NCBI GenBank assembly: GCA_973895155.1
Contig: OZ316892.1
Span: 2,669,223-2,733,222, forward strand
Origin: Marsupella aquatica
Taxonomy: Eukaryota; Plantae; Marchantiophyta
DNA length: 64,000 nt
Direction of reading: 5' to 3'
The translations under genes were made by a program, and so were the position numbers. Positions 1 through 64,000 of the stretch are shown piece after piece. Each line of letters opens with the position of its first letter. The first letter of the stretch is position 1. Under the pieces are notes generated by a model. It was not told where the DNA came from, did no database searches, and saw only the letters and a list, made by a program, of their open reading frames with translations.

Positions 1-651
1 GCGATTGTAGTACACCATACGCCATGGACCAATATCCCAAGTTTCTCTACCCTTAACCCCTCTCTTCAGGTGTTTGTCTGCCTCTGGTCCTTCATCTCTG
101 CACCACGCACGAGGGCACCTACGACACTAGATAAATTCCCAGATGCCATCCCGATACTCCTTGCACACATCACAATAATGCCTTGGGCATATCAGAGCAG
201 CGGGATGTGCATCTGAGTTCTCTGCATAAGTTATCAGAGGCAACTCGTTCGCCCTCAATATAGTCCGTAGACAACCCACATGGTAAAAGGAATAGCAATC
301 GTCCTGTGCACACTGAATCACAAGGGGCTCATCTGTAGTGGGTTTCACGGTTCGGCCAAGTGACCCACAAGCAAAGCAACAAGCTCGGTTCTGCTGACAG
401 AGGTCACAGAGCCACTCCTTGTCCCAATCATGCCCTCTAGAAATGGCAATGCGTGTGCACTCAGGCCCATGGCCATCAGGCTCCTCAACATCCTGCCCAT
501 CAACTAAGTAATGAAAATGTCGACTGCAAGGCCCATCGCAGAACAAAATAGTACCTCCCTCATCACATTCAAAACAACAGGGGGGATCCATGCGAAGGTG
601 CTCCTTATGGGCAAACTTGGGATCCAACCAGGCAGCAGCAGCCCGTGCCAT
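1..651 (-). pseudogene. EDM2/NSD-like tandem PHD-finger module with a premature stop; runs off the left edge
   Basis: CFECDEGG..LFCDGPCSRHFH...WLCDLCQQNRACCFACGSLG...QCAQDDCYSFYHVGC...ICPRHYCDVC. Reading through TAG at 127-129 gives CRRCPRAWC...RETWDIGPWRMVYY, matching the EDM2-type third PHD. Probable acceptor tgtgcag ending at 669, ATG at 651. Confidence 0.75.
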
Positions 652-3600
652 GTTGAAGAAAATAAAATCTGCACAATTGCCTTCAACATCACTCCAAAGT
701 CCATTCAAAAACCAAGAGACAAACACAAAGAAGGTAAGTGAAGTGTACTTACTCACAGAGCAGTTGAGCCAGCCCCAGTCGCACCTCCAACCAGCACAGA
801 CCTGTGGTTACCACACTCATCAGTCTCCCCAATATTTATTCCCCAATTGCCCCAATATTTATTCTCGGTCTAGCCAAACCAGCCTGCAGGCCTACACCAG
901 CTATTAAGTTTTCTCTAACGTCCCAGCTGACAAAACAGCTCAGCCTCTGTTGCACTTAAACTAGAACAGAACATACATCTGAAAACATTCTGATCATCAC
1001 CTCCAAACCTTCCGCTTTAACAAACAAATCACAGCCGTCCGTACGTAGCTCTCAATCAATAAACATACAAACCCTGAGAGACACACCCTATCAAATTACT
1101 TTAGGAGAAGTAAATATACTCTACAACTGAATTCTAGGTTTGACATGATTGTATGAATTTTAATGGGTATCCTGTTCAGGAGATCATTAGTTGAAGTGTT
1201 CTAAGCAGCTCCAATTCTCAAATACGCACCTAAGGCCTTAGCAGAATTAATAATTATAGGCTTGTTGCAAAAACTATAAGGCCAGATAGGAATACCTTAA
1301 GGGTGAAAGGTTTGCGGACAATCTGTAGAGAGCAGATTGCCTACAATCAAATCGAGACGCCCATAAACCCTGCACAACCACCACACAACAATTGCACATT
1401 GCTGACAGGAAATCACATGAAAGAATGCAGTATAACCAGAAGGGAAGAAGTATAATGCTTCTAAAATTAACGGACTTTGAAGAGCATAGCAGACCTCAGA
1501 CATGATTTGCCGTTTGGTTCAGACAAAAATTAATGAGACAAGAGAGACAACAAGGTACCCGAACCTTGTAGCGGGAAGGGGAAAAAGGGACGCAATGGAG
1601 GAAAGAGGAGAAGATGGGCTTTCAGAAGAGAAAACACGACCGAGCAGGGTGAGACAAGCAAGACTTCATCAAAGGACAGAACGCTGGAGTATGAAATCCA
1701 TGATTACTCTGTTTTTAGATATATTATATTTTCAGAAGAATAAGGAAGCAAGGCCCAGTGGATCCACACTGTCTTAAAGGTACTAGCGGGCAATATACAA
1801 ACATCCAATCCCAAGCCAATAGATATAACATTTCTTGGCCAGCACAGACAGGAAGCTCGAGAGGAGCACAAAGCAAGCCGCACAGGGTGAGAGAGAGGCA
1901 TGAACACAAAAACCTATACAGACCAGAACGAAAGCTCCCTTCAAGCTGGGACTCTACTCTTGGTTGATCGATGTTGCTGATACTAGCTAGTGCACTTTAC
2001 TAAACTGAAAAAAACATTGACAGCATCGGGCAGTGTAAGTGAAAATGAAAGCATTAAGAAGCAACAGTAGTCTCAGGGATTGAGGTGGGGTTTTAGGTAG
2101 CTTTGGCGCAGAAAAAAGTAAGGAGGGAATGCTAGGCATTTCCTAAGACCAGTAGCCCAATCAAGGTGATCAGAGCAATAAGTAAAATACAAACGGGGAT
2201 GTAAAGCAAATGGCAAAGGCATGACAAGAGAAAAGGGAATGGCCAAGGCATGACCACACGCAGCTCAAAGCCAAAGCAGAAATTCCAGAGCAAAGTCAAG
2301 AAGGACCAAAAATGATGTAGCAGTACACACCAGATCACCCCAAATCACCCCAGATGCCTTCTACTTTTCCAGTTCCGCTGATGCAGACCCTAATGTCGAG
2401 CCCTCGCGCCTGCACACTTGATACCCCCGATCAATTTCATACCATCACAAACGAGTACCGTATGCAATGTTCAAGAAGATGTTGCATCTGCAACCCAGGT
2501 CGAGACCATTTTCAGGGAGCGCAGACGATAGCGCATGTTGATTCGACAGATAAGGGAGCAACATTGAAAAAGCAAGCTGCATATTGAAGACTTAACATTG
2601 AAAGCTACCGTGGGAATACTCACAAATCAGCTGCCAGCGGCCTCCAGTGCAATGCCTCCCACCACCTCCACGTTCTCCTTCAAAGCCACGCTAAGGTCAA
2701 TGCTACACACTACACTCACAGGAGAGAGATCGATCAAGGAAAAAATGCAAATCCGCAACCTTAGAGTACACTGTATGGAGAAAAAGAGCAATAGGGGAAG
2801 AAAAGCAAGGGAAGCAGACACAAAAGCATTAAGCAAAAGACAAACGGGGATGCCAAGCAGAAAGCATGATAGGAGAGAAGCGAATGGTTGAGGCATGACA
2901 AGACGCAGCTCAAAGCCAAAACAAAGAAGGCATACATACCTTCAACCAGAAACTCTCTTTAAGCTCAAACACACAGAAGCTGCAGCAACTCGCAGCTTCC
3001 CCTAGCGCTCGATCACACCAACTCACAGCAATCTGTAGTTGCTCGCAGCAGTTTGCAGCAAGTCCCTAAACTCCCAGCAGCTTGCAGCTCCCACCAACAC
3101 CTCTCAGCGGCTCCCAGCGAGCCCAACAGTGCACCAGGAAATCTCCTGAGGAATGCAGGTCCAAGCTTGAGCTCGATCGTCAACAACTTACAGTGAAGCA
3201 AGGAACTTCCTTCACAGTCCTAAGGTGCAACTCGCGACTCTATTCTTGCTGCTTCGATCACAAAAGGTCCTTTCAGGTGAGCGCCCCTCCTTCCTGGTCG
3301 CCGTTGCACTGATTGCTGGCAGCTAGAGTTCCCTTCCACAATGACGGGAGTGTGCGTGTGCTTGAGGTGATCAGCGATGGTGGGTGGTACATAAGGGCAG
3401 CAGTAGGGAGTTCCCCCAAGAGTTACGAGCCTTTCAGAAATCATGATGGCGGTAGCAAGTAGGAACGTAGGAGCTCGGTCCTAGGGCAGCTTCCCACTGC
3501 CCACAATAACAAAGTGCGACCCTCCTCCTCCACCCTAAACCGTAGTCCCAAGTTGCAGCTGAACTCCACAGCATCCGATTAGAAGGCCAGACTAAACTCC

Positions 3601-4399
3601 CGAGTTGATGAGTGAGTAAGTGCACTCTGCGTCGCGACGACAAACCCTTCGACAAACTGCGCAAAGGAGCAGGAAAACCTCAACATTCGATAAGCTCTTC
3701 GCAAAGTTCTTTGTGAAACAGGGAATCCAATGAGCCGGGTGCTTCCAGCAGTTCCCGCCAATGACAAAGGCAAGGGCCGGGGGATTGAGGGGATGACATG
3801 TGGACGATGGAGATTGCATCCAACTGCGACTATGAACGGGAAACTTCAACGGTCCAAGTGAAGGGGTTACTAGGGCCTTATTCCCCCCATAAAGGACTTA
3901 ATTAAGTATGTGATGTCATTAGGGAGTGGAAAAGGACTTTGCACCACCCATAACTATTTTTCTCCCCCAAAAGTGCAAAAATTACTAACACACCCTCTAG
4001 AGAAAAACAATTCCAAGAAGCCCCTTTGGGCAATCCATCAGCCATAAAGCATCTCAAATAATTGAAATGTGTGGCTAAGTTAACAGGAGGAGTTAATTGG
4101 CAGCCTAAATAATATTTGGCGGTACCTTAACGGAGTTCTGGGCGTAATTTAGCAAAAGACATAATCTGCAATTTGGGCCCCTTTTTCTTAACTGAAATGA
4201 TGGAAACTTGGTACGGAGCAGTACAATAAATCATCTAAATGAGAACTTACTCCAGAATATCTAACATAGATATGGTCAAGTGTGTTTGGTATACTAAGGA
4301 ACCAAAAGCTATCGTGACTCTTTTGCCCTCATGACATATATGCAATGGTATGACCCCCATAAAGTGAAGTCTGCCCATATAATGACTCCAACATGGAAA

Positions 4400-6700
4400 C
4401 AAAGTAACATAGACCAGATTAGGGTCCAGGGTTGAAGTGTACCCTATCCCGCACCATGTGGAGTGGGTAGCATCCCTAATGGCGGGCTACAATCATAAAT
4501 ATTGCCAATCACCCCCAAAGGCCCCAAGGAGTCATATTGTCCATGGCATGCTTGACTGCCACATTGACATCATGAATGACTTATTTTTGTGTCATTTGAA
4601 TGAATGACATCTCCCGGCACTCCCTAAATGACAAAAACCTTTAGTCACGCATAGTAATGACTCAAGATCCCTTACAAATGACCAAATGGGAGTGGTTTGC
4701 ACTCCTTTGGACAAATGACTCCAAAGTCATACAACTTGGGAGTGTTTTGCCCAAAGTTGGGTGATGCCCTTCCATGATGCAAAATGTGTGCTTTAAAAAG
4801 TGTTGTGGAGGCCAAGTGGCATAACTAGTGGCTCAGGGTGTACAAGTACCCCATCCCGCACCATGTGGAGTGGGTAGCATCCCTAATGGCCGGCTACGAT
4901 CACATATATTGCGAATAAGCCCCCAAAGGCCCCCAGGAGTCATATTGTCCATGGCATGCTTGACTGCCACATTGACATCATCAATGACTCATATTTGTGT
5001 CATTTGCTTAAATGACACCCTCGACACTCCACAAATGACAAAAACCTTCAATCACATGCACAAATGACTCAAGATCCCTTACAAATGACAAAATGGGAGT
5101 GGTTTGCACTCCTTTGGACAAATGACTCCAAAGTCATACAACTTGGGAGTGTTTTGCCCAAAGTTGGATGATGCCCTTCCATGATGCAAAATGTGTGCTT
5201 TAAAAAGTGTTGTGGAGGCCAAGTGGCATAACTAGTGGCTCAGGGTGTACAAGTACCCCATCCCGCACCATGTGGAGTGGGTAGCATCCCTAATGGCCGG
5301 CTAAGATCATGTATATTGCAAATAAGCCCCCAAAGGCCCCAAGGAGTCATATTGTCCATGGCATGCTTGACTGCCACATTGACATCATCAATGACTCATA
5401 TTTGTGTCATTTGCTTAAATGACACCCCTCAGCACTCCACAAATGACAAAAACTTTCAGTCACATGCACAAATGACTCAAGATCCCTTACAAATGACAAA
5501 ATGGGAGTGGTTTGCACTCCTTTGGACAAATGACTCCAAAGTCATACAACTTGGGAGTGTTTTGCCCAAAGTTGGGTGATGCCCTTCCATGATGCAAAAT
5601 GTGTGCTTTAAAAAGTGTTGTGGAGGCCAAGTGGCATAACTAGTGGCTTAGGGTGTACAAGTACCCCATCCCGCACCATGTGGAGTGGGTAGCATCCCTA
5701 ATGGCCGGCTACGATCACGTATATTGCGAATAAGCCTCCAAAGGCCCCCAAGAGTCATATTGTCCATGGCATGCTTGACTGCCGCATTGACATCATCAAT
5801 GACTCATATTTGTGTCATTTGCTTAAATGACACCCCTCAGCACTCCACAAATGACAAAAACCTTTAGTCAAGTGCACAAATGACTCTATATCCCTTACAA
5901 ATGACAAAATGCGAGTGGTTTGCACCCCTTTGGGCAAATGACTCCAAAGTCATACAACTTGGGAGTGTTTTGCCCAAAGTTGGGCCATGCCCTTCCAAGG
6001 TGAAAAAGTTGGGTCATAAAAACTATTGCGAGGACAAATTGAGATAACTAGTGGCCCAGAGTTTAGGTGTACCCTACCCCGCACCATGTGGAGTGGGTAG
6101 CATCCCTAATGCTGGGCTACAATCATGGATATAGCCAATTGACCCCCGGAGGCCCCAAAGAGTCATATTGTCCATGGCATGCATGACTGCAACAATGACA
6201 TCATGAATGACCCATTTTTGTGTCATTTACATGAATGATGTCTCCCAGCACTTCCTAAATGACACAAACCCTTAGTCACGTGCACAAATGACTCTAGATC
6301 CCTTGCCAATGACTCACAATAGTGGTTTGCACCCCTTTGGGCAAATGACTCCAAAGTCATACAACTTGGGAGTGTTTTGCCCAAAGTTGGGTGATGCCCT
6401 TCCATGATGCAAAAGGTGTGTTTTAAAAAGTGTTGTGGAGACCAAATGGCATAACCAGTGGCCCAGGTTTGTCAAGTATCCTATCCCGCACCATGTGAAG
6501 TGGGTATCATCCTTAATGGCCGGCCCCTATCACCAATGGGGTCAATCAGCCACCAAAGGCTCTTAAGAGTCATATTCTGCATGGCATACATGACCACAAC
6601 ATTGACATCCCAAATGACATTTGCATAAATGACATCTAGCGGCACTTGTCAAATGACTAGAAAGTTGAGTGAGAGCAAAAATGATTGGGAATCCTTTGCA
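4400..6700. repeat. Tandem repeat, unit 407-408 bp, about 5.5 copies
   Basis: Anchor cccgcaccatgtg recurs at 4448, 4855, 5262, 5670, 6078 and 6485. Central copies are nearly identical; outer copies are diverged. Confidence 0.95.
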
Positions 6701-9700
6701 AATAACATGAATAATATATTGGAAAAAATGACATGAGAAAATATAGGCATGTAGTATCTAAATTCTAAACCTTAAACCCTAGACCTATGCCCGAGAGTGT
6801 TATTTGGCAACCTTGCATGCCCCCATATATACTCCAACATGTGAAATGTGAATACAGCTTAAGGAATGTAAACACTTCAGGAGTCCTTGGCATATATAGG
6901 AAAGATGTAATAAATGGGTGCAAGTATATATAAATATACATACTTATTAGAGATTATCAAGCCTTTAAGTTGTACATCAATTTAATGATGAGACTCACAA
7001 CAAAAGAAGGCTTGTTAGGTCTCTAAATGTATTTCAAATCTAATATGTGAGTGCCACTAGTCTTTATATATACTACCATACCTTTTGGATGACTAATCAT
7101 ACCCTAAACCCTAAAACATATACTAAACCATAAACCTCAAAATAGTCATATGTTGTTTATCATGTCATTTATCACTTTTGGTTTAAATGACTACTAACAT
7201 TTTTAAACACTGATATTTGCATATTTGATTTATTAGTCATTAGTCACCATCGTCTGAAATGACTTCCCATATGTGAAACACTGATATGACAGAGTTTTTG
7301 TTAATTGTGTCATTCACAAAGACTGTCCAAAATGACTACAACTCATGATTGCTGTCATTATAGCAGTCAAAGTCATTTGGCTCATTGGTTTAAATGACAT
7401 TATTACAAGTATTAGTCATTTTTTGCACCCCGTCATTTTGGACAGTCATTTCAATGTCATTTATGTCATGTCATTTACATATTTTGTCATTTGAGTACAT
7501 AAGTCATATGTGTCATAGTCATAAAAGGCCCCATTTTCTACTAGTGAATGTGAGTGGCGGTCCGAGACAAGGAGTTCTGGCCATGCCAGCATTGGGATCA
7601 GACTCGACGATTTGGAGCAGAACACTAAAATGTGGAGCTCTTTAGAAGGTAGGAATCAGGACCAAGAGGTGAGCAGATTCGCAGGGAGCAGATTCGCAGG
7701 CTAATTTCCATGGACCGAGGCGTGGTCAGGCTGCTGGACGTTCTTCAGAGGAATTACACCAGCACGGCCTTCGTGCCCTTCACAAGGTTCAGGACGGGAG
7801 GGAACTCCCACAACAAGAACGACTCCCACTGCAAGGAACGTTGGGGCTTAAGACGAGTAGAATGGTTGGGGGGGAAGTTCGTGCTCATAAGGATTCATAA
7901 GGATAGAAGATCTCAGGGAGGCTCTTATGCGCATATTGCCTCCCACAATGGGAATTGCCCTATGGACTCGCAATCGGGGCAGGATGAGAATGAGTGGAGC
8001 CAGCCGTATGAGGACAGTGATGGGGACGAATTCCGAGTAGGAACTTTAGCCAAATCATGGGAAATTTGATAACCCTCGCCCTTGCCCTCGCCGTATGTAC
8101 AAAGACCACATTGGAATTGTCAGCACTGTTCAGTCCTTTTCTTCTTGCGTACAAGTGCTTTGCCGGACTGACGACTCAAAGAGTGTCTGAACATTAACTT
8201 AGTTGTGCATCTGCTTGTTCAGGACTTATTTCAAGTATCAAACCAAGGAAAAATGGAGCCTGGCAATTCTAGCGGACAATGTCACCGTTGAATTTTAGGT
8301 TCCTATTCAATTCATAACTTTCTTCTGTTCTTAATCATTGGATACATATGCCAGTGACTGATCCCAAAGAAGTTCTTTCATAGTTGGCTGTCAGTGTGTG
8401 GCCCGATGTTTGCTATCATGCTTGATACAATCTATTCTGGTCTGGAGATGAATCAAATGTTGGAATTTGTATAGCTACTTGATTCCGGAGTGCAATGCCA
8501 GTCCTAGTAACAGAGCAGATCAGATTTAGCTCCCAAACTAATTATTCAGCTGATCCAGCAGGATATAAATCAAGGCAATATTATTGTTAGTTTGTTGGAC
8601 TAACAATTTGTCGATGGTGGATAAGTTTGAGGCTATGGATTTGCTGGATTTGCATCTGAACCGTAAACAATTTTTTTTTCATTTTGATCTCAGCTATCTT
8701 AAATGACGTCAATGCCCCGAGCATATAATGCAGCTTCTACTGTAGCTTGCTTCAGCTTAATTAGAGCTCTGCTTGAGGTGAGTGCCATTTTTGTCTTGAC
8801 CTCAGCTTGTTCAAATGACATGAATGCCCGATCAAGTAGCTGAAATCAGTTTTTTGAAGACCGGTGGTTGCAAAGAATCCCCTATCTTTGAGGCGAAGAA
8901 GGTTGAGCAAGATTAGGATTTTTTGAAGTTGATCATTGATAAGACAGATGCGCTTAGCTTTCTCCTTTCTTTTTGAATGATTGAGACCAAAATCATTGAT
9001 CATGAAGAAGCGCAATCTCACCTGTCTGACCAACTCCATTACACTGAGTACATTTAACGTTGAACATTAGACAATTATTATAGTCTTCCACAAAGAAACA
9101 GGTTGCCACCATTTTGCTTCGAGTAGAAGAGTAAATTGGCTTAGCATATTTGCAAACGTGTAATAAATTGAGAGGGACGTGACGTCAGTAGAATCTGGTA
9201 AAGCAGGGTCCCTTCAATGAGGGGAAACAAGTTACTGTTGGGTCCACTTACTGAGCTTAGTATACTTTTCCCTTCTCATGTATGAAATATGTACAGCCAA
9301 AATTATTAAGTGCATAGTGCGTATTCTTCTAGTACTTGCAATGTGGATCCTGATTCTCTTGTCTGTTGCCCTTTTTACTTTTCTTTAATACAGTTGCTTC
9401 TTTGGGACAGTTCTCTGCCAACTTTCCCTTGGGACCTGTTTGACAAGTCAACTAACCATAAGTAGGCAGTCAATGAATAGTGTTTCCCCCTTTTGCAATA
9501 TATATGTATATATTACAACAGTTTACTTCAAAGAAGCTAGTGTGTGTAGAGTTAGCTAATTTTATCTAACAGTTCTAGTGGTTGGGTTTCTATCATTTTT
9601 TGCTGGCGTTTGGCCAATATTTGATGTTGCCCAGTCACGAGATTTCTGGAAAATAAGTCCATGGTGCTTACATTTTGGGTAGGATATTAGTTCCTGCCCT

Positions 9701-11089
9701 TCGGTTCAGATTTGTATCCTAGCATGTACATGAAATGTTCATTGCTGAATAAGTAACATGTCCATAAACTTGAGCTGGAGCTCACCTGTTATTACCCTCG
9801 AATTTTTTTGCAGATATATAGTTCAAAACCTGATGAATGAGCTGGAGGCAGAGGGAGCTTCACTACACAGCAATTTTTACGTCTCTTCCCTTGCAACCTG
9901 TTGAGGTCAAATGTATGTGTACGTGGTCCTCTTTCTCCTGTGATTTTTTCATTTGCTCTCATGATTCATCTAGACGTAAATGGGTGCCGGGAAAAGTATA
10001 CCTAGCCTGGGTCAAAAGATTTACAGATGAGCCAACTAAAAATGCGCTACAAAGTACAGATATTTGGTAGTAAACAAAGGAACAAAGAATTCAGCACTTT
10101 GAATCACTTCTGTTTTTTACAGCTTGAAAAAAATAGATGTAAAGAAAATTGATGCTTTGTTAGCGAATACATGAACAATGGCTATCTCTATTCAGAATGT
10201 TAGTTCCCTCAGATTTGTTCCTTTTCCTTGTATTTTGTCATGAGTCGTCAGTGCATTCAGGAGTATGTGTTTGACTTTGGAGTCACTGCACAGATTTGTT
10301 TACCTTTTATGGCAACTTTCTGTTCACACATTACGAGAAGTCCACAAGTGGAAGCCAATATTCCATTGGCAGCATCTCTAATGGAAGTTGTCTCACCTAC
10401 TCCCGTGCAAGCTCTCTTCTTGTCACAAGGGTACCAATGGGTGTAGACTTTTGTGTCAGTAACTGTTCAGGAGCCAGACAAAAGTGTCTTTAATTTGCAG
10501 TCATGCGAGACTATTTTATGCTATAGATTCTGCAACAAGATAGTTGTCCTTCGCACTAGATCCTTAAGATGTGACATCAAAGTTCAAGACAAAAGTATCT
10601 TGTTTGGTCCATTGAGGGGCATTCGCCTTCATTTTCTTTTATAGTCCTGGTGGCTTTGGAGCAATTATAGTGTTGCTCCAAAGCAGTTGTTTGCAAGCAA
10701 GCCTGTGATCCAGCCTGGCCAATAATTGACTGCTGAATTTCTGGCATTGTGTGCAGAAGAGGTCCGTACCAAATCTTATATATACTCATTTTGACACCAT
10801 GGGGTCTAGTGCACATACTACGTACATATGGGTTCGTTCGTGGCTATGCTTTTGAAGTGACTGGTAGATATATTTTGGCCCAGTGTAGTTTTCAGTAAGG
10901 TGACAGGATTGGGAGAGATCTACCAGCACATCTAATTTCATGAATGTTGCTGAGAGAAAAGCAAGCAGCAAATTAACAAGTTTACCTGAGTTAGTGTTTT
11001 ATAGGGATAAAATAGTGGTGAACTTAAATTGCGTAGAGTAAGCCTCATCAAAGTGTTTGCTTGGGGTCCCTCATGTTATACCCTGAATG

Positions 11090-13243
11090 TTTGTGCAGGC
11101 TTATTTGTAACAAGAGCTCAAAAAGATTCAGGATTTGCATCGCAGGATATCTAGGAACTACAAGATTGGCAAGCAAGGAACTGAAGTTTCAAGGAGCCAA
11201 TGTTCATGCTATTGGATATACCATACGTGAAGAAGCAATGAGTGTGGAAAGGACTTCTACACTCTGGGATTATATTCGGAATCATACAGGTCTGCATGGA
11301 CTTCACTGGAAGCTCTTTTTAATTTTACCTTCTGTACTTTTGAGAATCTAAGATTAATATTCAAAGTTATGTGACAAGTTTCATATGTTTTACTCGTATC
11401 AGGATCTTCTTCCAAATTATCGATCAGCACATGAGGCAGCATCCAATACAATGTCTTTATGCCTTGCACAACAATATGAGAACCTCACATCTGGACCAGT
11501 GGAGAATCTTAGCTATTTCTCATTGTGAGCACCGGGAATACCTCAGAACCTCATTCATCGCTTGTGTTTCTGTTTGGCCATATGTAAAGTCGAGCAACAT
11601 TCTCATGTAAGGAACCTAATCATTCTTTGTTTGTTCCACAACAGAATGATTAGGTTCCACAAACATATAAGCGATGAAACCTAGAATCATCTGAGTTGCC
11701 AAAAGATAGTACATCAACTAGAAGGGGAAAGAAGAAAAGGAAGAAAGGATCTTCAGCAAATGCATCACCTGCAGAGAAGAAACCAATTCAGTCTCCTAAC
11801 CCCACTGCAAAGGTAAAAGTGTTGTTAGATTTGAGTGTTCTTTAATTGTATTTTAGTTTCAATTTGTGCTTCTTGCATTTCTAACAAAATGTGTTGTTCA
11901 CATTTTGCAAGAGGAAGATGAAGAGTGTTATGGACAACCACCATAGTAGTGGCAGGGGGTGAGGTGACACCCACGGCTGCCAGGAGAATTAAGATAAGTT
12001 TCATTATGTTGATTTTGAAAGCCCTTTCTTGCGAGTGCGTGTGATTGAAGTGTTTTGTCTAGATGTGGCATTGCCATTTGCTACTGCAGGGAACCATTCC
12101 AAGTTATCTGAGGTGAAGGGGATGAACACATTGTGGAATTCTAGATGGCCCAAGAAGTAGTATGTAGGTTTTGTAGAATGAGAATTACAACTCTGTTTTT
12201 CTACAGACAGTAAGAGTTGCTGGTATTTCAGATTGTAACATTTGACAATCCATCTGATAATATTATCTGCATTTCTTCCATGATATATTGTTTCATTGAG
12301 TTCAATAGTTATTGCTTGACTTACAAGCATGTATCTTGGATGAATGTCATGGGGAATGTCAATTGGATTTTCTAGTATTTGAATGACTGGTAGCATCTAC
12401 TTTCATTTAACAATTGTATTGGATGGTTCTGTTTTGTATGACTCTTGAATCATATAGATTTGTGCCCAATATGATTACTTAAATTTATTTTAACTTAAGT
12501 CTTTCAAGACATGACTTGAATGACCCAAAGAATGATTTATATGACTGATCTCATGGTCATTATAAATATATATGCTTGTGTTCAATATGACTCACTTTAA
12601 GTCATTCAAGACATATTTAATGACTCAAAGAATGACACATAAAATGATTGATCTTATGGTCATTATGAACATCTATATTTGTATCCAATATGACACACCT
12701 CAAGTCATTAAAAACATGTCCTTAATGACCAATGGGTATTTTCACGTGTCTACTCCCAATTCAACCACGTGCCCCCATATGACATGTCTATAACATAGTC
12801 ATTTTGGACAAGTCTAAAATGACCCAAGCCTATTGCCACATGGTGAATACCATTTGAGCCATGTGTCAATGTTTGATTTGTTACATATTGTGCGTCATTT
12901 TAGACTTGTCCAAAATGACAAATGACCTATATTATTTAACTGCCATGTGGCATTGTGTAATTGGGTACGGAGACCATCAACGGTGAACGGTGATTGACCG
13001 TCAACGGTGGTTTTTTTGGTCATTTCAGACCGTTCACCATTTATGACCAAATCATAGGTTAAGTCATTTTGGATGGTATGAAATGACCACACATTTTTTG
13101 CGTCATTTGTCCAAAAGGACCATGATGCAAATGTCCAATGCAACGCGTCTGGAAAGACAAAAATAAATGCGTCATTGTTTTGACAAAAAGACCATGTGGG
13201 AAGTCATTGTTGCGGTCATAAATAACCATGTTTTCTACTAGTG
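11090..13243 (+). mobile_element. Degenerate CACTA 3' portion (TnpA-like exon remnants, subterminal repeats, TIR)
   Basis: TTTTCTACTAGTG at 13231-13243; ATGAC/GTCAT repeats at 12440-13220; TnpA-like fragments upstream. Left boundary uncertain. Confidence 0.65.
11940..12160 (+). pseudogene. CACTA TnpA-like C-terminal domain fragment
   Basis: Translation DKFHYVDFESPFLRVRVIEVFCLDVALPFATAGNHSKLSEVKGMNTLWNSRWPKK* parallels AKFHGKVVPDDHVVVLLTTVIVSDCNLPFP...DAVGSLVLWPS of ORF 36473-37066. Not in the supplied ORF track. Confidence 0.6.
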
Positions 13244-13960
13244 CCAACAAATCAGTCCATGATGTGTAAGAAGTGGAAGCAATAAAAGAGGGAGAAGTCA
13301 TCCTTGGTAAATCTGGTGCTGTCGTCGGCTCCATTGGAGGGGGTCTCGGTGAAATCATGGGCGGTGGAGTCAACTCTCTCGCTAACTCTGGCTGAGGAAG
13401 CTCAAAGTGTCTCACTCTCCTCCTCCAATCGCTTAGCTCCACTGGTGACAAGCAGTCTCTCAAAAAGTAGATGTGTGCTAAGTAGGGTGTCAAATAGGTA
13501 TCACTGGTAGTAGTCACGAAAGCCACCTGCTTGGCAATCACCTCCAAAAGAGCTAGGGCCTAGTTGATCCTCCTCTTGCCAGTCCATGAAGCGATGATGG
13601 AGCTAGCCAAGTAAACCATAGCCCTGGTGGGTTTGGTCGGATGAAAGATAGGTACAAGGAATCGGAGTAAATGAGCTAACTCCCGGTTCCTACACTGATC
13701 AATCTTCCAACCAGACCTCCGGTTCTTGGTACCTCTAAAGTAGGGGATAGTCAAGTCCTCCCCAATAGAAATCAATCTCTCTTCCTCCTAGCTCAACTGG
13801 TACACCTCAGAAATAATGGCGGCGGTACAAACATCAGCTGAACCTCTAGTAGAACTCCGGAAAGTGCCAGCTCAGGTTGACGAAGAAAATCGGCAATGAT
13901 GGATCCATGCACCATATCCCATGGAATGAAAAGTAAATAACCCAATCCCATCTCTACCAG
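13244..13960 (-). pseudogene. Degenerate homologue of the retro-associated domain found in the 45202 and 54940 insertions, truncated at the CACTA end
   Basis: GLGYLLFIPWD...IADFL...TRG...TAAIISEVYQL, then SGWKIDQCRNRELAHLLRFLVPIFHPTKP...YLTPYLAHIY (ORFs 13560-13775 and 13059-13547 plus upstream sequence). Broken by stops and frameshifts. Confidence 0.55.
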
Positions 13961-14379
13961 GTTACTAAGAAGTCAAAAGTAAGCCTTAGGACCTGGAGGT
14001 AAGGTCACCCTAATGGTCTTACTAACTGGTAAGCTTCTGGTAGCCATAGCTTCAAGAAATCTGAGAAAACTCGAGAGCTCTTCTCTCAAAAATGGCTAAG
14101 CATTGAGATTCAAGAATGAAATCTCAAGAATCTAAGGTAGCTGCGCTGCTGTGGGAGAAGAAAAGAACTGAAAAGAGATAGAAATGAAGGAGTTCTGATC
14201 AGGCAAAGCTCTCGAATCTGTAATATCTTCAACTTCAAGAAATCAGAGAGCATCTGTGATTCAATACTCCTCAATGTCTCATAAATCTTAGCTCTGATTC
14301 GGGGTGAAGTATCTCTAAGCAAATGCGCTGCTATAGCAAGTGGAATGAGAGCAAACAGTGGTCTAACGAGTGAGCATCG

Positions 14380-14780
14380 AAGGTCAAAGCTCGCGCCCTC
14401 TTGCTGGCTGCCATGGATGTCCTCAAAGAAAAAGGAGAAAAAGAGTAATCGGGCCGGCGTGGACGTCTATTAGGTTGTGGTGGGTGGACGTCCCGGACGT
14501 CCCTATACGAAGGCCGTCCAAGATGTCCTCGCGTTTCTTCCTTGGCCGTCATGGGAGGTGTCAGGCCGTCTTCAGGTGAAAAATGGCTGGACGTCCCTCA
14601 CACTGGGCCGTCCAAGCCGGCGCTATTGCCGTCCTGGCCGTCTTTTCCTCAAGGCCGGCTGTCGTCCCCGATGTCTTTACTCTAGGCCATCCAGGCCCGC
14701 TTCATTTTTGAAACTTTTTCAACTTCTTGCCGTCTTGACACCTAATATGTTTAATCCAGGATGGCCTTGACGCCTTCCAA
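14380..14780. repeat. Cluster of GGACGTC/GCCGTC short repeats in both orientations (TE promoter or subterminal region)
   Basis: Many ggacgtc, gccgtc and cgtcc motifs within 400 bp, upstream of the degenerate ORF. Confidence 0.55.
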
Positions 14781-15259
14781 TGGTAGCCTTACCCATTCAA
14801 GCTTAACTAACTTAATTTTGCTTAAAGGGGCCTTATAAAGACTTATTTTTTAATTTTTTTTATGATTTTTGATACTTTAACTCTCCTTTTGGAATAATCA
14901 CCTAATTACACATACCCCTATTAATCTCAATTACCTCTGCCCAAGCTACCCAAGCTACCCCTAGCCTACCCCCAAACTTGACAAAGATAACAAATTTATT
15001 GAATATTAATTAAAAAATAATTATTAAAATTGAGTTTTAAAGAATTGGATATTAGCCTTAAAGTTCTGGTAAACTTGAGTATAAATAAAATGTATACAAT
15101 ATTAATTTCTCTAAAAAAAATATAAACAATTTTTTTGGTATCATTTGGTTGTGCTTGGATTCTATGCTACAGTGACCGTTATTTCGCGTCTCCAATTTCT
15201 ATGTGCAAATGCATGAGTTGTTGAACACCACCACAACAACTCTACCTTGCCTTTCAGAC

Positions 15260-16480
15260 GTCTCTCATCTCGCCTCACATTTACATCTTTATCTCACCAA
15301 GACAATGTTTTTTCTCACCCTCTACATCTTTTAGGTCCTTGATTTTGTTTCTTTCCTCCATATATTTTCTCATCTGACTTGACATCTTTTAAGTCCTTGA
15401 TTTGTGTTTCTCTCCTCCATATATTTTATCATTTGACTTGACATCTTTTCCTCACCTCCACATTTTTCTCACATTGACATCTTATCTTTTTCTCACCTTA
15501 CGATCTTTCTCTCACTACAACATCTTTCCCTCACCCTCAACATCATTTCTCTCAACATTTTTTCCTCATCTTTACATCTTTTTCTCACCTCGCCATGTTT
15601 TCTCTCCTTGACATCTTTTTTTCACCTTGATTTCTTTGCCTCACCTCAACATCTCTTTTTCTCATTGAATTGACATTTATTTTCACCTCTACATCTGACC
15701 TTTTCCTCACTTTCACATTTTTATCTCACCACAACATCTTTCCCTCATCTCCACATATTTTTCTCAAATTGCCATGATCTTTTCTCTCCTTAGTTGGCAT
15801 ATTTTTTGCTCGACTTCTTTTTCTCAGCTTGACATCTCTTTGTCTCATCAATATCTTTGTTCACCTCGACATCTTCTCCTTGCCTTGACATCTTTTTCTC
15901 ACCTCGACATCTTTCCTCTCCCTTGACATCTTTTTCTCACTTTAACTACTTTTTCTCACCACACCATCTTTTGTGCAACTTTTGTCTTAACGACATCATT
16001 TTTACTTAACGACAGCTTTTCTCTTAACAACATCTTGGGTGCCACGTACAACATCGTTTTTATTAACGACCATCTTGGGTGACACAACATCTTTTTTCTT
16101 AAGTACATCTTGGGTGCCACGACATTTTTTTCTTAACGACATCTTGGGTGACACAACATCCTTTTTCTTAATGACACCTTGGGCGACACGACATTAGTTT
16201 TCTTCAGGACATCTTCGGTGACACAACATTTTCTTTCTCAACTACATCTTGGGTGACACGACATCTTTTTCCTTAACGACACCTTGGGCGACACCACACC
16301 TATTTACCTTAATGGCATCTTGGGCAACACAAAATCTTAACTACATCTTGGGCGACAGTGCATATTTTTTTTCTTAATGACATCTTGGGCAACACAACAT
16401 CTTTTTGCCTTAACGACATCTTGGGTGACACGACATCTTTTTTTTCTTAACGACATCTTGGGTGACATGACATCTTTTGT
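15260..16480. repeat. Degenerate pyrimidine-rich minisatellites (~20 bp ttctcacctcgacatcttt, then ~35 bp ttaacgacatcttgggtgacacgacatc)
   Basis: Recurrent acatcttt/ctcacc motifs to ~15960, then about a dozen gacatcttggg(t/c)gacac units. Confidence 0.8.
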
Positions 16481-16719
16481 GCAACGCACAGATATAATTG
16501 AGCTAGTAATAACATGTTGTGCCTTCATGCACTGGTAGTCATTCAAATTTGGAGTGGCTTTTTGGGTGGAAAAAACAAAAAGTGCAAATAATGGAAGGAT
16601 TAAAGAAAAGTGATTAATATTTGGTGTGAATGAAAAAGCAGATGTACACTTTTCAAAGCTAGAAGAAAAAAGACAAAATCTTCTATACAAAGTGCTATCC
16701 CTCTACTATCCAGGTTATT

Positions 16720-16860
16720 ATACCATGCTCCTCCCTCAACCATCCATGCTATACTATGCTCCTCAACCATCCATGCTATACCATGCTCTTCCTTCAACCA
16801 TCCATGCTATACCATGTTTTCCCTCTACCGTCCATGTTATATCATGCATGCTACACCATG
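16720..16860. repeat. Short tandem repeat of ccatccatgctatac units
   Basis: caaccatccatgctata recurs about every 28-29 bp. Confidence 0.7.
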
Positions 16861-17914
16861 CAGCGCTCTTACTTCTAATATTTGTAGAAGTGGGTCCAGC
16901 AGTCCTGCACCTCCTCTGACGGAATGATTTTGCTTTACTTTACTTTACAGTACCGAACTTTACTTGGCTTGATTGAAGCGCAAAACGTCTTTCTGTTCGA
17001 CTGATCTTTTTGGCCAACTGGTCCTTTTCACAGGCCACCGTTCCGGAATCTTGTAATAAGCGAGGATGGCATGTGGACCCGCCCTAAATCTGTGCAAACC
17101 TTTTGTTTTCGTCCTCCGGTTGCCTCGCTTCCCAAGCCCAGTGGCCGTTCATCGACAGGAGAAGTTCATATATATAACAATGCCCAAGTCTACAATTAGA
17201 ATCAAGACCAACACTATTGTATGGCCCTGGCATTGGAATCCAACCTGATCGCGAAGACTCGATCCCCTACAATCGCAAGTTACTGAAAATGATGTTTATA
17301 GTTACACTGTAGACACCATACATATTTCCTGAAACCTGTCATTCCAATAGCACCATGACTGTGAGCATTACTTACTGAAATATTTTCGAGAATTTGCTCG
17401 AACAAAACAACGGTTACAGTACAGAAAACACAGAAAGGAAACATTGTCGACAGAGTTGTTAAAATTAGACAACCACGACCACCAGCCAAGTGCTAAGACG
17501 TTCACACATTAATCACTGTTTGCTACGTAAACAATTGTCGATGGTGGTATGAGGTGCTGCGTCCTGGACGGGGGAAAACGAGCATCTTTGAATTTCATTA
17601 TTATCTTGGTGAATGAACGAATCAGCCCTTGGTGACCACCCACTCGGGACAATGTTCTTGGGACTAACAGGATTGAAAGAGTTTCATCCTCGGTACTACC
17701 TGCAAACCTGTGGACCTAGACCGCCAGGTCTCCGTGCCACTGTATCATTTGACTCCTGTCCATCAGTATCTTGAATATTTCTGGTTCTGAATGTCGTTAG
17801 ATCCGGTCTAAGCTTCCATACAATCATGCCTGATGCTGTCAACTTCAGCATTTCCTTGGGACCGCGTATCCGAATGATCGTACATTCCTGATGGAAGTCT
17901 TGCCTGACTTGCTT

Positions 17915-18946
17915 TCACTGCAGTCGGGTGTCAGCACCTTGATGCCAAACTCCTCGCCAGTGCGCGAGGTGCTTATCGAAGAGACCATTGGCGCAGTGGA
18001 AATTTATATGATTTCTCTTCTCGTCCTCCAGAGCGTAGTCATCGAGTGACTGGGTGACAGTCTTAATTTCGTTTGTAGGGGCGTACGGATAGTCCGAGCC
18101 ATACGTGATTTGGTTGTTGGGAATGAATTGGAGGGTGCTGGGAAACGCAGACGGGCTGGACGAGAGGGCTGTGTCCACGTAGAACTTCTTCATCTCCTTC
18201 GAGATTGCCTCAACTACATGTTCTCCACCAAGGAAATAGGCTATAGATCCAGCCATTCGGCTCGCAGCAAACGGGAGAAACCCTCCTGAGTGAGCCAGAA
18301 GGAACTTAATATTTGGGTACCTTCCCGTGACGTTCCTAATCACCAAGAGCGCTGCAGCACGAGTCGTGTCGAGCAAGAAGTCCATCACGAATGCGGGTAC
18401 TGCAACTTCCTTCCCTCTGACGGCAGTTGTCACAGATGGGACGCCGAAAAGTGTGCTCGGATGAACGAAAACTACAGCCTGACGGGCGTCCAACACGTCC
18501 ATGAGAGGATCGAACTTCTCACTACCCAGATACTCGCCGAGTGAGTTGGCCATCAGTGCCACTCCTGCAGCCTTGAGCGTGTCCAACGCGTAAATGGCTT
18601 CCGCGACGGACCCCTCCACGTCGGGCAGCGTGAGTGTGGCGAAGAACTGGAAGCGCTCGGGGTATGCCAGCGTGATCATGTGCCCATATTCGTTCAAATC
18701 CCTCGCTAATTTTCTACCGTCCTCCACGTCGTCGAAGGGTGAGATTCTCGCACCTGGGGTGGAAACGGACAGAATCGAAAGTTCGATGTTAAGGGAGTCC
18801 ATGAATGCGAGATGATCGTCCGGATTCCACTTCGGAATGGGTAGCCCTCCAGAGCTCAGGTTCGTTGCGATCAAGAGATCTTGGTAGAAAGGTGGAACCA
18901 TGTGTGCATGTGTATCAATTCGGATGAGTTTTCCTTCAGTTCGCAT
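17915..18946 (-). CDS. Amidohydrolase-2 family metal-dependent hydrolase/decarboxylase (ACMSD / 6-methylsalicylate decarboxylase-like), intronless, 343 aa
   Basis: IDTHAH metal motif, ILSVSTPG, VFVHP, LAHSGG, YVDTALS, YGSDYPYAP. First ATG at 18946 (the track ORF extends to a GTG at 19051). Uninterrupted frame. Confidence 0.92.
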   Translation of the reverse strand: MRTEGKLIRIDTHAHMVPPFYQDLLIATNLSSGGLPIPKWNPDDHLAFMDSLNIELSILSVSTPGARISPFDDVEDGRKLARDLNEYGHMITLAYPERFQFFATLTLPDVEGSVAEAIYALDTLKAAGVALMANSLGEYLGSEKFDPLMDVLDARQAVVFVHPSTLFGVPSVTTAVRGKEVAVPAFVMDFLLDTTRAAALLVIRNVTGRYPNIKFLLAHSGGFLPFAASRMAGSIAYFLGGEHVVEAISKEMKKFYVDTALSSSPSAFPSTLQFIPNNQITYGSDYPYAPTNEIKTVTQSLDDYALEDEKRNHINFHCANGLFDKHLAHWRGVWHQGADTRLQ

Positions 18947-19029
18947 GGAAGAGAAGAACACAACAACAACCAGAGCAACGAAAATGTGGAAATACTCGAA
19001 CTGGTCGAGGTTATATTTGAGGTAAGTGA

Positions 19030-21413
19030 TTGTAATTAGGGTGTGTGACACTAATATGGTATGACACTAATTTTGGTCACAAGTCAAATAGTATCACACA
19101 CACCTAAGTTAAAAAAATAGAATGGATAATAGTCAAAATTTGCTTATAAAAAATGAAAAAATATGCACAATATTTGATTAGAGTTTACAAAATTTATTAC
19201 TCAAACATTGAGAAAACTTCAGAAATTTATAACTCCATCCATGTACTACTCAAACATTGACCAAACTTCAGAATTTATAACTCCTTCTCACATAGCACAA
19301 AATTGCAGTTTGGGGTACTCATGTGGTATAGCCAGAAGAATAAAAAATGACACTTTTCACTTAAAGACCAAGGTTTCGATCCCTTTAAGAACAAAATAGG
19401 AATGGATTGAATGATTGTAACTGTTTTGAAGACTTAAGAGTATCACTCAACCAAATCTTCAGACAAAAGAGAAACAAATGGATAAATTAACAAAATGAAC
19501 AGAAAAGATTAATTCCCAAGTCATGGATTATGGAAAAGATTTTAGAACCAAGGTCCAATGGATTGAATCTCCACTGCCACTCCTTCAAAAAGGATTCTGG
19601 TCTTATTGTGTTAACAAGATTGCAACAAATCTCGCCTCAATTGCTCTTCTCCATCACCATGAAAATATAAACAGAAAGGATAAATGCTCACCAACACCAA
19701 AGTAGCTTTCTGGTGACCGATACAATGATACTCACTAAAATGCCGTCAACATGGATAGAACTTCGGCGATACGCAACTCCGATCTATCACTAGTGGGTAT
19801 GCCAAAGTATGGGTAACAATACTAACTATTCTGAAATCAGAATCTTGTTCCTTTCTATCCACATTTATCATTGAATTCTTAACGATTCTTGACCCACAAG
19901 CAATACTAATTTGAATTCATATGATCTTGGAAATTTGTAATGAAAACTCAGGCACCAACAGGAATAAATTCATTACATCACAAAGGAAGTGTTTTACTTC
20001 ATTCATAAATCATTCTCGAAAGCAATGATTACAAAGGAAGGAGGGAAACTTGCAAAAGTTTGCAATACTGAATACAAGCTTCACTGAAAAACAAAAAGGA
20101 AAACGATAATCTTATAGGTCTAAGTGGAGCATAAAAAGGGGAAATGAAAAGTCATGCCTTTTCAAAACTAGAAAAAAAGGTAATAAAAATTGAGTACTAA
20201 ACTAAGGTAGAAAAAGATCACTAAATAACTAGGGTAAATGGGTAACACAAATCTGTCTTCGAACTTCCGCCGAGTATCGTCCTTCATAAGTTTGGTCTCC
20301 ATGGGACACCTCTCAGAAGCGTCCTTCACAAGTATTGTCAGCAAGGTAAAGTTGGGTATTTGGGTACCAAAATGCAATTAATTCGTGAACTTTGCATCTT
20401 ATTTCCATCTTCCATTGATTTTGCGAAAAATTCAGGTGTCACAACTCAACCACATTGAGCAAACAAGATTTGTTTAATTGATTCACTTCTATCAACTATG
20501 AATAACACATGCTATCTCACATAAGCCACAAACTAACATCCTTTCCACTCTCTTACAACCTGTCCCTTGTGGCTCATCCTTGCAAGAAGGCGTATAACCC
20601 CAAGAGAAGTGGGTTGAGTTGGGTCTTCACCTGCTTAACCAACATCATGAGCCACTTCAACATCAATGTCAAGGCCAACTCGACTCCCTTCAAAATTCAC
20701 TCGATACTTCGCTATGATATTCTGAAGCTCAGGTGTAAGTTGATTTGTAGACTATACACCATTGACATTTAGAGACAAACTGGTGTTTATATTTGAATTT
20801 TGTGCATAAGACATGCCATGTCTGTCAACATAATTGTTCACCTTAGCTATAGAGTCCCTTGCCAATGTCAAAAACCAATGTTGGCCTGGATTTATCAATG
20901 TCCCAGATGTGCCTTGTGTCCCAGTCCCCACATTTTTGGGGTCTTCATTTATCATTTTTTGAAGTGCAACAAGGATCGGATAAGCCAAAGGAGACGCAAA
21001 TTAATTCCACGCAAATTAATTCCAATGACATTTTGACATACTTAGTCTTGGGCATAGGCTTGATTCTCTTTCCCTTGCTCTAGAAAATCCAGCTATGATG
21101 ACCAATCCATTCCCTCCATGTTATCAATCTGTCAACCTCTTTTCACAAAGATTGACAAGCTAAAACACAAAGAACCTTTCTAAGAAATACACACAATTAA
21201 AGAGATGTTGTTGGTAGTCTGGATAAATTTGGAGTGGGTCCACTTTAGGGTTACCACCAATAACATTGTCACCTTTAGTTATCAATATTTTTCAATATGT
21301 TAATTTATTTTTCAAAATTAGGGGTGGCGGTAAATAGTGTCACTTGGCTGAAAATCAAGGACTACCCCCAATTAGTGTGTGTGACACTAATTGTTTCGTG
21401 ACACTAAATACTG
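19030..21413 (-). mobile_element. Internally deleted Tc1/mariner (pogo-like) DNA transposon remnant
   Basis: Minus-strand end TA|CAGTATTTAGTGTCAC at 21415-21398; related gtgtgtgacactaat repeats at 19031-19110; transposase-like fragment inside. Left terminus not found. Confidence 0.45.
20690..20990 (-). pseudogene. Putative pogo/DDE-type transposase C-terminal fragment
   Basis: SGTLINPGQHWFLTLARDSIAKVNNYVDRHGMSYA...SLSLNVNGV, recognised from memory as a transposase tail; not verified. Confidence 0.4.
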
Positions 21414-22398
21414 TAAACAGTGTAGATAAGAACTCGCTTTTATTTTGGGTTGCACATCCATCAATACTAGCCCCAATTATCCGTTCTTTAAGGTAAATAG
21501 CAGAGAGTACAATAAAAAATTATCAAAATATATTTTTTATCCATATTCTTTGAAGGTTAATGAAATGATAAAAAAAATTCATCATTTTAATAATCATATA
21601 TAATATACACTTCTCCTTTATGTGCACATGAGTATTTTTTTAATGCACATATGTTATGGTGGGGCCATAGTGCATATAGAAATTATCAAGGAAAACTAGT
21701 ATGTACATACATCATGTCATGAGTTTCTCCCATGCATATGATGGCCATAAAGTTACGGTCTAGAGTGAATCACTCTAGACCTAGGCTCTTAAAAGTAGAC
21801 TTGACACTTTAATAATAAGATACCAGGCAGGACATAATCCTTTGCTGAGAGCTGCATGACAGATGTTTTGAGCCTCTACTTTCGAAGAACACAATCTGAA
21901 GATCACAAGATTTCCCCAATAAGCTGCACACACGAAAGTGACCTGCTCGAATTGAAAGGCTGCCCTCAACTCAAATGGAGACAGAAATTTTCTTGCATTC
22001 ATTACAGGACGGTAAAGCGAGGCCACATGTGACTGTCAGTACCGGCAAGAACCCCATCATAGTAGTACACAATTGGAGTACTACACAAAATTGTCTGGAT
22101 GGGCTTGCAACCCTGGTATCGTCCTCTCTACTCTACTTTATACAGAGTTCATCCTGATATTGGATGAGCCTCGTTTATATGTATATACCAATATAATGAC
22201 CTGGAACCTTAAAAAACCTATACCTTTTAGCTTTACCTCGTGAAAAAAAGAGGGAACGAGATGACTCCCTTCAGGAAAACCAGTAAAAAGCTGTTCTTTA
22301 ATGTAAGTTGCAGTGCTACAACTAGGGTTATACTATCATTATATGTTTCACCAGTTGGAGTTGAGTCAGCTTTTAATGTTTGGACACTAAAATACAGA

Positions 22399-22641
22399 CT
22401 AGACACTTAATTTTGGCAGGATATCAGGGGCACCATGTGGTTGAGTAAATGAATCTGCACATGCCATGCGAATGCGTTCTGGAGTGGAGGGTGTATCCAG
22501 CACAAACCAGCCATCGAGTCCGCTGTCCTTTCTGGCAGCCCAAATTGAATCCTTAATTGCAAATAGAGCTGCAGATGCCAAAAACAATGGTGGCTCTCCA
22601 ACTGCTTTGGACGAATGGACTGCCTTGGGATTTGGAGCATC
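22399..22641 (-). CDS. XDH: Xanthine dehydrogenase, terminal exon (80 aa plus stop)
   Basis: [31 protein letters not shown]...[13 protein letters not shown]...PKLSV*; acceptor gtttgcag|GAT at 22642/22641, phase 0. Confidence 0.92.
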
Positions 22642-24019
22642 CTGCAAACAACCAAAATTCAAAGTAGACTTAGTTTTCTGGGCAACCTAAGATGAATGGA
22701 TGATACTTATCGGCAATATAAACTGCATGATACTGAAAAAGAAATTTTCAAAGTACTTAAATCACCACTGTCCCAGAAGTTTGAGGACAAAATATCCATT
22801 TTTGGGTACTTCTTTTCTTTGTTAATCAGCTTTTTTCGTACTTTTTTTTTTGTTATCTATCATTAGTGACTAATTATGGTGACCTGAATCACCGAAGTTT
22901 TGAAAATGAACTATTAGCACTCCATTCACTTCAAATTGGCCCTCTTCTGAAAGGACATAGGGTCTAGGGGCATACAATAATGGTCAACAGCTGTTAGGGT
23001 TATGCAATATAATTATGCGGTGAATTTGAAGTTTAATTATTGTAATTAAGTTTGTAAGTGTGTCAAGGTTATTACAGCAAAACTATTAGAGATGTAGAAT
23101 ATTGTAGTGAATCTCTAGAAGAATCTAAATGTAGTCTGGCCTACCAAAATTGCTCAATTGAGTAAAAACCTCTAGTAAATTATTTTCGATTGTGAAATCA
23201 TTCCATTGTTGTGCATGATCAAAGATGAAAACTACTTGCTCATCTTTTGAACTGAACCCTGGCTAAAGAATGTGCAGATTTGGGTCAGTAGTGCCCATAA
23301 TGCAAGCATTGTGAGTTTAGCCCCACTCTACTCTAGTACTTTAGGATACAGTAAGTAAACTTGTTCAATACGATATGTGATCAAGAAGTCTTCTTGCTAT
23401 GTGCCCAGACCAAAATAATTTTCATCTAACTGGATAGCATTGCTTAAATAAGCACCCTTTCATACTTTAATACACCAAATGTGGAACTCCTCAAGTAAAA
23501 TAGAAATATTCTTCTAGCTATCCACCATGCAAAGATTAGTATCATTGTTTCTTTCACATGCATTTTGATAAGCTTTTGCATTGTTGTGAAGTGTCTCCAA
23601 TGCAAGCAATACTGCAGGTTTAGGGCCCGGTTTAGGGTTTAGCTACTATATCATAGTTGTGACGGGGTCCCCGTCACTCAAAATCATGAATAATGGTCGC
23701 GGAGTGTTGCGAGTGTAAATAACCATTGTAAATAAGCCATTTTTTGGTTTTTTTCTGTTACGACCGTCATTATCGGTTGCTATGCCCCGGAGGTCTCTAC
23801 ATTCTTGGATATCCTAATAGTTTGGAGGCCTAAGGCTCCCCAGCAAGCAGGATGTTGGGACCTTGACACTAGGGTCGGTCTAAGTGGACACCCTGTTTCC
23901 CTTAGGTCCTGATTCCCTCTTTCTTTTGTTGAGACCCCAATAAGGTTTAGGAGGAGTGCTAACCTTTACTGAATATGGGAAAAGCGAGGCGCCACCGGAG
24001 GAGCGTTAAGGTAAGAGAG

Positions 24020-24900
24020 AAGGGGGAAGGTAAACCCCCCCAAAAGGAGCTGCCGTAACAAGGCGAGGCGCAGCCGGGGTGCGCTCGGGGATTTAGGGGG
24101 GGATTAAAATTCCCCATTAAGGAGCCCTCGCGAGATGAAGGAAGTGAGGCGCGGCAGCAGCCACGAGGCGCCGAGGTGTTGGGGGAGAAAATTAAAATTT
24201 CTCCTTAAGGGGCACCGCGAGTACTAAGTAAGGAGGCCGGGGTAGCGGGAGGCCGGTGATCAGGAAGGTCGCGGAGGGGGGTTAAATGCCCTTGAAGTGG
24301 CCTGGCAAAGGGCGAGCACTTGGGGGCCCATAAGGGGCAGCCCTAGAGCCGCCACGTGGAATCCCCAGGCTGAGTTGGGCAGCAGCAGCGAAGGCAGCCG
24401 AGGAGTAAGAGGAGTGAAGGAGGGGGGGTATTAAACCGTCCCGTGAGCCCGCGAGCGGGAGAGGGCTGCCGGGGAAGGGGGGGGAAATTAAATCCCCCAA
24501 AAAGGGGCGCAGCGGCGAAGGGGGTGAAAGCGCAGCGCAGCCGGGAGGTACCGGGCGGCTTGCTGGAGCCGGGGGGAGCCCGCGAGTAAGAGCCCAGGCG
24601 AGCCGAGCAGGCCGCGAGGCGAGAGGCAAGCCGGGGCACAGCGCAGCCGGGTCGCAGCCGGCGCCGGGAGGAGAAGATCGCGGAGTGGGGGGGGCAATTA
24701 AGCCCTCGTGGGAAGGCGCTCCCGCATGAGAGGCTGTGAGTAGGGGGGTTTAAAACCCCATGGGAGGCGCACGGCACTCCCGCGAGTAGTGGGGGGAGAA
24801 TTAAAGCCCCCATTTAAGCGCAGCCGGGACGCTTCGGAGGGCAGGTGAGAGGGGGGCAGGTACGCGAGCGTCAGAAGGGGGGAGAAAATACTCCCCGATA
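24020..24900. repeat. Array of G-tract/TTAAA/C-tract hairpin units, roughly 60-65 bp spacing
   Basis: Examples: gggggattaaaattcccc, ggggggaaattaaatccccc, gggggtttaaaacccc, ggggggagaattaaagcccc; about ten units. Confidence 0.75.
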
Positions 24901-25277
24901 CTCGGGTGAGTCAATACCCAAGAGAGGGCAGCGGACGGCACCTGGCGCTCAGGGGTATACTTAAGGGGGGCCTGCGCCCTTAGGAAAGCCACCACTTCTT
25001 GCTTTCCCCTTAATTTTTTTCTTGCTTCCCTTGAGATGCCGAAAGCTTCCCTCAAAACTGCTTCTTTGTAAACAGTACCCTGGTTCCTGGTTCTCCAATT
25101 TTTTTTCCCTTTCTCTCTAGCTCGGCATTGAATTGGGGGACTCACTGTCTCCGAGAATTAACGGTGGCTACAGTGAATTATGTCTGGGAAATTGAGATTG
25201 GGTCATTGATTGATCGGGATACGGGGGCCGTTTCGGGCCAGGGAATTGACATTGCTACGGGTAACGGGATTTGGTGA

Positions 25278-27166
25278 TTGAGGATTGGATTTCTAGATGC
25301 ATGGATGCTGGATCAACCAGAGTTTAGTGAGGCACGCATTTGGAGATACAAGGCTGCTTACCGTGACTACGTTGAGACATTGATTGCAAGAGAGAGAGAA
25401 GAGAGGGACGCTACGATGAGTACTGGACCGGCAGCAAGTCCAACACCGGTTTTGAGGAAGGTTTTTCGTCGAATTTATCCCAAAACCTCTGCCAAGGTGA
25501 TGGAGGATTGTAGGAATATTTTTCTGGCCACCGTGCTCACGGAGTTCATGAAGGTGGAGATTACAATCCCTTCGGGGAAGAGTTGGAACATTGGGGCCGA
25601 GATGGAGTTACGTACGGAAGGAATCTACTTTGAATGTCTCCAACGGGTAGTGCCCCATGTGGAGTTAGCTAAGCTTCTGTTTCTGGAGAACCAACAATTC
25701 TCATTCACACCTCGGAACATAAGGGGAGAGCTCACATTGACAATGGTGGCCGGTTGGGTGATTAATCCCACCTCCACTACTTCCATTCCTCTTTCCGCCA
25801 TCAAGGATGCTGAGCACAAGGGATTTCTGGCCAAGGTTCATCAATGGGTCCTTGGTAACGTGCAATCAGGGGTGGTGAATGGAGAGCACTTCGTGGTAGC
25901 TATGGACATCAAGAACTATCCAGCCCATGTGTACGGATGGTGGTACTACGGGTTGAAGAAGCTACTGGACGCCGATCCCGGGAGTGTGAAACCAGGTGGG
26001 GCTGTACATTTGATGGGGTTATTTTTGCTAGCCAGAGCAGAAGGATGGATTGTTTCCCCGGGACAGGAAGACACTGGATCATCCCTTACCACGGAAATCA
26101 AGAGTATTGCCACTACCATCTTGGGAAAACGAACGGAGGGATCATCCTCGGCGGTTGGAGATGATAATAGAGAGGAAGAAAACCAGGATGAGGACTCACA
26201 TTGGAGTGGCTTGAATCACTTGTGGGAAATCTGGAGGAGCCCTTGGTCTATGACATTCCTGATGTCTACCTGACGGAGTTACGGGAATTCCGGGAGGGAG
26301 TCCATGAGGGACTCAAGCTAGTCCACGCATTGAGAGATTCTCTCAAGCAGGCCACCGCCAGAGTAGAGACTTTGGGGCAGGGTGCCTTGTCTATGAAGGA
26401 GGTGATCAAGGCCAAGGAGGAGGCCATTCATGAGAAGGTTAAACTTCTCCAAGCAGCTCACGTAGAGATTTCCAACTTGAAGGGAGCCTTGTCCACCAAG
26501 GCCAAGGAAGCGGAAGAGGTTGGAGTATTGAAACAAGCATTGGCCAAGGAGAAGTAGAATTCTGGAGAAATGGTGGAGTTAAGAGCCCAGGGGGGAGCAC
26601 TACGGAGTCAATTGGTGATCTTTGAGACCAGGGCTAAGAGGAGTGAAGCCTTGAGTCTGGGGAAATGGAAGAACCCCTGCACACCTAGCTCCACACTTTC
26701 CCCGGATTTGATCTCCAGGGCCATTGAGATGGTGGTGAAGGAAGTCAGTGGGAAGTATGGGCCCCTGTTGGATGCAGCCAAGAAGAGTCAAGAGAAAAGC
26801 AAGAGCTTAGAGAAGAAGCTCAAGGAGGTACGTAAATCGTTACGAGAGGCTCAGGTCAACACGGGGACCCCGGGGATGCCGCCCCGATCTGTCACCCCTG
26901 GGACTCCCATGGCCACCGGGCAGGTTTTACCATTGGAGTTGCGGTCCGGTGAAGAGGCGGCCTTATGGAAGGACACCATTGGTGAGGGGTACATTAAGGC
27001 GTGGCAGGCCTTGGCCAATTTGAGAAAGCAGGGGAACACTAGCACAAGGAGTACCCCGGTAAAGAAGAAGAGGAGTGAAGTGGCACTCACTCCAGTGGAG
27101 AGTGATGAGGAGACCAACTCACGGGGCTCAAGCCATGGCACCGTGAGTGAGGATGAGGAGGACTAG
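25278..27166 (+). pseudogene. Element A gene, ~630 aa: globular N-terminal domain, coiled coil, basic NLS-like tail
   Basis: ORFs 25278-26273, 26201-26557 and 26570-27166 join through one frameshift (~26200) and one in-frame TAG (26555-26557); PVKKKRS near the C-terminus. Confidence 0.75.
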
Positions 27167-30100
27167 GGTGGTCGTACGGACGTGGTTGTACGGCCCCTGG
27201 ACTTTCCAACTTTTTTGTGAGGGGTCACTCACGGGCTTGTTGGAAAGAGCTCGCGGAGCTGATTCCAACAAGGGGCGGCGCTCCTCAAACGGAGCCAGGA
27301 TGAGCAGGTTATGGCCCGACGAAGTTGTGGTTACGGGATACGGAAACGGCCATAACTTGGTCGTCCGATGTCGGTTTCGAGAGCGGTTGAGTGATTCGTG
27401 ATCAGGAGGGGGAGAGCTATCCAGGGGGAACTCAGCGTAGTGCTTAGATGCTTTGGAGTAGCTTTTGTGAGTAGCGCACCGATTAGGAGAAGTTCAAGCC
27501 AGAGTAATGAGGTGGAGAACGTAGCACTTGTCCCCGGGAGGCAGGAGTTGGGCAGACGGCAGGAGTCCGGGTTGTCCTTGCATGTGTTACGGGAAACACC
27601 AAGAGATATGGATTTGGCTTGAGGTTCCAATATTTTGTGTGTCACTTGTTGTTGCTTGTGTTGTTTGTTTTCCTCCCCTAGTGCGTGTGGTCGGTGTCGT
27701 TGTGGAAACATTTGTCCTTGTCACTAGTGTTCAAATCTTATTGTAAATGATTGTATACTTGCCCAAGAGAGGAGGGGGGTGGTGACAGCACTCACCTGGT
27801 GGGCATGAGTTGTAGATGGTAGGACTAGTCCCTTGGACTTGATCAAAAACGGAGAGACCAGTCGGTAGACTTGATCAAAAAGTACACTTCCGAGAGCGGA
27901 ATCAAACACACTCATCCTTAGGTGTGCAAATCCTCCAAATAGCGTCCCTCCACGACCCCGTAATACGATACCAACGGTTTAAGCGAAGAAAAGTACGGTT
28001 TGCAAGTATTAATCGTTGGATAGGCAAGTGACAATAGTCGCTAAACTATCATAAAGCCATTTTCCCAAATCTTTCCCAAATCATTGGGATATCTCACATT
28101 CCAATTTAAGATACCTAGGACCGAGTTGGTCCAGAAGCAGGTTTTGTTTAATAGGTGGAGGAGTATCACACTTCTACCTCACAAGAAAAGCTCTTAAGAG
28201 TGTTGCCGACAAAGTGATGGACAAGCTATTACTTCAAGCCAGCTGCCACAAAATCGAGAACCCAGATGCAGGCCTCGACAACTAATACTATAGCACAACC
28301 TGCTTTGAAGGTTCTTGTGTGCTTTAGTTGTGTGTACCATAGTCATGTATAACCTTGCCATCCTGGCAAATTATATGCCCTTGCCTGATTTTTGCAAATT
28401 CAATAGCACAGGCTAGTAAGATGCAAATCCAAATCACCCACCTACTAACCCCCTGACCTACCCACTTAGTTGTAGTTTTTCTTTTTGCCTTAAAAGATTG
28501 AATGTTTACAGAAGTACTTACTAGTAGTTACAGACCCCAATGACAAGTCTCTTGCAAAATTCCTAGCACATCGTAGGCCACCCCAGCAATTTCTGCCATA
28601 ATACAAACATTTGTATGTGTGACAGAACAGACACTCCCATTTGTGTTTGCCATGACACCGGCATGAATGGTTAGACCAGAATGGTAAAAAAGTTAGAAAA
28701 TTGAAAGTAACTCCAAAATAACAAACTAAGAGTAGGGGTACCTAAAAGAAACCTACTATACTAACCCTATTCTAAAACTTTTGATTCATTAAAAAATAAC
28801 ATTTTTTTCACTTTGGATCCCTGGAATGATAATTATGCAATGGTTATATATATGCAATGTGGAGTTCCCCAAACAAGCCATATATCATTCTCTCACAGGA
28901 ATCTTTCATGAAAAAAACAAATCATATCTGACTTTTCTAACTAGCGCCCCATCTTGGCATTTCCAAGTCCCCATCAATTCAGAAACTATATTCTATAATT
29001 GAAGCTCCAAATGTGTTCTATGTACACTAATTCATTTTACAATCATAATGGGGATAGTCCTGAACCTTCAAGATTTTTGAGGACTTTGGGTCTGTCTTAT
29101 GACCCACTTCTTTCATCTCTCCATTGCAACTAGTGAAGGGTTTCACTTCCACAAAAAATGACACATCACGTGTGACGAAGGATAGCGTCGGTTTATTGGT
29201 TCTAAAGGAAGACTTAAGAATTTGTGCAAAAGAATAGTAGGGTATTCAAACTCAATTTTTTAGACTTACAAGAAAATATTCCAAGAATATTCCAACTTTA
29301 TAGGGGTTTTAAAATAATTTTAAAAATCTTACATTTTAGGGGTTCAGGGGTCTAAAAATGTCACAGGTGATGGGAAGGTCTCCATATAGTGAGACCCCCG
29401 ATGCAACAAATCTTTTTCATTGGGCTCCAATCAAGGCTCCAGTTATTTCAAATTGAAACTGACTTATCATCCAACCATCTTCGTTAGTGCAATAATAAAT
29501 AATTTTTAAGGTTTGGGCCAAACTTGAAAATGATTACGGGGCCTTTGTAAAATGTCAAAAGAGTTTTGTGAAACCAAAGGCAGGAAGGACCACCATGTTG
29601 GACAGAGTGCTCCCATGGACCACCTAATGTCCATGTGAATTTGGGGGCCATACCTTGATAATTATGAGTACTAAATCATGTTTCCATTTGCAAGTGCAAG
29701 CAACTAGTCTAGACAAGAAGGAGACATGGCACAAGCCCAAATATTTCATGTTGATACATTAATCTAATCAAATTTGCCCCTCCTCATTTTAAGATAAAGA
29801 ACTCACAACCAATGCCCAAAATTTCACTGTCACTTTGATGGAAGTGTACTATGCCTACTAAAATCAAAGTCACTAAACCAAAATCTATCTGAAGCTTTGT
29901 GATTCTGCATTTTCTCCTTACCTAACCAAATGTGCCAAAATTTGTTGAGAGATAGAAGGAAGCTAGGAGAATATGTACTTAAAGTTTGAGCTCAAACTGA
30001 GGTCAAATTTGTGAGTTCAAAATAAAAGTGCATCATTCTATACTAGAAATTAGCCCAATGTTACCCTAAGCCAACTTTCCTAAGCCGACTAAGCTTAAGT

Positions 30101-30524
30101 TAGGGCCAAAACAATCCAATAGGTGGGATTTATTATTTTCTATTACTCAATTAAATGGGCTGGAAATGTTCAAAGACATAGAGAAGACTAGGGGAAATCT
30201 GTGGCTAGACACATTTGAGCTCAAACAAATTTCCCAATAGTGAGCTAAAAAATTTAAGATACAAATTGACTTCACTTTACTTAACAAAATGAGTTGAAAT
30301 TTTGTTGAGAGAAGAAGAGCTAGTAAGGGGATACCTCCACTTTATGTTACGCCAACCTTACCCTAAGCCAACTTTACCTAAGTTGAGTAAGTCAAAGCCA
30401 CATCCATAACTTAGGTCATGTTTGTGCATTTTTAATTTTGAAACAATGGTGATGAAAAAACATGTTTAGATGATGTTAATTTAGTGTCGGGAATTTTGAA
30501 ATGTTTCTTGTACCTGATTAAATG

Positions 30525-30732
30525 ATTTTAAAGTTACAATTGGGGTCAAACATTACACCAGCCCTTAAGGATGTGTTCACTATCTAAAGAATTTTGATTT
30601 GCAACCTTATCAATTTTAAAGTTACAATTGGGGTCAAAGAGTACACCGACCCCTGCGGATGTGTGCACCAGAATGCCTTAACTTGTAACCTTATCAATTC
30701 TAGAATTACAATTGGGGTCAAACAGTACACCG
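30525..30732. repeat. ~85 bp tandem repeat (3 copies) that is the Gypsy insertion site
   Basis: ttacaattggggtcaaa...tacacc occurs three times; the third copy is cut by the LTR at 30733. Confidence 0.8.
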
Positions 30733-31076
30733 TGTTAGATATTGCTCTAGTCTTGTGACTCATGAGCTAACCACAGTTAGTCTAACTCGGTTTAGGACTT
30801 AGCTAATGTTAGTGGTAGTGCTATTGTGCATATAGCCAGGGCTGATGCCAGACCCTGGTGGAACTTAGGCTCATTGTTACAGAGCTAGTTGAGAGATAGG
30901 GAGAACTTGTGCTGTGGATGCTTGGTATGGCCGGTCGGCCTAGCGTGCAGTAAAGCTCTTGTGTGTTCCCGTGGACGTAGCCTCATGTGGAGGTGAACCA
31001 CGTATCTCTCTATGTCGACTATTGTGCGTTGGATGGTTCATGGGCTTGCCGTTACGAATGTCATCTATGCTCAACA
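30733..31076 (+). repeat. 5' LTR (344 bp)
   Basis: TGTTAG...TCAACA, followed 2 nt later by the PBS. The left boundary coincides with the break in the host tandem repeat. No second copy in the window. Confidence 0.75.
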
Positions 31077-31078
31077 AG

Positions 31079-31090
31079 TGGTATCAGAGC
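31079..31090 (+). promoter_or_regulatory. Primer binding site for initiator tRNA-Met
   Basis: TGGTATCAGAGC. Confidence 0.93.
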
Positions 31091-33529
31091 ATGCTTGGGA
31101 GGTGACAAGGTTTTTTTCGTGACAGGTTTTTCCAGCGTTCATTGTCGATGGTACATTCGGAGTTTTGTCGCATGAAACTTGAATGTGTGTGGCTGAGCGG
31201 ATAGGTTAGTGAGAGGGTTTTCTAACGGTGGTTAGAACTCATTGATTGGTATCCGTGGTGCGGAGGAATTGAAGTTTGCGTCGTTCAGGGTTTATTCGTG
31301 TTCGACGGTTTTTCGGGGGAGAGACCAGAGTTTGCATTTTTCAACGGTGTGAGCTGTGCGGTGCGGGAAGGATCGCACATTATAGCTCAAGTTGAAGGTT
31401 GAAGCGAGCTGGTCATTTTGGTAGCTGGATAGCTGTCGAGTTGTTACCGAGTGCGACGTGACGAGTGAAGGAGGCGTTTAGGTTTTTTCACTATCATGAC
31501 CATACGTAGCGTGCTAGACTATGTAGTGTGCTAGCGGAGTCCATACGTTAGATGGGCCGTAGTGCCTAGTTAGGAGTCTGGTTCCATGGTAGAGGGTTAG
31601 AGGGGGTGCCCTGTTGAGGGTGACTCCTCTAGTAGGACCCTCCCTCAGGGTTGGAGGGTATAGTGTGGAGAGGCTCAAAGGACGGTTAGTTCTTTGAGTT
31701 GAGCCTTTGGCGTTGGGAGAGCCTTGGTAGTGAGTGGAGCTCCTTGGCTATGGTGTCTCGTTAGCTTCGACCTAGATTCTCCACTGTGGAGTGGGTTTGG
31801 CTTGACTGTGTGTGTTCTTACGTGTTTTATGACAGTATGTCTTTCACGGATTTCACTCAAAGAACTCGTAGTGATCGATTGTAACTTCGATCAGAGATCA
31901 GTAGGATCTGGTAGGCTGTTTGATAGCATCAGCCGTGGATACATTGTGGTTTGTTGAGAGCTTTCCAACGCACTAAAGATCGCCTAGTTTGGTCGAGCAA
32001 GTTGGAAGTAATCGAAGAATGAAGAATCTGGTTCGTGTTCGACGGTTTTTTAGATTTGGAAAGCTTGAGTGCGGAAGCTCTGTTGGAAGTCATCCAGATC
32101 GGGTGAGAGGTTTCTGATGTTGATCCTTGTCTGATTTGAAACATCAATTCAATCGTGTAGAACTATTTAGCTCTGGTGTGTGGAGCGAATTGTTGTTTAG
32201 AGAGGGACCGTTGCAGATTTCTGTATTGATGAATCTATGCGCAAGCGCTGCCAGATTTCAATGCGTTGGTAGTAGATCTGGATGACAGAGTGTAGATCTG
32301 TGTTGTGTGATCAGTGGTGCGGAAGCGCTGTCCTAGTTGTGGCTCATAGATCGTGAGCGAAAGCGCTGTGCAACTTCGGAAATGTATAGGCCAAAATGTT
32401 GTCCAATTTTTAGCTCGAAGTACAGACCTCAGTTGTAGTTGATTTCTTGTGGAGAGATAGCTATGGTGGCCAATTGAATTCTGGTCCAGACAAATTCATT
32501 TTCCGCCGAGGATTCATGGAGGCTTCGAGGCAACTCGTGGTAGCTCGGGGCAAGTGGGCGTGAGAGGCGGAGAAAAGGAGCAAGCTTGCTTGCTTGGGCG
32601 TGAGATAGTTTTGCAGATTTGTGAGTAGTTCTGTGAGTATTGTGTTGCATAATTGGTCACCCATCTTTACACTATTCTGCCTGCAAGACGCTTAACTGGC
32701 AGGTTCTGAATTCTCCTAGTGTATAGACTGCCTTAGAGAAATTGGTGTAATATTTGGACGTTTTCCCCCATATATGCATCGTTTTAGGTTGCGTTAGGAC
32801 CGGTTTTGGGATTCCTAGCGGATGGTGGTGGATAGCGTTTCCATGCAGGTGACATTATCAAATGCTGGGAGTGCGAGGAGCACGTCATAGACTACTAGCG
32901 GAGTAGCTACATTGCGTTAGGATTGTGTGGTTTGTTTTGTGGATTCAGGGGGCGCCACGGTTGGTGGATTGTGTTACCTTGATTTCCATTTTGTATTTCA
33001 TTTGCGATTGGAGGGTTGTCATTGGGCTTCCTGTGTTTGGATCCCCTCCATTGCTGCTTCTTGCTTGCGCGCCCATTGTTAGGGCTGACGCTGATTTCCG
33101 GAGTAGTTTTACTCCAGTGTGCTGCCGGTAGTGAGGCTGGAGTGATGACTAGTCAGACTACCTATGTTTCTCTCACGGTGAGACTGGAGTAATGACCAGT
33201 AGACCATGGGAGGTTGCTTGTGGTGATGACAGGTTAGGTTGCCCACACCCATGTAGCTATTAGGGCTAGAGTAATACGGCAACATCAACGTTACTTGGTT
33301 AATTAGTGGTGGTGATTTGGTGGTGGTGCTGTTGCGGCTTGTCATCACGGAGCAGTTTGGTGGTCCTGTTGGGGACCTTGGTGCTGACACTGGTGGTTTT
33401 ACACGGAGTGGATTGAGGTATCGGCTACCTTTTCCACTACCATTAGTTGATGAGGACGAGGATGAGGGTGTCCCAAACATCAAGTCTTCAGTTGTATTGT
33501 CCAGTATAGCAGCCCCATTGATTTGGGAT

Positions 33530-34950
33530 ATGGACGGGATGTACAGGGCCATGAAGGGCCCACGACGTTACTCAGGGGCAGTGGGCACCATTGAGTTAGA
33601 GGACTTCATTCAGGAGTTTGATACATGGTGTGATATGCAGATGTTGCGTAACGCCACGTTATTTACACCTTTCTTGGCATGGAAGGGGTTGTTTCAGCAC
33701 TTGGAGGGGCCTCCCATGGATGATTATCATGAGTTCCGGAAGGATCATGCTATTAAGATTGAGGCATGGAGACAACATTGGTCTCCAGCCTATGTGTCTA
33801 TCACTCATGGTGGTGTTGGTACTAGTAGAGGCACTAGTGGAGGTGCTAGTGGAGGCACCAGTGGAGGCACTAGTGGGGGCACTAGCGCTCCACCTTCGTT
33901 CAGCCCAGTTACAGAGTTCTTCAAGAGGTTGAAGAAGAACTACCCAGGGGTGAAGACAGAGAAGTTGAGGAGTCTTTAGGAGTTTGAGAGAAAGACTGGT
34001 GAGAGTCTTCGTGAGGCATACACTCGTATGCGGCGTTTGATTTCAGTTACCCAGGGTGTGACTGAGGCACAGGCTGTCTAGTTCTGGTATGGGATTTTGG
34101 ACAGAGAGTTGCGGAGGAGGGTACGTGATGCTACTCTGATGAGTGATGATCCACCCACGTTGTCCCGTGTGTTTGTTTTGGCTGAGAAGATTGAGCTTAA
34201 CATGGTGGAGGAGAGGGTAGTGACATCTGCATTCAGTAGGGATACAACCACTACTTCTCGTGTTCAGCCAGCCACTTTACAGTCTCGTAGTAGTGGTGGT
34301 GGTGGTAGTAGTGGGAGTTGTGGAGGTTCGGCATGACCTCAATCAGGTTCCAGAGGGACGAGTGTGCAGAGACCATTGCCTTCATATGCTGCCCAGCAGC
34401 AAGGACCAATGTGTTGGACATGTGGAGGTGATCATGTCCGGAGGGTTTGTCCCCAGGAGAGTGGGGGACGGAGTTTAGAGGATGGATCTCAGTCAGCCCA
34501 GGTGCAGTGTGATCATTGTGGTCGAGCAGGTCATCCTCGAGACCGTTGTTTTGACCTATACCCACAGTTGAGGATGGGTGGTCGAGGTCGTGGTGGAGCA
34601 CCTCAGAGAGGCCGAGGTGGTGGAGGTGGTAGAGGTGGTAGGGGTGGTAGAGGTCCACCAGCAGTTGGAGCGCCTATAGTGGCTGCCCCTCCCCCTATGA
34701 CAGAGGCTGCTATGGCGGCTAGGATTGAGCAGTTTGGAGCAGAGACTTGCTACTATGGCTGGTATTCCACCTCGAGTAGGTTTGGGAGCAGGGGCTTCCA
34801 CGTCTTATGGAGGGATGATCTCTCTTATATGGCGAGTGCGGCACAAGTTGAGGCATCAGTTGCATTGACAAGAGGTGCAACTAGAGCTTCAGAGCCACGT
34901 GGTGCCACTGTGGAGTTGGACCCACAGAGGGGTGAGGCAGGCTAGGCTTC
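33530..34950 (+). pseudogene. gag: Gag with two zinc knuckles and an RGG-rich region
   Basis: RYSG...LEDFIQEFDTWC; CWTCGGDHVRRVC and CDHCGRAGHPRDRC; GGRGRGG tract; several in-frame stops and frameshifts. Confidence 0.85.
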
Positions 34951-35247
34951 CCCAGTCATTCTTGTTGTCAGAGGTGCTTAGGACTCCATCCATGGTTCCT
35001 ATGAGACCTGTTGAGCCAATAGTGGATACAGGGGCATCTACATCACGTGTAGTAGACACAAATGTAGCCTCTAGTGCAGTGTTGCGGATGGCAACCTCAG
35101 TATTAGGATCCTCATTGTTTTCAGCAACTAAGTTGACATGACTCGTGTATTTCAGCTAGCTGGCACGTTGTGTGAACGTGGGAGTGTTGCTGCTACGAGT
35201 GCTGAGGTGTGTGAGGGTGTTGTTGTTGAGCACCCCTTAGTGTCAGA

Positions 35248-35584
35248 GGGCATCACCACCGAGATAGGAAACAGGAAAACAAGATTACTGGTACCAACAA
35301 AAAGTTTCCTGTTACTAGTAAAAAACATGATCTAAAAATGTACCATTTAAAGTCTTATTTTTCAAAATAATTAAAATCGTGGGTTTTTTTTGTGAGCGCC
35401 AAGCACTGCTATTGTTAGCTCCGGGCGCTAGCAATATGATGATGACAAACCAAAACAAAAAAAACTTTTTTTCCCCAAAAATAAATCCAAAAAAATAAAT
35501 CCAAAAAAATCACCACCCACTTTCCTGTTACCAGTAACTATTTCCTGTTACTGTTTCCTGTTTCCTGTCGTTTGTAAATACCCC
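35248..35584. mobile_element. 337 bp MITE-like insertion with an 8 bp TSD (hAT or Mutator type)
   Basis: GTGTCAGA at 35240-35247 and 35585-35592; imperfect TIRs GGG...aggaaacaggaaa / tttcctgtttcctg...CCCC; AT-rich interior. Confidence 0.8.
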
Positions 35585-36472
35585 GTGTCAGATGTTGCAT
35601 CAAGTACCACTAGTAGAAACCGGGGGGTATTTAGACCCCATAAAACAACTATTCAGTACCGTATAGGACTTGGAAACGACTGGGAAGGACTCCAGTCCTT
35701 TATAGGACTATGAGTCGTATGTTTTGTTACTATAATCAACTGAGTCCTTTATAGAATTGGTTTATAAGTCATTTTATAGACTGGATTTTCAGTCTATTGT
35801 AGTCTTTGTGTGGGTAGGTTTGGTGAGTCTTTTTCAGTCTTTTATGGACTGCGATGGTGAGTCGTTGGACCGACTCAAAAGGTTATGGAGGGTAGTCTTT
35901 AAGTATACTTTGTGGGTTTATAAAACGACTAAAGTAGACACTTTGTGGGGTATGTACAAGTCTTTCATGTCAACTAGAAATGAGTGATGAAGACCCCACT
36001 ATACTACTTGGAATGAACTCACTCTTGTGCACAAATAACACATTCCATTCATGTTTTATTGTGTACTTGGAATGAACTCACTCTATAAGGTCACCATTCA
36101 CCATGTTAACATTAGAACCTCACACAAATTTTCAGAAAGCCATCTTCTATACCATGTACACTAATATGAATTCACAGATTCAAACATCATAGACTACAAA
36201 GAAGGTCACAAAGCATTCGTCTATACCATACACACTAATACTAAAATGATACAAAACAGATTCAAGTATCATAGACAATCACCATAGAGCCATAGTTTGA
36301 CATCAATCACTTGTTTCATATATACAAAATTCAGAAATATCAATGTCACACACAACGGCTCCTTCATTCTCTTTACCAAATGGAAAAATTGGTACATATA
36401 TTTCTTGGATCTTTCCAAGGCAATGTCAAAATGTAACACATGTCACATGATTCTATCTACACTTGCATTCAG

Positions 36473-39114
36473 TCACTGCAGACTAACACACTCTGATGGC
36501 CAGAGCACAAGAGATCCTACTGCATCTGCAATTATTTCCTGAGGTGGATCATCGTCTCTATTCGGAAATGGCAAATTACAATCAGATACAATCACTGTAG
36601 TCAACAACACTACTACATGGTCATCCGGGACCACTTTGCCATGGAATTTAGCATGATCCGGTCGCAAAATGCCTGTACCCACACATACCTGCGAGTCATC
36701 CTCCCATGATAGAAGATTATGGACTGGCTCTGCTGTGGCTATGACCTCCACCTTACCCTGGCTGCTTTTCTTGGCTTTCCTGGGTGGCTTATACATGACA
36801 TTATTCATACCTTGGTTGCGAGTCATGACTTTGGCACGAGTGTTTTGTGCTGGTGATCGAGAATTGGATACACTCTTCTTCAAAGAATCTGCATCCATAT
36901 TTGACACTTCCAATTGTATAGCAGGATTTCCCTGCGATATCATCTCAGTATCTGCCAACATTGTACTTGCTTCAATTGAAGCATCTACAATCTTACTTGC
37001 ATCCAATGTTGCTCCCAAGTTTCGACGTCGCTTCACCCTGCTCCCACTTGGTTGAGAGTCTGTCAACTCTGCATCAACTACAATTCAGTGCATTGTCCAA
37101 CATAAGTGAATCACTCAGACATCACATGTGCGCCATGTACATGTCACCAACCACAAAGTTGTCACTATCTCGTTACCATTATGAACAGCCTTCTTCCCCT
37201 TCTTTACCATTGCCATATCCTCCATGTCTGCTTCTGCTGATCAATAAACACACCACAATATTCAGGTTCAATCTATTAACCACTGAATTGTTTCTCAACA
37301 ATGGTAGGAGAGGAATTTAAAGCATCAGCTTACCTGATACCTCCTTGGCTATGGTCACTGAGGCACTGGGCACATCTTTTTCATTGCTCTTTGAATCACC
37401 TGATACATCAATCATGATGTCACTTCAGATCCCAGTTGATCCAACCAGTTCTTACAGAAAAGATTACCTCCAACCGGCTTAAGCTTCACAAAACTCCATG
37501 CACTTTTCAAATGTAATGTACTGGATCATAGCAGGTTACCTATCTCAGCAACCTTTTTGCCATTCTGCTTACTGATTACAGGGTCCTTCTCTGCCTCCAC
37601 TCTTCCTGCATTCAAACCATTCACTTACTGATTATAGGGTCCTTCTCTGCCTCCACTCTTCCTGCATTCAAACCATTCACTCAATTCATGAAAACTTACT
37701 TCTAACATTTGAACATAGGACACAATGAACAATGGGCTGGTGTCATTTCCATACCTATGTCAGATTTGCCAATTCCCTTTTTTGTTAACAAGGGCACACT
37801 TTGTACAATGTTGCCCTCATTGTTTGGTTGGGAACCACACAATTTTTCAATCACAAGCTTGAAATTAGATTCCACTGATGCAAGAAGGTTCGCTACAGAT
37901 GCCTCCACAATATCCAAACGATCAGCCAATTTACTTTCCACTCGAGGGAGTCCACACTCTAATGACTTCAACCGTTCACACATCTCTGTGAGAGTTGTAA
38001 CAGTTCCCTATCATAACACAGCTTACATATCTCAGATAATTGTCCCCAAGAACTGGTTGCTTACTTCCTACTACAATTCTTTCTGATGCTCAAGGGCAAA
38101 TAGTCACAGAACATACATAATTACAACATAATCACCTGTTTGGAAGTCACACTTGTCACCTCACTCCTTTGTTTCATGAACTCCTCTCTCACTTCTTGTG
38201 CTGATGGTTTTTCACCTGTCAATTTCTTCTGCAGTCCACATCAACATACATATGAATGAAACCAAGTGTTGATTGTCAATGAAAATGTAATAATGGTAGC
38301 AAGATGATAAGTTTGAGGCTTACTATCAGGCATGTCACTGCCTTACCAATTGTTCTTTCACTGGAGCATAACTTCCTCTCCCAGCCTGTGACAGGTGTTT
38401 CACTTTGCCTCGAGCATTTGACATCAGTTCACTTTTGCTCTGTCCAGCCTCTGACATGAACCCTTTGATTAACCGTGTCCATTGATCCAATTCCAATGAT
38501 GGGGGTGGTGGCATTCTCCTGTTAGAACCATTGTCTATCCACATCCTTTTCAACCTATGCCTCTCTTGTTTCAAAATCCTCATTGCATAATCTGATATGC
38601 AATCTTCAACTGGGCCCTTACCATCATTACCAACATAGTCCCACCGTTCAAGAATGTCCTTGCAGATAGCAGCCCAATCAGCTTTGTTCTGACTCCTAAA
38701 CTCTGTAATGCTCAAATCTAACCAACGCAATACTTCTCCTCTTAGGTCAGAATGCCAACGGTTCTTACCATCACATGTGGGAGTTATCCAAACATCGGAA
38801 TTCACTTCTACTTTACCAAATTTGTTACTGTCTCCTGCCTTGGTACTCCCTGAAGCGCTACTAGGTGTCCCTCCACGGCCTGGTGTCCCCCCACGGCCTG
38901 GGGTCCCTCCACGGCCTGGGGTCCCTCCACGGCCTGATCTCCCCCCACGGCCTGGATTGCATTGTCCAAACCTCCCTGGAGTCCCTGCACATTTACAGGA
39001 TCCATTAGGTAAGTATGAATCATAAATCCTGCTGCCAAATATACACTGGACTTCAGAGCAATTCTGCAATGACCAAGTTACCTCTCCCTTGGCGCATAGA
39101 TGGTTCTGGACCAC
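36473..39114 (-). pseudogene. CACTA TnpA-like (Ptta/En/Spm ORF2) multi-exon gene
   Basis: RWHSDLRG...WLDLSI...LKQERHRLK...PPP..LDQWTRLI...SELMSNARGKV.H.S..GRGSY; terminal exon GTGIL...FHGKVVP...LPFP...AVGSLVLWP; GGTPGR 18 nt repeats; splice signals between pieces. May be intact after splicing. Confidence 0.78.
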
Positions 39115-39881
39115 CTGCCCTATTGCTTTGTCTTGATGAATTAGGGCCGTTTCTCCCGCCTGTGAATGATTGCCTCCAATCTAAACGTGGATGGCCTTTG
39201 TTGTTTTCGTGATTGTCCCAATCAGAGTCTGCATACCAACAGGTACATGCCACACTCATGGACCTATAAGATAAACTCTTTGCCCTAGCTACACATCAGA
39301 TAAGTCCATATTGAGCTAAATCTCTACTACCATCACAAAATCACTAGCACAAGGCACTTACTTGTCCAATCATCCTCCTCACCTTTCCATTGCCCTCTAT
39401 ACCCGTCTCTAACACGCTCTGGGTGTTCATATTCATCCCATCCATCTTCTGCTCCATCATAGTCATCATCATAATTATCAGGCGTCCCTTGCCAATAACT
39501 CTGGCTCCTTCTAGGGTATGGATTATGTGATTTCTCTCTAGCTGCCCACCTACCTGGGACTTGATGAGGGCCCTATGCATCCTGCACAGGTGCATTTTTC
39601 TGTGAGCCCCCTGCATCTGGGTCTCCATCCATATCCAATCTTTCCTCTTCACCCCACTCTCCAAGCCCCATGTCTGTCTCCATGTCATCACCCTCTTCCC
39701 CCATAGCTTCTGCACAACACCCACAACCAAACAGGGAGAATCAGCACACTAACTTCAAAGTATCAATCAATTTCATGCATATCCAACTATCCTAAACATC
39801 ATTCCAGGCAGCAATTCCCGTTCTATGACTCTGTGCAGGTAGTCATCCTCAACCTCATACTTGCCAATCGCCAGCTGTTGC

Positions 39882-42800
39882 CTATTGCAAATCATCAACC
39901 TCATCATATTCCATTTGCCCAGGTTCATCATATGTCTCTCTCAATGTTAAGGGGATGTAGTCAGTCCCTGCCCGAGTTGGAAGTACAGTCTCATGACTAG
40001 GATGCTCGAATGCAGCATGGTCATCCAAATTGAACTCTACTTTACTTCCATCCATCCGCTTGTTCCGTGCTTGGCTATGGCATACCACCCTCCAGCCATG
40101 GGACTCCTCCACATCTGCAAAGAAAGCCTGTTCAACTTGGCTAGGGAAAACAAAAGGCTAAGACCATTCTGGTACTCTGGACCTAAAATTGGCCAACAAG
40201 AACCCATCATGATCACGCTTCATGGTGGCCCTTGGTCTCTGCCACTCTGATTTCACCCATGATCCCTTCATCAATATCACTGGGACACTTGTGTTACCAT
40301 AATTCAACACCCAAATGTCGGTCAACTCCCCCACGTAACCCATCTTCATCCACCCCCTCTGTTCTTCAGAGGTTCTCTGCTCAAACACATAAATCAAACC
40401 ACAATCATATGATACACAATGGTCACCCTGCTCATCCCTCACTCGATAATGATTTCCATAAGCTCTCATCCGTTTGTAGGTTAGAATAGACAATTAATCG
40501 TGGTGGCACAGATAGAAGATACAAATCCTTCTCCATATCTGGGTGATGTCTACTATGATCTCGAGTTGTCACCCGAATCCACTGCTCGAACTGTGGGAAG
40601 GGATCTTGCTGCCCAGAGTGTGCAGCTTTTTGCATATCATATTCCCTGCAATATGAGGTACAGGCATAGTTAGGTCTAAACAACACATGACAACCTAAGA
40701 TCACCCTTGGAACAGACAAGAAGCATCACAACAAAGGCAAGTCAATTCAATCACTCACCTCCACCATGGTTGCATAGGCTCTGTGTTTGCCAGCACATAT
40801 GAATGAGCCTTGTCTCGAATCGCAACAGGCAGCTTAACAGCACGTCCCACACCTTCAACAACCTCGCCACTCACTCCATCATCTTCACCAGATTTCCAAA
40901 CTCTTGTCATAGCTTCACCAGACCTAGCCATGTACTCTGTTAGGAATCCCAACGTCTCATCCTTAATGTACCCCAATGCCATGGAAGCCTCTGGCCTATA
41001 GTATGTTCTCACATGACCTTTCAACAACTTCATGTATCACTCCATAGAGTACATCCATCTGGTACTGACTGGCCCATACTGCCCTAGCTCTTCTACCACA
41101 TGGATTAGGAGATGAGTCATAACATCAAAGAAAGCAGGGGGGAAGTATATCTCCAAGTCACAGAGGACATAAGCAGCATCCTGCTTCAACTGCTCCAATC
41201 CTTGGGGATCCCACACTTTCACACATATACGGCGAAATACATTGCACAGTCGAAGAATGACATTACGGACTGGTTTCTGCATGAGACCTCTGAGGCATAG
41301 GGGCAGAATGTGCTGCATCAACACATGGTAGTCATGTGTTTTCATACTGCCAAGTTTATTCTTTGTAATATGCTTCTTGAAGGCACCAGCATAGCCAGAG
41401 GGCACTTTCAAACAACTCAATCTATACAAGAATGTCTTCCATTCATCCTGTGTGCACACATAGGGAGCTTGGAACTTGAGAAGTACATTGGGATTGCTTG
41501 CATGGGGCTTCAACCAAAGGTGAGGGCGAATCCCCTTTTGTTGCATATCAGCTCGAACTGCTCCTGTATCTTTCTCACCCGACAAGAACTTCAGCAAGCT
41601 CTCACAAATATTTTTCTCAATGTGCATGACGTCCACATTGTGTTTGCTGGGCTCGAATTCCTGCACTCCACAAAGCAAAGAATTCAACAACAGAAACACT
41701 AATTAACCACATAGGAGGATTGTAACCAACATCAATCCACCATTGCTCCAATCTAAATTGCAATCATATAGGGGCTGGAGGCTAAGTACATTACCCTCCA
41801 GTACTCCAACTCCAAGTCCATCAAGGTCTGTCTTTTCACACCGTGTTTCACCACTGGATCCTCAGGTTCTCGATCAGTGGCACTTCTCTTGTCCCAATCA
41901 GACTTCCTGGCTGCCCACCTCAGGACTTGCTCTCTGGTGACCCTCTGTGGTGGGCCACAAAGCTTTGTTTTGTTGTTGAAGTGTGCAATTTGAGACCGTG
42001 TGTGCCTGTAAGGATGATCAACAGGCAGATACCTTCTATGCCCCTGAAATTTCATACTGTGCAGGGCATGCGACCACTCACTTGTCACATTTTTCCCACA
42101 TGGTGTGCACCCCACATAGCCCTTTGTCACTCATCCAGATATGATGCCATGGCCTGGGTAATCTGCTATATCCAGCAAACAAATTGCATGCAGTCTAAAG
42201 GGGCTGGGTCGAAGAAGCCCCTTCAGAACATCATGGGTTAACACCCCTTCTATCCACAAAGTCTTCCACTCTTCCACTGTTGGAGCCAACATGATATCTA
42301 TGAATTGCTCGGTCACAGAAGCTGGTCCAGGGATTAACAGCACCATCATGACAAAAAACCTCTTTGTAGTCATCCATGGGGGAAGGTTGTAATTTAGCAG
42401 CGTAACCAGCCAACATGAATAACGGTTGTTTTTGTCTCCAAATGGGTTTACTCCATCCAGTGATAGACCAAATCAAAAGTTCCGCTTCTCTGCAGCAAAC
42501 TGTGGCCACCTCTCATCAACAAATTTCCAATGGTTGGAATCTCCAATGTGACGCTGCAGGCCATCACTGCTCTTGTTATCAGGAGTCCATGTCATCAGCT
42601 TGGAAATGGCAGGGCATCTAAACAGACGTTGTAGTCTAGGAATGAGAGGAAAATGACGAAGAACCTTGGCAGGGTGTGTACATTTCCCTACATTCTTGTA
42701 CCTGTGCTTACCACAATGAGGGCATGTCAATTTATCTGCATGCTCTTTGCGAAAGAGAACACACCCATCAGGGCATGCGTCAATAGACACATAGTTCAGC

Positions 42801-43597
42801 CCAAGGTTAGACATCAATTTCCTAGCCTCGTACATATTTTTTGGAATTGAATTACCATCTGGTAACACATTTTGGCGCAGGAAGGTCAACAACTCTGTCA
42901 CAAATATATTGGGAACATTGTGATTGCCACAGATGTTCAACAACAACACGACAAAACCCAGCTTGGAGCAGTTCGACCCCTCGTAGATAGGAATGCAAGC
43001 TTCTTTGATGTGTTTTGGGCCCCCAAACACCCACTCCCTCTCTGCTGCACCTTCCCCAATGTCAAAGTTAGGTTCAGCTTGGCCGTCTCCAATGTGTGGC
43101 TACGGTTCATTGTCCTCTTCTGATTCCACTATGTCGTAAAAAGCATCAAGGTCTTCAAAAATCTCTTGAACCATTCTTGGGACATCCATCCCACCGTCCT
43201 CAGTGACTGCCTCTGCATCTCCATCTTGGTCATCCACGTTCTCATGTTGGACCCCAGGACCATCCTCTGCACAGTCTATGTCCTGCTCTACGTAGTCTCT
43301 ACGCCTAGCTATATTAGAATCCACAAAGTCAGCTCTCCACTCTTCATCAGAGGAGTCTTCTTCTGCTGGTACATTCCAAACCCTCCACTGAGGGTGCCTT
43401 TCATGCCGCAGCAGGTGAAGGTGCACAGTGTTCAAACTCAACGACTTGAATCCTTGGCACTGTGTGCATGGGCATCTCATCCTCCTACTCCTACCTTGGG
43501 CGGCCCGGGCTTGTTCACGCATCCACAATTTAGAATCATGATGCCTAATCCTAAATGGGTTGTGAAGAGGCAACCTTGGAGCCATCACTATACACAC
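39882..43597 (-). pseudogene. CACTA TnpD-like transposase (Transposase_21, DUF4218, DUF4216-type regions)
   Basis: RCPCTQC; IDACPDGCVLFR...CPHCG..RY; LRHFPLIPRLQRLF; DYPG; DVMHIEKN; MKTHDYHVLMQ; FPPAFFDVMTHL..H; RWMYSME; in-frame stops at 42131 and 41037. Confidence 0.93.
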
Positions 43598-43911
43598 GCA
43601 CTCAGCACCCTGTCATTTTATTATGCAAGTGAAAAATACACTTCCTGTTAAGGATTTCACCCCCGACTGTACTTGCCAAAATACGTAACGTTCCAAAAAA
43701 ACAAAAAAACAAAAAATATAGGTGCCTGAGTCATGTACCTATTCTCAAGTGAATGAGACAAAATTCCTAAATGTTTGAGGGTGTCAACTCCTCCGCTGTC
43801 CTCACATGTACTGCCTCTGCACGTACATCCATGACCATATCAGAGTCCAATCATGTATAGTCATAGACACAGGTGCCAGGTGCGAGACCGGTGTGAGATG
43901 TCCTCATCTTA

Positions 43912-44481
43912 CTACCACATCAAATACGGATACCAATCCTGTTGTCGATGCCACTCAGCCCTGAGGTACTCAAGCATGTACATTAAGTCATCAAGGTCTA
44001 AACCCTGCTCATGCCATGGTGGTCTTCGATCTGTACCTACAAGCAGTGGCAGCGGTGCCCTCCATGGTGCACATGTTGCTACCAAGTCCCTCCACTGGGT
44101 ACTAATTAGTCTATATTTGCAGATATCTTGTGCGCCAGACACCACAAGAACCCTCGGCCAGACATGTGTAAGAACTATATCATCTGCCAAATCAGGCAAC
44201 AAGGAACCACCTACAGCATCGTGCTTGTCTAACTCATCAGCTGAAAAGTAAATGTCCTCTTTGGACTGTGCATCCTCATTCACCACAGCATTCACAACAC
44301 ATCCAAGGTCTGCAAGCATTATCTCGGATGGAGCTACACTCTGTCTGGTTACCAATCCACACAAGTAAGCCCAAGCAGTAGCCATGCACGATGCAACCCG
44401 TAGGAGGACCCTACATAGGGCCTGACGGTCTAGAAGAGGCAGCATACCCACCAAAGTCTTCAGCCAAACAGAGCCCAGCAA
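43912..44481 (-). CDS. F-box-like ORF carried in the CACTA element
   Basis: SLLPDLADDIVLTHVWPRVL...KYRLISTQWRDLV fits the F-box pattern LP.LPDD....I..R....R.VS..W..L. Start uncertain. Confidence 0.5.
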   Translation of the reverse strand: MLGSVWLKTLVGMLPLLDRQALCRVLLRVASCMATAWAYLCGLVTRQSVAPSEIMLADLGCVVNAVVNEDAQSKEDIYFSADELDKHDAVGGSLLPDLADDIVLTHVWPRVLVVSGAQDICKYRLISTQWRDLVATCAPWRAPLPLLVGTDRRPPWHEQGLDLDDLMYMLEYLRAEWHRQQDWYPYLMW

Positions 44482-44621
44482 GTAGATTCACAGTCACACC
44501 CCACGCAGCAGGAAACAACAATCACTTCAACTGCGACCAACCATGACAAGATGAGTTAGTTCAAGGATCACATTTATTACAAAATTGGGATTTATACAAA
44601 AATATGAGGGACTCCTACTCC

Positions 44622-45143
44622 TCACTCTCTCCCACCTTTGCTAAGCATACATCTCCGCTGAATCTTGGAGGGCCAGGCCTCAAAAATATCAAAGTCCCAA
44701 GCATTCTGTCGCTTCCCTCTAGCTGCTGATTCCAGAAGCCAATCAGGGGAAAGCACCCAAAGATTGTTGTTCATGACAAAATCACGCACTATTGTCTTAA
44801 AGAATTTTCTGCATATTTTCATGTATGACATATCTACAACATGAGCGGAGGTTTCTGTTAGACTCTCCTCCACTGTCCCACCTAGCTCAACAACTATGGA
44901 CTTGTACAGTCTGCACTTAGTCTCCCCAATTCCTTCTTCTACAAATACCACACTGAACCCTTTCATAATGGTATTTCTCTCATTGCCATGCTCATTCAAT
45001 ATAGCATCTGCACGCATAGGATGGTGTCCTATGTTGACAACAGGTCCATATTGGACAGAAGCAAAGTTGGGTTTCTCTGCTGCTGCTTCATAGGCTTCCT
45101 TTTCAACCAAAGCCTCTGCAGTGGCCTCCTCACTCTCCCACAA
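44622..45143 (-). CDS. BRCT-domain exon carried in the CACTA element
   Basis: MKGFSVVF...KSIVVELGGTVEESLTETSAHVV...VLSPDWLLES...KRQNAWDF; probable splice acceptor near 45162. Confidence 0.65.
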   Translation of the reverse strand: MWESEEATAEALVEKEAYEAAAEKPNFASVQYGPVVNIGHHPMRADAILNEHGNERNTIMKGFSVVFVEEGIGETKCRLYKSIVVELGGTVEESLTETSAHVVDMSYMKICRKFFKTIVRDFVMNNNLWVLSPDWLLESAARGKRQNAWDFDIFEAWPSKIQRRCMLSKGGRE

Positions 45144-45201
45144 CTCATATTGCTCAGTACTCTGTACACACCTATGTTTAACAGAATTGGTCAGCCAAGA
45201 G

Positions 45202-48200
45202 TGTGGTGCGTCCCATGGCTCCCTAAACCCAAGAAACCCCCCAGCTCAAGCCGATTCCCGCAGGTTTCGTGCTTGGCGAGGCCGTTTCCGCGGCTTAGCG
45301 GCATGGGACGTTGCTAACCTTCTACTACTACTATTAACATTTTACACACATATACTGGACAGATCCTTCATCGGGTCATGAGATACGTAGCCGGCCTAAT
45401 ATAGGCCTTCCCCTATCTTCCCCTGTCTTCCCCTCCGTCTTGTTAGGTATGTTTGGATTCCGCCGCCGGAATGATCCCCAATAGGCTTGGTTAAGCCGCT
45501 AAGACCTCTCTCAGCTCGACACATCCAACTCTCACTCCCCTGCTTACTTTCCTTCCTTCTGTTGATGTGGGCACTCTTCACACAAGTTAATGCGACACAC
45601 AAATAGCAAAATGACTCATTCTGACTGAGTCATACCATGCACTTGCCATACAAACAGTACATCTCATACACAAGTTCTGCGAACTAAGCCGTGAGGCCAA
45701 CTCTATTCAGCTCTTAGGCATGAGGAAACATGAATATACACAAGGGTCACTGTATGACTAACCGAGAGCTTCTCGTACTACTTGATCCCAGCCCGGCTGG
45801 TGCAAACTAAAAACTTGCTAAAGAAGAGGCCCTGAGCTCCCCGCTGCCCAGGTACTTATCCTGGTAGTGGATCCGCCATTCTTTGCATCGTAAGCCTAAT
45901 CTACTTAACAGTAATCTACTTGCCCGAATCTACCTATGTACAGCAAGGCAGGAGCACAAGTGTTGCTCCTACCAGTGGGACCGCAATCCCACTAAGCTAA
46001 GTGTCAGGGCCGCTCCTGGTTCTGATCCTAATCCTAAACGTGGAGGTCCGTGCCCGCCCTGCCCACTCACGCCTCCTCCCTCCACGTCCGCCCTCCCTAA
46101 AAGGAACGGCGCCCTTGCACCGTCACGACACCGGTGGTGGATCCTCAATGGACGCCCCCAACACTTCCTCCTCAGCCACTGCCGTTGGCCCGCCTACTGA
46201 CAGATTACCTGCCCTTGACCGAGTCAACTCTCCATCGGCCTGACTGGGTCCACCTTCGGCTTCAGCCTCGACAACTCCAACGGCTTCGGCTTCAGCCACT
46301 CCCACGGCTTCGGCTTCAGCCAACCCAACGGCTTCGGCCTCAGCCAACCCCACAGCTTCGGCCTCCCCTTCCCCTAGGGTAGTTGGATCCTTAGCCGTGA
46401 CCCTGTCTGGGGTCGGTGCTGGGTCTACCTCCTTGATCACCACGGCCTGTGAAGTCGTATTACTCCTTGACCCTGAAGGTTTCCGCTTCTTCTTCGTTGG
46501 TGGCTCGGCAGCTGGTCCCTTCCCCTTCCCACTTACCTCCGGCACTGGTGCAGGTGGCGCGGCTTGTCCTTCGGCAATTACCACCCCTGGTAACTGGTTT
46601 GTCCCAACAGGAGATGGACCTGCTGCAGCTAAGCATTTAAATACTGCGGCTTGTTTCTTCAGCCGCTCTGTTTGGTTGTCGGCCCGCCGCTGTAGGTTCT
46701 CCATCTTCCTCGTGATTTCCTCCAACTCCTCTTGGGTTTCATCCAGGTCCTTACGTGCCCCCTCCAGCTCGTTTTTGGCCTCCTCCTGCTCCCTATGGGC
46801 TTCCTCCAATTCCTTCTTCAAGGTAGCCTTCTCCTCCTGGGTTGCTCTTAGCTCCTTGTCGAGCTCTGCAATGATGACAGACTCCATCTGGTTCATCTTG
46901 GCGTAAGTCTGTTCGAGCATCTCGTCCTTCTCCCTTAGGTCGGCCTTGAAGCTGGCCGTCAGGGACGCAAGCTCCTGCTGCAGCGCCATAATCCCTTGAT
47001 AGGATTTCCCTAACTCGACCTCCTTCTGCTCAAGGGCTCCGCGGATTTTCTCGAGCTCCCCTTTCAACGCCCATTCCTTTCTTTGGGTCTCCGCCATGGC
47101 CCGGCTGTTGGCTGTTATGTGGGCCTCCTCTGTATTCTTCAGCTCTTGCTTCCACTTTTCCCTTTCTTTGATCGTGTCGGCCAACTCTTCCTGCGTCTGA
47201 GTCAGTTTATCCTTGATATTCTGATTATCAGCCTGCGCGGCGTCCAACTGCCCCTGCATGATGTTCAGCTCATGTCGTTTAATCCGCAGTTCATCTTGGG
47301 CTTTCTTGGCCGCCCTTAGATCTTCAATCTCGGCTGCCATCCTCCTAAGCCGCCGAATGACCTCGTCCTTCTTGCTTCTCTCTAAAGCCACCGCTTCTTC
47401 TAATTGGTGCTTCTCCAACTGCTCCCTATGGAAAAAGGGTCCTACCTCCAACTCCTCTCCAAAGATGCCGAGCGCAAGTTCCCCACACATCTCACCATAT
47501 TCCATGGCTCTATTCTTAGCGTAGGTGGAGTAAGTAGAAGTGATCGGCATCGCCCATCGTGGCCTCTGCTCCCAAGCCGTCCTGCGGATCTCTTCAATCG
47601 TGGCTAGAGGTTTGCTTCCTTTTTCGGCTAGCCGCCTGATGTCCTCCGGCCAATCTCCTCCTGGTAAATCCTTTTCCTTAGCCAGGGCGGCCTCTTCCTC
47701 CTGCTTGATTCGCTCCTGAAATTCCTGCACCGTCTGTTTTATGCCGTCGAAGCTCGGGGGAGCAACATCTGGTGGGGGAGACTCAGGGCTACTCTGCTGG
47801 TTGGGGTCCCCTCGCACTACCCTTGGAAGTGTGGGGACAAACCGGCCACAGGTCCTTACTCCTGGAACGTGATGGTCCGACCCATAGCCGGAATTATCAT
47901 GGCTGCAGTCCTCCACTGCCTCCTCTACCTCTTGGATTTCCGGCTTCTCCCTCTCCTCTTCCTCGGTAGGAGCTTCAGGCAATTCTGCCTCAGATTCGGA
48001 GCTTGAGGTTCCCACGTACATTCGAACACCTGGCTTGGATTCCGGCCTGATTCTCTCCTTGTCTCCAGCAAAGGGGTTTTCTCTCGTGAGCCGGTGTAGG
48101 CCTACCTCTGTAGTAGTGTCCTGCATTGTTGCCGTTGCCATTGTTGTTGCCGATGCCGATTTCTTTTCTTTCTCCAGTAGTTTCAGCAGACTCTGCATGC

Positions 48201-49873
48201 CTGGTTGCTGCATCGGCAAGTCTTCCTTCCTGGGCCTAAACACCTGCTCGATCGTAGGACTAACAGGTGGTTGAGGCTTCTCAGCCAACGGCCTCGGCGT
48301 TGGAGCTTCCTCGGGTGCCCTTACCTGCAGGGGAAGTACCGGGGCAAAAGTCTGACCTCTGGCATACCGGCACAACAACGGCATGTGATAGCCAAGCCGC
48401 GACACGCTCCCCATGCCGATTACCTGCTGCTCCTCCTTTAAGATCTTCTTCAATTGGTTGAGGAGGTACCCGTTGTAGTCCCGGCTTGGGTCTGGCCTTT
48501 CTGCCAGATAGACCTGTGCCTTGCCGATCTCTGCCCTCGGCAAGTTACAATGCATGGTCACCCGCAAGAAGTCGATCATCTCTCCTATGTGCGGGTTGGT
48601 GCAGGTGTTCCGGAAGAAGCCATTCTTCGTTGATGGCCCGGGGAACGACCGGAACTCCTTGTCAGGCAAGGTCTTCCTGGTATCAACTTTGGTCTTATTG
48701 CCCATCGGCAAGCCAAACACTTCGGCAATCACCTTGGGAGTAAGATAGAAATCCTTCCCATATATCCTCGTGCAATTGGTCTCGGGTTCCCATGACCCCA
48801 CGAATTCTAATAGGTCTGACTCCGGTACCTCCGGCTTCAGCCATGGTAATCTTACAAAGGCCTCCAAGCCGGATCCGGCCATGAAGCCTTGGTACTTCTT
48901 GGTCTGCATGGCCGTAAAGCATGCATCCTCCTCCCGTGCAAAATGTAGTTGCACCTCCACCGGTAGGGTTGCCGCCCAGCCCTTCCAGGTGTCATCCCTG
49001 GTTGGAATGGCCTTGATGGGATCGACCTCCTCTTCTTCGGCTTCTCCTTGCCTCCTGCTCTGCTGCTCGGCTGGCTTCTTTGGTGCCGCCGACCTCGTTC
49101 TTTTTGCCGGGGTGGCTTCATCGTTGACGGCTCCCTTCCTCTTCATCTCTGCTGCCGTGGAGGTTTCTCCTAGCACCGTTGCCTGGGTCCACCTTTCCGT
49201 GCTACCCTTTAATTCCCAGTGTATGTCGTTGCAGTTCTTGATGGCCTCTCGGATGCCGACGACGCTGTCTTTGCAAAACAGAAGATCGTCGAGTTGATTG
49301 GAAGTAGGCGTCCACAGGAACTCGTCCTTGATGAGTTCGCCTCCTAAGAAAGCCGTCTTCTGCAGCTCCCACAATCGAGCGAGCTCCTGCCGTTCTCGAG
49401 CTGCCCTTTCTGACTCCTCGTCCTCGTAAGTCTTGATGTACTCAGTTGCCCGTTCGAACAGGCATCCCCAGAAATGTGCCGCTTGATTGACATTGCTCAT
49501 ACCCTCCTTAGGTTGATCGTCGGTATCTACTCTCTCCCCGAGTGCTTGCCTAAGCAGCTGACAGTAGTTGGCCTCCCGTAGTCGTCTGCCTAGTTCGTGC
49601 TCGCAAATGAGCCACCATCTCCTGCAAGCGCTCCTTACCCCTCTCCTCTGCCGGTCCTTCTTCCCGTTGATCCTTCCTAGCCACCGACGCTTAACGCGCG
49701 CTAACCCTAATCGGGTTTTCACCCTCAGCCTTACCTCCAGCCTCTGCCCGGGTTCCATGGTTGCCCCTAATTGTTTATATTTTCCTTGTTTTGTCACTAT
49801 ACTAAGGTGTTCCTAGGGTGCCTTCCTGCTTTACCCACTTAACCGGCCGAGTGATTCCTGTCTAGGCATCACA
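45202..49873 (-). mobile_element. Element C: 4672 bp TGT...ACA insertion with 5 bp TSD and one intact long ORF
   Basis: AAGAG (45197-45201) | TGTGGTGC...GCATCACA | AAGAG (49874-49878); 7 of 8 bp terminal inverted match. Confidence 0.9.
46123..49797 (-). CDS. Element C protein (up to 1224 aa; real start may be the ATG at 49500): plant-mobile/Athila-ORF-like domain, acidic linker, long coiled coil, NLS-like KKKRK, AEAEAVG repeats
   Basis: Uninterrupted 3.67 kb ORF; GLEAFVRLPW...EFV...TRIYGKDFYLTPKVIAEVFGLP; homologous to the 56009-57436 ORF. Confidence 0.88.
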   Translation of the reverse strand: MTKQGKYKQLGATMEPGQRLEVRLRVKTRLGLARVKRRWLGRINGKKDRQRRGVRSACRRWWLICEHELGRRLREANYCQLLRQALGERVDTDDQPKEGMSNVNQAAHFWGCLFERATEYIKTYEDEESERAARERQELARLWELQKTAFLGGELIKDEFLWTPTSNQLDDLLFCKDSVVGIREAIKNCNDIHWELKGSTERWTQATVLGETSTAAEMKRKGAVNDEATPAKRTRSAAPKKPAEQQSRRQGEAEEEEVDPIKAIPTRDDTWKGWAATLPVEVQLHFAREEDACFTAMQTKKYQGFMAGSGLEAFVRLPWLKPEVPESDLLEFVGSWEPETNCTRIYGKDFYLTPKVIAEVFGLPMGNKTKVDTRKTLPDKEFRSFPGPSTKNGFFRNTCTNPHIGEMIDFLRVTMHCNLPRAEIGKAQVYLAERPDPSRDYNGYLLNQLKKILKEEQQVIGMGSVSRLGYHMPLLCRYARGQTFAPVLPLQVRAPEEAPTPRPLAEKPQPPVSPTIEQVFRPRKEDLPMQQPGMQSLLKLLEKEKKSASATTMATATMQDTTTEVGLHRLTRENPFAGDKERIRPESKPGVRMYVGTSSSESEAELPEAPTEEEEREKPEIQEVEEAVEDCSHDNSGYGSDHHVPGVRTCGRFVPTLPRVVRGDPNQQSSPESPPPDVAPPSFDGIKQTVQEFQERIKQEEEAALAKEKDLPGGDWPEDIRRLAEKGSKPLATIEEIRRTAWEQRPRWAMPITSTYSTYAKNRAMEYGEMCGELALGIFGEELEVGPFFHREQLEKHQLEEAVALERSKKDEVIRRLRRMAAEIEDLRAAKKAQDELRIKRHELNIMQGQLDAAQADNQNIKDKLTQTQEELADTIKEREKWKQELKNTEEAHITANSRAMAETQRKEWALKGELEKIRGALEQKEVELGKSYQGIMALQQELASLTASFKADLREKDEMLEQTYAKMNQMESVIIAELDKELRATQEEKATLKKELEEAHREQEEAKNELEGARKDLDETQEELEEITRKMENLQRRADNQTERLKKQAAVFKCLAAAGPSPVGTNQLPGVVIAEGQAAPPAPVPEVSGKGKGPAAEPPTKKKRKPSGSRSNTTSQAVVIKEVDPAPTPDRVTAKDPTTLGEGEAEAVGLAEAEAVGLAEAEAVGVAEAEAVGVVEAEAEGGPSQADGELTRSRAGNLSVGGPTAVAEEEVLGASIEDPPPVS

Positions 49874-52800
49874 AAGAGACTTCAACTACTTTTAGACCTT
49901 GGTTGGTAATGGCAGAATCAATGAAGGACCATGACCACTTGTTCATCACATCCAGCCATGTCCCCGCAACAACATGTGTAGTCTATGGAGTGATGTCCTT
50001 GACTTCAGTCCCATGGAACTCTGAGAATCATTTTTGTACGATTGGCCAACTCACTTGGGTGAACCCATAGTGGCCAGGAATCAAAATGGCTTTGATTCCA
50101 GCCAACAGAGGCGGGTGGTCAACCTTTGTACGTTTCCTAGAGGCCATGTCCACACGGGCCACCTAATCACTGCAGACCGGAAGATAATGCGTTCACCTGA
50201 TAATCGGAGGGCCCTTAAAATGCTGCGTTTATAACTTGGTCCAGTCCAGTCGTCTGGTGAGTCTCTGCTCCGATTCCAAACGGAAGAAATATTGGGACAA
50301 ACGTACTAGACACCTGCAAGCATGCACCTCATAGTTTGAATATGTGCCTTCACAATATTGAAGGTGACAAGTGCAATTGTTTTGTGATGCCACATACAGA
50401 TGTTGTAAATGGGCAGACATTCAATGAGAATACAAAATGTTGGTACACTTTAAGGGAATTCTCGCAAATTAAATAGCCTTGTAACTTATATGCTCATAAT
50501 GAGAAGTCCTGATTTAATTTAAGCAGTGTCATGTAAGTCGTGATCAAAATGATTGCAGAGTTAAAAAAGTTCCTAGAAGGCTTAAGGGGAGTTTTTGAAG
50601 GCATGTACCCAGGAACAAGTAATGAACTTAGGGTACTTGTTGCCTAAGCATCCTCTAACTCTTGAGGAAATGAGCATGACCAGGGAATTCTCTGAGAAAT
50701 AGAAGTGCACAGGGAAAATGAAATTGGCTCATTCAGCTGCGCAAGATGGACCATTGCAGCATACTTGGACAGTTGTTCCGCAATACATAAAATACCCTGA
50801 CTTACATGCAATTGATACAATCTGCTTTTGTTGGCTGTCCTACAGCTCATGGCAGTGCCGTTGGGATAGGGTAAGTGAATATTGCCATAGCTGAAGCACA
50901 TTGAGCTTGCAGCAACAAGTGAAGGAGCATGGCCAAAAGCAGAAAAGACAGACAGGTTTTACAAGAAGAAACTAACAACCGCCAATCTACTCAAATCCGC
51001 TGCATAGATCAAACCCTCCGAACTACACAGCCCTCCTTTGAAAACAATCCAATGTGCTTTGGCTGGTGGATGACAAGGACTGGGAGAAGAGGAAACGTCT
51101 GCACAATCAATCCAAATGACGGGACACAGAGACCAGGCACAGAGAGGATTTGTGCTTAGACAAAAACCACAAATTGTAGCATGGGCGCCATAGCATTCTA
51201 GACAAAGCACAAAACATAGAATCTATGAATCTATGACTCATGGACTAACAAAATGATTGGGTAGCATGGCAAAAGGAAAGACAAATTTCAAAATGACAAC
51301 ATGGCCCGTTTCCGCCATTCATTTGACGTTGCTAGGTGTCCGTAAGATGACTGACCCACAGACAATCCCGACAACCTCATCTGACAGACTGCTTTTCTAG
51401 TGTGAAGAAATACATGATTACAAGCAACACCACGCCTCATCCAAGCAGGGAATTGAAAACATAACCATGTCATTCCTGTATTGGACAGTGTCCTCTACCA
51501 TTGCACTGCATAGTTGTTATTCCATGTTGGTTGTCAACAGTTTGTTGGCTTGCCACAGCCTAGATAGAACAATAAAATACTGTACATGAATACAACAAGA
51601 AAAATCTGCATACAGCGATGGCCCGGTCACTTGAGGAAAAAACAAAACTAAGAAGGCAAGCACACAGGCAACCGAGAAAAAAAGCTAGTGGCGCCTCGCG
51701 GAGAATCCAGAATGGTAATGCCCTCGCCCAGAAGCTTGGGAAACAAAAGAGAAAAAAGCAAAAACGAGCTACCGACCACCGTCTTGACCAGGCCCGCCAC
51801 AAGGTATGGCTGGAGGCTATGGTCCCCCCCTTAGTAAAGAAAAGGATGCAGGTTGGAGCACGGGGCACAAGGCATGTTTGGATCCAGGAGGAGCAAAACA
51901 GTAATGTCAAGCAGGAAGTGTGGAGAGACCAATCAGTAAACAAAAATAGGGGAGAACAAACATACATCAGCAGCAGGAAACGAGAAAGTTGATTTAGGAG
52001 GGATTGTAGGGAGAGAGCTTTTGGTGGGCTCGGCTGCGCGTGAAATATCGGGAGATAGATGCGCGAGAGAGTGAGGAGGGTGGCAAGCGGAAGACGGGTT
52101 GGGACTGGACCCTTGGTGCCGGTGGGTAATATATGGGGTTTCAGCAGACTTGGGGCCAGTTTGAGGAGGATTAAGAAGCGCGCACCCCACGTTCTTGGGT
52201 GGTGGTTGGGTGGGGTTTTGTTTGATTGAAGAAGAAATCACCATTCTCTTCTAGAAGAAAGAAAATCGCAGGAAATAGTGGACGGGAGAACAAGGCATGT
52301 AATAGAGACAGTGCGCAGCTCAGCTCCGAGGTCACACTTTACGATGCACAGGGGGTCCTTGGTTGCAAGTAGGAGAAGGACTGAATCATTGTGGCTGCTC
52401 TTCTCTACTATTGAAGCACCCGGCTGGCAGCTCTGCAAACACTGATCGTAGCTACAATCTCTACACCGTTGATTGAAGAGCAACTGCAGCATAGTAAGGA
52501 GCTCCCACAGCCTCCCTCTTCAAAGCTCGGTTGACCTAGCTCTACGATCGACGGAGCATGGGCGCCAGACAAAGCACAAACTGTACCATGGAGCTGGAGA
52601 AAAACACAGAGTAATTGAAGCCTAACAATACCCTTCTCAGCTCCTGATCGAATGAGGAAAAACACATTACAAGACACATTGCAGGCAATAGGATTTTAAC
52701 AATGAAATCTTGCCTGTGCTGACAGAATACCTGCTTACAGCCACGCGTTGCTCATCCTCCCACAGTTCGGTGGCACACTATCCAGATGGCATGACGCATG

Positions 52801-53929
52801 CCTTAACTTATGACGATTTGCGCAGCTCAAATCAAGTAGGTTGTCCCCACAAAAAGACAGAGGACAACAAAGAAAAGCAATGTAGCCGTGATGTCTTACC
52901 AGCCCTGACAACGGGAGCTTCAAAGGCGGTGCACTGTGGCTGAAATGGCAGCACGTTGCTCGAACACTAAAGCAACACAAAACTTGGACTCTCACCTTAT
53001 GCAACTCCTGGCTTGTATTCAGCTAGCGTTGGCCCACTCTAAGCTCCTGCGCCGCTCCGACTGCCAGTTGTTCTGTAGACGGTCTGTATCCTCCCTAACC
53101 GCAGCTCCTCCCCGCCCCCAGCTCGTCACCCGCGTCTTCTCCCCAATTTTTGGTGAGCTCCTCCTCGACCACAGCACCCTAAACTGCTTTGCCTAGCCTC
53201 TGATGGCCTTCACGTTGTTACCGATTATCGCTCCCCACAAAGTCCACAATCCATAAACTAGGCAGATAGCGCACCCGTAGAACAGATGCAACCCGCATGC
53301 AGCTTCACCAGCTCAATGGCAGCTCGACAGCTTAAGGGTGCAGCAAAAAGGCGTTGAATAGGTTGTCTCACCTCACCCTTCGAGAGCCGGTCATTGCAGC
53401 ATCCCTAAACTCCCGATCCCTCTTCTTGGATTCCACAGAGCCGACCACAAGAAAATGGGAACACTAAACCTCACTGTAGAGACGTTCCCACCAAGATTAC
53501 ACGGAAAACCTTGCTCCGATCCCTAAGCTCCTGATCCCATCGAGAGAACACGATAAAACCTTTCTCCAATCCCTAAACTCCCGATCCCACCAAGAGAACA
53601 CAATAAACCTTGCTCCGCAAGTTGGGAATGTGGCGGGATCCCTAAACACATCAACAACCTGCTAAGTGTAAGCAAAGTTGCATAACCGGCTTGTTCCCTT
53701 CCAACGGTCGCGCGACTCGGGTGTCCAAACGGTACTGCAAGCGGTACAGGCCCCTAGCTTGGGATACCCTTACCAAAGTCACTGGTGTTGCCGACATGGT
53801 AACGGCAAGATTATCCTGACCCTCCATTAACCCCCTCCATTCACTCAAGTGTTGTGAGTGACAACTTAGTGTAGTGTCGCTAAACAAATACTTTGGCCTT
53901 AGCAAATATCTGTGGTGATCGAACTTCAT

Positions 53930-54690
53930 TAAACCAAACCTCTTTTGGTCACAAATAAGGCCATTTAATGAGTGATGCCCCTTGTCATCACCCTCTTAAT
54001 TTATGCAATTACCCCTCCTGAACATAAGTGAACATTGTCCAAATTGCCTACCCTCATGAATAATTTGTCAATTATCTTTCCCGACATATATGATGTCAAT
54101 GGACATGATGGGGAACATGATGTCAATGGACATGATGCCAACGATCCAATGGTTCCTAAACCCCCATCCCCTTAACATGCAACCCCCGACCCTTGACATC
54201 AAACCCCCCCTAAACCCCCTTTAGTGAAAACCCAGCCACCCCCTAGCCTTGACATATAAACCCCCTAAATGTCTTCACAACTCGACTGTGGCCAGACTAT
54301 CTTTGCAATGCCAGGGGCCATTTTTAGAGTGCATGCCGCTTGCAAGCTCAGGCTCTCAAGATCCTCCCAAGGCAGCAAACAAGTTAGGGTCCCTAAACAT
54401 GTTCCTTTACCCTAAACCATTGCGTCACTATTTCAATCGAGTGTTCTTCGCCTGGACAACCCCCTAACCCTAAACCCACACCCCCTTGAGACCGGTACAA
54501 ATCTACCTTTGTGCATCTCGGCCTTTTATTGATGGAGTTAGTAATCGATCCCTCCGTAGTCCACCCTCCATGAACCTCACTCCAAAACCTTTTTGGTCAC
54601 AAATAAGGCCATTTATTGACTTATGCCCCTTGCTATCACCCTCTTTACAGAATTACCCCTCCTCAACATAAGTGAACATTACCCATGATG
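53930..54690. repeat. Two diverged copies of a ~110 bp block in the CACTA subterminal region
   Basis: ttttggtcacaaataaggccattta...aattacccctcct.aacataagtgaacatt at ~53943 and ~54591. Confidence 0.8.
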
Positions 54691-55297
54691 TGCTAGACTA
54701 TTCACCGTTCACAAAGTAGCAAGGTTACTTCTCATAGTCTTTTAGTGAACCATAAAACACTAATAGTCTTTTGTAGTCTTCAACAAAACCGGTGCAATGG
54801 GTGCGAGTCGTTTCAAGTATGGAAAAAGGACTTAGTGGGCTTAGTCCTATAAGGTATGGTACTTCCCCAGAGGTATTGGCATCAGTTGCTGGTTTTAGTG
54901 GAGTGGTCACTTGGCCAGGTGATTTGTTGGAGGGTAACCTGTGACGCCGCCGGTACGGCGGTTAATGAGTGATTCAGTCTAACTGCGCTCGGCACGCGCG
55001 TTAGGTGGGTCTTAGGCCGCTATTATTAGCATAACGACAGTATTTAGGTAATCATTAGGGGTAGGACATCATTAGGCAATAAGGGGGACTTCAGGTTTGG
55101 GCTGGCGGCGGGTCGCTATTCGCACACCCGGGTTACGAGCGTGGAGGGGCCCCTCCCTCGGGTCCGTATAACGAACTTAAGGAAGCGGCCACTGATGCAC
55201 GCTGACTCAGACCGGCGGAGTGGCCGGTACACCACAAGCGTGAGCGGTTCAACCTATGGGCGTCGAGGAGACGTCGGGGATCGACAAGCCCTCAAAG

Positions 55298-55304
55298 TAT
55301 AAAA
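55298..55304 (+). promoter_or_regulatory. TATA box of element B
   Basis: TATAAAAGGGG about 100 bp upstream of the ATG at 55406, followed by a CT-rich leader. Confidence 0.6.
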
Positions 55305-55405
55305 GGGGAGCCAACCCTTTGTAGTGCACCAGTCCATCAGTCCGCGCGCCAGCTTCAACCCCAGCTCTCTCGTTCTCTCTAGGTCGCCACTACTATCTCC
55401 TCTGA

Positions 55406-58041
55406 ATGTCGCACACGATCCTCTCCAGCTCGGCCATTCAATTCTGGACGCAGTTCCTATCTACCGGAAGGCACTTGGCCGATTCATTGAAACACGCCAA
55501 CCCGCGCCGATACGAGATCGAACGCGAATACGAGAGAGCCATTCGCCTAGCAGGACGACACCACTACGTCCTTAACTTTGACTACCCGTCTCAGAGCGAG
55601 CTTTACCGACCAGCTGAGGTATCTGGGTACTTCTTCAACGGAGACAAATATATCGGGTTCTGGGAAGCATTGCTTCGGCTTCCGGACGAGGTCTTCAATA
55701 TCCCGGGTACAATCGACCTGCAGCGACATCACTTCGACCACATCCCTGCCCAGGTTCGGGCTGTCATTAACGGCGAGTCCAGTACCAACCGTTCGACAAG
55801 GGCGTCCGCACTCGCTTCGGAGAACTTCTACCAGCACCTGCAGAGCTTCATGGGAACTCGGCCATCAACCAACATGACCAACTCAGCCGGGCCCGTACCC
55901 GTACCCGTACCCGTGCCCATGCAACCCCAGCCTTAGCCTCAGCCGCAGCCTAGCCAAACCCCACCACCTATCACCCAGCCAGCACAGGTACGCTCCATCA
56001 TCAACGCTGTGGATCTTAGCGATGACGACGAGGCTACCCCACCCTTGACCAGGCGGCCCAGAGGAACAAGCGCTCGGGGGGCCGACACTATATCGTCCCC
56101 ACCCCCTGCTCTGACCCCAGGAGCGGCCCCAGCAGACAACATGGTGACCGTGGCCGCCCCGGGCCCGTTACCAACCGCAGTGGCACTCCCCAGGCCCGAT
56201 CGGGAGGATGGGGAAGTATCACCTTCCCCGAGTCAGTCACGGGGAAAGAAGAGGAAGGAATCCGCCACTGCATCCGGGTTACCGTTGGCCACGGTAGCCG
56301 TGGCCAAGGTGACAATGCATCGCATGGGGGAAAACGTTCACAGCAACATCCTCCATCCCAAGCATGCGGTGTACCTGAAGACTCAGGGATTTGAGCACCT
56401 CGCCTCTCTCCCCTGGAACACTTGCAGGTACTACGGGGAGGACATGACAGAATTCGTCAAGAATTATGACGACGTACGTCAACAGACTCGGCTGCGGGGA
56501 AGGAATATGTCCCTCACAGAAGAACGGCTCAAGATGATCTTTGGGTTACCCGAAGGTGACCATCGAGTCGAATCACGGGCTCCCGGGGGCAAGGGGGCCA
56601 AGTACCAATCTTCAAGTTTTCCCTCAGAGGGATCAGTAGACAATGGGTTCGTGATGAGGACCTGCCTCATGCCCGAGATAGCTGAGCGGCTGGAGTTCCA
56701 GAGGTACGCTCTCCACATGATGGAACCCCGGGGGGAGATCTCCGCCGCCCAGGTTATCCAGGTCGAGAACTATCGACCTAGGAAATGGGCGTCGTACTTC
56801 GCTAAGAAATTCCATGAAGAGATGGAGCGGCGAAGGAAGACGCTGTACATTGGCGGGAAGGCGTATTTTGCTAGCCACATCGAAATCATTCTTGAGTGGT
56901 ACGCCCGGTTTGATCGACGAACCCTTCCCCGCATCAACGTTACAAAGCTGGTCCCAACTAGGTGGGTTTTTCCGGCATTGGAGAGACGGCCCCAACCCGA
57001 GGCCCGAAGTCCAGTGGACACGCCAGCTTCACCCACCCCACCTCCACAAATAGCTGCAATCGTAACCGAGGAGGCGCCGGAGGGGTCGGTCATCGCAACC
57101 GTTGATGCGACCCAACTAGCCGGGCTAAGTACAGAAGTTGGTACGGCAAAGGTCTTACCCGAACCCGGGTCTCCCAAGGACCCGCCGGTGGCAATTCCGG
57201 AGAACCGAACATCGCTGCAGGAGGACACTCCAGCCCCTTCCAACGTTATGTCCCCAGGGCTGGACGTCACTGCCCCGGCCCCTGCGCGTGTTGATGTCTG
57301 CCCGTGCCCAAATCCGGACAGGCACAACTTGGACCACCCGGAACTCTTCGTACAGGGTACGTTTCTGAACGGGCTTCTGGGAGATTTCTCTCATCAAATT
57401 GCCCGGGATACGGGGAGTTCATGGCCCGGAAGGTAGCCTGTTTCTTCAATCAGGAGTTGGTTGCCGCCGTAAAGGCAGGTCGGGCCCAGTCGGAGGCCCT
57501 TCAGAGGATAGAGCGGTACCGGGTGGAGTCCGTGTACCTAAAGAACGAAGTGGCGGCTCAAGAGGCTGAGCTTCTGCAACTACGACCCAAGGTTGCAGCC
57601 GCCGATGAGTTGTTAGCAAAGGCGTACGCTCTTACCGCCCTAGCCAAACAGGCCAAAGCTGGGAACGAGGCCGAGATTACACGACTCCGGAACCAGATTG
57701 ACAGTTTGAAGAAACAAGCTGTCACCTGGCAGAAAGACCTGGAGGAGGCCGAGGAGCGAGCCCAGCGGGACGCGATGGAGATAGCCACGCTGCAGGCCGA
57801 GATGGCGCGGCTCCAAACCGAGGCCGAGAAGCAGGACCAGCTGGCGGGTAAACTGATGAGCGACGCCCAGCAGCTGGAGGAGGCATGTCAGGAGGCAGCA
57901 GAGGAGACGGACGCGGTGAGGCGAGAGAACGAATCTCTGCTGGACCAGGTCCAGCTCCTCAAAGCGGACAATGACAGGCTTTGAAGGCAGCGGGATGGCC
58001 GTTCCCATTTGGGCGGCTCTGGCAAGCGTGCCAGGCATTAG
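55406..58041 (+). pseudogene. Element B gene, ~875 aa, homologue of the element C protein
   Basis: ORFs 55406-55936 and 56009-57436 share a frame (TAG inside a QP repeat); frameshift near 57405 into 57304-57984; TGA at 57982 is followed by RQRDG...GKRARH*. Confidence 0.83.
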
Positions 58042-59107
58042 CGGCGGAGTAGGAATAGATTAGAATTAGGATTGGCTTAGTCAGGCTCTTGGGACAGGCA
58101 CCTGCCTTAGGTACAGCAGCGCTGCCCTGCTGTCCAGCCTGCGTAAATTAGGATCTTCTAATAAGACACAGCCGTTTTCCGGCCTGACTGTCAGCTTAGT
58201 TAGGACCTTAGTCAGCGAATCTTCGGCGAGAGGACACCCCGTTCCTCGGCTCTTAGTATTTAGTGCACCCCTCGGTAGAGGCAGGGGGGGTTTTAGTTTT
58301 AGAGTCGGACATCCGCGGGACATGCGGGGAGTCCCAACCTCTGGGAATGACAGAGTACCAAGGGGAGGGGGTAGGACTAAGCTTGCCGGGCAAGTGCGGA
58401 GCCGGGCTCCGTTGTAGTGTGCACCCTCAGCCTTGAACCTGTGCATTCCAGGGCTGTCGTGTCAACTAAGTGTACGCATATGTTCCCTTTGTAGTAAAAT
58501 CCTTTCCCATCATTTTTCCTTCGTGTAAATCGAGATTGTATGCATGTGTGCGCATATGTGTGTGGGTTTCTCGTATATGGGTGGCAGCGCCGGGCCGAAC
58601 GCACTACCCGAGACGTGCACAGGGTGCAGCCTGCGGGTAAGTAGTTGCGAGCACGGGTTGAGGACCTGTATCATCGAATCCGGATCGAAGGCGGACAGCA
58701 CGAAGGCTTAGAAGCCCTTAAGCCGGGGTCGATCCTGCTATCGACTAAGGTACGTTCCGGCGGCGGAACACAAACCATACCTAGGAGGTGTCCGTATTTA
58801 GCAGTATGCGCACTTAGCGCTAGTTTACGAGAATAAGGTGCATTACGTGCTTCCCTTCCTGCCCAAACCCTCAGATTTACGAGGGATGTGCCCGTCTAAG
58901 CTGAAGTCTGAGTTAAGGCCGAAGCCTACGACGTGACATAACCTCTTAGCCGTGGATTCTCCAGTCTATGAAGAGGTAGAGGAGGTCTTTAGTTTGGCGG
59001 CAGTGGTACCCTCCTTGTTGGATGTTCCACTTTGGAGTTCAAGTGGAGTGTTGAGGCAGAAGGATGATCATTTGATATCATAGGCTTGGAGTACACCCTT
59101 TGTACCT

Positions 59108-60008
59108 GTGGAGGTAGAGGAGGCTCCAAGACGAGCTCCTACTGGTGGTCCAATGGGGTTGTCTCCTTTGGATACAACACCCATTGTTTGGGAGTATCCA
59201 CTAGAGGGTATTTGTGTGTTGGACCTCTTTGGTGGGATTAGCACTGGTTTGGCTGCAGTGTTGCAGGCTGGGATACCTGTGAGGAAGTATTTGTATGTGG
59301 AGAGAGATGAGACCGCGAGGAGGGTTTCATCACGACATCTTGCATTGTTGATGCAAAGATACCCTGAGTTGTTACAGTCCGCAATTCGGGGGTATCAACG
59401 GAGTTTGCCATCAGACATTTCATTGTTGGGGGTGCAAGACCTTGAGAGAGTTGGCCCTATTGATTTGGTGATTGCTGGATGGCCATGTCAGGGACATACT
59501 TGGGCTGGTCATGGTGGAGGGTTATGTGACCCTCGTTCTCATATGTTTTGGGAGATGTTGCGGGTGTTGCGTCATCTTCAAGTGCATCAGGCACGTGCTC
59601 CAGCTTACATTCTGGAGAATGTCCCTTTGTTGGGTACGTGATACTAGATCTCATGTGATCACGGTTGCACATGAGGTACGGTCATGGATTGGGCCAGCTG
59701 TTTTGTTGGATGTAGCGAGGGTGGGCTCGCGTGCACATCTTCCACGGTTGTGGTGGACGAACTTGTTACCCAGGGAGCTTTTGAGGCGCGCCTATGATGC
59801 AATCCAGCGACCACTATCTCTCACCGTGGATAGTATTTTGGATGGTGGACGACGTTCTCAGGTGGTGAGAGCAGTGGATAGGTCACCCATGGCAATAGTG
59901 AACCTTGTGGGGCAGCCTAGAATGGCTTTCCTACATTTGTGAGTTTTCCCTCGTCACATGCCTATAGGGATGGTGGTCCTGGGCTTGTATGGGATTCTTG
60001 TAGCAAGG
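59108..60008 (+). pseudogene. C5 cytosine DNA methyltransferase domain, DNMT3-like, within Gypsy pol
   Basis: Motif I VLDLFGGISTG, II YVERD, IV IDLVIAGWPCQG, GLCDPRSHMFWEMLRVL, VI YILENVP, VIII DVARVGSRAHLPRLWWTNL. Frameshifts near 59635 and 59930; motifs IX-X lost at 60009. Confidence 0.92.
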
Positions 60009-60529
60009 TGATAAAGAGATAAATGACTATTTACTCCTTAACAACTCGATTTCGTTCCCGTTAGGAGTGGATAAGATCGAAAAAACTGAATTAACACAAT
60101 TTGAGAAGTTTACACCAACATTCTTAGGTTGAAGAGATTTCTAATGATCTCCTTAACATAAGTGTTTAACCACAAACTCAAGTGGGTAATCCTTAGGATT
60201 CACAGTGCAATAATAAAGACTAGAATTAACAAAGATTGAAACTAGAGGGAGAGTAGATAGGAGTTTTCAAAGTGCAAGGGAATTGAATTTCTGACCATCA
60301 CCACTCTTTCAATAAGGATTATGGCCTAATTTAAGATTCAGAAATCAACATTTTCTATGCTTTTTGATTTCTCGTAGCAACTCTTCTCCATCTCTTGAAT
60401 TTAGAAGACAACAATGTAAATCAACCCGGGACACTTTTCTGGTCTAGCTTAAGACGGTACTAGGATACTCGAATTGGTTTACTTCTCCTACAATCCTTAA
60501 GATTGCTTGTTTGAGTTTTTTCTCCTACA
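60009..60529. mobile_element. 521 bp solo-LTR-like insertion without TSD, at a deletion in pol
   Basis: AT-rich, TGATAA...CCTACA ends; flanks CAAGG and ACATT differ. DNMT stops on the left and RT resumes mid-domain on the right. Confidence 0.6.
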
Positions 60530-61460
60530 ACATTTTGGGGAGTCAACTCATATGGCAAGGATTGTTTGTATCAGTGGCGGTTCTTACCCTTTGGGTTGAA
60601 GAATGCACCTGCCGAGTTTCAGAGAGTGCTGGACAGGATCCTAGCAGGATTGGATTTTATTCGGTGTTACATTGATGATATCTTGGTGTTCAGTGATACT
60701 ATGGAGGAGCACCAACAACATTTCCAGATTGTGTTTGAGCGATTGAAAGCTCATGGTCTACGTTTACATCCAGGAAAGTGTAGGTTCTTCCATGAGGATG
60801 TTGAGTACTTGGGTCATGTGATCTACCCAAGTGGTTTGGGGGTCCAACAGGCAAAGGTTGAGGCTATTGCACGTATCCCTCGGCCGACAGATGTGAGTAG
60901 AGTTCGGGCATTCATGGGATTGGCGAACTACTATCGGCGATATGTGAAGGGATTTAGTGCTATAGCAAAGCCTTTGAACAAGTTGTTGAAGTCTGATCAG
61001 GAGTGGCAGTGGGGAGATGACCAGGAGAGAGCTTTTATGGAGCTCAAGGCCAAGTTGGTGTATGCGCCTATCTTGAGGAGACCTATCAGGGGTCGCCCAT
61101 TTCAACTGCACACTGATTGGAGTATGTTGGGGATTGGAGCGGTGTTGACACAACATGATGATGAGAACAAGGAGTTTGTGGTGGCCTATGCAAGTCGTTC
61201 AAACAATGCAGCAGAATCAAGCTATGGTTCGTACGAGGGAGAGTGCTTGGCAGCAGTGTGGGCTATGGCACACTTCAGGTGTTACTTGTTTGGCACAAAG
61301 TTACCCTTGTTACTGATCACCAACCGCTCAAGTGGTTGATGGAGTCTGATAAGCTTACAGGAAAGCTTGCACGGTGGGCTCTTATCTTACAGGAGTATGA
61401 CTTTCAGGTGGTACATAGACCTGGAGTTACCAACCTTGATGCTGATGGGTTGAGTAGGAA
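60530..61460 (+). pseudogene. pol: Reverse transcriptase (C-terminal half) and RNase H
   Basis: TFWG...YQWRFLPFGLKNAPAEFQR, YIDDILVFS, LHTDWS, EGECLAAVWA, TDHQPLKWL, ADGLSR; frameshift near 61300. Confidence 0.96.
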
Positions 61461-61859
61461 CCCATGTCCTAGTCAGGAGGATGATACTGGAGCTAGATGG
61501 CATGGAGAGGTTGATGAGGAGATGGTGCCAGGATGGCATGCATCTGCCTTTTTGTGTTTGTTGGGTGTGAACTCTAGTATGGAGGATCACCTTACACCTT
61601 CCTCTAGTCAGAGGGTAGATGGCCAGCCTGCAGATCCGGAGGTTGGAGATGGTGCTACAGATCAGCGTGATATTCATGATGATGCGTTGGTGTTAGAGTT
61701 CCTACGGACCAGTAGGGTGCCAGGCATAGTGAGTGCCAAGGAGCGAAACCGTGTTCTCCAACGGGCTAGGAGGTACCGATTGGAGGGAACACATGTTCTC
61801 CGTGTGTGGGAGGATGGTAGAGTACGAGTGGTACCCCATATAGCTCAGAGAGGCGCATT

Positions 61860-62960
61860 GTGCGACATGCTCATGAGGAGTTGGGACATTTTGGAGTAAA
61901 GCGTACGTATAGCTTACTTCTTGGTCAATATTGGTGGTGTGGCATGCACACTCAGGTGAAACAGTTGGTGTCACATTGTATGGTTTGCGATCGGGTGAGG
62001 GCATCGTTCAATGCCCCTACACCACAGTTACACTCCTTATCTATTATGGAGTTGGGTTACCGTTGGAGTTTGGACTTTGCAGGACCATTACTGTTAACTA
62101 GGCGGCATCATCGGTATGTGTTGATGATGGTGGAGCACTTTTCTAAGTGGATTGAGTTGGTGGCATTGCCTGACAAGGCAAGTGAGGGAACGGCGTATGC
62201 ATTTCTTGATAGAGTGCTTAGTCATTTTGGTGCACCAGCGGAGGTGTTGACCGACTAGGGTACTGAGTTTCAAGGTGAGTTTCAGGTCTTGTGTGACAAG
62301 GCGTTGATTGATCACTGGACCACATCTCGAGATCATCCAGAGGCGGATGGTTTGGCAGAGCGTGTTGTTCAGACGGTGAAGAGGGGATTGTGCAAGTATG
62401 GCCTACAGAAGGGGCATCTTGGAGATTGGGACATTCAGTTGCCATGGTTAGCCATGGGGTATAGATTCAGTCGTCAAGCATCCTTGGCTTCCTTCTCACC
62501 TTATTTTCTATTGTACGGTTGAGACCCAGACTTGCCCACAGCAATTTGTCAAGATTCTAGTGAGGTGGTGAACCTTGATGACTCGGAGGTGTGGCTGAGG
62601 GTGTGTTCTCAAAGGGCACAACTCTTTTAGAGAGTTATGCCAGCAGCCTTTGAGAACCTTGCCATTGCTCAACACAGAGATACGTTGCGTTATGCAACCA
62701 TCCGGGGTGGAGGTTATTGACCATCCATTCGTAGGTTCCATGTGGGGGACTGTGTCTATTTGCAGTAGACTGCACCGACAACGTTGGATGTGACGGTAGG
62801 ACGCACTATCCTACGTGTGAGAGAGGTGTTGGCTTCTGGAGTTCTCATGTTGGAGGGTCGTGATGGTGTTGTTTGGAAGGACCATGTGCGTAATTGTGCG
62901 CCATGTCACCTCCCAAACATGGATGGTACAGTGGACCCCAGCTTGGCAGTGATACGTGCT
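61860..62960 (+). pseudogene. pol: Gypsy integrase (HHCC zinc finger, DDE core, C-terminal region)
   Basis: HEELGHFG...CMVC; WSLDFAGP; LTD*GTEF; DGLAERVVQTVK; SPYFLLYG; several stops. Confidence 0.95.
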
Positions 62961-62967
62961 AGCTTGA

Positions 62968-63110
62968 GGTGCATGTTGTGTGGGTCTGCTAGTGAAGCAG
63001 CCCGTATGTTGGTTTGTGATAGGTGTTCTAGGGGTTGGCATATGTCATGCTTAACTCCACCTGTTGATGTTGTGCCTACTGGACGGTGGGTTTGTCCTCG
63101 GTGTACTTAG
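62968..63110 (+). pseudogene. PHD finger (C4HC3) at the extreme C-terminus of pol
   Basis: CMLCGSASEAARMLVCDRCSRGWHMSCLTPPVDVVPTGRWVCPRCT*. Confidence 0.93.
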
Positions 63111-64000
63111 GAGGTGGATGACTTGATCTTCACATGGTATGGATTGCAGATGGGCGATTAACGATGGGGCAACATAGCATCCGGCCTTCTGATCCGTGCA
63201 CCCACGAAGGTGTATAGCATGTAGTAGATGGATAGGGCTACCTAGGAGTTAGAGGGACCTAACCGCCAGTTAGGGGGGCGAGTTGCGGTACACTGTCTTG
63301 TATTTATGTATGCTCTTGTCCATGTTATGCATGTATGTGAGTATGGCATGACCAGCGATGTATGTTGTATGACGATGTGGATTCGCACGACATCACAAGC
63401 TATGGAGCTTGTTCACATCTGAATTGGGTTTCTCTTTGTGACGTCCAACTTGGTGGAAGGAACATGAAGTGTTACGGCTCAACGGTTTACTCGCGGCGAG
63501 GCGGTCATTTTGAGCCAGGGATTGGCACTTGACACGGAGTGAGTGTGACGCGGCGGAAGTTTTTACTCTGCTGGAGCTGCAGACTGTGCTGGTGCAATTC
63601 GGAAACTTTTCCCGTCGGCGGCGTTCACTTTTCTCGTGAGAAACAGCGGGCCCTAATTAGGTGAGTAATCGACATTTATCCTTTTATGGTTATTTTTTTC
63701 ACTTAAGGGGGTCTAAAGGGGAAGCCTTGTGTGTGTATTTGGGTGTGTATACACACACCCAATCTCCCCCCTCCTCCCCGACACCCCGTTACTCCTCGAT
63801 TGTGTTTTTCCCCCCCTCCCCTCCCGCGCACTCCCGTTCTTTTAGGCGCAGCGGCGCCTCACGCAGCGCCGGCCGACACTATTAGCGTGACCGGGTGCAC
63901 CCCGTCCCGCCATCGCCCTCCCACACTCAACTCGCACCTCGCACCTCACGCTGCGGCCCTTGCGACCCCCGTCGCCCTCCCTCCGACCGGCCCATACACT

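Follow-up and report, generated by a model that had tools for sequence, protein, structure and literature searches.

A DNMT3-like methyltransferase in a bryophyte Gypsy-type retrotransposon family with split terminal repeats

Cytosine methyltransferase motifs lying between gag and reverse transcriptase (RT) sequences in a 64-kb stretch of Marsupella aquatica DNA (the window) raise the question of whether the enzyme belongs to a Gypsy-type retrotransposon and, if so, what the element does with it. What retrotransposon-borne DNMTs do has been an open question since 2018, as their known hosts are difficult to handle experimentally. The reading that we favor, to which we assign a probability of about 0.55, is that the enzyme of active copies methylates the element's own cDNA, which would integrate from a circle.

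The element is larger than the 54860..63110 proposed in an earlier sequence-only reading. It spans nucleotides 31492 to 63392 (Table 1), is flanked by the 4-bp target duplication TCAC, and its gag is located about 20 kb upstream, past nested insertions, and not near 54860. The empty site was found in run X1 as a loose end running on from 31491 into sequence matching 63397 onward. It is virtually certain that this region is a single dead copy, much interrupted, of a Gypsy-type retrotransposon family of bryophytes with the anatomy listed in Table 1. An LTR and a tRNA-Met primer site at 30733-31090 were considered as the element's LTR and rejected; they belong to an older element that served as the insertion target. 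Self-comparison of the window found no LTR pair, and the viral contigs scanned showed no match.

Table 1. Features of the retrotransposon insertion and of the insertions nested in it (window coordinates).
Feature	Position	Strand	Evidence or remark
Target-site duplication TCAC, left copy	31488..31491	+	Empty site in run X1
Repeat A, 5' end of element	31492..31855	+	74-75% identity to A of sister loci
Putative transcript 5' end / self-primer	31688..31698	+	~30 nt past TATA-like box
Putative primer-binding site, not tRNA-like, immediately after A	31856..31866	+	Complementarity to 31688..31698
gag part of ORF1	33275..35247	+	tblastn with P0011 (59%, 588 columns) and P0354; translation
MITE-like nested insertion	35248..35584		8-bp duplication GTGTCAGA (35240, 35585)
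Nested CACTA (EnSpm) transposon with further insertions	35608..54861	-	CACTAGTAG at 35608; DUF4218
Protease-DNMT linker, first piece	54862..54939	+	87-94% DNA identity to sister loci in rows shown
Nested element B, TG...CA, unrelated high-copy repeat	54940..58938	+	5-bp duplication TAACC at 54935 and 58939
Linker second piece and DNMT3-like C5 methyltransferase	58944..60001	+	Motifs I-VIII at 59216-59765, part of target-recognition region
Unrelated 529-nt replacement sequence	60002..60530		Sister L024 has ~955 nt at this place
RT C-terminal half (YIDD at 60668) and RNase H	60531..61460	+	Pfam, motifs
DDE integrase with H2C2 finger, several stops	61821..62760	+	Pfam, motifs
C-terminal PHD finger	62964..63110	+	Pfam, comparison with solved structures
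Polypurine tract, immediately before repeat B	63270..63282	+	
Repeat B, 3' end of element, closing with GCACGACA	63282..63392	+	77% identity to B of L024
Target-site duplication TCAC, right copy	63393..63396	+	

The gag part of ORF1 includes a capsid-like region, two CCHC knuckles and an RGG tract, carries stops and one frame break, and had no match in a Pfam search. The protease, present in sister loci, is gone from the window copy, in which tblastn with P0011 residues 570-753 found no match. It was part of about 600 nt of the retroelement that were lost along with the right terminus of the nested CACTA transposon; the mirror end of CACTAGTAG is absent from the window, and a run X2 contig reads from 54860 on into this missing terminus. 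Element B has no DNA match among the 76 sister loci, and the claim that the linker upstream of the methyltransferase is in frame once element B is removed held well: the frames agree, and contigs of two of four runs join 54934 straight to 58939. The first piece of the linker was matched in 66 of the 76 loci.

Pfam analysis of the window identified RVT_1 (1.6e-24), RT_RNaseH_2 (2.5e-30), Integrase_H2C2 (4.3e-16) and PHD (1e-11), with rve (E 2.9e-7) slightly below its cut-off. The integrase catalytic residues are the D in SLDFAG (62067), the D in VLTD (62244) and the E before GLAERVV (62349), and the solved PHD fingers nearest to that of the element include those of CHD4, PHF12, KMT2C, DPF3, KDM5B and PHF21A. 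The PR-RT-RH-INT arrangement (PR taken from the sisters), the DDE type of integrase, the TG...CA termini and the short target-site duplication are as in Ty3/Gypsy (Metaviridae-type) elements. As had been supposed, the window copy is dead: its reading frame meets a stop at 59081 and breaks near 59635, 59930, 61300 and 61852, there are several stops in the integrase, and the 955 nt lost relative to L024, comprising DNMT motifs IX-X, the ORF1 stop region and the RT N-terminus, are replaced by 529 nt.

All the methyltransferase motifs reported before were located on the + strand: I, VLDLFGG (59216-59236); II, YVERDE (59294-59311); IV, IAGWPCQ (59471-59491); VI, ILENVP (59609-59626); and VIII, DVARVGSRAHLPRLWWTNL (59709-59765), which lies in the next frame and has one arginine changed to leucine. 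The match to Pfam PF00145 had an E value of 1e-8 and 35.5 bits (cut-off 22). The motif order, with catalytic PC and ENV, is unrearranged over I-VIII in the window and over the full I-X set in relatives. When intact relatives were compared with solved structures, DNMT3A was the top match both by sequence (E 6e-12; DNMT1 was absent among 49 matches) and, with a relative's model, by fold (E 1.5e-15, TM 0.80 on target), and on this basis the enzyme is DNMT3-like, as first proposed, and stands nearer to DNMT3 than to the DNMT1, DNMT2, DRM or bacterial kinds. Among solved structures, DNA methyltransferases rank closest and DNMT2 much lower; the ESM Atlas gave generic C5-methyltransferase clusters only. 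Median dN/dS between the window and the loci, a comparison of dead copies with one another, was 0.22 for the DNMT (57 loci; range 0.16-0.36), 0.14 for RT (29), 0.23 for RNase H (24) and 0.14 for the integrase (18). The methyltransferase is under purifying selection. Its catalytic cysteine is retained in 65 of 70 loci and the motif VI glutamate in 61 of 67; the motif VIII/IX arginines are retained in only 40/62, 47/61 and 39/56 loci, and their losses are mostly of the type expected from CpG decay. Judging from sequence, it is highly probable that the enzyme is active in intact copies.

At least 52 homologues were among the matches listed in one protein search, and the named relatives come from Marchantia polymorpha, M. 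paleacea, Riccia sorocarpa, Calypogeia fissa and three Sphagnum species, in agreement with the earlier suggestion that the algal kind of retrotransposon-borne DNMT extends to land plants. Of the 76 metagenome loci, 37 cover both the end of the DNMT and the beginning of RT, and in all of these DNMT precedes RT; the loci were retrieved by their DNMT, so that sisters devoid of it could not appear among them. Contigs of run X4 cover DNMT, RT, RNase H and integrase at near-equal depth (4900-5220) and are free of the window copy's frame breaks. The DNMT3-like domain is thus supported as a conserved trait of the Gypsy-type family and not a passenger. That a dead element acquired a piece of a host DNMT3 in a single event, the case named beforehand as refuting, has nothing in its favor and is ruled out for practical purposes by the sister loci, since the DNMT occupies the same position in many copies from seven named bryophyte species. 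It is also intronless, its identity to animal DNMT3 is only 22-24% versus 70-80% inside the family, and a search of its protein for DUF3444, given for the host DNMT3 of non-flowering plants in the available part of PMC6453930, found none. Midpoint-rooted FastTree phylogenies were built for 112 DNMT domains, leaving out incomplete ones (the window's included) and near-duplicate cluster members, and for 56 RT sequences, without reference clades. Neither a Klebsormidium protein nor a host DNMT3 is on these trees, as none was among the matches listed in three protein searches (52; 68; best 120 of 201).

While the enzyme is no passenger, the accompanying claim that it is part of pol, in a single gag-PR-DNMT-RT-RH-INT-PHD ORF, is not supported in that form. 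In 36 of the 37 spanning loci a stop about 70 codons past the DNMT and ahead of RT is conserved in the context TAG/TAA-CAA-CCC-ATG; the 29 in-frame spanning loci fall into 22 groups at 97% identity, and gag-PR-DNMT proteins of Marchantia, Calypogeia and metagenomes terminate at the same position. With this in-frame stop after it, the methyltransferase closes the gag-protease ORF and is not inside pol. In the sisters, ORF1 codes for gag-protease-DNMT3-like methyltransferase and ORF2, in frame, for RT-RNase H-integrase-PHD; this layout is known from them only, the window copy having lost its stop region. The DNMT would be fused to pol solely via stop read-through. The distant relatives P0098 and P0263 have a single ORF.

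The terminal repeats are split and permuted, a property that, like the true ends, the sequence-only reading had overlooked. The family has no ordinary LTR pair, and the Ty3/Gypsy trait of two direct LTRs around an internal region is absent. Copies have the structure A-coding-B-A-B or A-coding-B: B-A-B was found in seven loci (six insertions), and B alone in seven loci and in the window, whose copy is the short form with the second A-B unit absent after repeat B. None of 17 intact 5' ends had B ahead of A. The 4-bp duplications match at L021, L024/L043, L062, L067 and the window, with one mismatch at L048. Because of its split repeats the family is missed by LTR-pair finders. Repeat A, which opens with TATCATGACC in the window copy and TGTCATGACC in the sisters, contains a TATA-like box at 31659 and a putative R-U5. 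The putative self-primer, whose start was picked by us at a predicted rather than mapped transcript start, is a perfect 11-nt complement of the sequence immediately after A, a length reached in 2 of 2000 shuffles; an exact complement of at least 8 nt occurs in 7 of 14 A copies. These putative sites reproduce the Ty3/Gypsy trait of a primer site after the 5' repeat and a purine tract before the 3' repeat. At the A2|B2 junction, identical in six of the seven long-form loci, the last base before the primer site is joined to the end of the purine tract.

The positions of the primer site, the purine tract and the junctions fit the opening of an ordinary LTR (B+A) at a site within it and suggest that circular cDNA is the integrating form, a route that we consider likely, though with reserve. 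For retroviruses, integration via the two-LTR junction was once proposed and later dropped in favor of linear DNA (PMC11054761), and circle integration, if true, would be an exception to the linear-substrate rule of retroviral-type integrases. That such integrases act on linear DNA speaks for a scheme similar to that of DIRS/PAT elements, with no ligated two-LTR circle, in which an RNA from A1 to B2 would provide, in its internal B1-A2 junction, the template for both termini of a linear cDNA, to be inserted normally by the integrase. The layout is identical to the DIRS A-coding-B-A-B, and inheritance would easily explain the identical A2|B2 junction. However, a B+A LTR predicts exactly the observed places of the primer site (following A1) and the purine tract (preceding B1), the junction omits both precisely, and the TATA-like box and putative self-primer lie in mid-A, so that the RNA would exclude the start of A. 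We regard this scheme as possible but doubtful. The family itself does not belong to the DIRS/PAT elements, as it has an rve and H2C2 integrase and not a tyrosine recombinase.

If the cDNA integrates from a circle, the cycle could be as follows. The DNMT would be made at the Gag level, packaged in particles and freed by the protease, and pol would be produced via TAG-CAA read-through or restart at the ATG two codons downstream. The RNA would start within A and, as the observed geometry suggests, self-prime on the site after A as in Tf1/Tcn1; plus strands would begin at the purine tract before B, and as a consequence the LTR made by RT would be B+A. Ligation of the linear ends would give a two-LTR circle, and opening by the integrase of the internal CA-NN-TG site, where B meets A, would yield A-coding-B-A-B with a 4-bp duplication. 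The A-coding-B form, as in the window, could result from cutting both internal sites, from a one-LTR circle or from later B-B recombination, and would be replication-incompetent. The DNMT would methylate the cDNA, so that new copies would arrive pre-marked, and the PHD finger may tether integration to histone H3 tails. Only tentatively do we extend this to a Gypsy lineage of ancient origin in green plants, living on in bryophytes, whose DDE integrase would open a mid-LTR site of a ligated two-LTR circle methylated before insertion by a packaged Gag-fused DNMT3-like enzyme.

The element's own cDNA is the likely main substrate of the DNMT. A self-methylation signature was sought in the mutation spectra of 20 sister copies, which showed only host-type CG/CHG decay (CG 0.21, CHG 0.25, CHH 0.08), explained by host MET1/CMT; with a CpG o/e of 0.39-0.47, depletion in the element is not stronger than in the neighboring CACTA (0.30). 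The enzyme could instead be brought with the integrase-PHD complex to the insertion site or to existing genomic copies after integration, limiting harm to the host or to its own family. The PHD finger is similar to histone H3-tail readers, and insertion-site chromatin and self-limitation are both raised in the available text of de Mendoza et al. (PMC5890265), but the DNMT is in the gag ORF, set apart from the integrase by the stop and protease sites, which makes this improbable. We give equally little weight to a domain retained as a nucleic-acid-binding or structural particle module, or methylating element RNA and not DNA. Its Gag-level position would suit a structural role, many algal relatives have EC instead of PC in motif IV, and the enzyme of KnitGypsy-Dnmt3 had no activity on DNA in yeast (PMC5890265, text available in part); on the other hand, the SAM-binding FxG, catalytic PC and ENV are retained in roughly 90% of the dead sister copies, and it is DNA methyltransferases, not DNMT2, that are nearest among solved enzymes.

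The closest known system is KnitGypsy-Dnmt3 from the freshwater alga Klebsormidium nitens (de Mendoza et al. 2018, PMC5890265), likened here by its description in the available text and not by Klebsormidium sequence. It shares the Gypsy domain set, an intronless unrearranged Dnmt3-type DNMT under purifying selection (Ka/Ks < 0.2, against which we count the median of 0.22 found here as comparable), and DIRS-like repeats (Fig. 4c legend), here seen in seven sister loci, the window being the short form. Unlike KnitGypsy-Dnmt3, the bryophyte family has land-plant hosts, and its DNMT ends the gag-protease ORF instead of being in the Pol ORF, with fusion by read-through still possible. The target duplication, primer site, junction, PHD finger and domain order seen here are absent from the part of the KnitGypsy text available. 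Its DNMT, the closest tested enzyme, was inactive in yeast, a result that the authors consider inconclusive, and related retrotransposon DNMT3s showed CG methylation in yeast. In the same paper, SymbioDIRS-Dnmt3 of Symbiodinium also combines a retrotransposon-borne Dnmt3, with de novo CG methylation demonstrated in yeast, and A-coding-B-A-B repeats, but it encodes a tyrosine recombinase and has its DNMT in Pol; the bryophyte elements have TG...CA ends, 4-bp duplications and an integrase of the DDE type. Tcn1 and Tf1/Sushi chromoviruses (Neumann et al. 2019, PMC6317226, available in part) are moss Gypsy elements with predicted tRNA-independent self-priming, as here, but have a chromodomain and ordinary paired LTRs; the word methyltransferase does not occur in that paper, and its survey, as described there, required two similar LTRs and would therefore miss a split-repeat layout. 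Host plant DNMT3 (PpDNMT3a/b; Yaari et al. 2019, PMC6453930, available in part) has the same unrearranged DNMT3-type catalytic domain together with DUF3444 and carries out genomic CHH methylation, while the element's domain, without DUF3444, is inside a retrotransposon ORF. No description of a bryophyte family of this kind was found in the literature searched, subscription papers and Repbase lying outside it. Since the family has copies in the genetic model Marchantia polymorpha, experiments on cDNA methylation, on read-through and on the integration intermediate are feasible. Numerous gene models of Marchantia and Sphagnum labelled DNA methyltransferase or hypothetical protein are these elements, which bears on plant DNMT counts.

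The DNMT-bearing element exceeds the span first noted for it: its two ends (see table) are flanked by a TCAC duplication, and the empty insertion site is present in X1, one of four public sequencing runs. These ends, the duplication and the empty site indicate that gag and pol form one insertion, located within an older LTR element that has a tRNA-Met primer site and very deep coverage in the runs. P0011, a related protein from Marchantia, matches gag, the linker and the DNMT; its protease has no match in the window. The matched pieces are separated by a MITE, which has an 8-bp duplication, and by a CACTA transposon; the right end of the latter was lost along with the protease. As proposed from the sequence alone, the unrelated element B interrupts the linker, and contigs from two of the four runs span the junction without it. 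Element B may be an outsized solo LTR that carries an additional ORF; its 499-aa ORF shares 27% identity with the 1229-aa ORF of the table.

Features of the window and their coordinates
Feature	Coordinates	Strand	Remarks
NSD-like PHD frame	130-807	-	at window start
Tandem array	4427-6562		5-6 copies of a 407-408-bp unit
Amidohydrolase frame (PF04909)	17918-19066	-	uninterrupted, 383 codons; CpG o/e 0.99, no depletion
Older LTR element	30733-31491 and 63393-63680		hosts the DNMT element
LTR of older element	30733-31077		
DNMT element	31492-63392		TCAC duplication
gag	33530-35255		matched by P0011
BRCT-domain frame	44625-45245	-	within CACTA insertion
1229-aa ORF	46126-49812		
Linker	54846-54938		matched by P0011
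Element B	54940-58938		4-kb TG...CA unit; 5-bp duplication (TAACC); ORFs of 176, 499 and 229 aa; no internal repeat, no RT; deep coverage in all four runs
DNMT	from 58937		matched by P0011
DNMT motifs I, II, IV, VI	59216-59626		one frame
DNMT motif VIII	59709-59765		next frame

The DNMT motifs are positioned as the sequence-only reading had placed them. The C5 methylase, RT, RNase H, integrase zinc finger and PHD domains scored above Pfam cut-offs, with rve slightly below. The copy is indeed dead: it contains stops, four frame breaks, a change of one motif VIII arginine to leucine, and a loss of 955 nt (motifs IX-X and the RT start), which were swapped for 529 unrelated nt.

Among longer proteins, 52 are homologous to the DNMT piece, the named ones being mostly 54-79% identical and coming from Marchantia polymorpha, Sphagnum and Calypogeia; a profile search (best 120 of 201 matches) added M. 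paleacea, Riccia sorocarpa and S. tenellum. One metagenome scan yielded 76 loci, in which the domains run gag-PR-DNMT-RT-RH-INT-PHD at constant spacing; these were picked by their DNMT and are hence blind to DNMT-less sisters. In the RT tree the window RT clusters with those of Marchantia and the metagenome loci (support 1.0), which points to a bryophyte as the probable host. Contigs from run X4, in which depth is near-equal over DNMT, RT, RNase H and integrase and the frame breaks of the window copy are absent, lend weak independent support to this domain set.

When P0001, an intact relative 83% identical to the window DNMT piece, was compared with solved structures, the best match was DNMT3A (E 6e-12), followed by DNMT3B/C, DRM and bacterial enzymes; DNMT1 was absent from its 49 matches. 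For another relative, P0009, the predicted structure (pTM 0.52, long stretches of it at low confidence) superimposed on the DNMT3A catalytic domain with a TM of 0.80 at 24% identity. The catalytic cysteine is kept in 65 of 70 loci and the motif VI glutamate in 61 of 67, and median dN/dS values against the window are 0.22 for DNMT, 0.14 for RT, 0.23 for RNase H and 0.14 for integrase. These ratios and conserved residues indicate that selection maintained the DNMT domain during the family's active period.

The proposal that the DNMT is part of pol in a single ORF was not borne out, as in the sisters the DNMT closes ORF1 before a conserved stop. TAG or TAA occupies one codon about 70 residues past the DNMT, followed by CAA-CCC-ATG, in all 27 loci of modal spacing; counting shifted ones, the stop is present in 36 of 37 loci, the sole exception carrying a deletion. 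Natural gag-PR-DNMT proteins (1250-1440 aa), among them P0354 and Marchantia models, terminate in this region, and the RT lies downstream in the same frame. The stop region is deleted in the window copy, so that the two-ORF layout is read from the sisters; some of the more distant relatives have only one ORF. TAG-CAA is similar to known leaky stops, and the RT is therefore likely made by read-through, restart at the ATG after the stop being the alternative.

The terminal repeats are split into two parts, A and B. The arrangement A-coding-B-A-B was found in four loci containing both ends, B-A-B in seven loci (six insertions), and B alone in seven loci and the window; B preceded A in none of 17 intact 5' ends. 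Both repeat forms have TG...CA termini and 4-bp duplications. The site directly after A complements 11 nt within A, about 30 nt past a TATA-like box, a complementarity equalled in 2 of 2000 shuffles. At least eight exact primer-site pairs are kept in 7 of 14 A copies, and folding from a start of our choosing paired the two sites in 9 of 14, these nine being the copies folded. A self-priming geometry of this kind is described for Tf1/Tcn1 elements (PMC6317226). With the primer site after A and a purine tract immediately before B, RT is expected to produce an LTR of the form B+A. The A2/B2 junction joins the end before the primer site exactly to the purine-tract end in six of seven loci, and the B1/A2 junction is CA-NN-TG. 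The simplest reading of these junctions is that a two-LTR circle would be opened at the internal CA-NN-TG site between B and A. The substrate of retroviral integrases is linear DNA, and for retroviruses the model of a circle junction was abandoned (PMC11054761); a DIRS-like templating scheme, which would produce split repeats, is a possible alternative to the opened circle.

As for function, the best reading of our analysis is that the DNMT would methylate the element's own cDNA after entering the particle together with Gag. Methylation of cDNA was proposed for SymbioDIRS-Dnmt3 of Symbiodinium, which methylates CG in yeast, and the KnitGypsy enzyme of Klebsormidium gave no signal there (PMC5890265). 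Decay among 20 sisters was 0.21 at CG, 0.25 at CHG and 0.08 at CHH; decay of the CG/CHG type is what host MET1 and CMT would leave (PMC6453930). No signature of self-methylation was seen in CpG depletion, which is no deeper in the element than in the adjoining CACTA.

A DNMT-bearing Gypsy element of land plants is real and extends a published oddity. The family, for which the open-access text searched gave no description in bryophytes, works like KnitGypsy-Dnmt3, a likeness by description that claims no membership. The two have in common Gypsy domains, a Dnmt3-type enzyme and DIRS-like repeats, and differ in host (alga versus land plants) and in DNMT location, reported in Pol there and on the Gag side here. 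The greater surprises are the DNMT's place on the Gag side and the permutation of the repeats, and Marchantia allows testing of both.

Related DNMT domains also occupy a second place in algal Gypsy elements, after RNase H and ahead of integrase, so that the kind is far wider than the 2018 paper indicated. The second position is seen in a large group of Gypsy-PHD polyproteins (P0086, P0125, P0150, P0228, P0256 and others), one member of which comes from the chlorophyte Chromochloris zofingiensis. This group is apart from the protease-DNMT-RT group in both the DNMT and RT trees, with moderate support. Mesostigma, Haematococcus and Closterium Gypsy and Copia proteins have further related domains, as do Dam-domain proteins, and motif IV is EC rather than PC in many of them. 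A second DNMT-RT element, strongly decayed and distant (37% DNMT identity), adjoins a family copy in one metagenome locus (L023:2000-4600, minus strand), indicating that the hosts of these loci harbour more than one DNMT-bearing family.
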